NCBI GenBank assembly: GCA_963817535.1
Contig: CAWFOW010000011.1
Location: 243,473-307,472 of the forward strand
Length of the DNA stretch: 64,000 bases
Direction: 5' to 3'
DNA from: an uncultured Alphaproteobacteria bacterium
GTDB lineage: Bacteria; Pseudomonadota; Alphaproteobacteria; MPNO01; DASWLB01
The notes beneath the pieces are model-generated. The model was not told where the DNA came from. It saw only the letters and a list, made by a program, of their open reading frames with translations, and did not search any database. Within the stretch, counting starts at the first letter, position 1; the number at the start of each line of letters is the position of its first letter. This document shows, piece by piece, positions 1 through 64,000 of this stretch. The position numbers and the translations under genes were made by a program.

Positions 1-495
1 ATCCATCCGTCGCGCGAGCGCGCGGGCGATATGGCGTTCGATGCTCGTGCGGACCGGCGTTCCGGTGCGCTCGGTGCGCAGCGCATGGGCGAACCAGTGG
101 TCGCGGAAGTCGGCGATCCATCGGCAGCGATGGAGCCGCCGCAGCAGCACGCCGCCGACATGGGCCGATTCGGGCGGGCTTGTCGTGAACACCCAGTCGG
201 GATCGAAGCCGAGCGTCGCGCGGCTGGCTCGGACCGCCCAGCGCACGTCCGGGTCGGGCAGCAGCAGCGCGCCGCGCACGCGGTCCCGCAGCGTCGCGCG
301 CGTTGCCGCATCGGCCGTCGCGGGATCGACATGCGGATGCGGGATCGGGATCACATCGACGCCGTCGCACGGCGCGGGTGCCAGCACCCGGACCTCGTGT
401 CCCGCATCCGCCAGCGCGCGGGCAAGCAGATACGGCCGCCTTGCCCCGCCCGAGACGGCGGGCGGAAAGTGGCGGCACAGCATTACGATCCGCAT
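1..495 (-). CDS. glycosyltransferase family 4, N-terminal part (gene continues beyond window start)
   Basis: Minus-strand ATG at 495..493 preceded by GAGG. Translation MRIVMLCRHFPPAVSGGARRPYLLARALADAGHEVRVLAPAP...TSIERHIARALARRMD is a typical GT4 N-terminal domain. It is absent from the ORF track only because it is cut by the window edge. Confidence 0.65.
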   Translation of the reverse strand, partial: MRIVMLCRHFPPAVSGGARRPYLLARALADAGHEVRVLAPAPCDGVDVIPIPHPHVDPATADAATRATLRDRVRGALLLPDPDVRWAVRASRATLGFDPDWVFTTSPPESAHVGGVLLRRLHRCRWIADFRDHWFAHALRTERTGTPVRTSIERHIARALARRMD

Positions 496-502
496 GGCGG
501 CC

Positions 503-2392
503 TCAGCCTGAAATCCATCGCGTGTGCCAGAGCGCGAGGTCGGTCAGCGCCCAGAGCGGGACGGAGCGGTCGCGCCGCCCGCTGCGATGGATCTCGAACA
601 GGCGGTCAATCGCGGCGCGGTCGAATTCGGGCCCGTCGAACAGCCGGCATTTGGTCACGGCGTCCTGCGCGACGCGGCCGAACTCGCCCTTCAGCCATTC
701 GGCGACCGGCGCGCCGAACCCGACCTTCGGCCGGTCGAGCACCCCGTCCGGCACAAGTCCGCGCAGCGCCGCCTTCAGAACGTGCTTCGGGTCGTGGCCC
801 GCGATCTTGTCGCGCGCCGGGATCGACATCGCATATTCCACCAGCGCGTGGTCGAGATAGGGCACGCGCGCCTCCACCCCGTGCGCCATGCACATCTTGT
901 CGACGCGCATCAGCAGAAGCTCGGGCAGGCGCAGCTTCAGCTCGCCGTAGATCATGCGCCCCAGCGTCTCGCCGCCCGCGAGCGGCCGCAGGTTTTCCTC
1001 GACGATGTCGCCCGGCGCCGCGCCGGACATGGGCCGATAGATGTCGCGCCGGGCGCTCGGCCAGAACCCGATCGCGCCGCCCCAGAACAGCGCGCGCCCC
1101 TGCGCCACGCGGTCGAGAATGTCGCAATAGGCCTCGGCCTTCCGCGAGCGATGGCGCGCTGCGCGCGCCGCCGCCGCCATCAGCGCGACCGCGCCGCGCG
1201 GCAGATGGCGCAGCCGCCGCGCATACTTCGCCTCGAAATCGAGATAGGCGAGGTAGCCGGGATAGCCGGCGAAGATCTCGTCCGCCCCTTCGCCGCACAG
1301 CACCGACTTGATGCCCGCCTCGCGGGCGAGTCCGGCGACGAAGTAGAGCGGCAGGCACACCCAGTCGGCCAGCGGCTCGTCCTGCTGGTAGGCCAGCCGG
1401 TCGAGGAGGCCGATCGCGTCCCTCTCGGCGATGCGGATCTCGCGATGGTCCGTCCCGTACGCGTCGGCCACCTCGCGCGCCACGCCGAATTCGTTGAGTC
1501 CGGTGTGGTCCGAAAATCCGACCGTGAAGGTGTTGAGCCGTGCGCCGCCGCCGCTTGTCATCAACGCGGCCAGCGCCGACAAATCCACCCCGCCCGAGAG
1601 CATCAGCCCGACCGGCACGTCGGCGAGGCGCTGGCGCGCGACCGCCGCTTCGAGCCGCGATCGCACGCCGGCCACCGGATCGCCGGGCGGCGCATCGGTC
1701 GGCGGCGCGTCCCAGTAGCGCCGGACCGAATAGCGCCCGTCCGCTTCCGCCACCGCATAGTGCGCGGCCGGTAGCTTGGCGATGCCGCGGAACAGGGTGC
1801 GGGGCGCGGGTGCGACGAGGAAGGTGAGGTAGCTTGCGAGCGCCGCCGTCTCGACCTCGCGCGGCACGGCAGGGTCGGCGAGCAAGGCCTTGATTTCCGA
1901 AGCGAAACGCAGCGTCGTTCCGGTCTGCAACACGTAGAGCGGCTTGATGCCGAGCCGGTCGCGCGCGAGGTGAAGGCGCCGCGCGTCCGCGTCCCACAGC
2001 GCGAAGGCGAACATTCCGTCCAGCCGGTCGAGCAGCCCTTCGAGGCCCCAGGCGGCATAGCCGTGGATCAGCACCTCGGTGTCGGCGTGGTCGGTCTCGA
2101 ACCGCGCGCCCGTGGCGGCGAGCGCGGCGCGCAACTCGGCGTGGTTGTAGATCTCGCCGTTATAGGTGACGACGATGCGCCCGTCCGCGGAGCGCATCGG
2201 CTGGCCCGCGTCGGGCGCGAGATCGAGGATGGCGAGCCGGCGATGGCCGAACCCGACCCGGCGGTCCTCGGCGATCCAGACGCCTTCCCCATCCGGCCCC
2301 CGGTGCGCCAGCGCGGCGTTCATCGCGTCGAGCAGCGGCCGCGCGACGCCGCCGTCCGCCCCCCACGCCAGCACGCCCGAGATGCCGCACAT
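503..2392 (-). CDS. asnB: asparagine synthetase (glutamine-hydrolysing) family amidotransferase, paralog 1
   Basis: 629 aa. N-terminal MCGI (class II glutamine amidotransferase Cys2), SGGVDS PP-loop-like motif and overall AsnB/WbpS-like architecture. The stop lies 7 nt upstream of the GT4 start. Confidence 0.85.
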   Translation of the reverse strand: MCGISGVLAWGADGGVARPLLDAMNAALAHRGPDGEGVWIAEDRRVGFGHRRLAILDLAPDAGQPMRSADGRIVVTYNGEIYNHAELRAALAATGARFETDHADTEVLIHGYAAWGLEGLLDRLDGMFAFALWDADARRLHLARDRLGIKPLYVLQTGTTLRFASEIKALLADPAVPREVETAALASYLTFLVAPAPRTLFRGIAKLPAAHYAVAEADGRYSVRRYWDAPPTDAPPGDPVAGVRSRLEAAVARQRLADVPVGLMLSGGVDLSALAALMTSGGGARLNTFTVGFSDHTGLNEFGVAREVADAYGTDHREIRIAERDAIGLLDRLAYQQDEPLADWVCLPLYFVAGLAREAGIKSVLCGEGADEIFAGYPGYLAYLDFEAKYARRLRHLPRGAVALMAAAARAARHRSRKAEAYCDILDRVAQGRALFWGGAIGFWPSARRDIYRPMSGAAPGDIVEENLRPLAGGETLGRMIYGELKLRLPELLLMRVDKMCMAHGVEARVPYLDHALVEYAMSIPARDKIAGHDPKHVLKAALRGLVPDGVLDRPKVGFGAPVAEWLKGEFGRVAQDAVTKCRLFDGPEFDRAAIDRLFEIHRSGRRDRSVPLWALTDLALWHTRWISG

Positions 2393-2426
2393 CAGCGTCG
2401 CGTCGCGTTGCGGCAGGGCGGGTGCG

Positions 2427-4394
2427 TCACAGGCAGTTCTCGTTGCCCTCGATCCATACCTCGTGCCACAGCACGGCGTTGAGCACGGTCCAGAGATGGA
2501 AGCTGTACCCGCCGCCCGGCCCCATCTGATGCTTCAACAGGCCGGTGAAGTAGGCGTCGTCGAAGAAGCCCTCCTTGCGCAGCCGCGAGTTCTCGTACGC
2601 GGCCAGCATGCGGCGGCCGAAGTCCGGTTCCTTGAACCACTGCTCCATCGGCGCGCCGAACCCCTGCTTGCGCCGGTACAAGAGGTCATGATCGACATAC
2701 GGCTCCGACGCGCGCTTCAGCACCTTCTTGCCGATGCCGTCGCGCAGCTTGTAGGCGGGCGGCAGGCGCGTCGCGAACTCCACCACCTCGTGGTCGAGGA
2801 ACGGCACGCGCGCCTCCACCGAATGCGCCATCGTCATCTTGTCGACGCGCATCAGCAGGTGCTCGGGCAGGCGCAGCTTCATTTCCATGTAGGGGATCTT
2901 CTGCATCGTCTCGGGCGCGATCAGGTGCCCGGTCAGGCCGGAAAGGATATCCGACACGACGGCGTGGCTGTCCGGGCGTTGATAGGTCTCGGGCAGCAGC
3001 CCCTCGATCGGACAATCGATGCGGCCGGCGAACGGGCCGGGATCGGGGGTGAGCTGGCGGCGCATCTCGCCCCACCAGCAGACGGCGCCGCCCCAGAACA
3101 GCTCCTCGCCGGCGCGGGCGCGCGCGGCGATTTCCCGGTCCTCGGCCGGGGCATCGTTGCGCGGAAAGCGGCCGGCCAGTGCCGGCGCGTAGACCGTCTC
3201 CTCCTTGTCGCGGTAATGGTCGCACCACCAGTAGCCGAGGAAGTTCTCGTCGGCCCCTTCGCCCACCTGCACAACGGTGGTGCCGGACTTGCGCACCAGC
3301 TCGGCCAGGAAATAGAGCGGGATGCAGACATTGTCGGCGATCGGCTCGTCCTGCAGCTTGACCAGCAGCGGCAGGAACGCCTGCGCATCCTTCGAATCGA
3401 TGCGCGTCTCGTGGTGGTCGGTGCGGTAGCGCTCGGCGATGCGCCGCGCGTGATGGAACTCGTTCAGCTCGTCGTAGGATTCGTAGCCGACCGTGAAGGT
3501 CGTCACCGGGCGTGGCAGGATTTCGCTCATCAGCGCGGTGACGAGGCTCGAATCCACCCCGCCCGAAAGCAGCACGCCGAACGGCACGTCCGACACCATG
3601 CGCCGCTCGATCGCCCGGCGCAGCAGGCGCAGCAGCTCGTCGGCCGCCTCGTCCTCGCCGATGTCGCTCGCCCGAAGCGTGCCGGCCGCGCTCGGGCGGC
3701 AGTCCCAGTAGCGCTCGACGCTCGTCGCGCCGCGATGGTCGACGGTCAGCACGTGCCCTGCCGGCAGTTTGAATATGCCGCGGAACAGGGTCAGCGGCGC
3801 CGGCGTCACGATGAAGGTCAGGTAGTGCCAGAACGCCGCCCGGTCCATCTCACGCGGCACGTCCGGGTGGGCGAGAAGCGCGCGGATCTCGGAGGCGCAC
3901 AGCCATTCGCCCGACGCGGTGCGGGTGAAGTAGACCGGCTTCACCCCGGCGCGGTCGCGCGCCATGTGGAACTGCGGCCGGGCGGGATCGCGCGCGTCGT
4001 AGATGGCGAAGGCGAACATGCCATGGAAGCGCCGGACGCAGTCGAGCCCCCATTCCTCGTAGGCGTGCAGCAGAACCTCGGTATCGGAATGGTCGGTCGC
4101 CCAGCGATACTTGCCGAGCGCGGCCAACTCGGCGCGCAGGGCGGCATGGTTGTAGATCTCGCCGTTGAACGTGACCACCACGTCGCTCGCGGCGTTGGCC
4201 ATCGGCTGGGCGGCGCTGTCGGACAGGTCGATGATCGAAAGGCGGCGGTGCGCCATGCCGCAGCGGCCGTCGATCGCGCGCCACACGCCTGCCCCGTCGG
4301 GACCGCGATGCACCATGCGGTCGCGCATGGCGGCCAGGGTCTCCGTCGAACAGACCGACCCCTGGGGCTTGAACGCCCCGACAATTCCACACAT
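2427..4394 (-). CDS. asnB: asparagine synthetase (glutamine-hydrolysing) family amidotransferase, paralog 2
   Basis: 655 aa. MCGIVGAF N-terminus and SGGVDSS motif. Second tandem AsnB-type gene on the same strand. Confidence 0.85.
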   Translation of the reverse strand: MCGIVGAFKPQGSVCSTETLAAMRDRMVHRGPDGAGVWRAIDGRCGMAHRRLSIIDLSDSAAQPMANAASDVVVTFNGEIYNHAALRAELAALGKYRWATDHSDTEVLLHAYEEWGLDCVRRFHGMFAFAIYDARDPARPQFHMARDRAGVKPVYFTRTASGEWLCASEIRALLAHPDVPREMDRAAFWHYLTFIVTPAPLTLFRGIFKLPAGHVLTVDHRGATSVERYWDCRPSAAGTLRASDIGEDEAADELLRLLRRAIERRMVSDVPFGVLLSGGVDSSLVTALMSEILPRPVTTFTVGYESYDELNEFHHARRIAERYRTDHHETRIDSKDAQAFLPLLVKLQDEPIADNVCIPLYFLAELVRKSGTTVVQVGEGADENFLGYWWCDHYRDKEETVYAPALAGRFPRNDAPAEDREIAARARAGEELFWGGAVCWWGEMRRQLTPDPGPFAGRIDCPIEGLLPETYQRPDSHAVVSDILSGLTGHLIAPETMQKIPYMEMKLRLPEHLLMRVDKMTMAHSVEARVPFLDHEVVEFATRLPPAYKLRDGIGKKVLKRASEPYVDHDLLYRRKQGFGAPMEQWFKEPDFGRRMLAAYENSRLRKEGFFDDAYFTGLLKHQMGPGGGYSFHLWTVLNAVLWHEVWIEGNENCL

Positions 4395-4584
4395 CCGCGC
4401 CTCACACCGGCGGCGGCGCGCCGCCCGAGCGGCACCATAGTGGCCGCCTCAGGCGAATCCAAACGGAACGAGAGCAATATCGATTCAGGTCGAAACGCCG
4501 TGTGATGGCCTCGCCCTTCGACAAGCTCAGGGTGAGGCCAAAGCAAAAATCCTCATCCTGAGCTTGTCGAAGGATGAACCTGCT

Positions 4585-6699
4585 TCAGCCTTCGAACCGG
4601 ATGCGCCAGGTGACGGTATCGCCCGCCACCGGCAGGACCAGCTTTTTCGTGGCAACGAGCCGGCCATAGCCGGGGGCGAGCTGCGACTCCTCGACCCGCC
4701 ATGCGCCTGCTTCGGCCGAAACGGTAAGCCGCGCCGTCCCGTGGGAGAGCATGACGGACGCGGCCGCCGCGCGTTCGACCTGCACGTCGGGATGCAAATG
4801 CAGCCCAATCGTCCTGGTTCCCGGCGCGGCGCAGGAGTTGGCGATCTCGATGCCGTCCGGCGCGATCCGGATCGTGCGCCGGCAGGGCGCGCCGTACCCG
4901 TCATGCGCGCCGACGAACAGCGACTCGCCGGCCTCGATCACGCGGGGCCGTGCTGTGTCCAGCAGATGGAACAGGCTTTCGGAGCCCGGCGCGAATTGCT
5001 CCCGCCCGGCGATCGCCAGCGTGTTGTGCATCGCCGCGCCGCGGAAGCGGCCCCGCGCCTCGGGCAGCGGCGTGTAGAGATAGCTGCCGGAATCGACGAA
5101 GAACGGCACGCCGTCGAGCGCCAGCTCGAGCGCGAGCTGGTCGTTGTGCAAATGCGATCCCGTGCCGCCGCCCGCCAGTGCGCCGCAGCGGACGGCCAGC
5201 CACATCCGGCCGGTCTCGTAGACGTAGAGCCCGAATTGCGGGAAGCGGCGCGGATTGACCTTCGGCGGTTCGCCGGGCAGGGGGCCGAACGGCGCGCCGC
5301 CGGAAAGCGCCCGCACGATCGCGCCGTCGAGGCCGTTCGGCTCGCCCTCGAACAGCGCCGCGATGGCGTCCTCGAGATGGCGGTGGTCCTGCGAGGTCTC
5401 GCCAAGCCGGAAAAAGCGTCCGCAGTCATTGTCGCCGATATCCGGGACCAGCCCGTCGGGCCGCGTGACTCCGCGGGTGAAGCGCGCGATGGCGGCGAAG
5501 CGCTCGGCCAGGGCTGGCGTGAAGATGTCGAGCGAGGTCGCGTACTTCGCCCAGCCGGGGGTTTCGGCGAGGCGCGGCTGCGACCGGGCGAGCGCCGCGG
5601 GCACGCGCGCGCGCAATCCCGCGAGGACGGCCGCGGCAAAGGCGACCGTCTCGCCGCTGAGGCGATGGTAGGCGACCGAGTCCTCGAAGTTGCCGCCATC
5701 GGGGGGGAACTGGCGCGGAACCTCGGCTGCCAGCGCCGCGCTGGCATAGGCGAGCCACGAGTCGGTCTCGTCGGATGGCGGCAGATACGCGGCGCAGAAG
5801 GCGAGCCCCGCGATGTCGCACAGGAAATGGTTGCTGCGCGCTTCGGGCGACCATTCGAGATTGCGGATCAGGAACCGGCCGTGCTCGTAGAGCGCGCGCG
5901 CCAGCACGCGCTCGAACGCGGCATCGAACGTGGCGCCCAGCGCGCGGAACAGGTCCCAGGCCAGCGCGAGGTTCGCCGCGCGGATGCCGACATCCATCGG
6001 GCAGGCCCACTGCACCCCGAAGCGCGGCGGGTTGGCCGCCAGGAAGTCGAGTACCTGATGGCGGAATTCGCTGGCGTGGACCTCGGCGTGGTCCTGGACC
6101 AGCGCCAGTGCCGGCAAATGCTGCAGCCGGCCGAGCTCCCACGGCACCTTGACGTCGACCCCGCGTATCTCGCCATAGACGATGTCGCGCCACCATGTGC
6201 GCGCGTCCCAGCGGAAGCCCGACTTGAAGTCGATCTGCCAGTCGATCGGCACGTATCCGGGCGCGACCAGCCGCCAGAGACGCTGCGCTTCGGCAAGGGC
6301 GGCCGACGGCAAAATCTCGGCGAGCCAACGCCCGTCGCCGTCGATGGCCGGAGCCGGGACGGGCGGGAACACGATACCCTCCAGCCCCGCGCACGCCATG
6401 CCATGTTTCACGTGCAACAAACCCGAGCCCAGCAGGTCGAACCGGTGTTCGAGGGTGAGGTCGGCATCGCGTGCCCGCGCCGCGGCACGGAAGTGCAGGG
6501 CCGCGCCGGGTAGTTCTGCGACATGCGGGACCAGGCGCAGCGCGTCCTCGGGCAGATCGAGCGCGTAGGTCGGCTGGCGGAGATCGGCCGCTCGCGCGCG
6601 TGCGACCGTGGTGCGGCGCCGCCACAGCGCGCGAGCGCGCCGCAACGTCTCCTGCGGCGGAAGCGACGCCGCGCGGCGCACGTAATGGATCAGCCGCAC
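4585..6699 (-). CDS. heparinase II/III-like family protein
   Basis: 704 aa. The C-terminal GSHLHNDQLALEL block resembles the conserved G-H-x-H-x-D motif of heparinase II/III-like proteins. Its size and its context next to AsnB and GT4 genes are typical of LPS/EPS loci. Confidence 0.65.
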   Translation of the reverse strand: MRLIHYVRRAASLPPQETLRRARALWRRRTTVARARAADLRQPTYALDLPEDALRLVPHVAELPGAALHFRAAARARDADLTLEHRFDLLGSGLLHVKHGMACAGLEGIVFPPVPAPAIDGDGRWLAEILPSAALAEAQRLWRLVAPGYVPIDWQIDFKSGFRWDARTWWRDIVYGEIRGVDVKVPWELGRLQHLPALALVQDHAEVHASEFRHQVLDFLAANPPRFGVQWACPMDVGIRAANLALAWDLFRALGATFDAAFERVLARALYEHGRFLIRNLEWSPEARSNHFLCDIAGLAFCAAYLPPSDETDSWLAYASAALAAEVPRQFPPDGGNFEDSVAYHRLSGETVAFAAAVLAGLRARVPAALARSQPRLAETPGWAKYATSLDIFTPALAERFAAIARFTRGVTRPDGLVPDIGDNDCGRFFRLGETSQDHRHLEDAIAALFEGEPNGLDGAIVRALSGGAPFGPLPGEPPKVNPRRFPQFGLYVYETGRMWLAVRCGALAGGGTGSHLHNDQLALELALDGVPFFVDSGSYLYTPLPEARGRFRGAAMHNTLAIAGREQFAPGSESLFHLLDTARPRVIEAGESLFVGAHDGYGAPCRRTIRIAPDGIEIANSCAAPGTRTIGLHLHPDVQVERAAAASVMLSHGTARLTVSAEAGAWRVEESQLAPGYGRLVATKKLVLPVAGDTVTWRIRFEG

Positions 6700-8225
6700 G
6701 GCACGCGCGCCTCCAGCGCGGCGAGGATCGTGGCCACGTGGTCGCGCCAGCCGTGCCGTTCCGCGTCCTTCCGGGCCGCGGCGCCGAGCCGGGCGCGCAA
6801 CGCGGCATCGCCGGCCAGGCGGTCGAGCGCGGCGGCGAGTGCGGAGGAATCGGCCGACGGCACCAGCAGCCCGTTCGCGCCGTCGCGGATCGTCTCGGCC
6901 ATTTGGCCGAGGTCGGAGGCGACCACGGCGCGGCCCATCGCCATGTACTCGACCAGCTTGGTGGGCGAGCCGAAAAACGGTGTGCTGTCGGGGTTCGGCA
7001 CTTGCGGCGAGACCAGCACGTCGCAGGCGGCGAGGTGCGCGGGCATGTCGGCGGGCGCGACGGCGCCCGTGAAGCGCGCGCGCTCGGCAAGGCCGGCTCC
7101 CGCGAGAGCCCGTTCCGCCGCCGCACGGGTCGCGCCGTCGCCGATCATCAGCAGGGCGACATCCGGCCGCTGCCGCGCGAGGATCGCGAAGGCCTCGGCC
7201 AGTATCTCCGCGCCGTGCCAGCGCCCGAACGAGCCGGAGAACCCGACGACTACGCCGTCGAGCGCGAGGCGCCGCCGCACTGCCGTGCCGTCGATCTCCG
7301 GCGCGAAGCGCGCGGTGTCGACAGCGTTGGGGGCGACCACGATCTTGCCGGGCTCGATCCCGCGCCCAGCCAGCTCGTCGCGCAGCGCCGCGCTCACCAC
7401 GGCGATCGCGTCGGCGGCCGCGAGGTTAGCGCGCTCGGCGCGGTCGGCGAGATCGGGACGGGCGAGCCCGCCGCCCCAGTGGCGCGCCATCCAGCCTTCG
7501 GCGCCGTTATATTCGAGCACCAGCGGCACGCCGCGCGCGCGGGCGAGGCGTGCGCCCGCGACGTCGAACGCCAGATTGCGGTGGTACACGAACGCGATCC
7601 GGCGGCCGGCGAGGGCGTCGTGCGCCGCGTCGAAGGCGTGGCGCGCGGCGGCGAGCGGGGCGAGGCTGGGGAAATCGCGGAAGCGCGCGGGGCGCACGAG
7701 CGGCACATGCGCCACCGCCGCGGGAAGGCCGGACAGCGGGGCCGGCGCGACGAGCAGCGGCGCACGCCCGAGTGCGGCCAGCCCTTCCAGCACGCCGCGC
7801 GCATGGCTCGCCGCGCCGCCCCAGTCCGGCATCTCCGCGAGCCCGGTGCGCAGCATGACCGGCACACCGTCCGGATCGCGGCGCGGCGGCGTCGCTGGCG
7901 GATGCAACAGCGTCTCGATGTCTTGCGCGTAGGCGCGGGAAAGCGCGGGGGCCGCCACCGCGTCGCGCAGCATCGCGCCGAATGCGCGCGCGATCGCCGT
8001 GCTTTGAACGGGCTGCGCCGCGCCGTCCCGGTCGCGCACGGCGCAGGGGCCGCGGCTGAGCAGGCGTAGCAGCATCAGGCTGACGAAGGGCCGCCGCCAT
8101 ATGGCGAGGTCCGCGACCATGAGCTCGGCGGCGGGATAGCGCCACGTGCCGAGGCCGCAGCGCCAGGCGCGGGCGAGCTGGCGCAAATCGTCGGCGACGA
8201 ACGGAGCGGTCCGGCGATCGGTCAT
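6690..8225 (-). CDS. glycosyltransferase family 4 with N-terminal extension
   Basis: 511 aa. The C-terminal EYMAMGRAVVASDLGQMAETIRDGANGLLV block is a GT4 E-x7-E-type motif. Confidence 0.8.
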   Translation of the reverse strand: MTDRRTAPFVADDLRQLARAWRCGLGTWRYPAAELMVADLAIWRRPFVSLMLLRLLSRGPCAVRDRDGAAQPVQSTAIARAFGAMLRDAVAAPALSRAYAQDIETLLHPPATPPRRDPDGVPVMLRTGLAEMPDWGGAASHARGVLEGLAALGRAPLLVAPAPLSGLPAAVAHVPLVRPARFRDFPSLAPLAAARHAFDAAHDALAGRRIAFVYHRNLAFDVAGARLARARGVPLVLEYNGAEGWMARHWGGGLARPDLADRAERANLAAADAIAVVSAALRDELAGRGIEPGKIVVAPNAVDTARFAPEIDGTAVRRRLALDGVVVGFSGSFGRWHGAEILAEAFAILARQRPDVALLMIGDGATRAAAERALAGAGLAERARFTGAVAPADMPAHLAACDVLVSPQVPNPDSTPFFGSPTKLVEYMAMGRAVVASDLGQMAETIRDGANGLLVPSADSSALAAALDRLAGDAALRARLGAAARKDAERHGWRDHVATILAALEARVPCG

Positions 8226-8267
8226 GGCGCGCCAATGTACGGCTTGGCGGCCGCGCCGGACACCGCC

Positions 8268-9449
8268 TCAGAGCAGCGGAGTAATGGGCGGAAGGCCCAG
8301 GAGTGCCCTTCCATAGACCTCCTGGTTCGTGCGCAGCGCGAGGAAGCCGTGCATGTTGATGGCGTGCAGGTCGCGGCTTGCGCGCTGCAGCGGATTGCGG
8401 TCGGCCAGCGTGCCGCCGCCCGCGGCGAGGAACAGGATCTCGACCGCCTCGAGGCAGCAGCGCACGGCCTGGGCGCAGTCCATCCGCGCGCGGGCGCGGC
8501 GCTCGATCGGCATTTCCTCGCCGGCTTCGGCGGTGCGCTCGATGTCGTCGGCGAGGCGGCGGAGCAGGAGCTCGGCCATGTCGATGCGAATCGCGGCGTC
8601 GGCCAGCTCGGCATGGGTGACGGGCCATTCCGACTGCACGTGGCCGGTATAGGCGAGCACGCGCCCGCCCTTCACATGGTCGAGGAAGGTGGCGAGCGCA
8701 CCCTTGGCAATGCCGAGCGCGGGCCCGGACAGCGCGATGTCGAGCACGGGGACCGCGGCGGCGCGGTAGAGCCACCCGTCGTGTAGCGCGAGGCCGGGCG
8801 CCTTGCCGGTGAAGGCCGTCGGCGTCGACAGGAACCGGTGCGCGGGCACGAACAGGTCCTTGCCGGCGACGCTGCAGCTTCCGGTGCCTTTGAGGCCCGA
8901 CACGTGCCAGTCGTCATTCACGGTGAGGTCCGCGGTCGGCACCAGGAATTCGCCCTCGTCGATTACCGCGCCGGAGGAGTCCTTCACCTGGCCGCCGAGG
9001 AACATCCACTGCGAATGCTGGCAGCCCGACCCGAACGGCCAGAAGCCGCCGAGGCGGTACCCGCCATCGGTGGCGGTCGCCGTGCCGCGCGGGGCGACAA
9101 CCGCGCAGGTGATGGCATCCGGATTGGCGCCGTAAAGCTCCGCCTGAGCCGACTCGGGGAACAGGCCGGACAGCCAAGTGTGGGCGTGGATCACTCCGGC
9201 CACCCAGGCCGACGAGCCGCAGCCCTGGGCCAAGGTCGAGACCACGTCGAGATGGGTGTGGATGTCGAGCTGGTGGCCGCCATAGCGCCGCGGCTGGAGG
9301 ATCTTGAGCAGCCCCGACTGGCGCAAATCGGCCACGGTCTCGTCGGGCAGGCGGCGCAACCGCTCGGCATCGAGCGCGCGCTCGCGCAGCACGGGCACCA
9401 GCGCCGCCGCACGCGCGTTCGCTTCCTCGCGGGTCAGGGCGCGGTCCAT
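8268..9449 (-). CDS. acyl-CoA dehydrogenase-fold flavoprotein (group D flavin monooxygenase-like)
   Basis: 393 aa, ACAD N-terminal and middle-domain-like sequence. The start lies 7 nt downstream of the stop of TRAP permease 9457..11424, so it is likely co-transcribed. Confidence 0.7.
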   Translation of the reverse strand: MDRALTREEANARAAALVPVLRERALDAERLRRLPDETVADLRQSGLLKILQPRRYGGHQLDIHTHLDVVSTLAQGCGSSAWVAGVIHAHTWLSGLFPESAQAELYGANPDAITCAVVAPRGTATATDGGYRLGGFWPFGSGCQHSQWMFLGGQVKDSSGAVIDEGEFLVPTADLTVNDDWHVSGLKGTGSCSVAGKDLFVPAHRFLSTPTAFTGKAPGLALHDGWLYRAAAVPVLDIALSGPALGIAKGALATFLDHVKGGRVLAYTGHVQSEWPVTHAELADAAIRIDMAELLLRRLADDIERTAEAGEEMPIERRARARMDCAQAVRCCLEAVEILFLAAGGGTLADRNPLQRASRDLHAINMHGFLALRTNQEVYGRALLGLPPITPLL

Positions 9450-9456
9450 CGCTTCG

Positions 9457-11424
9457 TCAATGGGTGACCATGTTGTTGACGAGGTACAGGCTGATCGCCG
9501 GGAACGCCACGAGCAGGCCGAGCTTTACGAAATCCGCAAGGACGTAGGGGAACACCCCCTTGTAGATCGTCCACATCGGCACGTCCGGCGTCACGCTTTT
9601 CAGCACGAACACGTTGATCCCGAGCGGCGGATGGATCAGGCCGGTCTCGACCACGGCGAGCTGGATGATGCCCCACCACACCAGGTCGTAGCCCATGTTC
9701 AGGATCAGGGGCGTCACGATCGGCACGGTGATGACCATCACCGCGAACGATTCCATCAGCGAGCCGAGGATCAGGTAGAAGACCAGCAGCATCGCCATGA
9801 CTTCCCAGTTGGCCCAGCCGAGGTGGGACACCCAGTCGGTCGCGATCTGTGTCAGGGCGCTGACCGCAACGAAGAACGAGAAGGTCTGCGCGCCGAAGAT
9901 CAGCCCGTAGATCATGGCGGTCACCGCCGTCACTTCGGCCATCACGCGCCAGAACGCGCCGCCCTTGAGCTTGCCGCGATGTAGCGCCGCAAGGAACGCG
10001 CCGACCGCGCCCACCGCCGCCGACTCCGTGTCCGTGAAGATGCCCATGTAGAGCCCGCCCATCACGGCGAGGAACAGGGCACCCACCGCGCGGCACTGCC
10101 ACAGCTGCTTGCCGATCTCGGTCGCGCCTGCGTGGAGCGACTTGGGGCACGATTTCGGCGCGAGGTGGACGTACAGCCAAACGGTCGCGCAGTACAGCGA
10201 GACGCTGAGCAGGGCCGGGCCGAACGCACCCATGAACAGCCGGCCGACCGAGGCCTCGGTCAGCAGCGCGAAGACGATCAGCGGGCCGGACGGCGGCACC
10301 AGCGCGCCAAGCGTGCCGCCGGCCGCGCAGACGCCCGTCGACAGGGCGGGAGAGTAGCCGCGGCTGCGCATCTCGGGCACCGCCACCTTGCCGATCAGCG
10401 AGGCGGTGGCGATCGACGACGAGGTCAGCGCGCCGAACCCGGCGCAGCCGACGACTGTGGCGTAGGCGAGGCCGCCGCGCAGCCGGCCGAGGACGGTGTG
10501 CGCCAGATCGTACAGGTCGGTCGCCATGCCCGCCGTGGCGGCGAAGCTGCCCATCATCAGGAAGAGCGGCAGCGTGCCGACCTGGCTGTTGGTGAGGAAG
10601 CCTTCGGCTTCGGTGGCGAATGCGCTGAGCGCCGGGTCGAACCCGATGATCAGCGCGGCACCGACCAGGCCCACCATCCCCATGACGGCAGCGAGCGGCA
10701 CCAGCCCGAGCATGAACAGCCACAGGCAAAGGAAGGCGTACAGCACCTCGAGCCCGATATGCCGCTGGGCCCAGCTCGAGACGTCATGGATGTTCAGCGC
10801 GACATAGACGGCGAGCGCGACCACTGCAATGCCGGTGGCAAACGTAATCTTCGTGAACGTCGGATGCGTCTCCTCGCCCGGCTGCGGCGGGGGATGGTCA
10901 ATGACCTTGCGGAAATTGTTGAGCGCAACAACGACCTGCACGAGGCAGCCGATCGTGAGCAGCACCGCGACACCGTAGATGAACGGCGCCTGCGGCAGGC
11001 CGAGCATCACCGTACCGCGCCCCTGCTCGGCCAACTGGCCGGCATAGACATAGATCTGCCAGGTCAGGAGCGAAAAGAAGGTCAGCAGAATGAGCGAACC
11101 GACCGAGTCGAGCCACATCCCGAGCCGGGGCGTCATGAACCGGGTCAGCAGGTCGATGCGCAGATTGACCTTGTTGGCGAGGCCCGCCGGCACGGTGGCC
11201 GAGATCGCCACCGCGAACAGCATGGCGGTGACTTCGTTCAGGGCCGGGAAGGGCGAGTTGAACAGCCAGCGCATCAGCACGTCGAGCACCGTCGCGCCTG
11301 CGGCGGTCAGCATCCCCGCCACGCCGAGCGAGGCGACAGGTCGGGTCCACAGGACGCAGATATGCTCCAGGCGCTCGAGCAACGGCTGCGCCGAAGCGCC
11401 TTCCGCCTGCGCGACGTGAGCCAT
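9457..11424 (-). CDS. TRAP transporter fused permease (DctQ-DctM fusion), paralog A
   Basis: DctQ-like N-terminal segment (LFNSPFPALNEV...) followed by a DctM-like body (PLFLMMGSF...GCAGFGALTSSSIATAS...GTLGALVPPS). The ATG at 11424 has a GGGAGG RBS 7 nt upstream, so the track start 11532 is probably over-extended. Confidence 0.85.
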   Translation of the reverse strand: MAHVAQAEGASAQPLLERLEHICVLWTRPVASLGVAGMLTAAGATVLDVLMRWLFNSPFPALNEVTAMLFAVAISATVPAGLANKVNLRIDLLTRFMTPRLGMWLDSVGSLILLTFFSLLTWQIYVYAGQLAEQGRGTVMLGLPQAPFIYGVAVLLTIGCLVQVVVALNNFRKVIDHPPPQPGEETHPTFTKITFATGIAVVALAVYVALNIHDVSSWAQRHIGLEVLYAFLCLWLFMLGLVPLAAVMGMVGLVGAALIIGFDPALSAFATEAEGFLTNSQVGTLPLFLMMGSFAATAGMATDLYDLAHTVLGRLRGGLAYATVVGCAGFGALTSSSIATASLIGKVAVPEMRSRGYSPALSTGVCAAGGTLGALVPPSGPLIVFALLTEASVGRLFMGAFGPALLSVSLYCATVWLYVHLAPKSCPKSLHAGATEIGKQLWQCRAVGALFLAVMGGLYMGIFTDTESAAVGAVGAFLAALHRGKLKGGAFWRVMAEVTAVTAMIYGLIFGAQTFSFFVAVSALTQIATDWVSHLGWANWEVMAMLLVFYLILGSLMESFAVMVITVPIVTPLILNMGYDLVWWGIIQLAVVETGLIHPPLGINVFVLKSVTPDVPMWTIYKGVFPYVLADFVKLGLLVAFPAISLYLVNNMVTH

Positions 11425-11616
11425 CTCAGGCCTCCCCATTGGTACGCGCATCGTTATTTTAGGACGCGTGGGATGGGCACATCCTACGCGATTCTTTGCT
11501 GACGGGCCGGGCGCTCGGCCGAGGCCCTCCAAATCTGTGTAATGAAATTATCGCTTAATGGCAAGCAGCGCGCCGCGGCGCATGGCCGCGCGCGGCGCGC
11601 CGTTCGCCGCTGATTT

Positions 11617-13587
11617 TCACTGTGTCATCATGGTGTTGACGAGCCACAGCGAGATGCCCGGAAAGGCCACGAGGAGAGAGACCTTGACGATGTCGGCCAG
11701 CACGAACGGCATGACCCCCCGGTAGGTCGTCCATATCGACACGTCGGGCGTGATCGATTTGAGCACGAACACGTTCAGTCCCAGGGGCGGGGTGATCAGG
11801 CCGGTCTCCACCATGCACAGCATCACGACGCCCCACCAGATCAGGTCGTAGTTCAGGTTGAGGATGAGCGGCGTAATGATCGGCACGGTGATCACCATCA
11901 CGGCGAAGGAATCCATGATGGAGCCGAGGATCAGGTAGCCGACCAGCAGCACCGCGATAATCACCCACGCGTCCCAGCTCACGGCGCCGAAGAAGTCGAC
12001 CACGTTCTGGGCGAGTGCGGTGACGGCCACGAAGAACGCGAATGTGTTGGCCCCGAAGATCAGGGCGTAGATCATCGCGGTCACGAAGGTGGTCTCGGCC
12101 ATGACCTGCCAGAACCGCCCGCCGGACAGCGCGCCGCGCATGAGCGCGATGACGAAGCAGGTGAACGCGCCGACGGCGGCTGCCTCGGTGTCGGTGAACA
12201 CGCCGAAATAGAGCCCGCCCATGACCAGGAAGAACACCAGCCCGACCGCCCGACAGCGCCAGATCGCCGACAGTACTTCCTGGCCGCTGCGCTTGTCGCT
12301 GGGCGGGGTCGCGCCCGGAGTCAGGCGGATCGTCGTGTAGATCGCGGTGAAGTACAGGATCACGGCCAGGAACGCCGGGCCGAACGCGGCGATGAACAGG
12401 CGCCCGACCGAGACTTCGGTCAGCAGCGCGAACAACACCAGCGGCGCCGAGGGGGGCACCAGCGCCCCCAGCGTCCCGCCCGCGGCGACGCAGCCGGTCG
12501 AGAATCCAGCCGAATAGCCCCGGGCGCGCATCTCGGGGATCGAGACCTTGCCGATCAGCGTGGCGGTGGCCACCGACGAGCTCGTCAGCACGCCGAAGCC
12601 GGCGCAGCCGGCGACGGTCGCTAGCCCGAGACCGCCGCGAAACCGGCCGAGCGTCGCGTGGGCGAGGTTGTAGAGATCGCCCGCCATTCCGGACTGGGCG
12701 GCGAAGCTGCCCATCATCAGGAAGAGCGGCAGGGTGGCGACCTGACTGTTGGTCAGGAAGCCGGTCGCCTCGGTCGCGAAGGCGGAAAGGGCCGGCGGGA
12801 ATCCGATGACCGTCGCCGAACCCACGAGCCCGACAAGCCCGAGCACGGCGGCAAGCGGCACCAGCCCGAGCATCAGCACCCATAGCATCACGAAGGCGAG
12901 GCCGACGGCACTGCTCAGGTGGTTCTGCGACCAGGCCGCGACGTCGTCGAAATTGAACGCACCGTAGACAAGCGTGCCCAGTATCGCGAGCGCGATCGCG
13001 ACCGAGATGGCGGTTGCCGCTGCCGGCGCGTCCTGTCCGGCGTACTTGCCCGCGCGGATGATCGCGCGCCGGACGTTGCCGAGAACCATGACGACCTGCA
13101 CCAGGCTGGCCAGCCCGAGAAGATAGGCCGCGCCGTAGATGAATGGTGCCTGCGGCAAGCCGAGCATCACCGTGCCGCGTCCCTGGGCGGCGAGCTGGCC
13201 AGCGTACTGATGGATGTGCCACGTGAGCAGCGCGAAATAGAGGAGCAGCAGCACCCCGCCAAATACGTCAAGCCAGGCGGCGAGCCGGCCCGTCAGCCAG
13301 CGGGCAAGAAGGTCGACCTTGATGTTGACCCCGTTTGCCATCCCGGCGGTCATGCAGGCGGAGATGGCGACGGCGAAGGTCATTGCCACCACCTCGTTCA
13401 GCGCCGGCAGCGGCGAATTGAACAGCCAGCGCAGCAGCACGTCGACCACGGTCGCGGCCGCGACGATCAGCATCCCCAGCACGCCGATGAAGGCGATCGG
13501 CCGAGTCAGGCGGCGACACCATTCTTCCGCCTTCTCGATGGTGGATATGGGTTGGTCGGCACCCAACGTGGCGGCGGCGTCGGCCAT
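11617..13587 (-). CDS. TRAP transporter fused permease (DctQ-DctM fusion), paralog B
   Basis: 656 aa, close paralog of 9457..11424 with the same motif set. Separated from paralog A by a 192-bp spacer that contains a GC-rich palindrome. Confidence 0.85.
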   Translation of the reverse strand: MADAAATLGADQPISTIEKAEEWCRRLTRPIAFIGVLGMLIVAAATVVDVLLRWLFNSPLPALNEVVAMTFAVAISACMTAGMANGVNIKVDLLARWLTGRLAAWLDVFGGVLLLLYFALLTWHIHQYAGQLAAQGRGTVMLGLPQAPFIYGAAYLLGLASLVQVVMVLGNVRRAIIRAGKYAGQDAPAAATAISVAIALAILGTLVYGAFNFDDVAAWSQNHLSSAVGLAFVMLWVLMLGLVPLAAVLGLVGLVGSATVIGFPPALSAFATEATGFLTNSQVATLPLFLMMGSFAAQSGMAGDLYNLAHATLGRFRGGLGLATVAGCAGFGVLTSSSVATATLIGKVSIPEMRARGYSAGFSTGCVAAGGTLGALVPPSAPLVLFALLTEVSVGRLFIAAFGPAFLAVILYFTAIYTTIRLTPGATPPSDKRSGQEVLSAIWRCRAVGLVFFLVMGGLYFGVFTDTEAAAVGAFTCFVIALMRGALSGGRFWQVMAETTFVTAMIYALIFGANTFAFFVAVTALAQNVVDFFGAVSWDAWVIIAVLLVGYLILGSIMDSFAVMVITVPIITPLILNLNYDLIWWGVVMLCMVETGLITPPLGLNVFVLKSITPDVSIWTTYRGVMPFVLADIVKVSLLVAFPGISLWLVNTMMTQ

Positions 13588-13631
13588 GGCGATTTCCTTA
13601 TGTTCTCAATGCTTGATGTTTCGCGCTCGCC

Positions 13632-15569
13632 CTATGCGATGCGTACGCCGCGCCGGCGGATCGTCGCTTCGATCGCCAGCAATCCGGCCGCGAGCGCGAG
13701 ACCGAGAATGTCCGAGTACTGGCCCCATGACGCCGCGCCGGCCGGCACGAGCAGCAGGAACCCGGCCAGCACGAACAGCACCCGCCGGTCGATCGGCAGG
13801 GGCCGGAACAGATAGCCCACGAATCCCGCCGAGATCAGCCACACCCCGCCCAGCGCTGTTACGGTCGCCTGGGCGATCTGCATGGGATTGCCCTGCAGCA
13901 AAAGACTCGGCGCGAAGACGAACAGGAACGGCACGATATAGGCGGTCCAGCCGAACCGCATGGCGGTGTAGCCGGTATGCATTGGCGCCGATCCGGCGAG
14001 GTTCGCCGCGAAAAAAGCGGCGATCGCGACCGGCGGCGTCACCATCGACATCATGCCGAGATAGAAGATGAACATGTGCGCGGCGAGCGGCTTGACCCCG
14101 ACCTCGACCAGCGACGGCGCCACGGCAACCGCCAGCAGCACGTAGACCCCGATCGGCGGCATGCCCATGCCCAGGATGATGCAGATCACCGCGGCGACGG
14201 CGAGCAGCACCAGCATGTTGCCCGATCCGATCTCGACCAGCGCCATGGTCAGCGCGAAGCCGAGCCCGGAGAGGTTCAGAACCCCCATGATGAAGCCGGC
14301 CGCGGCGACGATCATCATGACGCCGACGACGCCCGACGAGGTGTCGACGATCGTACCCCAGAGATCCTTCAGGGTCAGGCGGTGGCCCTTGTAGCCGACG
14401 GTGAAGCCTAGCAGGATCACCGCGCCCGAGGCGTAGAGCGCCGCGGTCTCAGGCAGCATGTTGTAGGTGAACAGCGCGCCGACCAGAACGATGAAGGGCA
14501 GGGCGAAGATCCATCCGCTCTTCAGCACCTCCCAGAACTTCGGGATCATGTCCTCGGCGACGCGCGCATAGCCGCCCTTCGCCGCCTCGAGGTCGGCGAA
14601 GATGAACAGCGATGTGTAGTAGAGCAGCGCCGGGATGATCGCCGCCAGCGCGACGTCGCGGTACGGCATGGCCAGGATGTCGGCCATCAGGAACGCGACC
14701 GCGCCCATCACCGGCGGGACCAGCGCGCCGCCGGTCGACGCAACCGCCTCGATCGCCGCGGCGACGTGGGCGGGATAGCCGGCGCGGCGCATCAGCGGGA
14801 TGGTCACCACGCCGGTCGCCATGATGTTCGACGAAGCGATGCCCGAGATGGTGCCGAACAGGCCCGAGGCGGTGATCGCGATCTTGGCCGAGCCGCCGCG
14901 ATAGCGCCCCATGGCCGCGATCGCGAAATCGTTGAAGAAGTTCGAGCCGTGCGAGCGCAGCAGGAGCTGGCCGAAGAAGATGAACGCGATCACGATCGTG
15001 GCGCCGATCTTCAGCGCCGGTCCCAGCAGCGCCGACGTGTCGAGCGAGAGGTAGATGAACAGCTTGTCGGCGTCGATCTCGCGGGTCTGCAGGATGCCCG
15101 GCCCCCACTGGCCGACCAGCGCGTAGACCACGAACACCATCAGCACGATCACCAGCGTGTTGCCGACCGATCGCCGCAGCCCTTCGACGATCAGCGCGAA
15201 AAAGATGATCGAGACGATCAGTTCGTCGAGCGGACGATCGATCATCCGGTCGGTCATGTCGGGATAGTTGATGGCCGTGTAGGCCGCGGTCGCGATTCCC
15301 AGCACGACCGCGAACGCGTCGTACCAGGGCAGGGTGGTGCGCTTCGTTCCCATCTTGGCCGGGAACTGCAGGTATATGATGCCGAGCGCGAGCCCCAGCA
15401 TGCCGGCCAGGAACTGCTCGTTGTAGAGGATCAGTCCGACCGGCCGGAACAAATCGAGCGACCAGGCGATCGACACCAGTGTCATTGTCGCCGCCAGCGT
15501 CACCCGGCTGGTGCGCACGATCGCACTCGCCCGCGGGGCGACGTCGACCGCTTCTTCCAGTTCAGCCAC
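13632..15569 (-). CDS. TRAP transporter fused permease (TAXI-associated type), divergent third copy
   Basis: 645 aa polytopic membrane protein with fused small- and large-permease architecture. Lies immediately downstream of two TAXI-like binding-protein genes. Confidence 0.75.
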   Translation of the reverse strand: MAELEEAVDVAPRASAIVRTSRVTLAATMTLVSIAWSLDLFRPVGLILYNEQFLAGMLGLALGIIYLQFPAKMGTKRTTLPWYDAFAVVLGIATAAYTAINYPDMTDRMIDRPLDELIVSIIFFALIVEGLRRSVGNTLVIVLMVFVVYALVGQWGPGILQTREIDADKLFIYLSLDTSALLGPALKIGATIVIAFIFFGQLLLRSHGSNFFNDFAIAAMGRYRGGSAKIAITASGLFGTISGIASSNIMATGVVTIPLMRRAGYPAHVAAAIEAVASTGGALVPPVMGAVAFLMADILAMPYRDVALAAIIPALLYYTSLFIFADLEAAKGGYARVAEDMIPKFWEVLKSGWIFALPFIVLVGALFTYNMLPETAALYASGAVILLGFTVGYKGHRLTLKDLWGTIVDTSSGVVGVMMIVAAAGFIMGVLNLSGLGFALTMALVEIGSGNMLVLLAVAAVICIILGMGMPPIGVYVLLAVAVAPSLVEVGVKPLAAHMFIFYLGMMSMVTPPVAIAAFFAANLAGSAPMHTGYTAMRFGWTAYIVPFLFVFAPSLLLQGNPMQIAQATVTALGGVWLISAGFVGYLFRPLPIDRRVLFVLAGFLLLVPAGAASWGQYSDILGLALAAGLLAIEATIRRRGVRIA

Positions 15570-15622
15570 GAAGATGTTCCCTGCGGGTCATGGGCGGACA
15601 GCGCGCACCGGCAGCGCGCAGG

Positions 15623-16603
15623 CTACATGCCGTCACCCTTGCCCTTCCATATCCCGATCTGCTCGTAATATTTCTTCGCGGCGGGATGGTATTGCAGACC
15701 TGGGAACTGCTTCGCCATGTTCTCCGGATGGAACGCGGCGAACGAGCCGTGCGCCTTGATCAGGTCGGCGCGATGGTCGTGCACGATCTTGACCACCGTC
15801 TCGACGATGCTGTCCGGCACCTTCGCCGAGGTGACGATGGTGATGTCGAACGCCAGCACGCGGGTCGGCTTTTCCACCCCCACCGCGCGCGGGCCGGGAT
15901 CGACCGTCGCGATGTAGAAGTACGGGTTGAATGACTGGACGGCGGCCAGCGCCTCCGGGCCCTCGCGGACGGACAGGAACTTCAGCCCGCCGACGGCCGA
16001 ATCCGCCTCGCGCACCATCGGCGCCTCGACCGCGACGATCGTGCCGTCGTTCTTGCCTTCCTTGAAGTCGGCGACCGAGCGCACCAGGCCCGGCACCGGC
16101 ACATGCTGGACGTCCTTCAGAGTGAGACCGGCGGTCTTGAGCAGCGCCAGCAAATAGTCCTGGCTCGACGGGAAGGCGTTCCAGCCCGTCGGCATCCGCT
16201 TGCCCTTGAGGTCGGCGTAGCTGTTGATCCCCGAATCCTTGCGCACGAGCATGCCGAGCGTCAGCGGGCGCAGGTTGAAGGCGACGCGGATGTTCGGGTT
16301 CTTGTGGCCCTTGAAGTAGTCCGCGCCGGTCAGCCCTGCGGCCGCCTCATGCGTGCTGCCGAGATGAAATTCGGCCTCGCCCGCATTCAACGCGGCGATG
16401 GCCAGCGCGCCGCTGCGCAGCGGACTCACCCGCATGCGCAGGTCGGAATGCTCCTGGATCACCTTGGCCAGCGCGCTCGTCTGGAAGAAGTTGATCGTGC
16501 CCTGGGGCAACGACGCAAAGGCGACGGTACCCTGTGCCAGGGCGTCGCGCGCGCCGAACAGTCCGGCCAGCGCGGCAGCGGCGATCACGAGGTGCTTTCT
16601 CAT
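15623..16603 (-). CDS. TRAP transporter solute-binding protein, TAXI family
   Basis: 326 aa with signal peptide (MRKHLVIAAAALAGLFGARDALA). Periplasmic binding-protein fold, adjacent to the fused TRAP permeases. Confidence 0.7.
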   Translation of the reverse strand: MRKHLVIAAAALAGLFGARDALAQGTVAFASLPQGTINFFQTSALAKVIQEHSDLRMRVSPLRSGALAIAALNAGEAEFHLGSTHEAAAGLTGADYFKGHKNPNIRVAFNLRPLTLGMLVRKDSGINSYADLKGKRMPTGWNAFPSSQDYLLALLKTAGLTLKDVQHVPVPGLVRSVADFKEGKNDGTIVAVEAPMVREADSAVGGLKFLSVREGPEALAAVQSFNPYFYIATVDPGPRAVGVEKPTRVLAFDITIVTSAKVPDSIVETVVKIVHDHRADLIKAHGSFAAFHPENMAKQFPGLQYHPAAKKYYEQIGIWKGKGDGM

Positions 16604-16687
16604 GGCGTTTGCCTCCTGTGAATTTTCTCGGGTGACCGGGCCACCTGCGCGGCCAGTCCCACACGTTGTCGGTCGACCTTACAAGAA

Positions 16688-16715
16688 GCCCCGCGGGCGG
16701 TAAAGCGCGCGGGGC
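16688..16715 (-). terminator. hairpin between the two TAXI binding-protein genes
   Basis: Stem gccccgcg / cgcggggc with loop ggcggtaaag. On the minus strand it is followed by cttcttgt. Confidence 0.4.
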
Positions 16716-16728
16716 TCCGACGGCCACG

Positions 16729-17697
16729 TCAGGTGCCGTCCTTCCAGAGACCGATTTCCTTGTAGTATTTGATCGCGCCCGGATGATGGGGCATCGACTT
16801 GAACCGCTTGGCCATCAGGTCCGGCTTGAACTGGTTGAAGGACGGGTGCGCCTTGATCAGCTCGGCACGGTGGTCGTGGATGGTCTTGACGAACTTGTAG
16901 ACCACCTCGTCGGGCACCTTCGCCGAGGTGACGACCACTAGGTCGAAGGCCAGCACGTTGGTGGGCCCGATGATGCCGGGAAGCCGCTTGCCGGGCTGCA
17001 TCTTCATGATGAACAGGCCGGGCTTCACCAATTCGACGGCAGCGAGCGCCTCGGGTCCGTCCGGCATCGACAGGAAGCGGATGCCGCCGACCGAGGCGTC
17101 GATCTCGCGCACCTTCGGGGCGTCGACCGCGAAATAGGTCGCGTCGGTCTTGCCCTGCTTGAAATCCTCCGATGCGCGGATGAGTTCGGGCACCGGTACC
17201 GGGTCGACGTCCTTGATGGAAAGCCCGGCGGTGGCGAGGATCGCGTTGATGTTCACGACCACGTTGGGGTAGGCCTTCCAACCGGTCGGAAAGCGCCGTC
17301 CCTTGAGGTCAGCGACCGCCTTGATGTCCGAATCCTTGCGCACGAAGATGCCGAGCGGCAGGGCGCGGTTCTCGAACGCGACGCGCAAGTCCTTCTGCGG
17401 CTTGCCCTTGAAGATGTCCGTGCCGTGATAGGCCTCGGACGACTCGATGATGTTGCTGATCTGGAACTCCGCATCGCCCGCATTGACGGCGGCATGGCCG
17501 AGCGAGGCGCCGCGCATCGTCTTGACGCGCATCACGAGGTCGGAATGCTCCTGCACAACCTTCGCGATCGCCGCGGTCTGGAAAAAGTTGATCGTGCCCT
17601 GCGGCAGCGAAACCATCGCGATGGGCTGCGCGGCCTGCGCCTGTGCGGCGCAGGCGAGCACCGCGGCGGCTGCGACGGTGGCGAGCTGTTTTCTCAT
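16729..17697 (-). CDS. TRAP transporter solute-binding protein, TAXI family (paralog)
   Basis: 322 aa with signal peptide. Paralog of 15623..16603. Confidence 0.7.
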   Translation of the reverse strand: MRKQLATVAAAAVLACAAQAQAAQPIAMVSLPQGTINFFQTAAIAKVVQEHSDLVMRVKTMRGASLGHAAVNAGDAEFQISNIIESSEAYHGTDIFKGKPQKDLRVAFENRALPLGIFVRKDSDIKAVADLKGRRFPTGWKAYPNVVVNINAILATAGLSIKDVDPVPVPELIRASEDFKQGKTDATYFAVDAPKVREIDASVGGIRFLSMPDGPEALAAVELVKPGLFIMKMQPGKRLPGIIGPTNVLAFDLVVVTSAKVPDEVVYKFVKTIHDHRAELIKAHPSFNQFKPDLMAKRFKSMPHHPGAIKYYKEIGLWKDGT

Positions 17698-17760
17698 ACG
17701 GCATTCCTCCCGGATTTTCGTTCTGCCGGCATTATAAACGGCACGAAACGGGAGGGTACG

Positions 17761-17781
17761 GAAAAGGGCGGTGCGCCGCCC
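17761..17781 (-). terminator. rho-independent terminator of greA
   Basis: On the minus strand, GGGCGGCGCACCGCCC followed by TTTTCC lies just downstream of the greA stop. Confidence 0.65.
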
Positions 17782-17786
17782 GCAGG

Positions 17787-18260
17787 CTATTTGTAGCGGA
17801 CCGACAGGATCTCGTAGGACTTGGATCCCGCAGGCGTCGTGACCTCGACCGAATCGCCCACCCGCTTGCCGATCAGCGCGCGCGCCAGCGGCGCCGTAAT
17901 GGCCAGCTTGCCCGATTTGATGTCGGCCTCGTCCTCGCCGACGATCTGGTAGGTCGCCTCTTCGTCGGTGTCCTCGTCGGCGAGCTTCACCTTGGCCCCG
18001 AACTTCACGTCCTTGCCGGAAAGCTGTGAGGGGTCGATCACCTCGGCCCGGCGCAGCTTGTCCTCGAGCTCGCCCAGCCGGCCCTCGATGAAGCCCTGAC
18101 GTTCGCGCGCCGCATGGTACTCGGCGTTCTCGGAGAGGTCGCCATGACCGCGTGCGGCCGCGATGGCCTTGATGATCTGCGGCCGCTCGATCGTCTTAAG
18201 GCGCTTCAACTCGGCCTCCAGCCGGCTGAAGCCTTCCGATGTCATCGGTATCTTGTCCAT
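17787..18260 (-). CDS. greA: transcription elongation factor GreA
   Basis: [22 protein letters not shown]... is a clear GreA. The ATG is at 18260; the track start 18302 is over-extended. Confidence 0.9.
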
Positions 18261-18361
18261 TCCCCTGCGACCCAAAGAAAGCGAGGCGTCCTGCGGCGGC
18301 AACGTGCCGTCGCTACCCGACGTGGCTGGCCAGATGGTGCCGTCCGGTCTTGCGTACCACC

Positions 18362-21634
<3,273 letters not shown>

Positions 21635-21681
21635 GGGAGTGCCCGTCCGGGTCGCATTCGGCCGCCCGAAGATGTATATTC

Positions 21682-21912
21682 TTGTTCATGGCAACGCTAT
21701 TGGACAAAGCCTTCGACGAGGCCCGGAAGCTCGCCCCGGAGGACCAGGAGAGGTTGGCCGCGATCATCCTCGAGGAGATTGCGGACGAGGCGCGCTGGGC
21801 GAAGAAGTTCGCCGAAACGCGGGATTCGATCGACCGCTTGGCGGACGAAGCGCTGGAGGAGTTCCGGGCCGGCCAAACCGAGCCGATGGAATTTCCTCCT
21901 CGCAGGGGATGA
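21682..21912 (+). CDS. putative type II antitoxin
   Basis: 76 aa (possibly starting at M3, nt 21688), small acidic helical protein. Its stop TGA overlaps the ATG of the downstream toxin gene (ATGA overlap at 21909..21912). Confidence 0.55.
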
Positions 21913-22178
21913 GGTCCGTACGAACGAAGCGGTTCATGGCCTGCTTCGACGCGCTTCCCCTCCATATACAGCGGCAGGCCATCGAAACCTTCCGGTCGTG
22001 GCAGGCCGACCCGTCCCGTTCCTCGCTCGAATTCAAGCGAGTCGGTCATCGCCTGCCCGTGTACTCGGTGCGTATTGGCATCCACTGGCGCGCGCTTTGC
22101 GTGCAGGAACGGGATAGCTGGATCTGGTTCTGGATCGGCTCGCACGCCGACTACGACAATCTGCTCCGCCGGATGTGA
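21909..22178 (+). CDS. RelE/ParE superfamily toxin (YafQ/ParE-like)
   Basis: 89 aa. The C-terminal ...VYSVRIGIHWRALCVQERDSWIWFWIGSHADYDNLL resembles RelE/ParE-fold toxins (xxGSHxxY ending). Start codon verified at 21909. The ORF track shows this frame only as part of a longer 200-aa ORF. Confidence 0.6.
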   Translation: MRSVRTKRFMACFDALPLHIQRQAIETFRSWQADPSRSSLEFKRVGHRLPVYSVRIGIHWRALCVQERDSWIWFWIGSHADYDNLLRRM

Positions 22179-22185
22179 CACGCGC

Positions 22186-23376
<1,191 letters not shown>

Positions 23377-23586
23377 CGGGCGGGACGATCCTTGACCGGT
23401 TGGGAAACTCGGGCCGCGCGCGAGGGTGCGAGCCAAATTGCGCGTTTGATAGAGAAAAGGGCGAAGCCCGTCAAGGCGCGGAAGGCAATTATGTTTTCCC
23501 CTGTTTTCAATAAGTTATGTGGGCAACGGCGGGTTTGCCAGCGCCCTTGAGTTGAGCTAGCTTCCGACCGGGCAAGGGGCCTGATC

Positions 23587-24054
23587 ATGGACGATCCGAT
23601 ACGGAACCGGCTGAACGGCGCCCTCAAGACCGCGATGAAGGCGCAGGACAAGCGCGGCACCTCGACGCTGCGGCTGATCCTGGCGGCGATCAAGGACCGC
23701 GACATCGCCGCGCGTTCCAAGGGAAATACCGAGGGGCTGACCGATGAGGAAATCCTCGGCGTGCTGCAGACGATGATTCGCCAGCGCCAGGAATCGGCCG
23801 AGCTGTACGACAAGGGCGGCCGGCCCGAACTCGCCGCCGACGAGCGCGCCGAGATCGTCATCATCGAATCGTTCCTGCCCCAGCAGATGAGCGAATCGGA
23901 GATGAACGCCGCCGTCGCCGAGGTGATCGGTGCATGCGGCGCCACCTCGATGAAGGATATGGGCCGGGCGATGGCCGCGCTGCGAGCAAACTACGCGGGG
24001 CGGATGGATTTCGCGAAGGTAAGCCAGCTCGTCAAGGCGCGCCTCTCGACCTAG
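23587..24054 (+). CDS. GatB/YqeY domain-containing protein
   Basis: 155 aa, MDDPIRNRLNGALKTAMKAQDKRGTSTLRLILAAIKDRDIAARS... is the typical YqeY family. Confidence 0.85.
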   Translation: MDDPIRNRLNGALKTAMKAQDKRGTSTLRLILAAIKDRDIAARSKGNTEGLTDEEILGVLQTMIRQRQESAELYDKGGRPELAADERAEIVIIESFLPQQMSESEMNAAVAEVIGACGATSMKDMGRAMAALRANYAGRMDFAKVSQLVKARLST

Positions 24055-24165
24055 CGCATCTTCCGCTCGCGCCCCGGCCCGCTTGACGGGCCGCCACCTC
24101 GAACCTACCATTCCACCATCGGCGGGCGGCCGCAGAGGCCGCTCGTTCTGTGAGTGGGAGAGCAC

Positions 24166-24486
24166 ATGACAACGAAGCCCATCTCCGACAATTCGTTCGA
24201 GCGTGATGTTCTCAACGCGCCCGGGCCGGTGCTGGTCGATTTCTGGGCCGAATGGTGCGGGCCGTGCAAGCAGATCGGTCCGTATCTCGAGGAAATCTCG
24301 GATGAGATGTCCGGCAAGGTGACGGTCGCCAAGCTCAACATCGACGACAACCCGATGGCGCCGTCGCGCTACGGAGTGCGTGGTATTCCGACGCTGATCC
24401 TGTTCAAGGACGGCCAGGTGGCGGCCACCAAGGTCGGCGCGCTGCCGAAGTCCAAGCTCGTCGAGTGGATCCACGACTCGATCTAA
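24166..24486 (+). CDS. trxA: thioredoxin
   Basis: WCGPC active site. The ATG at 24166 has a GGGAGAG RBS upstream. Confidence 0.9.
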
Positions 24487-24515
24487 CGAGAGACACCGAC
24501 GCGACGCAGACGACC

Positions 24516-24538
24516 GAAGCCCCGCTTTGCGGGGCTTC
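24516..24538 (+). terminator. rho-independent terminator after trxA
   Basis: gaagccccg-cttt-cggggcttc hairpin followed by gtgattcc. Confidence 0.65.
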
Positions 24539-24573
24539 GTGATTCCGGGGCCGTCGTTTGAACCGAAGAACGC

Positions 24574-27330
24574 TTAACGCGTGACGCGCTGCCACCAGCC
24601 GCGGCGGGTCGGCTTGGATTCGGCCGGCTCCTCGGCGTGCGCGGGGGCGTGCGCCGGTTCCGGCACCCGCTCCGGCTCTGCCTCGGCATGGGCCGGCTCG
24701 CGCGCGGGTTCCGGCTCGGGCACCTGTTCCGGCACGCCGGTCGACCAGGCGATTTCATCGGCGGTCGGGCGCTCGGGCGCGGGCGGTGCCGGTTCGGCCG
24801 ACTCGCTCTCGTCGCTGTCGTCCGCGACGTCCTGGCCGAAACCGGGCTGATCGGCCGAGGTGCCCCAGGGCGCCTCGTGGCCGGGCCCGTGCAGGGAGAA
24901 CGCCGGCGCCTCGTCGAGCTCGTCTTGCGCGGCGGTCGGTGCGTCCTCCGCCCCAGACTCGGCCGTCGGGGCGGACTGTGCCTCGTCACCGTGGCGGCTG
25001 CGACGGCGTCCCCCGCGGCGACCCCGGCGGCGGCGGCGCGGCTCGCCTTCGCCCTCGCCGGCCGGCTCGGCATGGGTTTCGGCAGCAGGCTGGGCTTCGC
25101 CCCCGTCGGCGGGGGCTTCGGCGGTTGCCTCGACCGGCTCGGCCGTTTCGGCGGACTCACCGGGTGTCGCCTCGGCCTGTGGCACGGCCTGATCGCCACC
25201 ACGCCGTCCGCGCCGGCGGCGGCGACGCCGTCCGCGGCCCTCGCCTTGCTCGGACGGCCGCGCCTCGGCCGGCGCCGCAGCGGCGCTCTCCTCGGATTCG
25301 GCCTCGGCCACAGCGGCGGCGGCATCCTCCTCGGCCAGCTCCTCCGGCTCGATATCCTCGACCGGCACCGGCTGGTCGCCGCCGACCGAGGCCGGCACCG
25401 GGCCTTCGCCCGGCGCGCGCGTCTTGACGCGCTCCAGCTTGAAGTCCGGCGGGATCAGCTCGTCGTCGCGCTCGATGTCGACGGTGAAGCCGTAGCGTCC
25501 TTCGATGCCGTTCAGCACCTGGCGCTTCTGGTTGAGGATGTAGAGCGCCACCTCGGTCGGCACGAACACCTTGATGCGTTCCGAGCGGTGGCGAATGCCC
25601 TCTTCCTCGATGGCGCGCAGTACGTGCACGGCGGTCGACTCGGTCGAGCGCACATGACCCGCGCCGCGGCAGTACGGGCAGATCTGGGTCGAGGCTTCCA
25701 GAAGGCTCGGGCGCAGCCTCTGGCGCGACAGCTCGAGAAGCCCGAACGGGCTGATGCGTCCGACCTGCAGCCGGGCGCGGTCGATCTTCATCGCCTCCTT
25801 GAGGCGGCGCTCGACCGCGCGCTGGTTGCGGCCTTCCTCCATATCGATGAAGTCGATGACGATCAGGCCGGCCAGGTCGCGAAGGCGAAGCTGGCGCGCC
25901 ACCTCGTCCGCGGCCTCCAGATTGGTCTTGGTCGCCGTCTCCTCGATGTTGCGCTCGCGCGTCGCGCGGCCGGAGTTGACGTCGATCGCGACCAGCGCCT
26001 CGGTCGGGTTGATGACGATGTAGCCGCCCGACTTGAGCTGCACGACGGGCGAGTGCATCTGGGCGAGCTGGCCCTCCACCTGGAAGCGGTGGAACAGCGG
26101 AATCTCGCCGCGATAAAGCTGGACCTTCTTCGCATGGGACGGCATGAGCAGCCGCATGAAGGTCTTGGCCGTCTGGTAGGCGTCCGCGCCCTCGACCAGG
26201 ACCTCGTCGATCTCCTTCACGTAAAGATCGCGGATCGCGCGCTTGATCAGGTTGCCTTCCTCGTAGACGAGGCAGGGGGCGGTCGATTTCAACGTCAGTT
26301 CGCGCACCGTGTCCCAGGCGCGCAGCAGGAAGTCGAGGTCGCGCTTGATCTCGGGCTTCGAGCGCTCGACGCCCGCGGTGCGCATGATGACGCCCATATG
26401 CTCGGGGATCTCGAGCTCGCTGAGCACCTTGCGCAGCTTGCGCCGGTCGGCCGGGTTGGAGATCTTGCGGCTGATGCCGCCGCCGCGCGCCGTGTTGGGC
26501 ATCAGCACCGCGTAGCGCCCGGCGAGCGAAAGGTACGTCGTCAGTGCCGCACCCTTGTTGCCGCGCTCCTCCTTGACGACCTGGACCAGCAGGATCTGGC
26601 GGCGCTTGATGACCTCCTGGATCTTGTAGTGGCGGTGCGGCCGCACGCGGCGGCGCTCCACCTCCTCGGTCTCGTCGCCGCCGACCGTCTCGACATGGCC
26701 GGAAGCCGGCGACTCCGATGCCTCGTCGCCCGCGCTTGCGGGCTCGGCGGACGCCGGCTGACTTTCGACCTCGCCGTCGCCTTCGCTCACCGGCGTGGCG
26801 ATGGTGTCGGCCGAGCCCTCGAACATGGCGGCTTGCGCCGGCGTGTCCTGCGGGTCGTCCGAGGGGTTGATCGCGCTATCGGTCTCGTCGGTCGGCGGCT
26901 CGCTCTCGATGTGTGACTCGAACTCGTGGCTGGAATCCGCGTCGTCGGCGAAAAACTCGGCGTCCTCGCCTTCTTCGGCCTGCCCGCGCGCCTCGGCGTC
27001 CTCGCCTTCTTCGTCGTCGGCCTCGGCCGCGGCCTTGGCTTGCAGCCGCGCCTCCTCGGCGAGCAGCGCTTCGCGGTCGGCGACCGGGATCTGGTAATAG
27101 TCCGGATGGATTTCCGAGAACGCCAGGAAACCGTGGCGGTTGCCGCCATAGTCGACGAAGGCGGCCTGCAGCGACGGCTCGACGCGCGTCACCTTGGCCA
27201 GATAGATGTTGCCCTTGAGCTGGGTCTTGGTCGAGGTCTCGAAATCGAACTCTTCGAGACGATTGCCGTTCAGCACCACCACCCGAGTCTCTTCCGGATG
27301 CGTGCCGTCGATCAGCATGCGATATGACAT
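24574..27330 (-). CDS. rne: ribonuclease E
   Basis: 918 aa. N-terminal S1 and catalytic domain (MSYRMLIDGTHPEETRVVVL...AFVDYGGNRHGFL...). C-terminal Arg/Glu/Ala-rich low-complexity scaffold region. Confidence 0.9.
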   Translation of the reverse strand: MSYRMLIDGTHPEETRVVVLNGNRLEEFDFETSTKTQLKGNIYLAKVTRVEPSLQAAFVDYGGNRHGFLAFSEIHPDYYQIPVADREALLAEEARLQAKAAAEADDEEGEDAEARGQAEEGEDAEFFADDADSSHEFESHIESEPPTDETDSAINPSDDPQDTPAQAAMFEGSADTIATPVSEGDGEVESQPASAEPASAGDEASESPASGHVETVGGDETEEVERRRVRPHRHYKIQEVIKRRQILLVQVVKEERGNKGAALTTYLSLAGRYAVLMPNTARGGGISRKISNPADRRKLRKVLSELEIPEHMGVIMRTAGVERSKPEIKRDLDFLLRAWDTVRELTLKSTAPCLVYEEGNLIKRAIRDLYVKEIDEVLVEGADAYQTAKTFMRLLMPSHAKKVQLYRGEIPLFHRFQVEGQLAQMHSPVVQLKSGGYIVINPTEALVAIDVNSGRATRERNIEETATKTNLEAADEVARQLRLRDLAGLIVIDFIDMEEGRNQRAVERRLKEAMKIDRARLQVGRISPFGLLELSRQRLRPSLLEASTQICPYCRGAGHVRSTESTAVHVLRAIEEEGIRHRSERIKVFVPTEVALYILNQKRQVLNGIEGRYGFTVDIERDDELIPPDFKLERVKTRAPGEGPVPASVGGDQPVPVEDIEPEELAEEDAAAAVAEAESEESAAAAPAEARPSEQGEGRGRRRRRRRGRRGGDQAVPQAEATPGESAETAEPVEATAEAPADGGEAQPAAETHAEPAGEGEGEPRRRRRGRRGGRRRSRHGDEAQSAPTAESGAEDAPTAAQDELDEAPAFSLHGPGHEAPWGTSADQPGFGQDVADDSDESESAEPAPPAPERPTADEIAWSTGVPEQVPEPEPAREPAHAEAEPERVPEPAHAPAHAEEPAESKPTRRGWWQRVTR

Positions 27331-27821
27331 GAAATCTTGCTCCGGCCCGAAACCGCGGACTCCGCGCGAACAAGCGGAGACGGTCGGGCTCTTGTAATCG
27401 AGGCCGGCGGCGCCATTGGTCGGTTCGATCCGGGCGCGCTCCTGGCGAATACCTCGCCGCGCGCCGTCGCGGACCCTTCAAGGCGGCCGTCACCCGGTCA
27501 TAGGGACCGGCCTCGTTGTCCTTACCATTACCCCGGAACGTTCGGGCGCCGCCTCCGGACCGCTGCACCGGGCGTACGTCGCTCCGGCCTGGTCCGACGC
27601 CGCACCTGCCCGCGGCCAATGCGCGGCGGGCGACGGTTCCGTGGCGTGTTCGCCCACTTAACATAATCCTCGCGCTCGGCCGCTACAATCGATAATGCGT
27701 TGACGACGATGTGGCCAAGCCTCTGGGATTCTGGGGTTTATGGCTGGATCGGGCCGATTCGCGTTGCGGCGACGCAGACGCTCCGGCTATATGTGGGGGA
27801 AGGAGAGAGGCGATCCACAGC
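27331..27821 (-). promoter_or_regulatory. long rne 5' leader / divergent rne-amiC control region
   Basis: About 490 bp non-coding between the rne ATG (27330) and the amiC ATG (27822). RNase E genes are known to have long structured autoregulatory leaders. Confidence 0.4.
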
Positions 27822-29039
27822 ATGTGGGAGGCTCGGCTGAGGGGGATAGCCGCCCTGTTCGCCGTTTCGCTGGCGTTCGCAGGTCTCGTCCTGCGGCCGG
27901 CTGCGGCCGGGGACGCACGGCCGGTGGTGACCGACGCCCGCATCGGCGCCCACGGCACCACCACGCGCTTCGTGATCGAGCTCAGCGCGCCCGCGCCCTA
28001 CCATGTCTTTCTGCTGGCCGAGCCGTACCGCGCGGTGATCGACCTTCCCGAGGTCGATTGGCGCCTGCCGGCGAATGCCGAGAGCGGGCGCGGCGTCATC
28101 ACCGCCCGGCGCTACGGGTTGTTCAAGCCGGGCACGTCGCGCGTGGTACTCGACCTTTCCGAACCCGTTGCGGTCGCCAAGTCGTTCGCCCTGCCGCCGA
28201 TCGGCGGTGCCGGAAACCGCATCGTCCTCGACCTCAAGCCGACCACGCGGTCCGCCTTTCTTGCGGCCGTGCGCGGCGCAGCCGTCCCGGCGCCGGCCGC
28301 CGCGATGCCCGCGGTTCCGCCGCTACCCAGGCGCCGCCCCGGCGACCGGCGGCTGGTCGCCATCGATCCCGGTCACGGCGGCATCGACCCGGGAACCATC
28401 GGGGTCGGGCGGGTGTTTGAAAAGAACGTGACCCTCGCCATGGCGCGGATTCTAAAAAAAGCGCTACAGGATACAGGACGTTACGACGCGATGCTGACAC
28501 GCGACACGGACGTGTTCATCGAGTTGCGCGATCGAATCAAGATCGCCCAGCAAGCCAATGCGGACGTGTTCCTTTCTCTGCATGCGGACTCGCTGTCGGA
28601 CCGGTCCGTGCGCGGCGCTTCCGTCTATACCCTGTCCGAGACCTCGTCGGACGCCGAGGCCGCGGCGCTGGCCGCGAAGGAGAACCGTGCCGATGCGCTG
28701 GCGGGTGTCGATCTTTCGGGTCACAGCCAGCCGGTCGCGCAGATACTGATCGAACTGACCCAGCGCGTCACGATGAACGCGTCGTCCGTGCTCGCCCGCA
28801 CCCTGGTCGGCGAGCTGCAGGGCATCGAGCCCTTGTTGCCGAAGACGCACCGCTATGCCGGATTCGCCGTGCTGAAATCGCCCGAAATCCCCTCGGCGCT
28901 GATCGAGATGGGGTATCTGTCGAACCGGATCGACGCGCGCGCGCTGGAGACTCCGCGCTTCCGCAGCAAGTTCGCGGCCGCTGTCGTCCGTGCGCTCGAC
29001 CGCTTTTTCGCCCGGCAGGAGGCGTTGAACCGGCCATAG
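27822..29039 (+). CDS. amiC: N-acetylmuramoyl-L-alanine amidase (AmiC-like, AMIN domain + amidase_3)
   Basis: Signal peptide MWEARLRGIAALFAVSLAFAGLVLRPAAAG, LVAIDPGHGG...SLHADS amidase_3 motifs. The ATG at 27822 has an aggagagagg RBS. Confidence 0.85.
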   Translation: MWEARLRGIAALFAVSLAFAGLVLRPAAAGDARPVVTDARIGAHGTTTRFVIELSAPAPYHVFLLAEPYRAVIDLPEVDWRLPANAESGRGVITARRYGLFKPGTSRVVLDLSEPVAVAKSFALPPIGGAGNRIVLDLKPTTRSAFLAAVRGAAVPAPAAAMPAVPPLPRRRPGDRRLVAIDPGHGGIDPGTIGVGRVFEKNVTLAMARILKKALQDTGRYDAMLTRDTDVFIELRDRIKIAQQANADVFLSLHADSLSDRSVRGASVYTLSETSSDAEAAALAAKENRADALAGVDLSGHSQPVAQILIELTQRVTMNASSVLARTLVGELQGIEPLLPKTHRYAGFAVLKSPEIPSALIEMGYLSNRIDARALETPRFRSKFAAAVVRALDRFFARQEALNRP

Positions 29040-29118
29040 CTCGGCCACATTTTCCCGGCAGTTTTCGGCCGGATCGGGGATGCCGGCATTCGCGCATTCT
29101 CCGTTGCGAGGGAAGGAC

Positions 29119-31554
29119 ATGGTTAGGGTCGCCGTCTGGCTGGTCCTGGGGCTCGTTGTCTGTACGGTCACCGTGGTGGGCGGGGTCTTTGCGCTGTTCT
29201 ACGAGTACGGGCGCGGACTGCCGGACTACAAGCAGCTCGCCGACTACAGCCCGCCGATGGTCACCCGCGTCTATGCCGGCGACGGGCGGCTGCTCGCCGA
29301 GTATGCGCGGGAGAAGCGCGTGTTCGTGCCGGTCTCGGCGATCCCCAAGCGGGTGATCAAGGCGTTCATCGCCGCCGAGGACCGCAACTTCTACAGCCAT
29401 CCCGGCATCGACTTCATGGGGACGGCGCGCGCCGCCTTCACCAACCTCACCCGGCTCGGCAGCGACCGCCGGCCCGTCGGCGGTTCGACCATCACCCAGC
29501 AGGTGGCCAAGAACTTCCTGCTGACCAACGAGGTCTCGATCACCCGCAAGATCAAGGAGGCGATCCTCGCCTTCCGGATCGAGCGCACCTTCTCGAAGAA
29601 CCGCATCCTCGAGCTCTATTTGAACGAGATCTATCTCGGGCAGGGCTCGTACGGCGTCGCCGCCGCGGCGCTCAACTACTTCAACAAGGCGCTCGACGAC
29701 CTGACCATCGCCGAGGCGGCCTTCCTCGCCGGGCTGCCGAAGGCGCCCAACAATTACAGCCCGCAGCGCCATCCCGAGGCCGCCCGCGCGCGGCGCGACT
29801 ATGTGATCCACCGGATGGTCGAGGACGGCTACATCACCGGGGCCGAGGCCCAGCGCGCCCTGCTGACGCCGCTCGAGGTGCGCGCGCGCGACGATACCGA
29901 GCTGGTGACGGCCGACTTCTTCTCCGAGGACGTTCGGCGCGAGCTGGTGGCGCGCTACGGCAAATCCAAGCTCTATGCCGGCGGGCTCTCCGTCCGCACG
30001 ACGCTCGATCCCCGGCTGCAGCGCTACGCGCGGAAGGCGCTGCGCGACGGGCTGATCGACTATGACCGGCGCCATGGCTGGCGCGGGCCGCTGGCGCACA
30101 TGCGGCTCGATGCCAACTGGAAGGTCCGCCTGAACGAGATGGAGCGTCCGGCCGCACTCGGCGAGTGGCGCATTGCCCTCGTCACCGGCGTCGATCGCGA
30201 GGCGGCCTGGATCCGGCTTTCCGACGGCACCGAGGGGTTCATCACCATGGACAACCTCGAATGGGCGCGGAAAACGCTGCCGGACCAGCGCTTCGGGGTG
30301 AAGCCGCGCACGCCTTCCGACGTGCTGGACAAGGGCGACGTGATCGCCGTCGCGCCGGCACCGCCCGGCAAGGACGGCAAGGCCGCCGCGCCGGGCTCCT
30401 ATGCGCTGGAGCAGATTCCCGCGGTCGACGGCGCGATCGTGGCGCTCGATCCGCACACCGGGCGCGTGCTCGCCATGGTCGGCGGGTTCGATTATGCCCG
30501 CAGCCAGTTCAACCGCGCGACCCAGGCCTATCGCCAGCCCGGCTCGGCCTTCAAGCCGCTGGTCTATCTCACCGCGCTGGAGGACGGGTTCACGCCCAAC
30601 CGCATCGTTCTCGACGCGCCGTTCGTCATCGACCAGGGGCCCGGCCTGCCGAAATGGCGCCCCAGCAACTACGAGAACAAGTTCTTCGGGCCGAGCCCGA
30701 TGCGTGTCGGGCTGGAGGAGTCGCGCAACCTGATGACGGTGCGCATCGCCCAGGCGGTCGGCATGGATCGCATCGCCGCGACCGCGCACGAGTTCGGCGT
30801 GATCGACGACCTGCCGCGCGTGCTGTCGATGGCGCTGGGCGCGGGCGAGACGACGCTGCTGCGCCTGACCACCGCCTACGGCATGTTCGTCAATGGCGGC
30901 AAGAAGATCACGCCCACGATGATCGATCGCATTCAGGACCGCGAGGGCAAGACGATCTTCCGCCACGACAAGCGGCCCTGCGCGCAATGCACCAACGTCG
31001 CCTGGCACGGCCAGGATCCGCCGATGGTGCCCGACACGCGCGAGCAGGTGGCCGATCCGCAGTCGAGCTACCAGCTCGTCTCGATGCTGCAGGGCGTGGT
31101 GCAGCGCGGCACGGGCCGGCGCGTGGCGTCGATCGGCAAGCCGCTGGCCGGCAAGACCGGCACGACCAACGACAGCGAGGACACCTGGTTCATCGGCTTC
31201 ACGCCGGACCTAGTGGCCGGCGTGTTCGTGGGCTTCGACACGCCGCGCACGCTGGGCCGCCACGAGACCGGCTCGTCCGTCTCCTCGCCGATCTTCAAGG
31301 AGTTCATGGAGCACGCGCTGGACGGCAAGCCCGGCATCCCGTTCCGCATTCCGCCGGGCATCCGACTGGTGCGGGTGAACGAGAAGAACGGCGAGCTGGC
31401 GCGCGCGGGCGACCGCGACGTGATCCTCGAGGCGTTCAAGCCCGGCACCGAGCCGGGCTCGGAGTCAAGTCCGGCCCAGGTGCTCGACGGCTCCGGCGGC
31501 AGTGCACCCGGTCCGGCCGTGATGCCGGTCGGCGACGTCCGCGGGCTGTATTAG
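29119..31554 (+). CDS. mrcA: class A penicillin-binding protein 1A (transglycosylase/transpeptidase)
   Basis: GT51 motifs (EDRNFYSHPGID, GGSTITQQ) and transpeptidase domain. The ATG at 29119 has a GAGGGAAGGA RBS. Confidence 0.9.
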   Translation: MVRVAVWLVLGLVVCTVTVVGGVFALFYEYGRGLPDYKQLADYSPPMVTRVYAGDGRLLAEYAREKRVFVPVSAIPKRVIKAFIAAEDRNFYSHPGIDFMGTARAAFTNLTRLGSDRRPVGGSTITQQVAKNFLLTNEVSITRKIKEAILAFRIERTFSKNRILELYLNEIYLGQGSYGVAAAALNYFNKALDDLTIAEAAFLAGLPKAPNNYSPQRHPEAARARRDYVIHRMVEDGYITGAEAQRALLTPLEVRARDDTELVTADFFSEDVRRELVARYGKSKLYAGGLSVRTTLDPRLQRYARKALRDGLIDYDRRHGWRGPLAHMRLDANWKVRLNEMERPAALGEWRIALVTGVDREAAWIRLSDGTEGFITMDNLEWARKTLPDQRFGVKPRTPSDVLDKGDVIAVAPAPPGKDGKAAAPGSYALEQIPAVDGAIVALDPHTGRVLAMVGGFDYARSQFNRATQAYRQPGSAFKPLVYLTALEDGFTPNRIVLDAPFVIDQGPGLPKWRPSNYENKFFGPSPMRVGLEESRNLMTVRIAQAVGMDRIAATAHEFGVIDDLPRVLSMALGAGETTLLRLTTAYGMFVNGGKKITPTMIDRIQDREGKTIFRHDKRPCAQCTNVAWHGQDPPMVPDTREQVADPQSSYQLVSMLQGVVQRGTGRRVASIGKPLAGKTGTTNDSEDTWFIGFTPDLVAGVFVGFDTPRTLGRHETGSSVSSPIFKEFMEHALDGKPGIPFRIPPGIRLVRVNEKNGELARAGDRDVILEAFKPGTEPGSESSPAQVLDGSGGSAPGPAVMPVGDVRGLY

Positions 31555-31572
31555 CGATTGGCGAGAACAAAT

Positions 31573-31637
31573 GGGGGCGGGTCGGGCCCCCGCCCCCGTA
31601 CTGCAATCGAAGCGGGCCGGCGGATGGCCGGCCGCCC
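31573..31637. terminator. bidirectional GC-rich hairpins between convergent mrcA and ABC binding-protein gene
   Basis: gggggcggg-tcgggcc-cccgccccc and ggccggc-ggat-gccggcc stem-loops. No U-tract, as is common in high-GC genomes. Confidence 0.45.
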
Positions 31638-31648
31638 CCGGACCCCCG

Positions 31649-32674
31649 TCAGCTCTTCGGGCCGACCTTGGTCGGCACGTAATTGGCTTCCTTCAACGTC
31701 TTTTCCAGAAGGTCGCGCGCCACCCACTGCTCGGGATCGGGCAGCGGCTTGTCCTTGGGCCAGGCATGCGAACGGATCATCGTCTGGCGCCGTGACTCGA
31801 ACAGAGCGTGGAACTGGTCCTTCGGCAGCTCCGCCCCGAAGGCGTCGTGGAGCTGGTCCCACACGATCCCGGCGGTCGCGTCGTCCTTGAAGCCGAGATA
31901 TTTTTTCAGGATCGGCATCGAGCCTTCCTTGTTCGAGCGGAAGAACGTGACCGCCTGGGCGATCGATTTGATGAACGCCTTGACCGTGTCGGGATGCGAA
32001 TCGAAGTATTTCCGCGTCATCCAGAAGCATCCGCCGACGCGGGGCAGGTAGTCGCCCGTGCGCAGCAGCACGTGGTAATTGCCGGTCTTGAGCGCCTGCG
32101 CCGCATGCGGCACCGACAGCAGCGCCGCCTTGACGTCGCCGTTGATCAGCGCGGCGAGCTGGCCGGTTTCCGACTGGAACGAGATCACCTTGTATTCCTT
32201 GCCGGGGCGCATCTTGAAGAAGCGCGCGAGGACCGCCGCGCCCTCGTCGAAATTGGCGCCGCCTTCCTGGCCGTACCCGATCGTCAGCCCCTTGAGCTGC
32301 TCGGCCTTGGTGATGTCCTTCGTCGTCACGAAGGTCCATTGCGAGCGCAGCGACTCGTTGACGACATAGACCATCTTCGCGCCGCGCAGCGCGGCCTGGG
32401 CCCCGCCCGACGGGATCGGGATGGTGTCGACATTGCCGGCGAGCGCGGCAGTGATCAGCGGGCGGCCGCCCATCTCGACCCAGCTCGCGTCGATCCCGTT
32501 CTGCTTGTAGTAGCCCTTCGCCATCGCGACGTAGCTGGGGATGTGGAAGCCGTTGCCCCCGATCACCATGCCGATACGGATCTTGTGGTCGTCGGCCTGC
32601 GCCGTCCCGGCGGCCAGCGACAGGGCGAAGCCGGCCGCGACAATCGACGAAAGCACGAATTTCAGCGTACGCAT
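31649..32674 (-). CDS. ABC transporter substrate-binding protein, NitT/TauT (sulfonate/nitrate/taurine) family
   Basis: Signal peptide MRTLKFVLSSIVAAGFALSLAAGTAQA. The ATG at 32674 has a GGGAGGG RBS. SsuA/TauA-like fold. Confidence 0.8.
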   Translation of the reverse strand: MRTLKFVLSSIVAAGFALSLAAGTAQADDHKIRIGMVIGGNGFHIPSYVAMAKGYYKQNGIDASWVEMGGRPLITAALAGNVDTIPIPSGGAQAALRGAKMVYVVNESLRSQWTFVTTKDITKAEQLKGLTIGYGQEGGANFDEGAAVLARFFKMRPGKEYKVISFQSETGQLAALINGDVKAALLSVPHAAQALKTGNYHVLLRTGDYLPRVGGCFWMTRKYFDSHPDTVKAFIKSIAQAVTFFRSNKEGSMPILKKYLGFKDDATAGIVWDQLHDAFGAELPKDQFHALFESRRQTMIRSHAWPKDKPLPDPEQWVARDLLEKTLKEANYVPTKVGPKS

Positions 32675-32729
32675 GTTGCCCTCCCTAGATAATGCCCAAT
32701 AGAGCGATGCACGTGGACAGTCGGACGCA

Positions 32730-33587
32730 TCAGTCCGCGGCAAGCTGTTGTGGACGCCAGCGGCTCAGGCGGTTCTCGAGGATTTTGACCAGTGCGGTCA
32801 TGACGAGCGACAGCGCCGCGAACACGATCACCCCGGCGAACACGACGTCGACCTGGTAGTGCCCGGCCGCGCGCACCATGATCACGCCGAGCCCCTCGGT
32901 CGAGCCGAAGAACTCCGATACCACGACGCCCAGGATCGCGCGTCCGATGGCGAGGCGCAGCCCGGCGACGATGTAGGGCATCGCGTTCGGCACGACGACC
33001 ATCTTCGCGATCTGCCATTCGTTGGCGCCGAATGCGCGCACCACGTTGACCAGAACCCGGTCGGTGTTGCGCACGCCTTCGTAGGTGTTGATCAGCATCG
33101 GCAGCAGCGCGCCGAGGAACACGACGGCGACCTTCGACCACAGCCCGAGCCCGAGCCACAGCAGGAGCAGCGGCAGGAAGACGAGCCGCGGCGTCGCGTT
33201 GAGCGCGGTGACGAACGGGTCGAGCATCGCGTTGAGGATCGCCGACCGGCCGATCAGCACGCCGAGCGGCAGCCCGACGGCGATCGCGAGCCCGAGCCCG
33301 ATGCCGAACCCCGAGGCGCTGACCCCGAGCGGCCCCCAGATGCTGCCGCTCGCGAACATCTCCCACAACGTGCCGGCCACCTGGCTCGGGGTGGCGAAGA
33401 ACAGCTTGGTGCCGGGCGACAGCTCCACCACGCGCGGCAGGATCTCCCACGCAAACAGGCAGACGACGATCGTGGCGGCGCCGAGAGCGGTGGACTCCCA
33501 GCGCTGCCACGCGGTCTGGGCGGGCGGGCTGTCCGTCTCGGACGGGACGTCGGCCGCTCCGGCCGGCAGGGTTCGGGTGTCGTCCAT
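32730..33587 (-). CDS. ABC transporter permease (NitT/TauT family)
   Basis: 285 aa with 6 TM helices and EAA-like loop. Confidence 0.8.
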   Translation of the reverse strand: MDDTRTLPAGAADVPSETDSPPAQTAWQRWESTALGAATIVVCLFAWEILPRVVELSPGTKLFFATPSQVAGTLWEMFASGSIWGPLGVSASGFGIGLGLAIAVGLPLGVLIGRSAILNAMLDPFVTALNATPRLVFLPLLLLWLGLGLWSKVAVVFLGALLPMLINTYEGVRNTDRVLVNVVRAFGANEWQIAKMVVVPNAMPYIVAGLRLAIGRAILGVVVSEFFGSTEGLGVIMVRAAGHYQVDVVFAGVIVFAALSLVMTALVKILENRLSRWRPQQLAAD

Positions 33588-33588
33588 C

Positions 33589-34425
33589 CTAGTTTCCCGC
33601 TCGCCACGGGAAGGCGGCGCGCTCGGCCCAGCGGATGCCCTCGGTCAGCACGACGGCGAGGACCATGATGATCACGATCGCCCCGAACATGCGGTCCATC
33701 GCGAACAGGTTGCCGAAGCGCTGGATGGCGTAGCCGATGCCTTCGGAGGCGGCGAAGAACTCGCCGATCAATATGCCGATCAGGGCGCGGCCGACCGCGA
33801 TGCGCGCGCCGGCGACGATGTAGGGCAGCACGCTCGGCACGATCACTTTCCAGTAGAGGTCGCGCTCCTTGCCGCCCATCGACCGGACGACGTTGATCAG
33901 CAGCGGATCCACCGCGTGCACGCCGGCATAGGCGTTGAACATGAACGGGAACACCGCGAGCACGAAGATGATCAGCATCTTCGACAGAACGCCCACGCCG
34001 AAGAACACGACGAACAGCGGTGCCAGGGCGACCAGCGGGCTGGCATAGAGAAGCGTCATCAACGGGTCGAGCGCGTAGCCCACGCGCGTGCGCCAGCCCA
34101 TCACGATGCCAAGCGAAATACCGACGATCGAGGCGCATACGAAGCCGTAGAGGAACGGCACGCCCGACACGGCCAGGTCGTTGCCCAGATCGCCCTCCTG
34201 GGCCATGTCGACCAGCGCCCAGAAGATCAGGCTCGGCTTGGTGATGAACAGCGGGTCGAACGGCACCACGAGGAACGCCGCTTGCCACGCGGCGAGGAAC
34301 AGCACCACCGCAAGCGCACCCAGCAACGGCTTGCGATTGCGTTGCAGGAAGGAGTCCCGCGGCACAACTTCGCCGGCGTCATCCTCGGCGGCGGGCGCGG
34401 CGGTGCGGCTGACGGTGGCGTTCAT
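33589..34425 (-). CDS. ABC transporter permease (NitT/TauT family), second copy
   Basis: 278 aa, paralogous permease. Confidence 0.8.
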   Translation of the reverse strand: MNATVSRTAAPAAEDDAGEVVPRDSFLQRNRKPLLGALAVVLFLAAWQAAFLVVPFDPLFITKPSLIFWALVDMAQEGDLGNDLAVSGVPFLYGFVCASIVGISLGIVMGWRTRVGYALDPLMTLLYASPLVALAPLFVVFFGVGVLSKMLIIFVLAVFPFMFNAYAGVHAVDPLLINVVRSMGGKERDLYWKVIVPSVLPYIVAGARIAVGRALIGILIGEFFAASEGIGYAIQRFGNLFAMDRMFGAIVIIMVLAVVLTEGIRWAERAAFPWRAGN

Positions 34426-34429
34426 GGGC

Positions 34430-35200
34430 TCACACCGTGATTTCGTCCTTGAGCGCGTTCCAGATGTTCAGCTTCATCTCGTTGAACTCGGGCGTGACCC
34501 GCATCTCGTAGTCGCGCGGGCGCGGCAGATCGATGTCGAAAATCGTCTTGGCGCGGCCCGGCCGCTTGGTCATCACCATCACCCGGTCGGACAGATAGAT
34601 CGCCTCGTCGATCTGGTGCGTGACGAAAAGAACGGTCTTCTGTGCCGCCTGCCAGATGCGCAGCAGCTCGACCTGCATCAGATCGCGCGTCTGCGCGTCG
34701 AGCGCGGCGAACGGCTCGTCCATCAGCAGCACGTCGGGATCGGTGGCGAGCGCGCGGGCGAGACCGACGCGCTGCTTCATCCCGCCCGAAAGCTCGTGGG
34801 GATAATGGCCCTCGAATCCGGTGAGCCCGACCATTTCGATGAAGCGGGCGGACACGTCGCGCCGCGCCGCGGTCGGCACGCCCTTGAGCTGCAGCCCCAG
34901 CTCGACGTTCGACTGGACGGTGCGCCACGGCAGCAGCCCGAACTCCTGGAACACCATGGCGCGGTCGGTGCCGGGGCCGGTGATGGCGCGACCGTGCATC
35001 ATGAGATCGCCGGAGTCGGGGCGGATCAGCCCGAGGAGCACGTTGAGGAAGGTCGACTTGCCGCAGCCCGACGGGCCGACGATCGACAGGAATTCGGACT
35101 CGCGCACGTCGATGTCGAAATTCTGCAGCGCACGAACCGCGGCGCGGTTGGGCGGCCGGAAGGTCAAGTTGACGTTGCGTCCCTGTATGAATCCGTCCAT
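34430..35200 (-). CDS. ABC transporter ATP-binding protein (NitT/TauT family)
   Basis: Walker A GPSGCGKST, signature LSGGMKQR, Walker B LLMDEPF. Confidence 0.9.
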   Translation of the reverse strand: MDGFIQGRNVNLTFRPPNRAAVRALQNFDIDVRESEFLSIVGPSGCGKSTFLNVLLGLIRPDSGDLMMHGRAITGPGTDRAMVFQEFGLLPWRTVQSNVELGLQLKGVPTAARRDVSARFIEMVGLTGFEGHYPHELSGGMKQRVGLARALATDPDVLLMDEPFAALDAQTRDLMQVELLRIWQAAQKTVLFVTHQIDEAIYLSDRVMVMTKRPGRAKTIFDIDLPRPRDYEMRVTPEFNEMKLNIWNALKDEITV

Positions 35201-35487
35201 GTGCGCGATCCGCTCCCTGAACGTTGATTGTTATCGTTCTCGAATCCGCACCTCAGCGTAGCCGATAAATTGAATGACGCAAACCGCGATTCAGGGGGAA
35301 CGCATTAAGCTTCCGTTCGTGCCGAGGAGCGCCTTGGCTGCGCCGGATTCATCAGAGTTTGCGAATGTATTGTGAAAACCGGAAGCGGCATTGCCCCTCA
35401 CCCTGCCCCTCTCCCGAGGGGGGGTTATATACTTTACGTACCGTGTCCTTTCCCCCATATTCAGAGGGACAGGCAGGGAACGCCACG

Positions 35488-36435
35488 ATGATCGATCTTC
35501 AAAACCCGATTTACACGAACGAAGACAAGGCGCGCGAGCATCTTGAGGCCCTTCAGTGGCCCGATGGTCCGTTCTGCCCGCGCTGTGGTGTTATGGGCGA
35601 CCACATCACCAAGCTGGCAGGAAAATCCACTCGCCCCGGTGTTTACAAGTGCAAGGATTGCCGCAAGCCCTTCACCGTGACAGTGGGCACGTTGTTCGAA
35701 CGCTCACACATTCCGTTGACCAAGTGGCTTCTGGCGACCGATCTTCTGTGCGCGTCCAAGAAGGGCATGAGCGCCCATCAGATGCACCGCATGTTGGGCG
35801 TGACGTACAAGACGGCGTGGTTCATGGCGCATCGCATCCGTGAGGCAATGCGCGAGATTTACCCGGAACCGTTGGGCGGCACTGGCAAGTGGGTTGAGGC
35901 GGACGAAACCGCCATCGGCGGCAGGGAACGTAATAAGCATCTCAGCAAGCGCAACCCGAAGAACATCGGCATGTCAGGCGGCAAGGAAATCGCCTTCTCG
36001 CTGGTCGAGCGCGGCGGCAAGGTCCGCTCGCATCATGTGCCCAACGTGAACGCCAAGACCCTGCGCCCCATCCTGGTTGCCCAGGTTGACCGCAAATCCA
36101 CGCTAATGACCGACGAAGCGGGCCAGTACCGCGTTGTCGGCCCCGAGTTCGCGGACCATCAGAAGGTCAATCACGGCATCGAGGAATATGTGCGAGGCGA
36201 GGCCTACACGAACACCATCGAGGGCTGTTTCTCGATCCTCAAGCGCGGGATCAACGGAACGTACCACCATGTCTCGCAACAGCACCTAAAGCGTTACCTC
36301 GGCGAATTTGATTTTCGATACAACGAGCGCGCCAAGCTTGGCGTGACCGATAGCGAGCGTACAATCAAAGCCCTCAAGGGCATTCAGGGTAAGCGCCTCA
36401 CTTATCGGCGGACTAACGAAGCCCCGAACGCCTAG
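35488..36435 (+). CDS. IS1595 family transposase
   Basis: N-terminal zinc ribbon CPRCG...CKDCRKPF followed by a DDE region. Start ATG verified at 35488. A GCGCAtttcATGCGC hairpin lies just after the stop. Confidence 0.8.
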   Translation: MIDLQNPIYTNEDKAREHLEALQWPDGPFCPRCGVMGDHITKLAGKSTRPGVYKCKDCRKPFTVTVGTLFERSHIPLTKWLLATDLLCASKKGMSAHQMHRMLGVTYKTAWFMAHRIREAMREIYPEPLGGTGKWVEADETAIGGRERNKHLSKRNPKNIGMSGGKEIAFSLVERGGKVRSHHVPNVNAKTLRPILVAQVDRKSTLMTDEAGQYRVVGPEFADHQKVNHGIEEYVRGEAYTNTIEGCFSILKRGINGTYHHVSQQHLKRYLGEFDFRYNERAKLGVTDSERTIKALKGIQGKRLTYRRTNEAPNA

Positions 36436-36477
36436 GCAGAAGGCCGCGCATTTCATGCGCTGGCGCAAGAGGCAGAA

Positions 36478-36735
36478 ATGAGCGATCCAGAGGTTTGGGC
36501 GAAATATGACGCGCTCGGCGAAGATGGAGTGCGTCTGCGCATAGCCCAAAAGGCGTACAATGGACACAACTTACAACTTGCTCAAGAATGGCTTCGGCGA
36601 CGTGAGGACAAACGATCTTCGCGATCAGACAGGCGAAAGGATACGAGGGATAATATAGCCGCTATCGCGGCAATCGTTGCCGCCGTGGCCGCGACGATTG
36701 GCGCTATCGCTTCGATGGTCATGCTTTTTTTCTAG
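36478..36735 (+). CDS. small tail-anchored membrane protein (passenger gene 1)
   Basis: 85 aa: soluble N-terminus, Arg/Lys/Asp-rich linker (RRREDKRSSRSDRRKDTRDN), single C-terminal TM helix (IAAIAAIVAAVAATIGAIASMVMLFF). AAGAGG RBS. Confidence 0.4.
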   Translation: MSDPEVWAKYDALGEDGVRLRIAQKAYNGHNLQLAQEWLRRREDKRSSRSDRRKDTRDNIAAIAAIVAAVAATIGAIASMVMLFF

Positions 36736-36854
36736 TGGCCTTTCCCGCTTTCTTAAAAGAATGCGGCTTCGGTGGTGTTTTCAGCATCCGCTTTAGCACC
36801 GCGTCACGTTTAGCCGGATTAGAATCCGGCCCCTGATCTTGGGGAGGCTTCGAT

Positions 36855-37472
36855 ATGCCTGATTTTGAGGCTCTTGAGCCCATTATGCGATCCTATGCCC
36901 TGGTTGGTTGTTTTTTACGCGGTTGGGCATTGCTTGAAGGGAATATAAAACAAGCCATCGGAAAGTCTCTGGGGCTGGGGACGGTCCAGTTGGCCATCGT
37001 TGCATCTAATATGCAATTTAGGGATAAGATCAATACATTGCGCACGGCCGTTGATATTTCCCGAATCCAACCGGATGAAAGAAAAAAGCATTTCAAAGCC
37101 GTATTACAGGATATAGCCGATTACTCCCATAACCGAAACATGATGGCGCATGACGTATTCGGGCCATCCCCAGATGGCGGCGTTGATTTTCTCGTCATTA
37201 AGGCGCGCGGGAGCCTTCAAGTTCCCGATACCGTCTGGCGCGTACAAGACTTCATCGAAGCATACCGAAAAATTGCTGATTGGACGGCCGAAGTAGACAG
37301 TCTGGCCGATGAGTTAGACACAGCGGCCCTAGTTAACGCCTTGATGCAACAAATGAGCCAGCCAACCACTCCCGAACCCGGCGGGTTAGGTCTTCTAGGT
37401 CTCCTGTTCCACCCGCCTCAAGACGCTCCCGATTCCAGCCATCATCCAGTCACTCCAGAAACAGAGTCTTGA
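36855..37472 (+). CDS. HEPN-like domain protein with Rx4H motif (passenger gene 2)
   Basis: 205 aa. YSHNRNMMAHDVF contains R-x4-H; the region is predicted helical. GGGAGG RBS 8 nt upstream of the ATG at 36855. Low-GC coding sequence. Confidence 0.4.
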   Translation: MPDFEALEPIMRSYALVGCFLRGWALLEGNIKQAIGKSLGLGTVQLAIVASNMQFRDKINTLRTAVDISRIQPDERKKHFKAVLQDIADYSHNRNMMAHDVFGPSPDGGVDFLVIKARGSLQVPDTVWRVQDFIEAYRKIADWTAEVDSLADELDTAALVNALMQQMSQPTTPEPGGLGLLGLLFHPPQDAPDSSHHPVTPETES

Positions 37473-37656
37473 ACGCCTCCATATCTCGCCCGAGGGCCGG
37501 GGCGGCCTGCCCCGGATTAGATAGGGAGCGATTATGGTACGCCAAGTGTATAATCCCCTCCTTGGGAGAGGGACAGGTGAGGGGGCAGACCTCGAAAGTT
37601 TCACAAGCTCTCAGGACGAACGGCGATCGGGCCAATGCGATCGCCCCGAGCCGCGA

Positions 37657-38811
37657 TTACCGCACCTTGGGCAGCCAGTTCGCCAGCCGGTCGATCGCGG
37701 CTTCGATGTCGGCGGTGGCTCCGGCGAAGGAAATGCGCAGATAGGCCCGGCCGCGCCCCTGGTCGAAATCGATGCCAGGCGTCGTTGCGATGCCGGTCTC
37801 GGCCAGCATGCGGGCGCAGAACGCCTCGGAGTCGTTGGTCAGCGCTGCGACGTCGGCATAGAGGTAGAAGGCGCCGTCGGCCGGCGCCATGCGGTCCATC
37901 CCGGCGCGCGGCAGGCCCTCGAGCAGCAGCGCGCGGTTCGCGGCGTAGCGCGCGACGTTCGCCTCGAGCTCCGTGGTGCAGTCGAACGCCGCCTCGGCCG
38001 CGATCTGGGCCAGGGTCGGCGGCGAGATGTAGATGTTCTGGGCCAGGCACTCGACCGACCGGGCGAGGTCCGGCGGGCACACCATCCAGCCGATCCGCCA
38101 GCCGGTCATCGAGAAATATTTCGAGAACGAGTTGACCACCAGCGCGTCGGGGTCGTTCGCGAGCGCCGTGGGCGCGGGGCGGCCGAACGTGATCCCGTGA
38201 TAGATCTCGTCCGAGACGAGCCGCACGCCGTTCGCCTTGCACCATGCGATGATGCCGGCGAACTCGCGGTCCTCGATCATCGTGCCGGCCGGGTTCGAGG
38301 GGCTGGCGACGATCAGCCCGTCGAGCTTCCCGGCCTTCTCAAGGAGCTCGACCGTCGGCTGGAAGCGTTCCGCCGGGCCGGCGGGCAGTCCCACCGGTTC
38401 GATTCCCAGGGCGAGCAGGATGTTGCGATAGCCGGGATAGGACGGGTCGGCGAGCGCCACCCGGTCGCCCGCGTCGAACGCCGCGAGGAAGGCGAGAACG
38501 AAGCCCCCCGATGAACCGGTTGTGACGATGATGCGGGCGGGATCGAGGCTGATGCCGTAAGCGTGCCGGTAATGGGTTGCGATGCGGTGCCGGAGGCTGG
38601 CACGACCGAGCGCTTCGGTGTAGCCGAGCGGCTCCGACTCGAGGGCGCGGCGCGCGGCGGCGACCACGCCCTGCGGCGTGCCCGAGCCCGGCTCGCCCAT
38701 CTCGAGATGCAGGATATGCTCGCCCGCCGCCTGGCGTGCATTGGCGGCGCGCATGACGTCCATCACGATGAAGGGCGGGATGCGGCCCCGCCGCGCGACC
38801 TTGAGCGTCAT
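37657..38811 (-). CDS. pyridoxal-phosphate-dependent aminotransferase (class I/II)
   Basis: MTLKVARRGRIPPFIVMDVMRAANARQAAGEHILHLEMGEPG...SFSKYFSMTGWRIGW (PLP-Lys motif). The ATG at 38811 lies 2 nt after the ggt stop. The track's 636-aa ORF is an Arg-rich over-extension. Confidence 0.85.
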   Translation of the reverse strand: MTLKVARRGRIPPFIVMDVMRAANARQAAGEHILHLEMGEPGSGTPQGVVAAARRALESEPLGYTEALGRASLRHRIATHYRHAYGISLDPARIIVTTGSSGGFVLAFLAAFDAGDRVALADPSYPGYRNILLALGIEPVGLPAGPAERFQPTVELLEKAGKLDGLIVASPSNPAGTMIEDREFAGIIAWCKANGVRLVSDEIYHGITFGRPAPTALANDPDALVVNSFSKYFSMTGWRIGWMVCPPDLARSVECLAQNIYISPPTLAQIAAEAAFDCTTELEANVARYAANRALLLEGLPRAGMDRMAPADGAFYLYADVAALTNDSEAFCARMLAETGIATTPGIDFDQGRGRAYLRISFAGATADIEAAIDRLANWLPKVR

Positions 38812-38813
38812 GT

Positions 38814-40445
38814 TCAGCGGTCCGGCTCGGCGCCGGCGGCGAGTCCGTGGCCGCGCCGGTCGGTCGCGAGCGCGCAGCTTTCGGGATCGCGCTTGATCCC
38901 GTCGCTGCAATACATCGCGTTGGTGCGGGCGAGCGCCCGGACGCGGCCGACGCGGTGGCCGTGGGCGGCGAGGTCGTGCGCCAGCGCCTCGTCGGCGCTT
39001 TCGACCAGCACGGCGTCGAGCCCCGGCACGGCATCGAGCCGCGGCGCGGCGATGGCGTCGGCGAGCGGGGTCTTGCCCTGGATCACCTGCAACATGATGC
39101 CGGCGAGCGCGCCCGGCGCTGCCGGATCGCCCGCGGCAGACATGGCGGCGAACGTCTGCTTCGAGCTTTCGTTGACGATCACCATCGGCGCGAGCGCCAG
39201 CGCGGTGCCCGGTCCCGGCACCGAGGCCGCGACGATGCCCGTCCCGGCCACGATTTTGCCGGTGCCGAACAGCCGCCCGGCGGTGAAGGCGCAGGCCACT
39301 GCGCCGCCATCGCGGTCCACGGCGATGATCCCGGTCGACCGGCCCTGGTCGTCGGGCGCGACGGTGGTCCGGCCGGCGGACGCGCGGTGGGCGGTTGGAT
39401 CGAAGCCGGCCATCACGCGGTCGACCCACGCCGAAGTGATGCGGTCCTTGTCGTCGAGCGCGGGCGGGCCGGCGGCGACGATCCGTGCCATCGCCTCGGC
39501 CAGCAAATGGGGGCGCTCGGCCGGCGCGGCGTCCTCCCACCGGCCACTGGCGCCGAGCACGGCCCACAGCGAAGCGGCAACCTGGCTGCCCATGGCGGGC
39601 GCGCCGGCGAAATGGCCCGTGTGGTCGCCGACGGGAACCTTGATGGTCGGGTGCCAGGCCGGCTTGTAGTCGCGAATATCTTCCACGGTCATCTTGCCGC
39701 CGATCGCCTCGACGCCGGCGACATAGTTATGCGCACCCTGGCCCGAATAGATCGCCGCTGGGCCGTCGGTGCGAATCCGCCCCAGCGTAACCGCGAGGTC
39801 GAGCTGGACCAGCGAGGCACCCTCGACGAGCGGCTTGCCATCCTTGTCGCGGAAGGGGGTTTGCCCCGACGGACCGGGCTCGCTCTCGGGCGCCGCGGCG
39901 GCGAGGTCGGGGGCGAAGGCGCGGCTGACCGTCGCGCCGAACCGGGCGAGCTTCTCGCCCGGAAACACGAGCTGTTCCCAGCGCAGCCGGCCGTAGCGGG
40001 CCTGAAGCGCGAACAGCCCGCGCACCATGCCGGGCACAGCGACGTCCGCTGTCCCCGAGGGCACATGGCCGGCGGGGGCGCGCGGCACGAAGTCGAGCAT
40101 CTCGGTCTCGAACGGCTTCGGGGCGTGGACCACGCATACGCCGCCGCCGCCCAGGCTCGCCCGCGACGGCATGGTCGCCGCCGCGGTGAAGGCGTAGGCC
40201 GTCGCCGCGTCGGCTGCCGTGCCCCCCGCCGACAGGACCTGGCGGGCCACCAGCACGGCATTGGGCTCGTCGCCGGCCACCCCGCCGAAGAAGCCGCTGA
40301 CATGGCCCTCGATCCCGACAGGTGGGGCCTCGGACCCGCAACCGGCCAGGAACGCCGCCCCGAGCAGCGCCAAAGCCGGCCATTGACGGGTCCGGCGGGG
40401 CCGCTTACCTAGGGTGGGCGGATACGGAGATCCCGCCTTGCGCAA
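38814..40445 (-). CDS. ggt: gamma-glutamyltransferase family protein (lipoprotein)
   Basis: GGT family body (...TAHRASAGRTTV..., T-nucleophile region). Lipobox LAGC. The start is uncertain (possible TTG at 40445). The in-frame ATG at 40568 and the track start 40595 would add a long leader before the signal peptide. Confidence 0.75.
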   Translation of the reverse strand: MRKAGSPYPPTLGKRPRRTRQWPALALLGAAFLAGCGSEAPPVGIEGHVSGFFGGVAGDEPNAVLVARQVLSAGGTAADAATAYAFTAAATMPSRASLGGGGVCVVHAPKPFETEMLDFVPRAPAGHVPSGTADVAVPGMVRGLFALQARYGRLRWEQLVFPGEKLARFGATVSRAFAPDLAAAAPESEPGPSGQTPFRDKDGKPLVEGASLVQLDLAVTLGRIRTDGPAAIYSGQGAHNYVAGVEAIGGKMTVEDIRDYKPAWHPTIKVPVGDHTGHFAGAPAMGSQVAASLWAVLGASGRWEDAAPAERPHLLAEAMARIVAAGPPALDDKDRITSAWVDRVMAGFDPTAHRASAGRTTVAPDDQGRSTGIIAVDRDGGAVACAFTAGRLFGTGKIVAGTGIVAASVPGPGTALALAPMVIVNESSKQTFAAMSAAGDPAAPGALAGIMLQVIQGKTPLADAIAAPRLDAVPGLDAVLVESADEALAHDLAAHGHRVGRVRALARTNAMYCSDGIKRDPESCALATDRRGHGLAAGAEPDR

Positions 40446-41841
40446 GCTTCCGCTCTTTCGGTGTGCCGCGGCCTTCGCGGCGCTCGTGCTTTCCTTCGTC
40501 GCGGCGGCCACCCCGGCCGCCGCCGAAGGGATGGGGCTGATCCGCGACGCAGAAATCGAAAATACCATCCGCACGTTCGTCACGCCCCTGTTCAACGCGG
40601 CCGGGCTCGATCCCGACGCGGTGAAGGTCTACATCATCGATCAAAACGTGCTCAACTCGTTCGTGACCGGTGGGCAGAACATCTTCATCACGACGGGTCT
40701 GCTGATGCGTGCCGAATCCGCCGGCCAAGTGATCGGCGTGGTAGCACACGAGACCGGCCATATCGAGCACGGCGACCTGGCACGCACGGCGAGCGAGCTG
40801 GCCGGTGCCCAGAACGAGGCCCTGGCGGCGCAGATTCTGGGCATCCTGCTGGCGGTCGCGACCGGCAATGCCGGTGCGGCGGTCGCCGGTGCGGCGGGCG
40901 GCGCGCAGCTCGCCGAGCGCTCGTTCCTGCGCTATTCGCGCGGCCAGGAAACGGCGGCCGACCAGGCGGCGGTGCGACTGTTGGACGCGACCCACCAGTC
41001 GTCGAAAGGGCTGCTGAACTTCTTCAGGATCCTCGAGAACGAGTCGCTGCTCGCCGGCGCGCGGATCGATCCGTATCTGCAGACCCACCCGCTCACCCCG
41101 GAACGCATCGACTTCGTGCAGAACTGGGTACAGCACTCGAAATACACGAACACGCCGGTGAAGCCCGAGTTCGAGCGGGAATTCGACACGATGCGCGCCA
41201 AGCTGATCGGCTTCATCCAGCCGCTCGGCCAGGTGTTGCGTACCTATCCAGACAAGGACCTTTCGCTGCCGGCACGCTATGCCCGCGCCATCGCCTATTA
41301 CCGGGCCGGCGATCTCGGCACCGCGCTCCCTCTGGTCGACCGGCTGATCGCCGAACAGCCGGACAACCCCTATTTCCATGAACTCAAGGGCCAGGCGCTG
41401 TTCGAACATGGAAGGCTGGCGGAGGCGCGCACCGAGTACGAGGAGATGGTGCGCCTGGCGCCGCACGAACCGCTGCTGCGCACCGAGCTCGCCCATGTGC
41501 TGATCGAGTTGGGAGACCAGGCCAACAACAAGGCGGCGCTCGCCAACCTGACCGCCGCGTTGCAGTCGGACAGCACGAACGCCCAGTCCTGGCAGCTGGC
41601 GGCAACGGCGTATGGGCGCGACGGCCAGCTCGGCATGTCGGCCCTGTCGAATGCCGAGTACAATCTTCTGATCGGGCGCAAGGGCGATGCGCGGGGCCAG
41701 GCGGCGCGGGCGGCGCGCATGCTGCCGCGCGGCTCGCCGGGCTGGCTGCGCGCGCAGGACATCGAGAACACGATCCGTGCGAACAGCGACGATGACCGCG
41801 ACGGCCACCGTCCGGGTGGATTCCGCTTCCAGGCGCGGTAG
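40438..41841 (+). CDS. M48 family metallopeptidase with C-terminal TPR repeats (BepA-like)
   Basis: HETGHIEH zinc motif, signal peptide MRKLPLFRCAAAFAALVLSFVAAATPAAA, TPR repeats in the C-terminal half. The track start 40414 is a GTG. An in-frame TTG at 40438 has GGAG 8 nt upstream. Confidence 0.8.
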   Translation: MRKLPLFRCAAAFAALVLSFVAAATPAAAEGMGLIRDAEIENTIRTFVTPLFNAAGLDPDAVKVYIIDQNVLNSFVTGGQNIFITTGLLMRAESAGQVIGVVAHETGHIEHGDLARTASELAGAQNEALAAQILGILLAVATGNAGAAVAGAAGGAQLAERSFLRYSRGQETAADQAAVRLLDATHQSSKGLLNFFRILENESLLAGARIDPYLQTHPLTPERIDFVQNWVQHSKYTNTPVKPEFEREFDTMRAKLIGFIQPLGQVLRTYPDKDLSLPARYARAIAYYRAGDLGTALPLVDRLIAEQPDNPYFHELKGQALFEHGRLAEARTEYEEMVRLAPHEPLLRTELAHVLIELGDQANNKAALANLTAALQSDSTNAQSWQLAATAYGRDGQLGMSALSNAEYNLLIGRKGDARGQAARAARMLPRGSPGWLRAQDIENTIRANSDDDRDGHRPGGFRFQAR

Positions 41842-41865
41842 GGCGAGACCGCCCGCTGTTTCCCG

Positions 41866-42516
41866 CTATTTTATGAAGGCGGCCTCGGGCTGGCGCGCCG
41901 GCTGCGCGTCGGCGAAGGCGTCGAGCTTCATGCATGCGTCGAACACGCCCATCAACCGCGGATAGGGATCGAGCGGGCATTCGTAGCGCTGGGCGTTGAA
42001 CACCTGCGGCACCAGGCAGATGTCGGCGAGGCCCGGCGCATCGCCGTGGCAGAACGTGCCGGTCGCCTTGTCGCTCGCCAGGAACGACTCGAGCGCCTCG
42101 AACCCCAGCCTGATCCAGTGGTGGTACCAGGCATTCACCTTGGCGTCGTCGGCGCCCAGATTGGCGCGCATATAGGCCAGCACCGCGGCGTTGTTCAGCG
42201 GATGGATGTCGCAGGCGACGAGCTGGGCGAGGCCACGTACCCGCGCGCGCGCCTTCGCGTCCTTGGGCAGGAAGGGCGGGTTCGGGTGCGTCTCGTCGAG
42301 ATACTCGATGATGGCGAGCGACTGGATCAGCACCGTCCCGTCGTCGAGCTCGAGCGCGGGCACGCGCCCCTGCGGGTTGACGCCCAGGTACTCCGCGCCG
42401 GCCTGTTCGCGCTTTGCGAAGTTGACCAGCACCGGCTCGACGTTCAGGCCCTTCAGGTTCAGCGCGATGCGCAGCCGGAACGCCGCCGAGGACCGGAAAA
42501 ACCCGTAATGCTTCAT
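41866..42516 (-). CDS. maiA: maleylacetoacetate isomerase (zeta-class GST)
   Basis: MKHYGFFRSSAAFRLRIALNLKG... is the canonical MaiA N-terminus. Confidence 0.8.
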   Translation of the reverse strand: MKHYGFFRSSAAFRLRIALNLKGLNVEPVLVNFAKREQAGAEYLGVNPQGRVPALELDDGTVLIQSLAIIEYLDETHPNPPFLPKDAKARARVRGLAQLVACDIHPLNNAAVLAYMRANLGADDAKVNAWYHHWIRLGFEALESFLASDKATGTFCHGDAPGLADICLVPQVFNAQRYECPLDPYPRLMGVFDACMKLDAFADAQPARQPEAAFIK

Positions 42517-42567
42517 CGCTGCCTCCCTTGCTTTGCCGGGGGCGGCGAGACTAGCAGCGGGGCTCGG

Positions 42568-43701
42568 TCAGATATAGTGCTCGCGCAGCGGCGGGAAGCC
42601 GTTGAAGCCCACCGAGCAGTAGCTCGCCGTATAAGCGCCGGTCGCATGGATCTCGATCTTGTCGCCGGCGGCGAGGTCGAGCGGCATCTCGTAGCCCGCC
42701 TTGTCGTACAGCACATCCACCTCGTCGCAGGTGGGCCCGGCGAGGATCACCGGTCCCGTCGGATGGCCGTCCTTCGGCGTGGTGATGCGGTATTGGATCG
42801 CCTCGCCCATGGTTTCCGGCAGTCCACCGAACTTGCCGATGTCGAGATACACCCAGCGGCGCGCGGAGTCGTAGGACTTGCGCGAGACCAGCACGACCTC
42901 GGCCTGGATCAGTCCCGCGTCGCCCACGAGGCCACGGCCCGGCTCCAGCACGATGCGGGGCAGGCGGTTGCCGAAATGGCGCGTCATGGCGTTCATGATC
43001 GCGCTCGCGTAGGCGTCGAGCGGCGGCACGTCGGCGCGGTAGCGTGCCGGGAACCCGCCGCCCAGATTGATCATGCGCAGCTCGATGCCGCGCGCTGCGA
43101 GGTCGGAGAACAGCAGGGCCGTCTTGCCGATGGCGAGATCCCACTGGGCCGGGTCGCGCTGCTGCGAGCCGACATGGAACGACACGCCGTACGGGTCGAG
43201 GCCGCGGCCACGCGCGGCGACGAGCAGGTTGGCAGCCATCGCCATGTCGCAGCCGAACTTCTCCGACAGCGGCCAGTCGGCGCTTGCGCTGCCATCGATC
43301 AGCACGCGGCAGAACACCGAGGCGCCGGGCGCGGCGCGGGCAAGCTTGTCGAGCTCCTCGGCCGAGTCGAAGGCGAAGATGCGCACGCCCTGCGCGAACG
43401 CGCGGGCGATGTCCGTCTCCTTCTTGACCGTGTGCCCGAAGGACAGCTTGTCGGGCGTCGCGCCGCAGGCGAGGCAGCTCTCGATCTCGTAGATCGAGGC
43501 GGCGTCGAGGCTCGCGCCGAGCGGGATCAGGCGGCGCAGGATCTGCGGCGCCGGGTTGGCCTTCACGGCGTAAAAGATGCGCGCGAGCGGCAGCGTTTCA
43601 GAGAGCGCGCGGTAATTCGCCTCGATCGCCTCCAGGTCTACGACCAAGCAGGGGGTCGGCGGGCGCTCGCGGTCGAGGAATTCGCGGATCCTCGCGGTCA
43701 T
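42568..43701 (-). CDS. type III PLP-dependent decarboxylase (ornithine/lysine decarboxylase-like)
   Basis: 377 aa with alanine-racemase-like TIM barrel (FYAVKAN...) and C-terminal beta domain. Confidence 0.8.
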   Translation of the reverse strand: MTARIREFLDRERPPTPCLVVDLEAIEANYRALSETLPLARIFYAVKANPAPQILRRLIPLGASLDAASIYEIESCLACGATPDKLSFGHTVKKETDIARAFAQGVRIFAFDSAEELDKLARAAPGASVFCRVLIDGSASADWPLSEKFGCDMAMAANLLVAARGRGLDPYGVSFHVGSQQRDPAQWDLAIGKTALLFSDLAARGIELRMINLGGGFPARYRADVPPLDAYASAIMNAMTRHFGNRLPRIVLEPGRGLVGDAGLIQAEVVLVSRKSYDSARRWVYLDIGKFGGLPETMGEAIQYRITTPKDGHPTGPVILAGPTCDEVDVLYDKAGYEMPLDLAAGDKIEIHATGAYTASYCSVGFNGFPPLREHYI

Positions 43702-43826
43702 CGGCGGTACTCCAGCCAGTCTTAACCAGAACCGCCGCCTAACGGCCGAGGGCCGGATGCGGACAGCAGAAGGCGCGCGTTATACGCCGAATTCCCGGCG
43801 TGTAAACACCTTTCGGGACCGTCGGA

Positions 43827-44267
43827 TCAGATTTTGTCGAAGAGGAAGCGGAGCGCCACCACGGCGCACAGCCCGACAAGAGTGATCAGCGAAAACAGGC
43901 CGATCAGGCGGAAGGGATTCGACTGGCGTGCCTTCGCCGCACGGACCGCCTCGGCGCGCTTGCGCACCTTGTCCTGGGCGGTCTGGGCTCGGTGCTGCTG
44001 AACCTGCTGACGCACCTCGCGGTTGCGCTCCAGCGCCTGGGCATTGGATTCCGCGACCTTGCTGCCGCGGAAGATGGTGCGGATCTTGGTCTTCTGCGTG
44101 CCTTCGTCGAATTCTTCTTCGATCACCCGGATGCCCGGGTGGCGGCCCAACTCGTCCATCCGCTGGGCTTCGAACAGGGCGAGGTCGCGATCGTCGAAGA
44201 CCGAATCGATCTTCCAGCGCCCGCCCTGGAAGGTGTGGATCTCGTAGGCCTTCAGGCTGCTGCTCAT
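43827..44267 (-). CDS. hypothetical protein with C-terminal transmembrane anchor
   Basis: ATG at 44267 (MSSSLKAYEIHTFQGGRWKID...); C-terminal LIGLFSLITLVGLCAVVALRFLF. Confidence 0.4.
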   Translation of the reverse strand: MSSSLKAYEIHTFQGGRWKIDSVFDDRDLALFEAQRMDELGRHPGIRVIEEEFDEGTQKTKIRTIFRGSKVAESNAQALERNREVRQQVQQHRAQTAQDKVRKRAEAVRAAKARQSNPFRLIGLFSLITLVGLCAVVALRFLFDKI

Positions 44268-44285
44268 GGGTGCCCCGCTCGCCAC

Positions 44286-44747
44286 CTAGGCCGAGACGAC
44301 TTCGCGGCAGTTCGCCGCGCAAACCAGCGCGGAGATCGACCGGTCGTCTTCGCTCGTGGGCAGGACGATGGAGCGGTACAAAATCGTGATGCCGCGTCCG
44401 TCGCGGAACGAGCCGCCGCGCGTCACGGGAACCTGCTTGCGCAGCACCTCTTCCAGATAGCTCAGCGGCTGGGCAGGCAGGGTGTCCGGTTCGAATGCGG
44501 CGAGCCGTATGCCGGCCAGACCGCTTCCAGCATAGGATGAGATCGTTCGTCCGGCGCGCACGACCTTCGGATTTTTTGCGTTCTCTGCCAGGTCGAGGAT
44601 GAAGCAGAACGGCCAGAGCTCCGGGGCCGACCCCTCGTCGAAGCTCGCGGACGGCGGCCACGAGCGTTCGTCCCGCGCCGCGCGCCAGTATTCGAGCAGG
44701 CGCAGCACCATGCGCCGCTCTTTGCCGGTGCGAAACTCTTCCGTCAC
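44286..44747 (-). CDS. hypothetical protein (PAS-like fold suspected)
   Basis: 153 aa, conserved-hypothetical-like. Stop is adjacent to the start of the downstream hypothetical. Confidence 0.35.
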   Translation of the reverse strand: MTEEFRTGKERRMVLRLLEYWRAARDERSWPPSASFDEGSAPELWPFCFILDLAENAKNPKVVRAGRTISSYAGSGLAGIRLAAFEPDTLPAQPLSYLEEVLRKQVPVTRGGSFRDGRGITILYRSIVLPTSEDDRSISALVCAANCREVVSA

Positions 44748-44932
44748 GCTGACCCCACGGACTGTTCGGGCAAGGGCGTTCGTTAACCAAGCAAATCTGG
44801 CCGGATTTGATTAAAACCACGTAAACTGCGGAATTCCCGCCGGTTGGCGCAATGCGCGGCGATCCAGGTTCCTTTCGGAGCCCGGATCGCCGTGTCGCCG
44901 CGTGCAGGCGGTGAGGGGTGGCGGGTCGCGCG

Positions 44933-46270
44933 CTATCGCGTCAGCCAGCCGCGCGCACGCACGGTGCAGACGGCGTAGGGGAAGATCCAGAACAGTGCGA
45001 CTGACGCGAAATAGGCGTACAGCACCCCGTACAGGAAATCGAATGAGCGCTCGCTTCTCAGGAAGTACAGGACGTTGAGCAGTGCCAGAAGGCCCATCGC
45101 CGTTAGCATTCGCGGGATGGTATGCGGATCGTTGACGGCAAGTGCGACCATCAGGAAAAGACTGGCGTACAGGATCGGGTAGCGAAAATTGGTGATGACC
45201 CGGTCGAACAGCGCGATGGTTCCAACCACGACCGGCCGCTTCCACACGATGCGGGCGAAGCGAATCTCCTCGCGCACGTAGCTGCGGTCCCAGCGCAGCA
45301 GCATCTTGCACAGCTTGCGGTATTTCTCCGGCACCTCGGTGTGGACCACGGCGGCGCGCTGGTAGACCGTGTCGTAGCCGGCGTCGAGAAGGTAGTTGGT
45401 CATGGCCCGGTCCTCGCCGAACGTGCAGCGCGAGCCGAGGAACTTCTGGTTACGCCATTGGTGCAGCACGCCCCTGACCGCCGCGGCGCGAAGCCCGGTC
45501 AACGCGCCCGGGCAGCAGAACACGGTGCGGTAAACCGACTCCACCGATCGCAGGAAGTCGAACGACAGCACGAAGCGCACGTGCAGCATGCGGGGAATAA
45601 GCCCCTTCCGGCGGTTGTACACCGACACCTTGCCGGCGACGGCGCCGACGCGCGGGTCGCGGAACGGGCCGGCCATCGCCAGCAGGGCGTCGGGCTCGAT
45701 CACGCTGTCGGAATCGATTGTCACCAATATATCGCCGCGGGCGCGCGAAAACCCGAGCGCCAGTGCTTCGCGCTTGCCCCGGTTGCGGTCCTGTTGCAGC
45801 GGTGTCACCAGAGCCGGATGGCGCTCGGCGGCCTGGAGGATGTACGACCAGGTGTCGTCCTTCGAGCCATCGTCGATGACGATGATCTCCAGCCGGTCCT
45901 GCGGGTATTGCGCCGCCGCCACCGCCTCGATCGATTTCAGGACCATGGCGCCCTCGTTATACGCGGGGATGACCACGGTCATTGAAGGCGCGTCCTGGAA
46001 CCGGATCGGGGCGAACGGCCGGTAGGCGATCCACACGCCGGTGCGGAACACCAGGAGCGCCGCGCCCATCGCCGTCCATAGGATGCTGGGATAAAGGAAC
46101 CATTTGAGCGACCGATGCTGGTCGGCGAGCTCGATGATGCGTCCGTACAGGTGGTTGGCCTGATAGTAGAACGCCACCGCAAACGCGGTGAAGATCACGG
46201 CATACACAAAAAGCGTCCAGGTGTCGGCTCCGCCAGACGCCTGGCCGCGCGCACGCGATAGTACTGTCAT
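44933..46270 (-). CDS. glycosyltransferase family 2, processive (NodC/hyaluronan/cellulose-synthase-like)
   Basis: VVIPAYNEG, DDGSKD, TIDSDS (DxD) and LLRWDRS (QxxRW-like). Multiple TM segments flank the catalytic domain. Confidence 0.8.
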   Translation of the reverse strand: MTVLSRARGQASGGADTWTLFVYAVIFTAFAVAFYYQANHLYGRIIELADQHRSLKWFLYPSILWTAMGAALLVFRTGVWIAYRPFAPIRFQDAPSMTVVIPAYNEGAMVLKSIEAVAAAQYPQDRLEIIVIDDGSKDDTWSYILQAAERHPALVTPLQQDRNRGKREALALGFSRARGDILVTIDSDSVIEPDALLAMAGPFRDPRVGAVAGKVSVYNRRKGLIPRMLHVRFVLSFDFLRSVESVYRTVFCCPGALTGLRAAAVRGVLHQWRNQKFLGSRCTFGEDRAMTNYLLDAGYDTVYQRAAVVHTEVPEKYRKLCKMLLRWDRSYVREEIRFARIVWKRPVVVGTIALFDRVITNFRYPILYASLFLMVALAVNDPHTIPRMLTAMGLLALLNVLYFLRSERSFDFLYGVLYAYFASVALFWIFPYAVCTVRARGWLTR

Positions 46271-46289
46271 GATACTCCGTTCGGGGTAG

Positions 46290-46314
46290 CCTGTCGGCCC
46301 CGCCTGTCGGCCCC
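46290..46314. repeat. tandem direct repeat cctgtcggcccc x2 in divergent GT2/aroQ promoter region
   Basis: cctgtcggcccc g cctgtcggcccc. Confidence 0.5.
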
Positions 46315-46532
46315 ATGCGCGCCCGGCCCCCTTTGGCGCCGCTGCCGCTTCCGGCCTTCAAGCGAATCCCACGACGAGGTGGTCACGATTCCGGCGGCCC
46401 GACGGTGCGATATTTGCGTTTGCGACACGGGGTCACGTTTATGTCACGGCGGCGTTCGAGCCGAGGCGACAACGGGCCCCGGACCGTTGCCCGACTCATG
46501 ACGCGTGCTATAACCGGGCGGCCAAACGGAGG

Positions 46533-46997
46533 GTGCGCGCCTTGGCTTTACGTCCCCGGACGCTGGTCCTCAACGGGCCCAACCTCAACATGCTCGGCAG
46601 CCGCGAGCCCGAGATCTATGGCCGCACCACCTTGGCCGAGATCGAGGCGCTGTGCCAGGCGGCCGGCGAGCGGCTGGAGCTCGAGGTCGATTTCCGCCAG
46701 TCGAACAGCGAGGCCGACCTGGTCGACTGGATCCAGGAGGCGAAGGGCAAGGCTGCCGGAATCGTAATCAACGCCGCCGCCTTCACCCATACCTCGGTCG
46801 CGATCCTCGACGCCCTGAAGCTCGCCGAGCTGCCGGTGATCGAGCTACATTTGTCGAATCCGATGACGCGCGAGCCGTTCCGCCGCCGCTCCTACGTCAC
46901 GCCGGTCGCGCGCGGCCTGATCTGCGGCTTCGGTCCGCAGGGCTACGTGCTGGCGCTCGAGGCGATGGCCCACCTCCTTGCCGAGTCGGGTGGCTGA
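46533..46997 (+). CDS. aroQ: type II 3-dehydroquinate dehydratase
   Basis: [20 protein letters not shown]... Track start GTG 46533. An alternative TTG at 46542 has better RBS spacing (GGAGG 46528..46532). Confidence 0.9.
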
Positions 46998-47443
46998 TGC
47001 CGGGCATCAAAATCGATCCCGAACTGATCCGAAGCCTCGCGGCACTGCTCGAGGAGACCGGCCTCAGCGAGATCGAGGTTGCCGAGGGCACGGCGCGGGT
47101 GCGCGTGGCCCGGCCGGCCGCTTCCGGCGCAACCTCGGGCGCCCCGACCCACACCGTGGCCGCCGGCCCGTCCGCACCGGCGGGCGGGGCCTCCGCGTCG
47201 GCCGAGCCGGCTGGCCTCGTCAAGTCGCCTCTGGTCGGCACGGTCTATCTCGCGCCCGAACCGGGCGCGCCGGCCTTCGTCAAGGCGGGCGACAGCGTGG
47301 CCGAGGGCCAGACGCTGGCGCTCATCGAGGCGATGAAGACGTTCAACCCGGTGCGCGCGCCGCGCGCCGGGCGGGTGGCCCGTATCCTGGTGAGCGACGG
47401 CACACCCGTGGAGTACGGCGAAGGCCTGATGATCCTCGAATAG
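46997..47443 (+). CDS. accB: acetyl-CoA carboxylase biotin carboxyl carrier protein
   Basis: [31 protein letters not shown]...EAMKTFNPVRAPRAG (biotinyl-Lys motif AMK). The ATG overlaps the aroQ stop (CTGATG). Confidence 0.9.
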   Translation: MPGIKIDPELIRSLAALLEETGLSEIEVAEGTARVRVARPAASGATSGAPTHTVAAGPSAPAGGASASAEPAGLVKSPLVGTVYLAPEPGAPAFVKAGDSVAEGQTLALIEAMKTFNPVRAPRAGRVARILVSDGTPVEYGEGLMILE

Positions 47444-47444
47444 C

Positions 47445-48791
47445 ATGTTCGAAAAGGTCCTGATCGCCAATCGAGGGGAGATCGCGCTGCGGATCCACCG
47501 CGCCTGCCACGAGATGGGCATCCAGACCGTGGCGGTGCACTCGACGATCGATTCCGACGCGATGCACGTGCGCCTGGCCGACGAGAGCGTGTGCATCGGC
47601 GAGGCGCCGGCGCGGGCGAGCTACCTCAACATGCCGGCGATCGTGTCGGCGGCGATCGTCACCAATGCCGACGCGATCCACCCGGGCTACGGGTTCCTGT
47701 CCGAGAACGCACGCTTCGCCGAGATCGTCGAGGAGCATGGGATCGCCTTCATCGGGCCGCAGGCGAAGCATATCCGCCTGATGGGCGACAAGGTGGCGGC
47801 CAAGGCCGAGATGCGCCGGCTCGGCGTCCCGGTCGTGCCGGGCACCGACGAGCCGGTCGGCGGCGACAACGAGGCGATCGCCGCCGCCGAGGACATCGGC
47901 TACCCGGTGCTGATCAAGGCGGTGGGCGGGGGCGGCGGCCGCGGCATGAAGCGCGTCGCGCGGCGCGCCGACATGTCGGAGGCGCTGTCGATGGCGCGCG
48001 CCGAGGCGGCCGCCGCGTTCGGCGAGCCGGCGCTCTATGTCGAAAAGCTGCTGCAGCGTCCGCGCCATATCGAGGTACAGGTGCTGGCGGACGGATCCGG
48101 CCACGTGGTGCATCTGGGCGAGCGCGACTGCTCGATCCAGCGCCGCCACCAGAAGGTGATCGAGGAGGCCGGCTCGCCCGGCCTCAACCGCGCCCAGCGC
48201 GACGGGCTCGGCGAACTGGTGCGCGATGCGATGGCGGGTCTCGGCTACCGCAACGCCGGCACGGTCGAGTTCCTTTACGAGGACGGCGCGTTTCACTTCA
48301 TCGAGATGAACACGCGGCTGCAGGTCGAGCACCCGGTGACCGAGATGATCACCGGCATCGACATCGTGCGCGAGCAGATCCGGATCGCCGCCGGGCTGCC
48401 GCTCGGGTTCGGCCAGGACGACGTGCGGTTCTTCGGCCACGCCATCGAATGCCGCATCAATGCGGAGTCGCCGGTGACCTTCCGCCCGTCGCCGGGAAAG
48501 GTCAGCGAGTACCATCCGCCCGGCGGGCCCGGCGTGCGCGCCAACTCCGCGCTCTATTCGGGCTATGCCATCCCGCCGAACTACGACAGCCTGGTCTCCA
48601 AGCTGGTGGTCCATGGCACGACGCGCAACGAGTGCCTCATGCGGCTGCGCCGCGCGCTCGAAGAGTACGTGATCGGCGGGATCGAGACGACCATCCCGCT
48701 GCACCAGCGCATTCTGACGGAGTCCGACTTCGTCAATGGCGCCTATGACACGACGTGGCTCGAGCGGCTGGTCGGCGGCGAGGCGGGGTAG
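47445..48791 (+). CDS. accC: acetyl-CoA carboxylase biotin carboxylase subunit
   Basis: 448 aa, MFEKVLIANRGEIALRIHRAC..., ATP-grasp. Confidence 0.95.
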   Translation: MFEKVLIANRGEIALRIHRACHEMGIQTVAVHSTIDSDAMHVRLADESVCIGEAPARASYLNMPAIVSAAIVTNADAIHPGYGFLSENARFAEIVEEHGIAFIGPQAKHIRLMGDKVAAKAEMRRLGVPVVPGTDEPVGGDNEAIAAAEDIGYPVLIKAVGGGGGRGMKRVARRADMSEALSMARAEAAAAFGEPALYVEKLLQRPRHIEVQVLADGSGHVVHLGERDCSIQRRHQKVIEEAGSPGLNRAQRDGLGELVRDAMAGLGYRNAGTVEFLYEDGAFHFIEMNTRLQVEHPVTEMITGIDIVREQIRIAAGLPLGFGQDDVRFFGHAIECRINAESPVTFRPSPGKVSEYHPPGGPGVRANSALYSGYAIPPNYDSLVSKLVVHGTTRNECLMRLRRALEEYVIGGIETTIPLHQRILTESDFVNGAYDTTWLERLVGGEAG

Positions 48792-48799
48792 GGCGAGCT

Positions 48800-50557
48800 T
48801 TAAGCCGCGACTTCGGCGTCCTCGGTCGCCCGGCGCCAGCGCTGGGAATCGGCGGTGGCGAGCGGATCGGTCCGGTATGCCCAGAACATGCCGTAGTTCT
48901 TGTTCTCGAAGATCGGGTAGAGGCGATAGCCCAGCGCGGTCAGCCGGTCGCGGCACCAGGCGTGCCCATCCGGGCGGTCCGGGCGGGCGTGCCATTCGAG
49001 GACGATCGCGCGCACGTTGAGCGTCTCGAAGCGCGGGTCTTCCAGGAGCTCGTACTCGCCCCCTTCGATATCGATCTTCATGACGTCGATCTCTCGCTCG
49101 GCGAGGATCGGGAAGATGTCGACGATCTTGGTCTCGAAACCACTGCCCGCGACGTTCGACATGTGGGACGAGCTGCCGTCGTCGGAGATCCATCCGCTGC
49201 CGTCCGCAGCTCCGGCGGCGGCTTCGTACAGGGTCGTCCTGGTGTCGTAGCCGTTGCGGGCCAGGTTGGCGCGGCACTGTGCGACGTGGCCGGGGTGCGG
49301 CTCGAACGCGATCGCATTCGCCCGCCAGTACATTCCGAGGAGGTATACGAGCGACATGCCGACGTTCGCGCCGATATCGACAACCAACTTCACGCGCACC
49401 CGCGGAATCCACACGATCGGCTGCAGGAGCTTATACACGAACATTTCGTATGCCACGCCGCCGTCGTTGTTGCCGGCCGTCGGCGGGCGAAGCTGATACT
49501 CGGGTCCCACGCGTGACTTCACCCAGATGGGCCCACGCTTCCCCGCAAGGCGCCAGGCGAGGTAGCTCGCCGCGCTCCGCGGGGTAAGCGACCGGGCGAA
49601 GGCCAGCGGGTAGCTGTCCACGACGGGCGGCTTCTCTCGCACGGGAAGCGAGGGCGCGCGCCCCGGCAGAAGTTCGGCGATGACCTCCTGGCCGCGGGCG
49701 GCGTAGTAGTCGTCGATGAAGCGCGACGCGCCGATGAAATGGAAAAACTTGGCCGGCTTGCGCAGCGCGTTCGGAATGAAGCTCTCATATTCCGGGAAGG
49801 GCAGGATGACCGCGCCGGGCGAGTTGGCGATCGCGAAGTTCGAGCCCGACTGCTCGGTTCCCCATTCCCGCCAGCGCTTTGCGCCCACGAGCTTTTCCAT
49901 CTCGACATGGAAGCGCGTGATCTCCGCGCGCCCGAAGCCGCCGCGCGAGAATCCGGCGAAACCCGATGAGCCGCGCACGTAGCGCCAGTTTGCGGCGTCG
50001 GGGTAATCGCGAAAGCGCCGTTCGGTGACAATGCCGATATAGTCGCTCGGGGTTATGTCCGCCTCGTCGGCGATCTCGGGAAGTGGCATCAGCGCGAAAC
50101 CGTCCGACATGGTGAACGGCGTATTGGAATTCACGCAGCGGACCACTTCGTCGATGTCCGCCCCGACCGTCAACGTATCGGCATCGAGTTGGATGGTGTA
50201 TTCGGTCTCCGACCGGTCGAGGCAATAGAGCAGCCGCTCCCACGTGCCGCCGCGCTGGCACTCGCCGGTTGGGATGTCCTCGAGGATGACGAACTCAATC
50301 TCGGGCACGTGACACTTCAACAAGTCGAGCGACGGTTCCGGCGTGTCGCGGTCGATGATCGCGATCACCCTGCCGCGCCCGAGCTTGCGGTAGAACGACT
50401 TTAGCGCCAGCAAATACATCGTGACGTCGCCCTTCGCGACCATGCTGACGATGCCCCAGGGAGCATCCTCGAGCCGAAGGGGCGGGGTATCGAGGATGCC
50501 GCTTATCGCCTCGTTGTATTGGCGAATTTGTCGTTTTCTCTGCAATCGGTAGAACAT
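48800..50557 (-). CDS. two-domain protein: N-terminal glycosyltransferase-like domain fused to C-terminal FkbM-family methyltransferase
   Basis: 585 aa. C-terminal [16 protein letters not shown]...FEPHP...[13 protein letters not shown] are FkbM motifs. N-terminal ~350 aa has a DxD-like QLDADTL. Codon GC is somewhat lower at the N-terminus. Confidence 0.6.
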
Positions 50558-50720
50558 GGGGTATCCTCGGCAAGGACTGCGATGTCACCGAAATGTAAAG
50601 CATGATCCCTTCGATGACGAACCGCGACCATGGGCCAGCAATTGTCTACCCTGTCAAGGGGGCGGTTGCGGCCATGCGGATCGCTACCGCTTTGGCGGAT
50701 GGGGCACTAAATTAGCGTCC

Positions 50721-51371
50721 ATGTCCGCGCTCACGCCCGAGATCCTGCTGCGCGCCTACTCGGTGGGGTTGTTCCCGATGGCCGAGCGGCGCGACGATCC
50801 GACGCTCTATTGGATCGACCCGGAGAAGCGCGGCATCCTTCCGCTTGCCGGCTTCCATATCCCGCGTCGGCTCAAGCGGACGGTGCGCGCGGGGCACTTC
50901 GAGGTCCGCTGCGACACCGCGTTCCGCGAGGTGATGCTGGCCTGCGCCGCGCCGGCACCCGGCCGCGCGGAATCCTGGATCAACGACGAGATCGTTCGGC
51001 TGTACGAAGCGCTCCACCAGATGGGCCGCGCGCACAGCGTCGAGTGCTGGCGGGAGAACCGGCTGGTGGGCGGGCTCTATGGCGTGGCGCTCGGTGCCGC
51101 GTTCTTCGGCGAAAGCATGTTCAGCCACGAGACCGACGCGTCGAAGGTCGCGCTGGTGCATCTGGTGGCGCGATTGCGGAAGGGCGGCTTTCGCCTGCTC
51201 GACACGCAGTTCGTGACGGAGCACCTGGCGCAGTTCGGCGCCGTCGAGATCCACCGTGACGGCTACCGCGCTCTGCTCGCCACCGCGCTCGACACCACCG
51301 CGACGTTCTATTCGGAACTCGGCGAGGACGAGCTGGCCACGTTCTTGCAGTCGATCACCCACACGTCATAG
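50721..51371 (+). CDS. aat: leucyl/phenylalanyl-tRNA--protein transferase
   Basis: [42 protein letters not shown]... ATG verified at 50721. Confidence 0.9.
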
Positions 51372-51742
51372 ACGGGATGCTCGAGCGCGCTCAGCGCCGG
51401 GCTCGACGCGAACATCCAGCCAGAGAATACGCTCACCGGGTTCTCGCCCGGCTTGACGTCGCGGATCTCGAGAAAGGCGGCGCTTTCCGGCGTCTCCTCC
51501 GGCGGGCGCTTGCGGCAGGTGCGGGCGGTGATCTCGAGCGAGCCGAACTTCACGGTCTTGCCGACCGGCGCATCGAAGGTCGACACGCGCGCCGTCACCT
51601 TGTCGAGCCCCTGCATCACCACCTCGTCGAACGTGTTCCAGGTCGGTGCCTCGGCGGCCGGCGGCGCGGCGCCGGCCGGACCGGCGATCGCAAGCGCCAG
51701 CGCCAGGCCGGCCAGACCGATCTTGCGGATGGCTTCGGTCAT
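51308..51742 (-). CDS. DUF2155-like secreted protein
   Basis: 144 aa with signal peptide ([28 protein letters not shown]). The ATG at 51742 overlaps the stop of the upstream methyltransferase (ATGA). Confidence 0.5.
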
Positions 51743-52497
51743 GTCGTGGCCAGGTCGGCCGCGAAGCGCAGCCGCACATAGTCGACGATCCAACCGCCAT
51801 CGGGTCGGCGCAGGGACGGCGCCAGGGCATCGCGAAGTTCTGCGACGAAGCCCGGCCGGTCTGTGGCGGGTATGGCCGCCAGGAACGATTCTCCGAACGT
51901 CTCCAGCCAGGCCGAGATGTCGCCGGGGATCGGCGTCGGGCGCGGGATCAGCGTGATCGTGCGCACGACGAAGCCCGCGGCTTCCAGCTTTGCGCGGTAT
52001 TCGTCGGGCATGGGGAAGTACCACGGATCGTGCGCGGCGGCGTCGAGCCCGCGGCGCGCCATCGCCGCGGCGATCGCGTCGCGCACCGCGGCGACATTGC
52101 CGTGCCCGCCCATCTCGGCGACGAACCGGCCGCCGGGCTTCAGCGCGCGCGCGACGCCCCACAGCACCGCGTCGGGCCGGGTCATCCAGTGCAGCGCCGC
52201 GTTGGACAGCACGCCGTCGAATTCGTGCGCGTAGGGCAGGGCATGGCCATCGACGACGTGTGCGTCCAGTCCGCGCGCACGCGCGGCGTCGATCTGCTCG
52301 GCGCTCGAATCGACCGCGATCACCGTCGCACCGCGCGCCACGATCTTCTCGGTCAGCGCCCCGTCGCCGCAGCCGAGATCGAGGATGCGCTCGCCCGGCC
52401 GCGGGTCCAGCAGGTCGACCAACGGCGCGCCGAGATCGGCGACGAACCGCGCATTGCAGGCATAGCGCTCCGGGTTCCAGCTCTGGCGCGCGCTCAC
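51739..52497 (-). CDS. class I SAM-dependent methyltransferase (trans-aconitate methyltransferase-like)
   Basis: ILDLGCGDG motif I. N-terminal SWNPERY resembles the Tam N-terminus. Start assumed at GTG 52497; the track start 52635 adds an Arg/Ala-rich extension. Confidence 0.65.
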   Translation of the reverse strand: MSARQSWNPERYACNARFVADLGAPLVDLLDPRPGERILDLGCGDGALTEKIVARGATVIAVDSSAEQIDAARARGLDAHVVDGHALPYAHEFDGVLSNAALHWMTRPDAVLWGVARALKPGGRFVAEMGGHGNVAAVRDAIAAAMARRGLDAAAHDPWYFPMPDEYRAKLEAAGFVVRTITLIPRPTPIPGDISAWLETFGESFLAAIPATDRPGFVAELRDALAPSLRRPDGGWIVDYVRLRFAADLATT

Positions 52498-52504
52498 GCC
52501 GGGC

Positions 52505-52997
52505 CTATTTGGGCTCGGGAGACTTGCCGCCCTCTTCGCCGCCCTTGCCGCCGCCGCCGGCCTTGCCGAACACGGCCTGGCCGACCAGGGAGATGAGGTC
52601 GACGGACCCCTGCGTGTACTGGAACGAGTCGCCATTCTTCAGCATGTCGTCCGCGCCGCCCGGCGAAATGGCGAGGTAGTTCTCGCCCAGAAGCCCCGAC
52701 AGCAGGATCTTCACGGCCGAGTCCGCGCGGAATCTTCACCGACGGCTCGATGCTCATGCGAAGCTCGGCGAGATAGGTATCGGGATCGAGGCGCTCGCCG
52801 ATCACCGAGCCGACCTTGATGCCGCTGATGCGCACGTCGGCGCCCGGCTTTACTCCGTCCACCCGGTCGAACTTGGCCATGAGGTGATAGCCTTCGACCG
52901 CGCCGACATTCGCCGTCGAGTAGGCGAAGAACAGAAAACCGGCGGCGACCAGAATCACCACGCCGCCCATGACGGTCTCGATCAGGTTGCGTCCCAT
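52505..52997 (-). pseudogene. mlaD: MlaD-family (outer-membrane lipid asymmetry) protein with apparent 1-nt frameshift
   Basis: N-terminal MGRNLIETVMGGVVILVAAGFLFFAYS...MSIEPSVKIP is in one frame. The C-terminal ...DSAVKILLSGLLGENYLAISPGG...GGGGKGGEEGGKSPEPK is in another frame (track ORF 52505..52714). The junction is in the GC run around 52716..52732. Confidence 0.55.
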
Positions 52998-53032
52998 TGC
53001 GCCTCGCTAGCGGGTAAGGCCGCGGCGGACGG

Positions 53033-53392
53033 TCACGCCGGCCGCCAGGGCTCGTAATCGTCGGTGCCGGACGGCACGTTGCCGCCGGCCAGCACATGGC
53101 CCGGCGGCCGATAGGCGTCGGCCGTTCCGGTCGGGTTGGGGCGGTGCGGCTTCTGCCAAGGGCGCACGCGCGGCGGCGCCTCCACCGGCGTCACGTTCAC
53201 CGTGTGGTGCAGCCACCCGTGCCATTCGGGCGGCACCGCCGACGCTTCGGGCGTACCCGCATAGATGACCCAGCGGCGCTCGCGCCGGCCGGTCGGGCGG
53301 CCTTTTTCCCGGAAATACCGGTTGCCGAAGGAATCCTGGCCGACAGCCTCGCCTTTCAGCCAGGTAAAGAGCCGCGTGCCCAGCGTGGTCAT
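53033..53392 (-). CDS. NADH:ubiquinone oxidoreductase subunit NDUFA12-like protein
   Basis: MTTLGTRLFTWLKGEAVGQDSFGNRYFREKG...RRWVIY...PPEWHGWLHHT is the NDUFA12 family signature. ATG verified at 53392. Confidence 0.7.
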   Translation of the reverse strand: MTTLGTRLFTWLKGEAVGQDSFGNRYFREKGRPTGRRERRWVIYAGTPEASAVPPEWHGWLHHTVNVTPVEAPPRVRPWQKPHRPNPTGTADAYRPPGHVLAGGNVPSGTDDYEPWRPA

Positions 53393-53667
53393 CTGACGTC
53401 TTGACCCCTTCGCTCGTACGGGTGACGCGGGACCCGGCCCGCAATCGGCCGGAATATTGCACCTGCGGGCCGCCCCGTCCACCGCCACGCGGCCGCACGA
53501 TTCGGCTCAAAGGGCAAATTTTCCACTTCATATGGTATGATAAGGGGGAATTTTCGCAAAATATGGTTGCACCTCCGAAATCTAGCGTTCTACTATAGCC
53601 GAACCGCTAGATATGGGCCGATTTGCAGCGTTGTTTTGGCCCCAACCGGCGGTGTGGGGGGAAGACA

Positions 53668-56600
53668 GTGCGCATTGCGCGACGGTTTACCATCGCCGGC
53701 CGGTCTCCCTATGACGGGACCGAGTTCCGTGTCGCTGCGCGGGACGACGAGGTCGATGCACCGGGCATCGAGGTTCCAGTCGCCTGGTCGGCCGAGTCCT
53801 GCGAGGCGCTGGCCGAGCTGTGCTTCACGGTGCCTTGCGTGCCGCGCGCCACGGTCGCCGTCCCGGAGGCGGACGTTCCCGGGTGGCTATGGCGCCGCCG
53901 GCCCGAGCGGAGCGCCGCCGAACCGCTGGACCCCGAGCATGACGCGCGCCAGGTGTTCGACCGGATCGCCGGCGCCTGGACCTACCAGGGCTGGAAGGGC
54001 GGCGCCTTCGACAGCGAGGAAGATGCCGCCGCCTTCCACGATGAGATTTGCCATCTCCTCTGCCAGCGCATGATTTCGCCCGAACCGGCCGCGTGGCGCG
54101 CCACCGGCCTGCGGTGGGCCTACGGCGTGGGGGGCGCGCGCGGAGGCTGGATCGTGGATGACCGGTCGGGCGAGCTGCGCCGGGCCGAGGCGCGCGACCT
54201 GCCTCCGCACGGCGCGGCCATCGTCCGCACGCCGCGCGGCGGTGCGGCCGTGGACGGCGTCCTGGCGCCATGGCGCGAGGAATCGCTGGTGCTGGCCGAA
54301 GGGCTGGACACCGCGATCGACGTGTCCGCCCTCGCCGGCGAGGGAAAGTTGATTGCGGCCCTCGGTATCGGCGACGCCGTCGCTCGAGCGATCGGTGAGG
54401 GCGCGTCGCGCGCCCGCACGATCGTGCTCGATGCCGCCCATCCCGACGCGCCTCAGTTCGCCGCACGGCGCATGCGGGCGGCCGGGCGCGAGGCCATGAC
54501 CGCGACCGGGGCGCATATCGCGCGGCGCCATCTCGCCGCGCTCGCCGCCGCCTGCCATGGGCGCGGCCGCAAGGCATTCGATCCGGCGCGCAACCCGTCG
54601 CTGCGTCTTGCCCTGATCGCGGCGCGCGAGGCGGGCGTCCCCGAGGACTGGGTGGAGCGCGCCCTGCGCCTCGCCCACCAGGGGCGTGCCCTGCCCGAGC
54701 TGCCGGCCCTTGACGAGACAGTCGCCGAGGAGGAGTCGGGCATCGCGGCCGAGCGCCAGGTGCTACGCATCTCGGGCGAGGTCGAGGGGCCCGCGGTCGA
54801 TCATCTGGCGCTGGCCGCATGGATGGGGCCGGGCAGCGGAGCGCTGTTCGCCGATACCGCCGACGCATGGAACCCGTGCCCCGCCGACGGGCGCATCGCG
54901 GCCATGGCGGCGGATGGCGGCTACGTGTTCCTCGACGGCACGGCGTGCCCGCGTGCCGCCGTCAACCTGCTCGCCTTCCGCCATCCCGATGGCTCGTTCG
55001 ACGCGCCCGCACTGGCCGACGCCGTCCGGCTCCTGGTTGTCGCTCTCGATTCGAGTCTTGCGATCACCGCGCAGCCGACGCCGGGTCTTGCCGACGGGGT
55101 GTGGCGCACGCGGCCGATCGGAATCTCCATCGCCAACCTTGCGCCGCTTCTCCTGGCGCATGCCGAAGGCTACAACTCGGCCGGCGGGCGCGCGCTCGCG
55201 GCGGCGGTCGCCGCCCTGGTCGGCGGGGCCGCGAACTGTGCCTCGGCCGAGATGGCGGGCGAGCTGGGTGCTTTCCCCCGCTTCGCCGACAATCGCGAGG
55301 CGGTGCTGCGTGTCATCGCCAACCACGCCCGCGCGGCTGCCGGTGCGCGCGATGGATATGAAGCGCTGCCCTGTCCGCCGGTTGCGCTGGACGCCGCCGA
55401 CTGCCCGGACCCGGCCCTGGCCGAGGCGGCGCGTCTCGCCTGGCAGCGCGCGGCGACGCTCGCCGCGGCGCATGGCGTGCGCCACGCCCAGACCACGCTG
55501 GTCGCCCCGCTCGGCGCGTCCGAGCGCATCCTCGGCTGTGCCGCCTGCGGCATCGACCCGCTGCCCGCGACCATCACCTACGAGCGGCTGCCGGGCGCCG
55601 GGTTCCGCAAGGGCGTGAGCCGCGAGGCGCTGGCCGCGCTCGCGTCGCTCGGCTATGACGAGACGCAGGTCGCGGGCTTCGTCGCGCACGCCGTCGGACG
55701 GAACACGCTGGTCGGCGCGCCCGCCATCGACCACCGCGCGCTGCGCGAGCGCGGCTTCACCGAGGCGGCACTGCAGGCGCTCGAAGGCGCCCTCGCCAAT
55801 GCGCTCGATATCCGCTTCGTGTTCAACCGCTGGACTCTGGGCGCGGAGTTCTGCACCCGTGTGCTCGGCTTCTCGCTTGCCGAGCTCGACGATTACGGCT
55901 TCGACATGCTGGCCGGGCTCGGCTTCTCGGAGTCCGAGATCGCCGCGGCGAACGCATGGTGCTGCGGCGCGTCGTGCTTCGAAGGCGCGCCCGGGCTCGA
56001 CGCGGAGCATCTCGGCGTGTTCGATGGGCCGCGCCGCCAGGGCGGCGGCAAGCGCGCGCTCACGACCATGGCCCAGCTCCGCATGATGGCTGCGGTCCAG
56101 CCCTATGTTTCCGGTGGCGTCGGGCGGGCCCTCGCGCTGCCGGCGGAGGCGACCATCGAGGATTGCGCCGCCGCCGTCGGCGCCGCACGCCAGCTCGGCC
56201 TCAAAGGACTGATGGTGGCGCGCGAGGGCGCGGCGATCGCAGTGCCGGCGGATGTGCCGCAGTTGATCGTCCGCCGCCTGCACGAACCGTCGACGCCGCC
56301 AGACCGGCGGTTTGGCCCGCCCGGTCGCAGCGCCGCCGCGCCGCCGTCCCTGCGGGAACGCCTGACCGTGATCGAGGGTGGCGAGCATCCGAGCAGCGCG
56401 CCGCAGCCCACCGCCCAGGCCGGTGGGACGGCGATGGCGATCGCACGCGGCACGGCTGGATGGAACGCGCTTGCGCCGAACGTTCTCGGACGGTCGCAGG
56501 CGCTCGCCATCGCGCTCACCGCGCGCGACATGGCGGCGGCCGCGAACGAGGAACATCACGAGACATGCAGGACGGACCGTGCCGACGCGCGCTGTCAGGA

Positions 56601-56682
56601 CTGTGGGAGCTTCGCCCTGCTTCGCACCGAAGCGGGCGCGAAGTGCGGCATCTGTGGCGCCGTGCACAGATGCAGCGAGTGA
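53668..56682 (+). CDS. NrdJ-like (class II, adenosylcobalamin-type ribonucleotide reductase homolog), highly divergent and possibly catalytically degenerate
   Basis: N-terminal RFTIAGRSPYDGTEFR and DARQVFDRIAGAWTYQGWKGGAFDSEEDAAAFHDEI match NrdJ N-terminal blocks. The central ...WNPCPADGRIA...ACPRAAVNLLAFRHPDGSFDAPALADAVRLLVVALDSSLAI aligns to the NrdJ active-site region. The C-terminal CQDCGSFALLRTEAGAKCGICGAVHRC is an NrdJ-type Cys cluster. GTG start at 53668 with a G-rich RBS. Confidence 0.65.
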   Translation: MRIARRFTIAGRSPYDGTEFRVAARDDEVDAPGIEVPVAWSAESCEALAELCFTVPCVPRATVAVPEADVPGWLWRRRPERSAAEPLDPEHDARQVFDRIAGAWTYQGWKGGAFDSEEDAAAFHDEICHLLCQRMISPEPAAWRATGLRWAYGVGGARGGWIVDDRSGELRRAEARDLPPHGAAIVRTPRGGAAVDGVLAPWREESLVLAEGLDTAIDVSALAGEGKLIAALGIGDAVARAIGEGASRARTIVLDAAHPDAPQFAARRMRAAGREAMTATGAHIARRHLAALAAACHGRGRKAFDPARNPSLRLALIAAREAGVPEDWVERALRLAHQGRALPELPALDETVAEEESGIAAERQVLRISGEVEGPAVDHLALAAWMGPGSGALFADTADAWNPCPADGRIAAMAADGGYVFLDGTACPRAAVNLLAFRHPDGSFDAPALADAVRLLVVALDSSLAITAQPTPGLADGVWRTRPIGISIANLAPLLLAHAEGYNSAGGRALAAAVAALVGGAANCASAEMAGELGAFPRFADNREAVLRVIANHARAAAGARDGYEALPCPPVALDAADCPDPALAEAARLAWQRAATLAAAHGVRHAQTTLVAPLGASERILGCAACGIDPLPATITYERLPGAGFRKGVSREALAALASLGYDETQVAGFVAHAVGRNTLVGAPAIDHRALRERGFTEAALQALEGALANALDIRFVFNRWTLGAEFCTRVLGFSLAELDDYGFDMLAGLGFSESEIAAANAWCCGASCFEGAPGLDAEHLGVFDGPRRQGGGKRALTTMAQLRMMAAVQPYVSGGVGRALALPAEATIEDCAAAVGAARQLGLKGLMVAREGAAIAVPADVPQLIVRRLHEPSTPPDRRFGPPGRSAAAPPSLRERLTVIEGGEHPSSAPQPTAQAGGTAMAIARGTAGWNALAPNVLGRSQALAIALTARDMAAAANEEHHETCRTDRADARCQDCGSFALLRTEAGAKCGICGAVHRCSE

Positions 56683-56806
56683 GTGTCACGGCAGTCTGAC
56701 GTTGCGTCTCCCTGAACTTCGGGGGGTGCGAATGGGCCGCACCCCCCGTTTTTATTGCGGGAGCTCGCCTACGATGTCGTGACAATTCGGCGCCGGTGCG
56801 CCGTCG

Positions 56807-57974
56807 CTACGCCACCTTCTCGGCGATGGGGCTCAGCTCCTTGAGGCGCGGCAGGACTTCCTTGGCGAACAGCGTCAGGCTCTTCTGCACCTCGGGCGTG
56901 TCCATCGAACCGGCCTGCATCATCAGCATCATGTGACCGATGCCGCCGACATGGTCGTGGAACTTCTTGATCTGCTTGTAGACCGTGTCGGGGCTGCCGC
57001 AGAACATGTTGCCCTTCTCGATATGCGTGTCGAGCGCGGTGCCTGACGCGCTCGAACTCGAGACCGACGGGCGACAGGCCCTGGCTCCGCATCTGCACCA
57101 GCCGCTCGGCCGAGACGTAGCCCGGCACGCGCGCGAACTGCGGGTACACCTTGTTCATGTTGATGTACCACAGCACCTTCTCGGCGAGCCGGCGGCCCTC
57201 CTCGTCGGTCTCGCCCGTGGCCGCCATGGCCAGATAGCCCCAGCGGTCGGTCGGCGCTTCGCTTCCGTGCGCGGCCTTCCAGTACTGGCGATAGCCGTCG
57301 AACACCGCCTTCGCGCCGTTGAACCCGGTGAGGAACGAGGCCGCCACGTATTTCTTTTCGGCCAGGACCTTGCACGAGGCAGGCGAAGACACCGTCACCC
57401 AGATCGGCGGGTGCGGCTGCTGGTAGGGGCGCGGCCAGATGTTGATCTGGCGGTGGTGAAAGTAGCGGCCTTCCCAGTTGAACGGGCCGTCATGGGTGGT
57501 CCACGCCTTCACGATCAGGTCGTGGGCCTCCCACATCCGGTCGGCCATGCGCATCGGGTTGGAGTTCTGCGCCGACAGCTCGAACGGCACGCCGCGAATG
57601 AAGCCGCACTCGAGCCGTCCGCGCGAGATGACGTCGACCATCGCCATCTCCTCGGCGATGCGCGTCGGCTGGCGGCGGTTAGCGAGCGGATTGCCGAGCA
57701 CCAGGATGCGGGCGTCCTTGGTGACGCGCGCCAGGATGGCGGCGATCAGCGGCACGGCAGGCACCGTGCAGGTCGCCGTCTGATGGTGCTCGTTCAGCAT
57801 GATGTGCAGCCCGAGCTCGTCGGCGATCTGCCACTCGTCGATGCGGTGGTTGTAGATGTCGGAACCCTTGAGCGGGTCGTAGTTGGAGTTCGGGAACACC
57901 ACCCGGACGTTGTCGAGCGTCTCTGCCGGCGGCAGATGCGGGTAGGCGGTCTCGCTGAAATGATAAACTCTCAC
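56807..57974 (-). pseudogene. LLM-class (luciferase-like) flavin-dependent oxidoreductase with apparent frameshift
   Basis: N-terminal 340 aa (MRVYHFSETAYPHL...SQGLSPVGLEFERV) is in one frame. The conserved C-terminus ...GTALDTHIEKGNMFCGSPDTVYKQIKKFHDHVGGIGHMMLMMQAG... is in the +1 frame (track ORF 56807..57007). Junction ~57030..57050. Confidence 0.55.
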
Positions 57975-58002
57975 GGCGTGTTCCTTTTCCGGTTGCCGCG
58001 CG

Positions 58003-58779
58003 TCAGCGGGCGAATTCGGTGACCAGTTTCACGAACGCGTCGGGCTGCTCCACGTTGGGCGCGTGGCCGGCGCCCTCGACCTTGGCGAACTTCGCGCCCG
58101 GGATCTCGTTCGCGAGCTTCTGTCCGTAATCGGGCTTCACCAGCCCGTCGGAAGCGCCCCACACCACAAGCGTCGGCACGTCGATACGGTGCAGCCGGCC
58201 CTTGAGCTTCGGGTTGTGCAGATACGGCTCCCAGCCGTACAGCGCCATCGCCTCGCGGTTGCGGCCGGCGGCCAGTGCCTCTGCGTCCGTCAGCTTCGTC
58301 GGATCGGGCGCCTTCGACGGATCATGGAACATGAGCTTGCCCAGTGCCTCGACCGGCGTCGCAAAAATGTCGGCGATGTCGCGCTCGGTGCGACCGCCGA
58401 ACTTCACGCCCACCGAGTCGACGAGGATCAGCCGCTTCAGGCGCGAGGTGTTCTTGACCGCGATCTCCATGGAGAGCCAGCCGCCGAGCGAGAACCCCAT
58501 CAGGGTCACGTCCTTGAGGTCGAGCTGGTCCATCAGGTCGAGATAGAGATAGGCGAGATCGTCGACGGAATCGTATGCGTCGGGGAGTGGCGACGTGCTG
58601 AAGCCCGGATGCGCCGGTACCAGCAGGTCGAAGCTTTCGGCCAGCTTCTTCGCGAACGGGGCGTTCGGCTGCGGACCGCCGCCGCCGTGCAGCATGAGCA
58701 GCGTCGGCCCGGTGCCGCGCCGCGTCAGCTCGATCTCGACACCGTGGACCTTCAGCCGGTCGTCCACCACCTGGTCCAT
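58003..58779 (-). CDS. alpha/beta hydrolase
   Basis: GFSLGG nucleophile elbow, HGGGG region. The ATG at 58779 has a GGGAGGAA RBS; the track start 58941 is over-extended. Confidence 0.8.
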   Translation of the reverse strand: MDQVVDDRLKVHGVEIELTRRGTGPTLLMLHGGGGPQPNAPFAKKLAESFDLLVPAHPGFSTSPLPDAYDSVDDLAYLYLDLMDQLDLKDVTLMGFSLGGWLSMEIAVKNTSRLKRLILVDSVGVKFGGRTERDIADIFATPVEALGKLMFHDPSKAPDPTKLTDAEALAAGRNREAMALYGWEPYLHNPKLKGRLHRIDVPTLVVWGASDGLVKPDYGQKLANEIPGAKFAKVEGAGHAPNVEQPDAFVKLVTEFAR

Positions 58780-58934
58780 GCGACCGTTCCTCCCATGCTG
58801 TTCGGCCCGAAACCTAGCAGGGTTGAAGCGCGCCCTGCAATCGGCAGATGGAGAACCGCGCCACGCCGGATGGCGCTGGCGCCACGGTTTCGAATGTCTA
58901 CAATTCGCATCCGAATCCAGCGGGAGGTGCGGCG

Positions 58935-59312
58935 ATGGCAATGGTCCCCTTGGCAGCGAAGGGCAACTTCCTGCACGTCTACGATTTCCGGGTGAGGCCC
59001 GGCACGGGCGAGGAGTTCATCCGGCTGTTCGACGCGTTCGACTATTCCGACGCGAACCCGATGCACAAATCGCCGGCGCAGGTGAAGGACGGCGTGCTGT
59101 GCCGCGACACAGAGGACGCCGATCATTTCTATCTGATCGGCGAATGGTCCGACATCGTGGTCCATGCCGACATCCGCAAGCAACTCATGGCGCTGGCGCC
59201 CGATTTCGTCGGCCTGATCGAGGGCGGACGGTTCGTGCCGAAATACGCCGAGGTCGTGTCGTCCACGCCGCAATCGGTGCTGGACAATGCGGCGGCGGGC
59301 AAATCGGCCTGA
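58935..59312 (+). CDS. ABM-domain (antibiotic biosynthesis monooxygenase-like) protein
   Basis: MAMVPLAAKGNFLHVYDFRVRPGTGEEFIRLF...DHFYLIGEWSDIVVHADIRKQ. GGGAGG RBS 7 nt upstream of the ATG at 58935. Confidence 0.5.
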   Translation: MAMVPLAAKGNFLHVYDFRVRPGTGEEFIRLFDAFDYSDANPMHKSPAQVKDGVLCRDTEDADHFYLIGEWSDIVVHADIRKQLMALAPDFVGLIEGGRFVPKYAEVVSSTPQSVLDNAAAGKSA

Positions 59313-59424
59313 AGCGTGATCGTCTCAAGCCGCTTCAGCTTGAGACGTGAATCGCGCTTCGAACTTGCTCTAGCCACGCGGGCCGGGAACGCTACAATCC
59401 GCCTCCGTTCACACCGGAGGCGTC

Positions 59425-60423
59425 ATGATCGTCGATATCTACACCCACATCTTTCCCGAGAAGTTCTTTGCGGCCTGGCAGAATTTCGGCCCGCAGCTCG
59501 GCAACATCGCCAAGCGCATGGCCCAGGTGAAGGCCGTGTCCGACCTCGACGTCCGCTTCCGGCTGATGGACGCGGGCGGGCCGGACTATCGCCACATCGT
59601 CTCGCTGCCGAACCCGCCGCTGGAGGACATCTCGACGCCGGAGCAGGGGGCCGAGCTCGCCCGCCTCGCCAACGACACGATGGCCGAGGTGGTGGAGAAG
59701 CATCGCGACCGCTTCCCGGCCTTCGTCGCGGCGATCCCGATGCACAATCTCGACGCGGCGATGGACGAGATCGATCGTGCGATCAACAAGCTCGGCGCGT
59801 GCGGCGTCCAGATCTTCACCAACGTGAAGGGCAAGCCGCTCGACCTTCCCGAGTTCCAGCCGATCTTCGCGAAGATGGCCGAGCTCGACCTGCCGCTCTG
59901 GCTGCACCCGGCGCGCACGGCGTCGATGACCGACTACGCGACCGAGAAGGTATCGCGCTACGAGATCTGGTGGGCGTTCGGCTGGACCTACGAGACGCAG
60001 GCGGCGTGCACGCGCCTCGTGCTGTCGGGCCTGTTCGACCGCCACCCCGACATCAAGATCGTCACCCACCACGGCGGCGGCGGCATCCCGTTCTTCGAGG
60101 GACGGATCGAGGTGGGGCTTGCGACGCTCGGCCAGCGCACCTCGGACGAGGACTATTCCAAGGTGCTGTCGTCACTGAAGCGGCCGCACCACGAGTATTT
60201 CAAGATGTTCTATGCCGACACCGCGCTGATGGGCGGCCATCTCGGCGTGCGGGCATCGCTCGACTATTTCGGCACCGACAGGGTCGTGTTCGCCACCGAC
60301 TCGCCCTTCGCGCCGATCCCGGAGACCTTCGATGCGATCAAACGGCTCGAGCTCGAGCGTGACACGCTCGCCAAGATGAACCTCGCCAACGCCGAGAAGC
60401 TGATCAAGCGCAAGCTGAGCTGA
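59425..60423 (+). CDS. amidohydrolase-2 family protein (ACMSD/LigW-like non-oxidative decarboxylase/hydrolase)
   Basis: 332 aa, MIVDIYTHIFPEKF..., metal-binding His/Asp pattern of the amidohydrolase_2 family. Confidence 0.75.
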   Translation: MIVDIYTHIFPEKFFAAWQNFGPQLGNIAKRMAQVKAVSDLDVRFRLMDAGGPDYRHIVSLPNPPLEDISTPEQGAELARLANDTMAEVVEKHRDRFPAFVAAIPMHNLDAAMDEIDRAINKLGACGVQIFTNVKGKPLDLPEFQPIFAKMAELDLPLWLHPARTASMTDYATEKVSRYEIWWAFGWTYETQAACTRLVLSGLFDRHPDIKIVTHHGGGGIPFFEGRIEVGLATLGQRTSDEDYSKVLSSLKRPHHEYFKMFYADTALMGGHLGVRASLDYFGTDRVVFATDSPFAPIPETFDAIKRLELERDTLAKMNLANAEKLIKRKLS

Positions 60424-60573
60424 CCCCGGACACCTGATCCGTCGTTTTCCGCGCGTGGCGGCGCATGGTAGGGTCCGGCCGCCACGCGCCCTGGTCATCG
60501 GCGGGCGCCGCGCCTATATAAGTTAAAGGAATTCTAAACTCGGTCCCATGGGCCGGGGATTGGAGGAGAATCC

Positions 60574-61533
60574 ATGGTCATAAACGGCAGGGAAATCGTC
60601 GGTCTGGAGGAGGTCGTCTACGGCGTCGAGGACATGGCGCTGGCGCGGCGCTTCTTCGAGGACTGGGGGCTGAAGAAGGTTTCGGCGGCCAAGTCGAAGC
60701 TGGTCTACGAGGCGGTGGACGGCACGCGCGTGATCGCGCGGCCCGCCGACGCGAAGGACCTGCCAAAAGCGATTCAGCCGGGCTCGACAGTGCGTAAGAT
60801 CACCTGGGGCCTGCACAAGAAGGCCGATCTCAAGACGTTCGCGTCCGAGCTCGCCAAGGACCGCGACGTCGAGATCGCGAAGGACGGGACAGTCTCCTCG
60901 ACCGACCCGATGGGGCTGGCCATCGCCTTCACCGCCACCAGGCGGCGCAAGCTCGGCAAGACCGCGATCCGCGACGAGGTGAACACGCCGACCAGGATCG
61001 AGCGCGTCGACCGCGCGGCGAAGTTCTATCCGCGCGCCCAGCCGCTTTCGCTCGGCCATGCGGTCTATTACGTCCCCGACCTGAAGGCGATGGAGAAGTT
61101 CTATGTCGGCCGGCTGAAGTTCGGCGTGTCCGACTACTACTATCTGGGCGGCAAGCTGCGCGGCATCTTCATGCGCTGCTCGACGCCGGGCGATCACCAC
61201 AACTGGTTCCTGCTGAACTCGCCGGACGGAACCCCGAAGCTCAACCACATCGCGTTCAAGGTACGCGACGTGCACGAGGTCTTTGGGGGCGGGCTGCACA
61301 TTTCGCGCAAGGGCTGGCCGACCGAGATCGGGCCGGGCCGCCACCCCATCTCGTCGGCCTATTTCTGGTACTTCAAGAATCCGATCGGCGGCGCCATCGA
61401 GTACTACGCCGACGACGACCACCTCACCAAGAACTGGAAGCCGCGCAAGTTCGACAGCGTGCCCGAGAATTTCGCCGAGTGGGCGCTGCCCACCGGCCTC
61501 ATGACCCACACGGTCGACATCAAGGAGCGGTAG
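60574..61533 (+). CDS. VOC-family two-domain protein (extradiol ring-cleavage dioxygenase-like)
   Basis: 319 aa with two glyoxalase/VOC-like modules (…HIAFKVRDVHEV…). Confidence 0.6.
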   Translation: MVINGREIVGLEEVVYGVEDMALARRFFEDWGLKKVSAAKSKLVYEAVDGTRVIARPADAKDLPKAIQPGSTVRKITWGLHKKADLKTFASELAKDRDVEIAKDGTVSSTDPMGLAIAFTATRRRKLGKTAIRDEVNTPTRIERVDRAAKFYPRAQPLSLGHAVYYVPDLKAMEKFYVGRLKFGVSDYYYLGGKLRGIFMRCSTPGDHHNWFLLNSPDGTPKLNHIAFKVRDVHEVFGGGLHISRKGWPTEIGPGRHPISSAYFWYFKNPIGGAIEYYADDDHLTKNWKPRKFDSVPENFAEWALPTGLMTHTVDIKER

Positions 61534-61621
61534 CCGCGCCGTGCCGGCGATTGCCCGCCGGAGCGCCGTAACCTAGACTTCCGCGCCGCGGGCCCCGTGC
61601 TCGCCCGCGCGGGAGGAAACC

Positions 61622-62404
61622 ATGGCGCTCACGCTCTATCACAACGACATGTCGGTCTGCGCCCAGAAGGTGCGCTTCACGCTCGCCGAGAAGGGGCTCG
61701 CGTACGAACAGAAGCACCTTAACCTGCGCGCGGGCGACCAGAAGCAGCCGGACTATCTCAAGCTCAACCCGAACGGCTACGTGCCCACTTTGGTGCACGA
61801 CGACTTCGTGGTGTGCGAATCCACCGTCATCTGCGAGTACCTCGACGACGCGTTCCCGACGCCGCCGCTGAAGCCCGCCGACGCGCGCGGCAAGGCGCGC
61901 ATGCGCGGCTTCACCAAGTTCATCGATGCGGCGATCTTCCCGGCCACCGGTGTCGTCTCCATGTCGATCGCGTTCCATCACCAGTACCCGCCCGAGGTGC
62001 ACGCGACGATGGAAGCCGCGCGGCCGGGCTGGATGGCGAACTTCCGCAATCTTCAGAAGGGCACCGAGAACCCGGCCTTCCCCAACGCCATCCGTCGGCT
62101 CGACAAGATGTTGGCCGACATGGAGAAGGCGCTCGCCGATCACGGCAAGCCGTGGCTCACGGGCGACGACTACACGCTCGCCGACGTCGGGAACGCGCCC
62201 TACGTCACGCGGCTCGACCACCTCAAGTTCCTGTCGCGCATGCTGGTCAAACGCCCGAGGACTGCCGACTGGTACGAGCGCATCAAGGCGCGGCCAGCCT
62301 ACCAGGACGCGCTCGCCAAGTGGTTCAACGCCAAATACCTGCCACTGATGGACGAGAAGGGCAACGAGGCTTGGCCCCGCGTGAAGGAACTGCTCGCCGC
62401 GTAA
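61622..62404 (+). CDS. glutathione S-transferase family protein
   Basis: MALTLYHNDMSVCAQKVRFTLAEKGLAYEQKHLNL... GST N- and C-terminal domains. Confidence 0.85.
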   Translation: MALTLYHNDMSVCAQKVRFTLAEKGLAYEQKHLNLRAGDQKQPDYLKLNPNGYVPTLVHDDFVVCESTVICEYLDDAFPTPPLKPADARGKARMRGFTKFIDAAIFPATGVVSMSIAFHHQYPPEVHATMEAARPGWMANFRNLQKGTENPAFPNAIRRLDKMLADMEKALADHGKPWLTGDDYTLADVGNAPYVTRLDHLKFLSRMLVKRPRTADWYERIKARPAYQDALAKWFNAKYLPLMDEKGNEAWPRVKELLAA

Positions 62405-62540
62405 AGGCCAGCCCGACATCGGGGCTGCTGTCTTTTGGATCGATGAGGGGTGGCGCAAGGCTTCTTTAAAATACGCCTTGATCGCGTAGTTTGGAGTTTG
62501 TCATAAGTCTCAGACAATAAACTCGTGTCGGGGGCTGTGC

Positions 62541-64000
62541 ATGCGAAGACTACGGGGGTGGGCTGCCTACGGCTGCGCCATCATTTGCGGTGTCGCCGTG
62601 TTTGTTTCGGAGGCGGAAGCCTCGCCGCAGTCGCGCGCCTTGATCCGCGAAGGCGTCACTGCGATGCAGGCGGGCGACGCTAAGACCGCTGAGGCGCGGT
62701 TCCGTGCGGCATTGCGGGCTGATCCGTCGGACAGCGACGCGCTGGTCCATCTCGCCGCGCTCGCCAACCGCTACGGCAATTGGCGGGCGGCGTACAACCT
62801 GGCGCGCAGCGCCAAAGCCCTGAAGAACAATCATCCCGATCTCGATTTCGAGCTCGGCTGGGCGGAGCTCGAGACGGAGCGGTTCCAGGCCGCCATTACC
62901 TCGCTCGAGCGTTACGATGCCGCCCATCCCGGCCGCGCGCTGACCGAAGAGCTTCTCGGCCGGGCCGAGCTCGCGCTGGGCCAGATCGCCAAGGCGAAGG
63001 CGCGGTTCGAGGACGTTGCGGCGCGCGATCCGAACCTGCGCCCGAACGCCCTGTACTACCTCGCCCAGATCCAGTCGATGCAAGGCGCGAATAACGATGC
63101 AGCGCGCACCCTGGCACGCCTGTCGCACGAATCGCCGGACAGCCCCATGAACCGCGTCCTTCTCGAGAAGGCCGCACAGGTGGAGCCGTCCCAGCCGAAA
63201 TTCTGGTCGCTCACCTTCCTCGGCGGCATCGGCTACAACGACAACGTGATCGGCACCGATGACGGCGTGCCGCTGCCCCCCGAGATCACCGGCCGCGCAT
63301 CCGGTTTCTGGCGTGCCGCGCTCGACGGCTCCGTGACCGTGTACCGCGAACAGGGGCGCCGCCTCGCGCTGGGCTACACCTTGCAGCGGGACCGGTACCT
63401 GCGTGCCGGCCTTCACCAGTACGACGTCACCGACCATTACCCGCACATCGATGCCAGCATCGCGCTGACGCCCGAGCTTGCCGCCGGGCTGCGGATCGGT
63501 GACGAGCTCACCTATGTCGGCGGCAAGAAGTTCCGCGAGTCCTATGACGGTCGCGTGTCGCTGGCCTGGCGTGCTCATGACTGGGCCGTCATCGAGGGAG
63601 CGGTTCGCCTTCAGCACATGGATTACCGGCAGCCGCCGCCCTTCGCGGTGCAGGACCGGACCGGCGACGCCTACGGATTTACCGTGACCGCCTACCTGAC
63701 GCCGCCGAACCGGTGGGGCATCGAGGGCTATGTCGGATGGTCGCACGGCTCGAACGACACCGACGGCACAGATTTCCGGAACGACAGCGACGTGATCCTG
63801 GCGGGCGCGTCCATGCCGCTGCCGTGGAAGATCGACGCCGTGCTGAACTATAGCCACAGCTTCGACCGGTATTCCGAGGTCAACAGCTTCGCCGGTCCGT
63901 TCGGCAACGGGTTCAACCGGTCCGACGACATCGACGCCCTGACGCTGCAGTTCACGCGCCCGATCGTCGGGCCGGTCTCGGCTTTCGGCCGCTACGACTA
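62541..64000 (+). CDS. TPR-repeat protein with C-terminal beta-rich (outer-membrane-like) region, partial (continues past window end)
   Basis: ATG at 62541, signal-like N-terminus (MRRLRGWAAYGCAIICGVAVFVSEAEA), TPR repeats (ALIREGVTAMQAGDAKTAEARFRAALRADP...). Then alternating hydrophobic/aromatic beta-strand-like segments. The open frame is maintained to nt 64000. Not in the ORF track because it has no stop in the window. Confidence 0.5.
   Translation, partial: MRRLRGWAAYGCAIICGVAVFVSEAEASPQSRALIREGVTAMQAGDAKTAEARFRAALRADPSDSDALVHLAALANRYGNWRAAYNLARSAKALKNNHPDLDFELGWAELETERFQAAITSLERYDAAHPGRALTEELLGRAELALGQIAKAKARFEDVAARDPNLRPNALYYLAQIQSMQGANNDAARTLARLSHESPDSPMNRVLLEKAAQVEPSQPKFWSLTFLGGIGYNDNVIGTDDGVPLPPEITGRASGFWRAALDGSVTVYREQGRRLALGYTLQRDRYLRAGLHQYDVTDHYPHIDASIALTPELAAGLRIGDELTYVGGKKFRESYDGRVSLAWRAHDWAVIEGAVRLQHMDYRQPPPFAVQDRTGDAYGFTVTAYLTPPNRWGIEGYVGWSHGSNDTDGTDFRNDSDVILAGASMPLPWKIDAVLNYSHSFDRYSEVNSFAGPFGNGFNRSDDIDALTLQFTRPIVGPVSAFGRYD

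Follow-up and report, generated by a model that had tools for sequence, protein, structure and literature searches.

Insertion sequences of the IS1595 family have short terminal inverted repeats (IRs) and 8-bp target-site duplications (TSDs; PMC8101967), and ISNwi1-type members of the family are transporter IS (tIS) that carry passenger genes (Siguier, Gagnevin & Chandler 2009, Res Microbiol 160:232; PMC3129680, PMC11891212). The accessible portions of the literature on IS1595 tIS that we searched make no mention of hairpin targeting, defence-type cargo or a conserved right subterminal motif. Insertion into REP sequences has been described for IS1397 and ISKpn1 (IS3), IS621, ISPpu9/10 and ISPa11 (IS110) and ISRm22 (IS4); that survey covers the families IS3, IS110, IS4, IS256 and IS5, and of the IS1595 family only IS1016 and IS1016C2, with low association ratios (Tobes & Pareja 2006, PMC1525189). 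HEPN RNase toxins and abortive-infection proteins include HepT/MNT, RnlA/LsoA, AbiU2/AbiV and MAE_28990-like proteins, and HEPN domains carry an Rx4-6H motif where helix 3 ends (Anantharaman et al. 2013, PMC3710099). Tn3-family transposons with TA modules are known as well (PMC7157771).

Here, we analyzed a 64,000-nucleotide stretch of DNA from an uncultured alphaproteobacterium (the window), in which an initial annotation had placed an IS1595-family element with long inverted repeats at 35370-37606. We consider it probable that this feature is a tIS inserted in a hairpin, with an exchangeable HEPN-like cargo and a right part that has been recombined (Table 1). As annotated before, the element lies between ABC importer genes and an aminotransferase gene. 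Its transposase, described as having the zinc-ribbon and DDE organisation of IS1595, indeed matches DDE_Tnp_IS1595 (PF12762; E 9e-39, profile positions 5-153 of 153), Zn_ribbon_IS1595 (PF12760; E 1.6e-11, residues 11-60) and NCBIfam transpos_IS1595 (NF033547; E 5e-57, 193 bits vs a cut-off of 75). An N-terminal zinc ribbon is present in every IS1595 group except IS1016. The exact protein was found on one contig only. More than 6,000 transposase clusters were detected at E<1e-100, and relatives align over residues 1-315 at 58-80% identity. In public annotations these relatives are named just “IS1595 family transposase” or “DDE transposase”; plasmid annotations, searched for ISNwi1 naming, gave only the generic “IS1595 family transposase”.

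Table 1. Features of the IS1595-family element and its surroundings (positions in the window)
Feature	Position	Strand	Description
ABC ATPase	34430..35200	-	flanking gene
Left outer symmetric flank, outside IS	35370..35411	.	TTGTGAAA, spacer, left arm TGCCCCTCACCCTGCCCCTC of C-rich palindrome; pairs with 37567-37606
Expected left TSD copy, 8 bp	35412..35419	.	TCCCGAGG
IRL	35420..35442	+	GGGGGTTATATACTTTACGTACC; PWM from related ends 23.8 bits
Transposase (tnp), 315 aa, intact ORF	35488..36435	+	N-terminal zinc ribbon and DDE domain; Pfam, NCBIfam
Small hairpin	36446..36460	.	GCGCAT-TTC-ATGCGC, just 3' of tnp stop; last conserved backbone before cargo
Cargo slot, 1,034 bp	36469..37502	.	GC ~0.53; replaced by 1,140 bp in L168
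85-aa ORF, lineage-specific cargo	36478..36735	+	soluble N-terminus, basic linker, C-terminal hydrophobic helix
54-aa small basic protein	36719..36883	-	...KRDAVLKRMLKTPPKPH then K/R tail; divergent from 205-aa gene, overlaps its start by 29 nt
HEPN-like protein, 205 aa	36855..37472	+	invariant R94 N95 A98 H99 (Rx4H) and E28
Right subterminal motif	37497..37513	.	CCGGGGCGGCCTGCCCC; family consensus on bottom strand GACAGGCCGGCGC; backbone homology resumes there
IRR	37536..37558	-	GGTACGCCAAGTGTATAATCCCC on + strand; PWM 26.8 bits
Expected right TSD copy, 8 bp	37559..37566	.	TCCTTGGG
Right outer symmetric flank, outside IS	37567..37606	.	right palindrome arm AGAGGGACAGGTGAGGGGGCA, spacer, TTTCACAA
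Class I/II aminotransferase	37657..38811	-	flanking gene

From 80 related loci, we obtained 61 elements, including that of the window, with both ends located (60 relatives besides the window). All share ends of the form GGGAATTATATAC.../...GTATATAATTCCC (GGGAATTATATACTTGAC... type), and a perfect 8/8 TSD lies directly outside the GGGAATTAT ends in 53/61. Since this register of ends and TSDs sets the window element at 35420-37558 (2,139 bp), the boundaries 35370 and 37606 are not its termini. The 23-bp terminal IRs, GGGGGTTATATAC.../...GTGTATAATCCCC, are identical at 19/23 positions (IRL vs the reverse complement of IRR). Using a PWM built from the ends of related elements, the next-best right-side site scored 0.8, compared to 26.8 bits at IRR. 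The ISNwi1 end consensus in ISfinder, ggnnatTAT, is fitted by the GGnnnTTAT of the element ends, as seen in IRL (GGGGGTTATAT), in IRR when read as its reverse complement (GGGGATTATAC) and in the consensus of the family. Judged by these ends, the element would be an IS1595-family tIS with ends of the ISNwi1-group type. By analogy with the family, the transposase would work on the ~23-bp IRs and make 8-bp target duplications, and it probably also uses the subterminal right-end motif, which is located 49-55 nt from the right end in 33/61 elements.

In the window copy, the two expected 8-mers match at just 5/8 positions and the 8-bp TSD is missing, in line with the initial remark that no clean duplication was visible. 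A matching TSD is also absent from the same IS at the same insertion site in a 97-99% identical genome (L168), whose flanks are inverted through the loop: its right 8-mer, CCCTCGGG, corresponds in reverse complement to CCCGAGGG, which occupies 35413-35420 and is thus shifted by one base to the right of the left register. Between the two copies, identity declines along tnp (99.6% at the 5' end, 95.6%, then 86-90% at the 3' end), and backbone homology stops at 36468 and resumes at 37503. The cargo in between is unrelated except for one 66-nt island within the small-protein gene (36761-36826, 86% identical). IRR and the right 8-mer are divergent, followed by 100% identity from 37567 for more than 60 nt. 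An unrelated 86-aa ORF takes the place of the 85-aa ORF in L168, and the 205-aa family is represented there by a remote homologue of 232 aa (hhalign probability 82.7%, E 9.6e-6, RN..AH motif aligned) that has RNRIAH and is 19% identical to the window protein. The cargo thus behaves as an exchangeable cassette. We propose that the right part, from the 3' half of tnp through cargo and IRR to the right 8-mer, was exchanged by homologous recombination with another tIS copy in a similar hairpin, which would best explain the missing TSD. The window copy is old and single-copy, and it is an ordinary, probably decaying IS.

The TSD could also have been lost by a chromosomal rearrangement instead of a local gene-conversion tract, if recombination between two IS copies, inserted in different hairpins at different loci, had joined the aminotransferase and ABC-operon blocks and left a hybrid copy. 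Both sides of the IS are indeed synteny breakpoints when the closest IS-free genomes are compared. Upstream of the ABC operon, L167 carries SDR-PrpD-GreA-CPSase and loses homology at 35267; in L169 and L170, the aminotransferase is followed by a GST gene, and homology stops at 37664. Moreover, the CPSase-GreA block is present at 17786-20425 in the window, and the two L168 flanks stand to each other as expected after an inversion. However, with a nucleotide identity of only 80-86% to the genomes compared, these synteny differences need not involve the IS, and a rearrangement alone leaves the identity gradient in tnp and the different cargo of L168 unexplained. We therefore regard it as somewhat unlikely; it is compatible with a recombined tIS in a hairpin and does not exclude it. 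No empty site was recovered in related strains: L167, L169 and L170 lack the hairpin and the gene adjacency and have neighbours different from those of the window, and 80 metagenome loci with aminotransferase relatives (<=79% amino acid identity) showed neither shared synteny nor an ABC ATPase.

Returning to the tIS and its exchanged cargo, passenger genes sit between the transposase gene and the right end, which makes the element a transporter IS and not a compact 1-kb IS, as had been recognised. The stretch from the tnp stop (36435) to IRR (37536) contains three ORFs, including the two plus-strand ORFs noted at the outset (85 and 205 aa). The third, the 54-aa ORF on the minus strand, was overlooked at that stage and is conserved in related elements. 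The passenger DNA is low in GC, as claimed, with 0.529 in the cargo and 0.506 in the 205-aa ORF compared to 0.586 in tnp and 0.67-0.72 in the flanks; GC3 amounts to 0.50-0.54 for the cargo ORFs, 0.76 for tnp and 0.90 for host genes. The label “foreign cargo” applies to this composition, but the gene set is typical of the clade, in which the HEPN-like gene has homologues in 27/60 and the small basic ORF in 14/60 related elements.

Cargo is the rule in this clade, given that element lengths range between 1.8 and 4.1 kb among the relatives. Their slots contain AbiU (3e-111), PD-Lambda-5 A+B, PD-T4-10, PIN, NsnA/GmrSD (4 elements), HEPN_MAE_28990, HEPN_RiboL-PSP and DNA methylase/restriction (R-M) genes; those matching PADLOC are AbiU, PD-Lambda-5, NsnA and PD-T4-10. 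Other frequent cargo groups were considered as remote HEPN-like relatives and rejected (hhalign probabilities <=28%). The cargo ORFs of the window had no significant match in Pfam, NCBIfam, PADLOC or PHROGs (for PADLOC, nothing at E<=1 with any of the three), and Foldseek against BFVD returned nothing informative. No resolvase, integrase or attC-like site was found in the element. The 85-aa ORF, without homologue among the related elements, reaches a maximum hydropathy of 2.52 at residue 59 and would be membrane-anchored. The 54-aa protein, unmatched in Pfam and PADLOC, is part of a family that has 15 members in the related elements and shows the motif RRDxVxRRMxxTPPQP and synonymous variation. 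L085, L086 and L168 conserve its gene ahead of the HEPN-like gene, and the product may be a regulator or antidote of the HEPN-like protein.

The 205-aa family, previously unannotated, comprises 815 cluster representatives at E<=1e-3 and is the most frequent single cargo type, always encoded on the tnp strand. The exact ORF was found elsewhere only on a 2-kb contig identical to the window (L001); look-ups with the exact ABC ATPase and aminotransferase proteins returned no contig. R94, N95, A98 and H99 are invariant in 54 sequences, as is E28. An AF2 model (pLDDT 89) shows helices at residues 9-39, 43-68, 74-99 and 130-168 and places the Rx4H motif at the C-terminal end of helix 74-99. Based on this model, the motif with a polar residue after R and its helix placement would correspond to those of HEPN domains. 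Matches to the Pfam HEPN families were weak (E 0.06-0.13), and neither Foldseek against PDB nor a PDB sequence-profile search gave a match. The family had no hit in viral contigs, the MNT partner typical of HEPN toxins is absent, and the small plus-strand ORFs 5' of the HEPN-like gene are unrelated between elements, with no conserved partner gene among them. The protein is probably a toxin or defence effector of the RNase type. It would most likely be a metal-independent RNase and could serve in abortive infection or defence or as an addiction toxin.

Alternatively, the 205-aa and small basic proteins could be accessory or regulatory factors of transposition, acting in target choice or inhibition. 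The frequency of the HEPN-like gene would suit such a role, as would the small basic ORF, which also occurs in elements without the HEPN-like gene, often directly after tnp, and whose conserved core (86%) persisted through the cargo swap. However, the HEPN-like gene is missing in 33/60 relatives that still have perfect TSDs and is therefore dispensable for transposition, and bona fide defence systems occupy the same slot in other members. In addition, the two orthologous copies carry versions that are just 19% identical, a pattern typical for conflict genes, whereas a cofactor that has to fit a 97%-identical transposase would not usually diverge so far. An accessory function is therefore decidedly unlikely, and we retain the view of a defence- or toxin-type cassette.

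Next, the flanks deserve attention, as the two ends had been described as ~80-bp reverse complements. The symmetry is real, with the strongest local alignment (35394-35442 vs 37536-37584, 49/50 nt, two indels) scoring 58 compared to 16.9 +/- 2.5 (maximum 27) across 300 shuffles, but the length is not: strong similarity spans ~50 nt, and farther out only TTGTGAAA matches (35370-35377 / 37599-37606). The long repeat is a composite, in which the inner 23 nt are the IS termini and the outer part is a flanking C-rich palindrome, CCCTCTCC-loop-GGAGAGGG. The site rebuilt minus the IS and one 8-mer folds as a hairpin (-37.6 kcal/mol, stem >=12 bp). Because the 8-bp TSD abuts the GGGAATTAT ends in the relatives, the sequence outside these ends is target DNA. 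It had been suggested that the repeats might prove to be a common genomic repeat unrelated to IS ends; the outer part is indeed a palindromic repeat outside the IS ends, but it is a preferred target and not an unrelated coincidence. An abundant local repeat found no support, as the motif CCCTCTCCC/GGGAGAGGG did not recur and no other hairpin copy was detected within the 64-kb window. A search for known RNAs gave only a sub-threshold isrK match (19.5 bits vs a gathering score of 50), and promoter and terminator scans remained at background level.

Across the 61 elements, 31 have hairpin arms centred on the insertion site with a stem of >=7 bp (28 of them C/G-rich). For random positions within these loci (n = 5,998), the corresponding proportion is 5.3%. 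The flanks of the relatives also contain intact hairpins of this kind, with a density of 5.7 per 100 kb. In L004, CCCTCCCCC[ATCGAGGG]-IS-[ATCGAGGG]GGAGGG, the loop forms the direct repeat and the arms are inverted. L021 is a further element with hairpin arms on both sides but different loops, as fits an exchange between copies. More distant clade members use AT-rich 8-mers as targets. As a target, the clade prefers the loop within C-rich hairpins of REP-like type, CCCTC[C/T]CC-loop-GG[A/G]GAGGG. The preference is shown statistically for the relatives, and we infer it for the window copy: its flanks form a palindrome, but in the absence of an empty site, that a hairpin existed here before the insertion is deduced from the relatives. 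With the IS in the loop, the two arms flank it and mimic a long IR.

An element running from 35370 to 37606, with the ~80-bp imperfect repeats as the termini that the transposase recognises, would make sense of a symmetry that extends to TTGTGAAA/TTTCACAA, of the L168 ends, which are inverted repeats straight through the CCCGAGG “loop”, and of the lack of a hairpin at the locus in genomes without the IS. It is at odds with the TSDs that adjoin the GGGAATTAT ends in 53/61 relatives and with the outer sequences, which are unconserved among relatives save for generic CCCTCCCC/GGGGAGGG hairpin arms with directly repeated loops. Furthermore, a TSD is absent outside both 35370/37606 and 35392/37587, and the stretch that separates TTGTGAAA from the arm is not the same on both sides, either in sequence or in length (14 nt vs 11 nt). 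Long termini are thus already disfavoured and, to our mind, very improbable.

Only the missing TSD favours the view that the downstream pair of ORFs belongs to the resident chromosome and happens to be enclosed by an IS and a solo or chance repeat. This view is effectively refuted by the order of tnp, cargo, subterminal motif and IRR bounded by perfect TSDs in dozens of relatives, by homologues of the 205-aa protein near a family-type right IS end in L082 (also with the 3' end of an IS1595 tnp upstream), L085 and L086, by a GC3 of 0.50 vs 0.90 in host genes, and by the absence of both ORFs at both loci in genomes without the IS; none of the relatives compared had the two ORFs at this position without transposase or IRs, the arrangement named at the outset as speaking against cargo.

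Overall, the basic picture is unchanged, and the feature is an ordinary IS copy of a known cargo-carrying kind. It illustrates that an IS inserted in a palindrome can pass for an element with very long IRs, and GGGAATTAT ends plus 8 bp provide a delimiting rule for this clade. The cargo slot is mostly filled with defence or toxin genes, the unannotated HEPN-like family is a candidate abortive-infection or toxin system, and the window and L168 pair represents a natural example of cassette replacement within an IS. More speculatively, and with more doubt than confidence, the alphaproteobacterial IS1595-tIS clade might be a dedicated shuttle for compact anti-phage or toxin cassettes that homes into REP-like hairpins. 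Its commonest cargo would be an unrecognised HEPN-RNase defence family (at least 815 clusters) with a small basic partner, and its cassettes would be reshuffled by recombination across the backbone, with the hairpin arms as extra homology. If true, single-gene defence systems could easily be mined from these elements as a new source, and the IS1595 family would gain its first clear target specificity.

Compared to described IS1595 tIS, the window element has the same plan of one Zn-ribbon+DDE_Tnp_IS1595 transposase, short IRs and passenger genes before the right IR within ~2-4 kb, but the window copy lacks a TSD and is recombinant. The hairpin preference would place IS1595 among the IS families targeting REP-like sequences: as in these, insertion takes place in short GC-rich repeated extragenic palindromes whose halves flank the IS, which holds at the level of the clade. 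The clade differs in the hairpin used (CCCTC[C/T]CC...GG[A/G]GAGG of Alphaproteobacteria), in an 8-bp duplication that spans the loop, and in that about half of the insertions are in hairpins. Features that the 205-aa protein has in common with HEPN toxins are the Rx4H motif, in which R is followed by a polar residue, a conserved acidic residue farther upstream and, in the predicted structure, the position of the motif where helix 3 ends and an up-down bundle of alpha-helices that carries an insert ahead of its final helix; its gene, too, is located on a mobile element beside defence-type genes. In contrast to them, it has no significant match to a curated HEPN profile and no MNT or known antitoxin, its candidate partner being the divergent 54-aa basic protein, and it shows an insert of three strands at residues 101-128 and a conserved C-terminal tail of low complexity. 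Defence cargo is also known from Tn7-like elements and integrons. Like transposons with TA or defence cargo, the clade carries a conflict-type module at a fixed position that varies between related elements, whereas its vehicle is a minimal IS with one DDE transposase and a ~1-3 kb slot, and exchange appears to proceed via homologous recombination between backbones.

The initial annotation placed the element at 35370-37606, with inverted repeats of about 80 bp. The ends are indeed reverse complements of each other, and their best local alignment (35394-35442 with 37536-37584, 49/50 nt, two indels) scores 58, far above chance (16.9 ± 2.5, maximum 27, among 300 shuffles). Good similarity, though, covers about 50 nt and not 80, the sole match outside this alignment being TTGTGAAA (35370 / 37606). 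When one genome per species was scanned, related transposases (58-77% identity) turned up at 80 loci; based on a position weight matrix trained on clear cases, both ends could be mapped in 61 elements, including that of the window. All 61 share the left end GGGAATTATATACTTGAC... and its complement at the right, and in 53/61 these ends are abutted by a perfect 8-bp direct repeat, the length reported for target-site duplications (TSDs) of IS1595 (PMC8101967). By the TSD register of these relatives, the window element is assigned to 35420-37558 (2,139 bp), and the wider boundaries had to be discarded. The assigned boundary motif is GGGGnTTATATAC, with the palindrome arm TGCCCCTCACC... lying outside it, and the terminal repeats IRL and IRR are identical at 19/23 positions. 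The relatives L004 and L016 are intact and have perfect terminal repeats. The ends match ggnnatTAT, which we take to be the ISfinder consensus of the ISNwi1 group.

Variant ends were also seen. In a subclade of four elements (L070, L072, L076 and L080, from Mesorhizobium, Falsiroseomonas, Hoeflea and Chelativorans), CCTAATTATATAC replaces GGGAATTAT. The left flank of L070, L076 and L080 resembles another right IS end followed by the 8-bp TSD (L076 ...GTCAAGTATATAATTAGG), which was not seen in L072 and suggests tandem copies or a possible targeting of own ends. At L002, the locus of the closest GTDB relative (77% at the amino acid level), the right end is good and its flank is of the hairpin type (GTATATAAGCCCC / CCCAGAGGGAGAGGG); a recognisable left end was not found within 320 nt upstream of the transposase gene (tnp), and this copy may have been truncated or rearranged.

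Features of the window element and its surroundings, with identity to L168, a 97-99% identical genome carrying the orthologous IS
Feature	Position	Strand	Details
ABC ATPase (neighbour)	34430-35200	-	
IRL, left terminus			GGGGGTTATATACTTTACGTACC
IS1595-family transposase, 315 aa	35488-36435	+	Pfam DDE_Tnp_IS1595 E 9e-39, Zn_ribbon_IS1595 E 1.6e-11; NCBIfam transpos_IS1595 193 bits (cut-off 75); GC 0.586, GC3 0.76
85-aa ORF, downstream of tnp	36478-36735	+	
54-aa ORF	36719-36883	-	overlooked in the initial annotation
205-aa ORF, downstream of tnp	36855-37472	+	
IRR (reverse complement), right terminus			GGGGATTATACACTTGGCGTACC
Class I/II aminotransferase (neighbour)	37657-38811	-	
Cargo composition			GC 0.529; GC3 0.50-0.54 (two + strand ORFs)
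Flanks / host genes			GC 0.67-0.72, GC3 0.90
Chromosomal flanks vs L168			mostly 99-100%; ~96% in non-coding 35175-35423
5' tnp vs L168	35424-35673		99.6%
tnp vs L168	35674-35923		95.6%
3' tnp vs L168	35924-36423		86-90%
Cargo vs L168	36469-37502		unrelated apart from a 66-nt island at 86%
IRR + right 8-mer vs L168			~80%
Right hairpin arm vs L168	37567 onward		100% for 60+ nt, then near-identical

In many relatives, especially those nearest to the window's transposase, CCCTCCCCC-loop precedes the IS and loop-GGGGGAGGG follows it, and the loop between arm and IS is a direct, not an inverted, repeat (for example locus L004, CCCTCCCCC[ATCGAGGG]-IS-[ATCGAGGG]GGAGGG). Deleting the IS and one TSD copy from these loci yields a perfect hairpin. 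In 31/61 elements the insertion site lies at the centre of a stem of 7 bp or more (28 of these C/G-rich); among 5,998 positions drawn at random from these loci, 5.3% qualify. The preferred target hairpin of the clade is of the type CCCTCTCCC-loop-GGGAGAGGG, and since 5.7 intact copies per 100 kb occur in the flanks of the relatives' loci, these hairpins represent a REP-like repeat family. More distant relatives use ordinary 8-mers as targets, which are often AT-rich. The window palindrome (TGCCCCTCACCCTGCCCCTCTCC-loop-GGAGAGGGACAGGTGAGGGGGCA) shares the hairpin anatomy with unusually long arms (left TGCCCCTCACCCTGCCCCTC / TCCCGAGG, right TCCTTGGG / AGAGGGACAGGTGAGGGGGCA), and the reconstructed site has a folding energy of -37.6 kcal/mol. 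Given the flank anatomy of the relatives and the hairpin statistics, the outer half of the long "inverted repeat" is therefore best read as a target palindrome and not as an IS terminus. At this locus we can only infer insertion into a pre-existing hairpin, since no empty site (the locus without the IS) was found among the genomes compared.

The two 8-mers flanking the window IS match at 5/8 positions. In L168, which shares its sample with L167, the same IS is found at this very position, with the aminotransferase on one side and the ABC operon on the other, and the identity profile along this locus (see table) is, judged from the alignment, the footprint of a putative homologous-recombination tract. 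One crossover would lie within tnp and a second one in the arm of the hairpin. The imported segment, derived from another related transporter IS in a similar hairpin, would comprise the 3' half of tnp, a different cargo, and IRR with the right 8-mer. The TSD would be absent because the right 8-mer was replaced by this tract. The right 8-mer of L168, CCCTCGGG, is the reverse complement of CCCGAGGG, i.e. of the left 8-mer shifted one base right of the TSD register, and hybrid flanks of the same kind occur in locus L021.

An IS-mediated rearrangement behind the locus is a compatible, non-exclusive alternative, because synteny with the nearest genomes without the IS is broken on both of its sides: homology to L167 ends at 35267, and that to L169 and L170 at 37664. 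Relative to L167 (82-86% nucleotide identity), the CPSase-GreA block (17786-20425) is transposed with respect to the ABC operon (region 29478-35267); the block lies ~2.3 kb upstream of the operon in L167 and ~9 kb away on its other side in the window, in the same relative orientation. Within the operon, the permease genes at 32934-34174 show 91-95% identity to L168 over ~1.2 kb in surroundings of ~99-100%, apparently a second recombination tract in the population, unrelated to the IS. Some L168 genes are split (a transposase called as a 206-aa fragment at 5092-5712, and the ABC permease genes at 7237-8477), which may reflect frameshifts from long-read assembly errors and not real pseudogenes. 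A homologue of the ABC ATPase (at least 90% identical) carries the JGI name NitT/TauT family.

Homology to L168 ends 33 nt past the tnp stop, just beyond a small hairpin (GCGCATTTCATGCGC, 36446-36460), and restarts at 37503 within a right subterminal motif (family form GACAGGCCGGCGC, bottom strand; 37497-37513 in the window), so that the cargo slot is precisely bounded by conserved IS backbone. In 33/61 elements this motif, which could serve as a transposase site or as a terminator/boundary, is positioned 49-55 nt inward of the right terminus; it is more common in those with the HEPN-like gene described below (21/28) than in those without (12/33). A foreign origin is supported by the lower GC and GC3 of cargo and tnp compared to flanks and host genes.

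The 205-aa protein had no match in Pfam, NCBIfam, PADLOC or PHROG. Its family comprises 815 cluster representatives at E<=1e-3 (198 at E<=1e-30), and an iterated profile detected a homologue in 27/60 related elements, in each case encoded on the same strand as tnp and mostly as the last gene. Three further members, at loci L082, L085 and L086, are likewise found near right IS ends of the family type, and the member in L082 is preceded by the 3' end of an IS1595 tnp. Across 54 sequences, R94, N95, A98, H99 and E28 are invariant. In the AlphaFold model (pLDDT 89), the helices form an up-down bundle. RNxxAH sits where helix 74-99 ends on its C-terminal side; a small insert of three strands comes next, and then a long final helix. 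According to the published definition (PMC3710099), HEPN proteins carry Rx4-6H at the end of helix 3, the R being followed by a polar residue, and a conserved acidic residue further upstream; the modelled protein has this arrangement. Based on motif placement, the fold model and weak Pfam matches of family members to HEPN families, we consider the protein HEPN-like with moderate confidence; a Foldseek search with the model returned nothing. The alternative cargo of L168 includes a 232-aa ORF remotely homologous to the 205-aa family (hhalign probability 82.7%, E 9.6e-6; 19% identity, motif aligned). The family tail (window residues ~170-205) conserves GLGLL...P..S...PET..TPP despite low model confidence, suggesting a short linear motif or interaction peptide.

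The 54-aa ORF, whose start overlaps that of the 205-aa ORF by 29 nt, belongs to a 15-member family among related elements (motif RRDxVxRRMxxTPPQP plus a basic tail), with synonymous variation between members, and is kept beside the HEPN-like gene in L085, L086 and L168. Its exact sequence was not found in a collection of 15 billion proteins that holds the overlapping 205-aa and 85-aa ORFs, and it thus goes unpredicted by gene callers. The 85-aa ORF is lineage-specific, its place in L168 being taken by an unrelated 86-aa ORF. Small ORFs also precede the HEPN-like gene in L013 (1413-1691), L072 (4192-4422) and L076 (6232-6510); they start M..(F/I)(L/H/V)ITYDL..., are mutually similar (two fall in BLAST cluster 11) and, by eye, may recall Cas2/VapD-like ferredoxin-fold proteins.

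Relatives without the HEPN-like family carry AbiU/AIPR (E 3e-111), two complete PD-Lambda-5 systems, GmrSD/NsnA proteins (n=4), PD-T4-10, DNA methylases, restriction and PIN domains, AAA_15, DUF3800 and members of curated HEPN families (MAE_28990-like, 9.6e-14; RiboL-PSP, 7e-10). Defence or toxin genes thus predominate in the slot, and this genomic context is the chief argument that the HEPN-like gene of the window probably acts as an abortive-infection, defence or addiction module and not as a transposition factor; its absence from 33/60 relatives makes it dispensable for transposition.

Related transposases form more than 6,000 clusters (E<1e-100). The exact transposase occurs in one contig only (the nearest other is 80% identical), the terminal repeats are less perfect than in most relatives, and a related strain has the same insertion, which makes this an old, vertically inherited copy, albeit with an intact transposase ORF. 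The initial reading as a transporter IS holds, and the element belongs to a known category defined on the IS1595 family (Siguier et al. 2009, as cited in PMC3129680 and PMC11891212). In the literature searched, we found no mention of hairpin targeting by transporter IS of the IS1595 clade, of their cargo of defence type (in which an unannotated HEPN-like family is frequent and has a small basic partner), of the conserved right subterminal motif or of cassette exchange via backbone recombination. These four clade-level features, all computational inferences, make the case moderately interesting. REP targeting, of which we found no report for IS1595 in the literature search, is documented for the IS3, IS110, IS4, IS256 and IS5 families (PMC1525189), and the window's clade resembles these in also preferring palindromic hairpins.

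What the first reader, a model, noticed from the sequence alone, without database searches (positions are those of the whole stretch)
36478..37472. Candidate two-gene toxin/defence cassette: tail-anchored membrane peptide + HEPN-like (Rx4H) protein as IS cargo
Passenger gene 1 (85 aa) is a soluble domain, a highly charged linker and one C-terminal TM helix.

Passenger gene 2 (205 aa) contains the HEPN-type YSHNRNMMAHDVF motif (Rx4H, described in the feature entry) in an otherwise helical protein. HEPN RNases are recurrent effectors in abortive-infection and toxin-antitoxin systems.

Pairing a HEPN-like protein with a small membrane protein, mobilised by an IS, is not a configuration I can assign to a named system. 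It could be a small undescribed defence or addiction module. I could not see an MNT (minimal nucleotidyltransferase) partner or a canonical antitoxin.
Basis: partly seen in the sequence, partly recalled or inferred. Interest (0 to 1): 0.7.

Follow-up and report, generated by a model that had tools for sequence, protein, structure and literature searches.

The report
RNase-like cargo module of an insertion sequence

Summary
Both ORFs exist at the stated coordinates, inside a 2,139-bp IS1595-family insertion sequence (35420-37558) in a low-GC island.

- **85-aa protein.** It is a helical hairpin, a charged linker and a C-terminal transmembrane helix.
- **205-aa protein.** It matches no Pfam, NCBIfam, PADLOC or PDB sequence. 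It nevertheless belongs to a large family (815 clusters at 50% identity) in which E28, R94 and H99 are invariant and N95 nearly so.

The interpretation needs correction in two ways. First, the conserved unit is not membrane protein plus HEPN. It is the HEPN-like gene plus a missed 54-aa, very basic gene on the minus strand (36719-36883), found beside the HEPN-like gene in 26 distinct loci, usually with overlapping start codons. Second, the membrane gene is one of several alternatives in a variable slot.

Sister ISs with the same termini carry PIN RNases instead. Toxin/defence function is inferred, not shown.

The parts
35420..35442 (+). Left terminal inverted repeat of the IS (GGGGGTTATATACTTTACGTACC)
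   Evidence: It pairs with 37536-37558. It matches the end consensus GGnnATTATATACTTGAC shared by related elements, and that consensus has only two matches in the window against 0.04 expected.
35488..36435 (+). IS1595-family transposase, 315 aa, apparently full length
   Evidence: Pfam DDE_Tnp_IS1595 9.1e-39 and Zn_ribbon_IS1595 1.6e-11. NCBIfam transpos_IS1595 5.3e-57, covering profile positions 1-215 of 215. It is 53-72% identical to the transposases of the related elements.
36478..36735 (+). Passenger gene in the variable 'slot 2': 85-aa tail-anchored membrane protein (helical hairpin, charged linker, Ala/Ile-rich TM helix at about residues 60-84, 36655-36729)
   Evidence: AlphaFold model and hydropathy. 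Nine database entries match it, one of them identical to the query. Wherever context is available, the homologue sits between an IS1595 transposase (or its remnant) and a HEPN-like gene. No family match.
36719..36883 (-). Missed gene: small, very basic protein (54 aa, pI 11.2). Core motif KRDAVLKRMLKTPPKPH followed by a Lys-rich tail. It overlaps the 3' end of the membrane gene and the 5' end of the HEPN-like gene.
   Evidence: An ORF with the same motif lies directly upstream of, and divergent from, the HEPN-like gene in 26 distinct loci. The third codon position is the most variable (entropy 1.21/1.05/1.61). Source annotations call it as a gene in L003 and L006. No Pfam or PHROG match.
36855..37472 (+). 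205-aa acidic (pI 5.0) HEPN-like protein; Shine-Dalgarno GGGGAGG at 36841-36847
37134..37151 (+). R94-N95-M-M-A98-H99: Rx4H motif, the candidate RNase active site
   Evidence: R and H are invariant and N and A at least 90% conserved in 90 sequences. R, N and H are also invariant across six mutually unalignable position-equivalent families. The motif lies at the C-terminal end of helix 74-99 in the model, which is where the HEPN motif lies according to PMC3710099.
36936..36950 (+). E28-G-N-I-K32: upstream acidic residue in an Ex3[KRN] context
   Evidence: E28 is invariant. The residue four positions later is K, R or N in all 13 close homologues. [quoted passage not shown]
37536..37558 (-). Right terminal inverted repeat of the IS (GGGGATTATACACTTGGCGTACC on the minus strand)
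35392..35419 (.). Outer flank. It forms a 28-nt inverted repeat with 37559-37587, immediately outside the IS termini; no clean target-site duplication.
   Evidence: The motif occurs nowhere else in the window. Unexplained.
37559..37587 (.). Outer flank, partner of 35392-35419

Best explanation
The interval is the cargo half of a 2.14-kb IS1595-family insertion sequence of the group with ends GGnnATTATATACTTGAC. From memory, ISfinder's ISNwi1 subgroup has such ends.

**The three cargo genes**
1. The 205-aa protein is a member of a large, unnamed branch of the HEPN superfamily. It is most likely a metal-independent endoribonuclease that uses R94/N95/H99 with E28.
2. Its constant partner is a ~45-55-aa, very basic protein encoded head-to-head with it on the other strand.
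3. The 85-aa tail-anchored membrane protein occupies a variable slot and is an exchangeable accessory.

**Proposed mechanism**
- The HEPN-like protein is a toxin or effector RNase.
- The small basic protein holds it in check, by protein-level neutralisation, by mutual antisense transcription (the start codons overlap, so each promoter must lie within the other gene), or both.
- Together they form a toxin-antitoxin-like conflict module. It travels with the IS, stabilises it (addiction) or confers abortive-infection-type protection, and can outlive the transposase.

**Shown**
- Gene structure, IS boundaries and family size.
- Invariant residues and fold topology.
- Synteny across loci and mosaic evolution.
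- PIN RNases in sister elements.

**Inferred**
- RNase activity and toxicity.
- The neutralising role of the small protein.
- The biological benefit.
For: **HEPN features**
- Rx4H is invariant, with N after R.
- E28 lies in an Ex3[KRN] context.
- The motif sits at the end of the helix that precedes the last long helix, in a model with pLDDT 92. This matches the published definition.
- Relatives of the position-equivalent protein of element L007 pass Pfam gathering scores for MtlR (25.6-26.6 against 25.2) and DUF4145 (23.4 against 23.1).
- Profile-profile comparison aligns the K-helix and RNxxAH in register (E 0.046).
- R, N and H are invariant across six families.

**Cargo travels as a unit**
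- Clean 8-9-bp target duplications flank the whole transposase-plus-cargo unit in L016, L034, L007, L006 and L020.

**Linkage**
- The HEPN-like gene lies downstream of an IS1595 transposase or its remnant in most loci that have enough context.
- The small ORF is adjacent in 26 distinct loci.

**Selection independent of transposition**
- In L005, L015/L024, L018 and L019 the transposase has decayed to a C-terminal remnant. The small ORF and the HEPN-like gene remain intact.

**Conflict-type evolution**
- L006 and L007 share 76% nucleotide identity across the inverted repeats and tnp, and 69% across the small-ORF region. Their membrane and HEPN-like genes show no detectable similarity.

**Parallel cargo**
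- Sister ISs with the same termini, in Roseomonas marmotae and Methylobacterium oryzae plasmids, carry a PIN (VapC-type) RNase plus a similar small basic protein.

**Precedent**
- Toxin-antitoxin pairs, including PIN and HEPN toxins, are integral to 39 of 190 Tn3-family transposons (PMC7157771).
Against: - No direct profile hit of the 205-aa family to any HEPN model. A single-sequence Pfam scan found nothing, and each of the 90 members was scanned.
- Foldseek against the PDB found nothing significant.
- hhalign E 0.046 is marginal.
- The conserved acidic residue lies in the first long helix of the model. The HEPN paper places it in helix 2.
- No hit to any PADLOC defence model, for this protein or for its positional equivalents.
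- The arrangement is unlike classical type II toxin-antitoxin pairs. The genes are divergent, the putative antitoxin is basic and has no recognised DNA-binding fold, and the putative toxin is acidic.
- Intact HEPN-like genes without an adjacent small ORF exist (L017, L030, L031/32, L037).
- A related small protein may occur in an element with no RNase gene at all (Pseudosulfitobacter, 1,869 bp).
- Part of the MtlR branch of HEPN is non-catalytic.
- No expression, toxicity or phage data exist.
Confidence: 0.5

Rival explanations
1. **Transposition accessory or regulator.** The small basic protein and the HEPN-like protein serve the IS itself. The HEPN-like protein might act as an MtlR-like RNA-binding repressor, or as an RNase acting on tnp mRNA. 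The small protein might be a nucleic-acid-binding cofactor. Neither would be a toxin or a defence protein.
For: - Strict placement inside the inverted repeats, and linkage to the transposase across deep divergence (53-77% transposase identity).
- A small protein of possibly the same family is the only extra gene annotated in the 1.87-kb Pseudosulfitobacter element, which is present on 30 plasmid records. Intermediate variants link the two types.
- The nearest Pfam relatives of the positional equivalents are MtlR, a regulator.
- The small protein is highly basic (pI 11.2).
Against: - The module stays intact where the transposase has decayed (L005, L015, L018, L019).
- The HEPN-like gene is swapped for unalignable HEPN-like families, or for an unrelated RNase fold (PIN), on near-identical backbones. 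That is hard to reconcile with a specific cofactor.
- The catalytic R/N/H triad is invariant, whereas non-catalytic MtlR members have lost it.
- Homology between the two small-protein types is weak (E about 0.007-0.02 in a tiny search space).
Confidence: 0.2
2. **The first reader's model.** The tail-anchored membrane peptide and the HEPN-like protein form an obligate two-gene toxin or abortive-infection cassette, with the membrane protein as effector or sensor.
For: - Every homologue of the membrane protein with usable context lies upstream of a HEPN-like gene in an IS1595 element: the window, L003/L004, L005, L006, L007 and L008-L013.
- Its TM segment (IAAIAAIVAAVAATIGAI) is better conserved than its soluble domain, suggesting a specific membrane function.
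Against: - Only 2 (window, L005) of the more than 20 loci of this HEPN family carry the membrane gene. Other copies carry a 95-aa protein, a 111-aa or 165-aa zinc-ribbon protein, or DUF1508 plus the membrane gene in that slot.
- In L001 and L002 the HEPN-like gene keeps the small ORF but has no membrane gene.
- In L003 a bidirectional terminator hairpin separates the membrane gene from the small-ORF/HEPN unit. L006 and L007 carry a similar hairpin, seen by inspection of the sequence.
Confidence: 0.15
3. **Hitch-hiking genes with no current function.** These are decaying or neutral ORFs carried along by the IS, and the Rx4H is a relic.
For: - The window copy lacks a clean target duplication.
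- It lacks the last ~8 residues of the family's conserved tail.
- It has lost the ancestral start codon of the small ORF.
- Many related loci are degraded: L021, L022, L023 and L040.
Against: - 815 clusters with seven invariant residues.
- A confident fold.
- ORFs maintained in more than 25 loci, with a coding-type substitution pattern for the small gene.
- Intact ORFs persisting after transposase decay.
Confidence: 0.1

Closest known systems
Toxin-antitoxin pairs integral to Tn3-family transposons (Lima-Mendez et al. 2020, PMC7157771)
   Same: RNase-type toxin genes (PIN, HEPN and others) sit inside the transposon next to the transposition genes. Different toxin families were acquired or exchanged repeatedly on related backbones. 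The proposed role is stabilisation or 'take me or die' invasion.
   Different: - The transposon family differs: a small DDE IS1595 element of ~2.1 kb with no resolvase or res site.
- The HEPN toxin in Tn3 (TnSod9) comes with an MNT antitoxin, which is absent here.
- The partner here is an unannotated small basic protein encoded divergently, with overlapping start codons.
HEPN superfamily, DUF4145/MtlR-like branch (Anantharaman et al. 2013, PMC3710099)
   Same: - Rx4H with a polar N after the R.
- An upstream conserved acidic residue in an Ex3[KR]-like context.
- A helical bundle with the motif at the end of the penultimate core helix.
- Rapid sequence divergence.
- Association with mobile or conflict contexts.
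   Different: - No significant direct profile match.
- An extra pair of beta-hairpins (residues 101-128) follows the motif.
- A long C-terminal helix is followed by a conserved disordered tail.
- The acidic residue is in the first long helix of the model.
HepT/MntA (type VII HEPN-MNT) toxin-antitoxin systems
   Different: No nucleotidyltransferase gene lies in or near the element, so neutralisation by AMPylation is excluded.
IS1595-family insertion sequences with passenger genes (Siguier, Gagnevin & Chandler 2009; ISfinder ISNwi1 subgroup). Recalled from memory; the paper could not be read here.
   Same: A DDE transposase with an N-terminal zinc ribbon, ends of the GGnnATTAT type, 8-bp duplications, and extra ORFs between the transposase gene and the right end.
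   Different: As far as I recall, those passenger ORFs were left as hypothetical proteins. Assigning them to HEPN-like or PIN RNases plus a conserved small basic protein does not appear in any paper found here: a search for HEPN with IS1595 returned 3 papers, whose titles and abstracts (not read in full) do not concern this association.

Membership tests
HEPN superfamily | Conserved Rx4-6H motif | tested here: met
   R94 and H99 are invariant in 90 family representatives. They are also invariant across six position-equivalent families.
HEPN superfamily | Polar residue (N/D/H) immediately after the R | tested here: met
   N95 is at least 90% conserved and invariant in the cross-family alignment. 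The definition is from PMC3710099.
HEPN superfamily | Second conserved acidic residue upstream, typically Ex3[KR], in helix 2 and close to the motif | tested here: inconclusive
   E28 is invariant, with K, R or N four residues later. In the model it lies in the first long helix (9-39). Its spatial proximity to R94/H99 could not be measured because no coordinates were available.
HEPN superfamily | [quoted passage not shown] | tested here: inconclusive
HEPN superfamily | Profile match to a HEPN-clan family | tested here: inconclusive
   - There is no direct hit: Pfam scans of the window protein and of each of 90 members found nothing, and neither did a PDB profile search.
- Indirect support exists. 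Relatives of the position-equivalent L007 protein pass the gathering scores for MtlR and DUF4145.
- Comparing the two family profiles with hhalign gives E 0.046, in the correct register.
HEPN-MNT (type VII) toxin-antitoxin | Adjacent minimal nucleotidyltransferase antitoxin | tested here: not met
   No such ORF or domain is in the element or its flanks. None occurs in any related locus.
Type II toxin-antitoxin operon | Co-directional two-gene operon with a DNA-binding antitoxin; toxicity neutralised by the partner | tested here: not met
   The genes are divergent with overlapping 5' ends. The small protein has no recognised domain. Toxicity and neutralisation cannot be tested with these tools.
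Known anti-phage defence systems (PADLOC-DB v2) | Match to a defence-system protein model | tested here: not met
   No hit for the three window proteins scanned (transposase, membrane protein, HEPN-like protein). The positional equivalents give only sub-threshold hits around the motif, to Cas13a, Csm6 and CARF-HEPN models, E 0.02-0.04. The small basic protein was not scanned against PADLOC.
IS1595 family insertion sequence | DDE_Tnp_IS1595 transposase with an N-terminal zinc ribbon | tested here: met
IS1595 family insertion sequence | Terminal inverted repeats enclosing the genes | tested here: met
   35420-35442 and 37536-37558 match at 18 of 23 positions. They share the end consensus of seven related elements.
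IS1595 family insertion sequence | 8-bp target-site duplication | tested here: not met
   - In the window copy the flanks read TCCCGAGG and TCCTTGGG (5 of 8 match).
- Those flanks are inverted rather than direct repeats.
- Related copies L016, L034, L007, L006 and L020 do have clean duplications.
Tail-anchored membrane protein (85-aa gene) | Single C-terminal hydrophobic helix with a cytosolic N-terminal domain and no signal peptide | tested here: met
   Kyte-Doolittle 19-residue maximum 2.52, for the window starting at residue 60. Predicted helix at 61-82. The TM segment is conserved in 9 homologues. Membrane insertion itself was not tested.

The most novel reading that the evidence does not exclude
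A whole clade of IS1595 insertion sequences carries, as an integral part, an exchangeable RNase cassette (several mutually unalignable HEPN-like families, or PIN) governed by one conserved small basic protein. Its gene overlaps the RNase gene head-to-head. That would be a new architecture of toxin control, combining protein and antisense transcription. It would make these the smallest known transposable elements with their own addiction or immunity module, and it would define a new HEPN family and a new antitoxin-like family.
Probability: 0.2. Interest if true: 0.7.

Novelty: new variant of a known kind. Interest (0 to 1): 0.5.

Why it matters
Insertion sequences are usually treated as bare transposase genes. 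Here a clade of them consistently carries RNase-type genes (HEPN-like or PIN) plus a conserved small protein. If these act as toxin-antitoxin or abortive-infection modules, three things follow.

- The idea of toxin-antitoxin pairs as part of the transposition module extends from large Tn3 transposons to ~2-kb ISs.
- A compact natural system becomes available for studying how toxin cassettes are swapped on a constant mobile backbone.

It would also give a practical annotation rule for these elements in alphaproteobacterial genomes.

Tried and rejected
**Direct family assignment of the 205-aa protein**
- Pfam, NCBIfam, PADLOC and PHROGs gave nothing.
- A Pfam scan of 90 members gave only scattered single chance hits.
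- A PDB sequence-profile search found nothing.
- Foldseek against the PDB and BFVD found nothing significant. The best viral hit had E 3e-3 and no name.
- The AFDB50 library was not available.

**Searches limited by the tools**
- The word-indexed protein search found only 3 and 9 database entries, the query itself included in each count. That wrongly suggested rarity, and the exhaustive HMM search corrected it.
- The search for related loci with the 90-sequence alignment failed for lack of a conserved stretch, so a 13-sequence alignment was used instead.

**Other negative results**
- tblastn against phages found no match.
- tblastn against plasmids found only a truncated Bradyrhizobium homologue next to an AbiGi gene. 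This was not informative.
- An Rfam scan of the element gave only a sub-threshold isrK hit, taken as chance.
- A long outer palindrome of more than 100 nt around the IS was rejected. The alignment score of 59 barely exceeded the shuffle maximum of 51. Only the inner ~28 nt are convincing.
- The flanking 28-nt repeat is not a dispersed REP element; there are no other copies in the window.
- The host organism could not be identified.
- Homology between the small basic protein and the small proteins behind the PIN genes is suggestive but unproven. Intermediate variants support it.
Full report
**1. What is at the coordinates**

- The window has ORFs at 36478-36735 (+, 85 aa) and 36855-37472 (+, 205 aa), as reported.
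- They lie in a 50-60% GC island (about 35.25-37.6 kb) within 65-75% GC DNA.
- Immediately upstream, 35488-36435 encodes a full-length IS1595-family transposase. Pfam gives DDE_Tnp_IS1595 9e-39 and Zn_ribbon_IS1595 2e-11. NCBIfam gives transpos_IS1595 5e-57.
- Comparison with related elements gives the end consensus GGnnATTATATACTTGAC. The window has exactly two matches, at 35420 (+) and 37558 (-), against 0.04 expected.
- The element is therefore 35420-37558 (2,139 bp), and both flagged genes are inside it.
- The flanks are housekeeping genes (an ABC transporter and an aminotransferase), not a defence island.

**2. The 85-aa protein**

- It has no family match.
- AlphaFold, run on 9 homologues, predicts a helical hairpin (4-23 and 30-53; pLDDT 79-88), a charged linker and a helix at 61-82.
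- Hydropathy peaks at 2.52, for the 19-residue window starting at residue 60. The protein's pI is 9.7.
- The Ala/Ile/Gly-rich TM segment is better conserved than the soluble part.

**3. The 205-aa protein**

*Family size and conservation*
- Single-sequence and 90-member scans against Pfam, NCBIfam, PADLOC, PHROGs and PDB sequences found nothing.
- The word-indexed search suggested rarity, with 3 database entries including the query itself. The exhaustive HMM search found 815 clusters at 50% identity with E<=1e-3, and 581 with E<=1e-10.
- In a 90-sequence alignment, G18, E28, N52, K58, R94, H99 and W128 are invariant. N95 and A98 are at least 90% conserved.
- E28 is followed four residues later by K, R or N.

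*Structure*
- The AlphaFold model is confident (pLDDT 92, pTM 0.80). It has helices 9-39, 43-51/55-68 and 74-99, two beta-hairpins at 101-128, helix 130-168 and a disordered tail.
- RNxxAH sits at the C-terminal end of helix 74-99.
[quoted passage not shown] It describes a polar residue after the R and an upstream acidic residue, often as Ex3[KR] (PMC3710099).
- Foldseek finds nothing significant.

*Overall*
- HEPN-superfamily membership is well supported by motif and topology. It is only weakly supported by global structure scores and is not supported by direct profile hits. I put it at about 0.8.

**4. Related loci change the picture**

*Architecture.* Contexts of homologues of either gene show one recurring layout:
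- an IS1595 transposase (308-317 aa);
- then a variable small gene;
- then a small minus-strand ORF;
- then a 189-233-aa protein carrying R-N-x-x-[A/L]-H at about residue 95-115.

*The last gene.* It falls into at least six families that BLAST cannot align: the window type, plus the L003, L006, L007, L008 and L015 types.
- A joint alignment keeps R, N and H invariant and aligns an E or D in helix 1.
- The window-family HMM reaches the L003 type at E 4e-4.
- Relatives of the L007 type pass Pfam's gathering thresholds for the HEPN-clan families MtlR and DUF4145, with weak Abi_2 and RiboL-PSP-HEPN hits.
- hhalign of the two family profiles aligns the conserved K-helix and RNxxAH in register (E 0.046).

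*Transposition as a unit.* Clean 8-9-bp target duplications flank whole elements in L016, L034, L007, L006 and L020. The cargo therefore transposes together with the transposase.

**5. The missed gene**

- Between the two flagged genes, on the minus strand, lies 36719-36883. It encodes 54 aa with pI 11.2: MGSRASKSGISKPPQDQGPDSNPAKRDAVLKRMLKTPPKPHSFKKAGKATRKKA.
- An ORF with the same pattern lies directly upstream of, and divergent from, the HEPN-like gene in 26 distinct loci. The pattern is:
  - an N-terminal M[AS]K.P;
  - an acidic stretch;
  - a short amphipathic helix;
  - TPPKPH or a close variant;
  - a Lys/Pro-rich tail.
- These loci include L001 and L002, which lack the membrane gene.
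- In most loci the two start codons overlap within a CATG.
- The third codon position is the most variable (entropy 1.21/1.05/1.61), and TPPKPH codons differ synonymously between loci. The ORF is therefore coding.
- Source annotations called it as a gene in L003 and L006.
- In L003 a bidirectional terminator hairpin separates the transposase/slot-2 unit from this small-ORF/HEPN unit. L006 and L007 have a similar hairpin, seen by inspection of the sequence.
- In the window copy, the 3' ends of the membrane gene and the small ORF overlap by 17 nt.

**6. The membrane gene is optional**

- Among the more than 20 loci of the window-type HEPN family, only the window and Minwuia sp. (L005) have the membrane gene.
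- Others have a 95-aa protein, or 111-aa or 165-aa zinc-ribbon proteins. L003 has DUF1508 plus the membrane gene.
- Conversely, every membrane-gene homologue with usable context is followed by a small ORF and a HEPN-like gene.

**7. Evolutionary behaviour**

| Transposase status (loci with enough upstream sequence) | Number | Loci |
|---|---|---|
| Full length | 12 | not listed individually |
| Frameshifted | 3 | not listed individually |
| Reduced to a C-terminal remnant | 4 | L005, L015/24, L018, L019 |
| Undetectable | 5 | L017, L022, L030, L031, L037 |

- In all four remnant cases the small ORF and the HEPN-like gene are intact.
- L006 and L007 share 76% nucleotide identity over the inverted repeats and tnp, 69% over the small-ORF region, and identical right ends. 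Their membrane and HEPN-like genes show no detectable similarity. The backbone is constant while the cassettes are exchanged or evolve very fast.
- Sister ISs with the same termini, on plasmids of Roseomonas marmotae and Methylobacterium oryzae, carry a 266-288-aa protein, a PIN-domain (VapC-type) RNase (Pfam PIN 3e-12 and 5e-6) and a 61-62-aa basic protein.
- A Pseudosulfitobacter element of 1,869 bp has a 46-aa protein as its only other annotated gene besides the transposase.
- Small-ORF variants in L021, L023 and L040 (DAWERFGEFVKRIARAGPQHR) bridge the two small-protein types. Statistical support is weak.

**8. Mechanism**

*Most likely (0.5).*
- The HEPN-like protein is a metal-independent RNase effector.
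- The small basic protein, and/or the mutually antisense transcription forced by the head-to-head overlap, restrains it.
- The pair acts as a toxin-antitoxin-like or abortive-infection-like conflict module. It is integral to this IS clade and can persist after transposase decay.
- The membrane protein is an exchangeable accessory.

*Status of the evidence.* All functional steps are inferred. The anatomy, conservation, synteny and mosaicism are shown.

*Counter-evidence.*
- No defence-model hits.
- A gene arrangement and charge pattern unlike classical toxin-antitoxin pairs.
- Intact HEPN-like genes without an adjacent small ORF (L017, L030, L031, L037).
- Possibly a small protein in an element without any RNase.

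*Rivals.*
- A transposition regulator or cofactor (0.2).
- Non-functional hitch-hikers (0.1).

**9. Comparison with what is known**

- The closest analogue is the set of toxin-antitoxin pairs embedded in Tn3-family transposons. These include PIN and HEPN/MNT, found in 39 of 190 elements (PMC7157771).
- The present case differs in transposon family, in its small size, in lacking MNT, and in the divergent overlapping small gene.
- It is not a HepT/MntA system, because there is no MNT. It is not a canonical type II operon.
- IS1595 elements with passenger genes were described in 2009. This, and the match of the ends to ISfinder's ISNwi1 subgroup, are from my memory and were not checked.
- No paper found here links HEPN with IS1595.

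**10. Verdict**

- Observation: confirmed.
- Interpretation: partly supported.
- Novelty: a new variant of a known kind, namely toxin-type cargo integral to a transposable element, plus a new HEPN branch.
- Interest: 0.5.

Noticed in passing
window 35392-35419 and 37559-37587: The 28 nt immediately outside the two IS termini are inverted repeats of each other (24 of 28). There is no clean 8-bp target duplication (TCCCGAGG against TCCTTGGG), although related elements have clean duplications. The motif occurs nowhere else in the window. Possible causes are insertion into a palindrome or a nested element.
   Followed up: partly
window 37360-37472; alignment A4: The HEPN-like family has a conserved, predicted-disordered C-terminal tail (GLGLLGL...PDS...TPxTxPQTPP). 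The window copy stops about 8 residues early (…TPETES*). The tail's function is unknown. TPP also recurs in the small protein's TPPKPH motif.
   Followed up: no
L045 (Roseomonas marmotae p1318-1, NZ_CP061092.1) 2430-5033; L044 (Methylobacterium oryzae pMOC1): Sister IS1595 elements with the same terminal repeats carry a 266-288-aa unknown protein, a PIN-domain RNase and a 61-62-aa basic protein instead of the HEPN-type cargo.
   Followed up: partly
L047 (Pseudosulfitobacter pseudonitzschiae plasmid P1) 2402-4270: A 1,869-bp element of the same group, present on 30 plasmid records. Its only annotated genes are the transposase and a 46-aa protein (…DDDEARFNERLRKLAKQK…), plus about 450 bp of unassigned sequence. 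It is flanked by an A-run duplication.
   Followed up: partly
L015 / L024 3139-4651: Two different HEPN-like genes in tandem (213 aa with FRNDILHKF, then 233 aa of the window type) lie behind one small ORF and a transposase remnant.
   Followed up: no
L003 1744-1935: In one element a DUF1508 (YegP-like) gene sits between the transposase and the membrane gene.
   Followed up: no
window 36655-36729 and the same region in L003, L005 and L008: The TM-segment coding sequence, (GCN ATC GCN)n, is quasi-palindromic at the codon level. Its reverse complement also translates to an Ala/Ile-rich peptide and matches the membrane-protein HMM on the minus strand. This is an artefact, but it also produces short inverted and direct repeats in this region.
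   Followed up: partly
L043 (Bradyrhizobium japonicum p2S06B, NZ_CP066353.1) 3474-3896: A truncated (140-aa) homologue of the HEPN-like protein lies beside a gene annotated as AbiGi-family antitoxin, in an IS-rich region with no IS1595 transposase nearby.
   Followed up: no
L007 1639-2208: The HEPN-like protein of this element matches PHROG 22031 (unknown function) at E 2e-14, so relatives of that type occur in phage genomes.
   Followed up: no
L017 (Amorphus coralli DSM 19760) 3342-4561: An intact window-type HEPN-like gene has no small ORF and no transposase nearby. A GIY-YIG-type 94-aa ORF lies upstream.
   Followed up: no

Follow-up and report, generated by a model that had tools for sequence, protein, structure and literature searches.

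Gene organization and regulatory elements of the nrdJ-like locus

The window analyzed here, a stretch of 64,000 nucleotides from an uncultured Alphaproteobacteria bacterium, carries on its forward strand a gene for a homolog of the class II ribonucleotide reductase (RNR) NrdJ, whose features are collected in Table 1. The first-pass annotation had described an intact NrdJ-like open reading frame of about 1005 amino acids. The frame is real, running from a GTG at 53668 to a stop codon at 56680-56682 and encoding 1004 residues. The core of the Shine-Dalgarno-like run GGGGGGAAG is conserved at L001, L003 and L086, with L084 carrying a merely similar G-rich run, GGGGGCAAG; the terminator and the upstream operator are conserved as well. 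A strict sigma-70 consensus scan of positions 53400-56900 returned no promoter, and a hand-picked pair of -35 and -10 hexamers (TTGCAC and TACTAT, 18-bp spacer) falls below the criteria of that scan and is not claimed as one. Comparing the entire window with Rfam at gathering thresholds gave zero matches and hence neither a cobalamin riboswitch nor another known RNA near the gene.

The NrdR operator consists of two 16-bp boxes with the conserved positions C4, A6, A8, T9, T11 and G13, separated by a linker of 15-16 bp and located in the promoter region (PMC13584703). Two such predicted pairs precede the gene, and a scan of the window yielded 3 matches against 0.02 expected. The third, at 27784, might have flagged another nrd gene but sits at an amidase gene. 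The upstream pair is conserved at L001, L003, L083, L086 and L088, and the promoter-proximal pair at 5/5 clade loci tested; the distant, degenerate L088, L089 and L085 loci have box pairs too. Of 76 canonical nrdJ loci, 55 carry homologous boxes upstream of the gene, and only 7 pairs were found elsewhere in 1.36 Mb. Judged by these predicted operator sequences, the gene qualifies as a putative member of the NrdR regulon.

The gene is flanked by NDUFA12 and MlaD on its upstream side and by ridA and FemAB downstream. Canonical nrdJ has NDUFA12/MlaD upstream in about 49 loci and ridA/FemAB-like genes downstream in 18. On this comparison, the gene is best described as the positional ortholog of the ancestral nrdJ and its direct, in-place descendant. 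The proposal of an altered or regulatory paralog was therefore right about the alteration, given the lost catalytic residues described below, and wrong about a side copy. The downstream ridA and FemAB-like genes were rejected as functional partners because the same genes also follow canonical nrdJ. The neighbors of the gene are simply the ancestral nrdJ neighbors. When E. coli NrdA and NrdB and four NrdJ proteins were used to probe the 64-kb window for a further RNR, they recovered the gene itself only.

Table 1. Coordinates of the nrdJ-like gene, its regulatory elements and its protein features within the window.
Feature	Position	Strand	Basis
Upstream NrdR box pair (predicted), CCACTTCATATGGTAT - 15 bp - TCGCAAAATATGGTTG	53523..53569	+	11/12 conserved positions
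Promoter-proximal NrdR box pair (predicted), CTCCGAAATCTAGCGT - 15 bp - CCGCTAGATATGGGCC	53573..53619	+	12/12 conserved positions
Purine-rich Shine-Dalgarno-like run GGGGGGAAG, 5' of the GTG start	53656..53664	+	Read directly
CDS, NrdJ homolog predicted to be catalytically dead, 1004 aa	53668..56682	+	Domain hits, alignment, dN/dS, structure
Ribonuc_red_2_N domain, residues 32-133	53761..54066	+	Pfam, E = 9e-18
A183 codon, first redox Cys position (HACFIQ to HGAAIV)	54214..54216	+	Alignment
Degenerated Gly-rich region, presumably specificity loops 1 and 2, about residues 211-259, with 10-aa and 3-aa deletions	54298..54444	+	
Finger loop and Cys2 region, residues 413-434, MAADGGY...TACPRAAVNL	54904..54969	+	Alignment
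Degenerated loop, APTGTIGLVMDC to APLGASERILGC, residues 613-624	55504..55539	+	Alignment
Low-complexity linker replacing the IscU-like/TSCPD domain, about residues 861-964	56248..56559	+	pLDDT <50; dN/dS 0.32
C-terminal Zn ribbon, residues 965-1004	56560..56679	+	Alignment
Intrinsic terminator, 11-bp stem (10 G-C) followed by TTTTTATT	56720..56758	+	Directly after the gene

Relationship to class II ribonucleotide reductases

Homology to class II RNR covers residues 1-860 and the C-terminal CxxC...CxxC ribbon. The protein matches the Pfam families PF08471 and PF02867 and the structure 7B9P (E = 2.6e-165). It scores 650 with PRK07562 against a 1737-bit cut-off, below the NrdJ equivalog threshold, and 138.6 with TIGR02504 against 399.95 bits. 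An AF2 model (pTM 0.77; pLDDT 80-97 across most of residues 1-860) was compared by Foldseek with the Rhodobacter sphaeroides NrdJ 7B9P (TM 0.73/0.81) and with the T. maritima NrdJ (TMt about 0.72), and according to this predicted structure the RNR alpha/beta barrel fold is retained. Of the three regions that the first-pass annotation had aligned with NrdJ, the active-site region and the C-terminal ribbon stand. The third, at the N terminus, corresponds to the Ribonuc_red_2_N domain rather than to an ATP cone, and its conservation profile shows it to be well conserved in the degenerate and canonical forms alike.

Compared with the long-form alphaproteobacterial NrdJ (PRK07562; 7B9P/7B9Q), the protein is about 35-43 % identical and colinear over residues 1-860. 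Both share the PF08471 N-terminal domain, the PF02867 barrel, the lineage-specific helical insert and the Zn-ligand tetrad of the structural ribbon, together with the genomic slot and an NrdR-type operator. Unlike the long form, it lacks the thiyl-radical Cys, the Asn, the Glu and the first redox Cys; the allosteric loops 1 and 2 along with the PTGT loop, SKTINMP and YRDGS; and the IscU-like/TSCPD domain with the redox Cys equivalent to C933.

The C-terminal region combines losses with conservation. The IscU-like/TSCPD domain (PF12637), which we name after the description of long NrdJ C-termini in PMC9669993, gives no Pfam match and is deleted in the alignment. The six-Cys array of the NrdJ C-terminus is composed of four Zn ligands and a redox-active pair (PMC5704485). 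The four Zn-ligand residues (C976, C979, C993 and C996) are kept and invariant in the clade. As for the redox pair, the C933 equivalent has been lost in all clade members, being Gly here, and the C945 equivalent is kept in 4/9, including the window protein, where it is the terminal C1002. The sister group has a conserved tail ending in '...SSADAVVEQRQV'.

Loss of catalytic residues

DNA precursors arise solely through RNR, and few known catalytic residues vary as little as those of this enzyme. The claim that the catalytic motifs of this protein are substituted proved correct and, if anything, understated, as alignment to NrdJ shows that the key residues are gone. The motif SNPCSEY corresponds to MAADGGY (residues 413-419), in which the Asn has become A414, the thiyl-radical Cys D416 and the Glu G418. 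The NPCPAD previously equated with NPCGE is a different segment (residues 402-407) and aligns with the non-catalytic HTCPED. No member of the clade has the thiyl-radical Cys of the finger-loop tip (NPCSE); the motif reads AADGG here.

Two further substitutions had been read correctly. ACPRAAVNL aligns with ACNLASMNL, keeping the second Cys of the active-site redox pair (C427) and replacing the Asn by P428, and AEGLDTAIDVS...SRARTIV takes the place of the Gly-rich GSGTG...GGG...RRAAKM. The redox pair is incomplete, with A183 at its first position; the second position, C427 here, is variable across the clade. The PTGT loop has been lost, and SKTINMP and YRDGSKLSQP, signature motifs of class II, have degenerated. 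Judged from these alignments, the gene product is predicted to be no longer capable of ribonucleotide reduction.

Selection and conservation among orthologs

Comparison with an 82 %-identical ortholog gave a dN/dS of 0.155 (bootstrap CI 0.13-0.19), and the other ortholog pairs gave 0.21-0.31, with all CIs below 0.37. The ratio is uniform over the domains and reaches 0.11 in the dead finger loop. The corresponding values are 0.11-0.29 for flanking genes and about 0.07-0.13 for canonical nrdJ at similar dS. A dN/dS like that of the neighbors and near that of canonical nrdJ argues for purifying selection, which supports the first-pass view that the open frame reflects selection rather than decay. 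The ratio is nonetheless 1.2-2x that of canonical nrdJ, and the composition has drifted to 47 % GARP; together, these two features point to past relaxation.

Nine or more orthologs, 54-83 % identical, have the same substitutions. Colinear intact orthologs number at least 8-9 down to 54 % identity, with P0023 at 40 %. A frameshifted ortholog, which would indicate pseudogenization, occurs in one long-read assembly and perhaps in another: L003 is split by a single 1-nt insertion, and P0031/P0032 are possibly a second split ortholog. Once the extra base of L003 is removed, a full open reading frame with the same dN/dS is recovered. With essential catalytic residues lost and purifying selection acting on the rest, the protein is, as far as sequence data can indicate, a pseudoenzyme. 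Since it is full-length and conserved, occupies the old nrdJ slot and carries predicted nrd repressor sites, it looks like an undescribed pseudoenzyme and not like a dying gene.

A family of degenerate NrdJ proteins

An exhaustive profile search revealed about 50 further clusters (at 50 % identity) of degenerate NrdJ proteins that share derived states: the Cys has become Asp, the next residue is Gly, and the Asn has become Pro. The resulting Asp-Gly in place of Cys-Ser at the loop tip is conserved in many lineages. The degenerate set may be monophyletic, according to a neighbor-joining tree of a kind prone to long-branch attraction. Querying with an alignment of 15 diverse degenerate proteins led back to the neighborhood of the first search, probably because Ala-rich words dominate the selection of candidates.

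PRK06948, a curated family of "ribonucleotide reductase-like protein" whose match to the barrel is weak and local and whose length differs (604-position model), was rejected as the home family. The window protein scores 62 against its 906-bit cut-off, and 9 other degenerate representatives score 71-106 bits, none reaching that value. We found no description of a dead NrdJ in the literature searched, in RNRdb, in RNR phylogeny papers or among curated families, and to our knowledge no bacterial dead-RNR lineage of this kind has been described.

Proposed role and alternative explanations

Our findings probably are best explained by a catalytically dead, in-place descendant of nrdJ that selection has kept as a non-catalytic protein co-regulated by NrdR. 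Catalysis would have been lost in an ancestral long-form nrdJ at its original locus, and purifying selection has since preserved the dead form in uncultured Alphaproteobacteria that make up a diverse radiation. The gene would form a single-gene transcription unit whose promoter region holds two predicted NrdR operator pairs, which lead us to expect its derepression alongside the real RNR genes of the cell when dNTPs are needed. The protein may then act in the network of dNTP supply or replication by way of its C-terminal ribbon or peptide and the accessory modules that have stayed conserved, while another RNR elsewhere in the genome would carry out ribonucleotide reduction. We infer the binding function, NrdR control, expression and the second RNR from these data, and the most likely mode of action would be that of a binding protein, scaffold or regulator. 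More tentatively, long-form NrdJ may have a second, non-catalytic function, residing in the N-domain, the C-terminal ribbon or peptide and the lineage-specific insert, that has outlived catalysis; the dead proteins would then be a large, NrdR-regulated family of about 50 clusters that regulate or scaffold dNTP supply or replication.

Non-catalytic RNR subunits have a precedent in yeast Rnr4, a small-subunit paralog that supports Rnr2 and is retained as a partner of the active subunit. It resembles the present case as a pseudoenzyme within the RNR system and differs in being a beta (radical-generating) subunit that arose by duplication, whereas here an alpha barrel is concerned, in an ancestral copy at its original locus. 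By analogy, the dead protein could heterodimerize with an active long-form NrdJ encoded elsewhere, stabilizing or regulating it. The predicted fold retains the class II dimer-interface helices, and co-regulation through NrdR boxes would match the expression of partners. This arrangement is nevertheless unlikely: the dead copy has taken the ancestral nrdJ slot, a second nrdJ is absent from the 64-kb window, the contigs with dead copies appear, from their lengths, to carry none of the canonical NrdJ found among the closest database relatives, and loops 1 and 2, from which the shared specificity site of the dimer interface is built, have been deleted or have degenerated. Such a partner would be a special case of the preferred explanation. 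We consider it rather improbable that the protein serves as a sensor or buffer of B12 or dNTPs, with a barrel that can still take up adenosylcobalamin or a nucleotide but performs no turnover. The strong constraint on the barrel core and altered finger loop, the conserved Asp-Gly at the loop tip and the placement in the predicted, nucleotide-sensing NrdR regulon are consistent with a ligand, but the PTGT loop, SKTINMP, YRDGSKLSQP and both effector loops are degenerate, and neither a cobalamin riboswitch nor any other Rfam element lies nearby.

Decay into a pseudogene, with a reading frame that chance alone has kept open, is strongly disfavored and very improbable. The GC content of 0.74, with long spurious open reading frames in other frames, the drift toward GARP and the one or two split orthologs could be read in that way; the dN/dS values, the intact orthologs, the conserved operator, Shine-Dalgarno-like run and terminator, and the L003 frame restored by one base speak against it. 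It is scarcely credible that the protein is an active RNR with unconventional residues or chemistry, possibly the only one of the organism. That reading draws on the ancestral locus, the nrd-type regulation and the lack of another RNR in the 64-kb window, and it is opposed by the loss of the essential class I/II-type residues (the thiyl Cys, the Asn and Glu, and one of the paired Cys), of the substrate and effector loops and of a C-terminal redox Cys. Moreover, the replacement residues differ between lineages, unlike those of an active site.

Biological implications

The preferred explanation, a dead NrdJ retained as a non-catalytic protein, has a viral parallel. MCMV M45 and HCMV UL45 are inactive homologs of the large subunit of cellular RNR (PMC5469499). 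As is proposed for the present protein, these betaherpesvirus proteins have lost catalysis and kept a non-enzymatic, protein-binding role. They differ in being class I and viral, with host RIP1/NF-kB and cell-death targets, and are unrelated to NrdR, B12 or bacteria, so that the likeness is one of evolutionary fate only.

What sets the present gene apart is that purifying selection, the ancestral nrdJ locus and a predicted, RNR-specific NrdR operator come together in a dead RNR. If confirmed, this would point to a hidden non-catalytic role for the accessory modules of long NrdJ proteins and would offer a natural experiment in the conversion of an enzyme to a pseudoenzyme with its regulation retained. 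Automated pipelines label the degenerate proteins "ribonucleoside-diphosphate reductase alpha chain," and for that reason metabolic reconstructions from MAGs would wrongly credit these organisms with a class II RNR and a dependence on B12.

Gene and family assignment

The nrdJ-like gene is preceded by a purine-rich run that is conserved in orthologs, and Pfam assigns to its product the class II N-terminal domain (PF08471) and the ribonucleotide reductase (RNR) barrel (PF02867). The nearest protein of known structure is the class II RNR from Rhodobacter sphaeroides (7B9P), aligned over residues 1-860 with an E-value of 2.6e-165. The scores against the NCBIfam equivalogs reach only 650 bits versus a cut-off of 1737 for PRK07562 and 139 versus 400 for TIGR02504. 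Antisense or off-frame ORFs overlapping the gene, of up to 634 aa, are typical high-GC artefacts and not genes. The gene belongs to an uncultured alphaproteobacterium. The PBP1A encoded in the window shares 85-86 % identity with other MAG proteins and 64 % with cultured Pelagibius, and Rhodospirillales/Kiloniellaceae labels occur nearby. Among reference genomes, MAG MFD02416.bin.3.171 is the sole carrier of the gene.

Features of the degenerate nrdJ locus and related sites (window coordinates unless a locus is named)
Feature	Position	Strand	Remarks
RNase E	24574..27330	-	divergent from amiC-like ORF
amiC-like N-acetylmuramoyl-L-alanine amidase ORF	27711..29039	+	
Third NrdR-box-like pair	27784-27830		CGGCTATATGTGGGGG - 15 bp - CCACAGCATGTGGGAG; 11/12 positions; 5' end of amiC-like ORF
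Putative NrdR box pair	53523-53569		5' spacer of degenerate nrdJ; 11/12 positions; 15-bp linker
Putative NrdR box pair	53573-53619		5' spacer of degenerate nrdJ; 12/12 positions; 15-bp linker
Degenerate nrdJ CDS	53668-56682	+	intact ORF; GTG start; 1004 aa
Overlapping ORF (example)	53825-54868	-	
Overlapping ORF (example)	54763-56667	-	
Hairpin, 11 bp, G+C-rich, then T-run	56720-56758		terminator 3' of stop codon
Luciferase-like-monooxygenase-type ORF	56769..57974	-	after terminator; family judged by eye from translation
Alpha/beta-hydrolase ORF	58003..58941	-	family judged by eye from translation
thyX, locus L001	17599-18537		
thyX, locus L003	19934-20860		

Catalytic residues and structure

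The protein was aligned residue by residue with 7B9P and six canonical, catalytically intact long NrdJs. The finger-loop motif 'SNPCSEY' reads 'MAADGGY', in which the Asn has become A414, the radical Cys D416 and the Glu G418. The first redox Cys is replaced by A183 ('HACFIQ' to 'HGAAIV'), and the second is retained where 'TACNLAS' reads 'TACPRAA', with Asn changed to P428. The Gly-rich stretch, which we take to hold specificity loops 1 and 2, has degenerated and lost 10 and 3 residues; about 23 more are deleted after 'SGQNSNNS', and 'APTGTIG', 'SKTINMP' and 'YRDGSKLSQP' are altered to 'APLGASE', 'GRALALP' and 'AREGAAIAVP'. The IscU-like/TSCPD domain is gone entirely, with a low-complexity linker in its place. 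The alignment thus bears out the first-pass annotation of an NrdJ-like ORF with substituted catalytic motifs; the 'NPCPAD' cited there as a substituted motif, however, aligns with 'HTCPED', a different conserved block.

In the C-terminal Cys array of NrdJ, four Cys bind Zn and C933/C945 form the electron shuttle (Loderer et al., PMC5704485). The Zn ligands are invariant across the clade of close orthologs, whereas the C933 equivalent is absent from all members and that of C945 from five of the nine. With the catalytic motifs and C933 equivalent lost and the Zn ligands kept, the requirements for chemistry and turnover all appear to be gone and the structural Zn ribbon to be retained. Of the 157 alignment columns whose conservation in canonical enzymes reaches 95 % or more, only 44 are still kept in the degenerate set, clustering in the N-domain and the lineage-specific insert. 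An AlphaFold2 model, confident for residues 1-860 (pTM 0.77), matches 7B9P with TM-scores of 0.73/0.81, suggesting, within the limits of prediction, that the RNR fold has been preserved.

Four other cysteines, C45, C52, C132 and C967 ('CEALAELCF', 'LLC', 'ETCR'), are invariant in the close clade, absent in canonical NrdJ and not conserved over the wider degenerate family. A separate observation concerns P0025 (1062 aa, 2.9-Mb contig), a catalytically intact canonical NrdJ without the ~90-residue helical insert of other long NrdJs, showing that in at least one lineage the catalytic form can do without the insert.

Genomic position and NrdR boxes

At every clade locus the 5' neighbours, on the opposite strand, are NDUFA12-MlaD-(methyltransferase)-DUF2155, preceded by aat-accC-accB-aroQ, and canonical nrdJ fills the same position in ~49 related alphaproteobacterial loci. 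Genes for RidA and a FemAB-like protein lie 3' of the degenerate gene in most loci, and 3' of canonical nrdJ in 18. This shared neighbourhood identifies a positional ortholog of ancestral nrdJ; the gene is an ancestral nrdJ degenerated in place, not a duplicated paralog. The ridA-FemAB segment is missing from the window genome and other ORFs replace it (56720-58941), which indicates local rearrangement. In two related MAGs, thyX (flavin-dependent thymidylate synthase), another dNTP-pathway gene, lies 5-7 kb downstream of the degenerate gene; tblastn gave no thyX match in the window.

A site for NrdR, the repressor of nrd genes, comprises two 16-bp boxes with conserved C4, A6, A8, T9, T11 and G13 and a 15-16 bp linker (PMC13584703). 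The 64 kb contain this pattern three times, where shuffled sequence predicts 0.02 occurrences. Both spacer pairs are kept by the close orthologs at L001, L003, L083 and L086 and one by the more distant L084; among remotely related degenerate loci, two pairs are present at L088 and at L085 and a single pair at L089. Canonical nrdJ has a pair within 500 bp upstream in 55 of 76 loci, with visibly homologous boxes, and only seven pairs occur elsewhere in 1.36 Mb. This conservation and homology point to retention of an nrd-type operator by the degenerate gene. The third pair, near amiC, may be a chance occurrence or a non-nrd NrdR target. No Rfam elements were found in the 64-kb window.

Selection and composition

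Nine full-length orthologs, 54-83 % identical, all carry the same substitutions. By the Nei-Gojobori method, the window gene and its L001 ortholog (82-83 % aa identity, dS 0.67) give a dN/dS of 0.155 (bootstrap 0.13-0.19), with 0.11-0.15 per domain, 0.11 in the dead finger-loop region, 0.32 in the linker and 0.28 in the Zn ribbon; flanking genes of this genome pair give 0.15-0.29. Three further close pairs yield 0.21-0.22 and two more distant pairs, with dS saturating, 0.29-0.31, compared with 0.07-0.13 for canonical nrdJ pairs of similar dS, so constraint is only modestly relaxed. The gene is under purifying selection and is not a pseudogene, in agreement with the initial proposal that an altered NrdJ is kept by selection.

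The protein contains 21 % Ala, 47 % GARP and 0.7 % Lys, compared with 32-37 % GARP and 2.7-5 % Lys in canonical NrdJ from similarly GC-rich genomes, and the gene has a GC content of 0.74 against 0.66-0.69 in its flanks. Such drift would fit a past episode of relaxed constraint.

Ortholog frameshifts, which the first-pass annotation had named as a sign of pseudogenisation, occur in one or possibly two cases. The L003 ortholog, from a long-read MAG, has one 1-nt insertion at ~11350-11360 (GCCGAACTCGG vs GCCGACGCGG) and is otherwise intact; removing the extra base restores a 997-aa ORF with unchanged dN/dS. A second copy is split into P0031 and P0032, both on a single contig of 107,818 bp. Each case is either an error in the consensus or an event of very recent date.

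A wider family of degenerate NrdJ

In an exhaustive search of 1.84 billion representatives with the clade profile, the close clade formed a single 50 % cluster at 1761 bits, after which scores fell to 906 bits. Radical Cys and Glu are both missing in ~50 of the best 150 representatives once intein artefacts are removed. A neighbour-joining tree, in which long-branch attraction is possible, puts 43 of these ~50, with this clade among them, into a single group made up only of degenerate sequences. Shared derived states are Cys to Asp (16/50), Gly as the next residue (33/50) and Asn to Pro (23/50).

A sister group (P0023, P0042-P0044, P0054, P0058, P0060, P0062, P0064 and P0072; loci L084/L085 and L088) lacks the Zn ribbon and carries in its place a highly conserved C-terminal peptide, '...SSADAVVEQRQV', reminiscent of a docking tail; its genomic slot and NrdR boxes are those of the window gene. 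The distant members P0042 and P0056 share the ancestral neighbourhood. None of nine degenerate representatives scored above any NCBIfam cut-off, these proteins carry the automated source name 'ribonucleoside-diphosphate reductase alpha chain', and our literature search found no paper describing a dead NrdJ.

Interpretation

Catalysis has been lost at an ancestral nrdJ locus with NrdR-type operators, and the product is a pseudoenzyme that descends from class II RNR. In evolutionary fate, and in that respect only, the inactive herpesvirus R1 homologs (PMC5469499) offer the nearest parallel. An Rnr4-like heterodimer partner is an unlikely alternative description of its role, and a ligand sensor or reservoir is slightly less probable. 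Given the purifying selection, a decaying pseudogene is very improbable, and an unconventional active RNR, set beside the lost catalytic motifs, is the least credible of all.

We favour a pseudoenzyme that would be expressed together with the real RNR genes and would have a binding or regulatory role without enzymatic activity. No second RNR lies within the 64-kb window, and dNTPs would be supplied by another RNR elsewhere in the genome.
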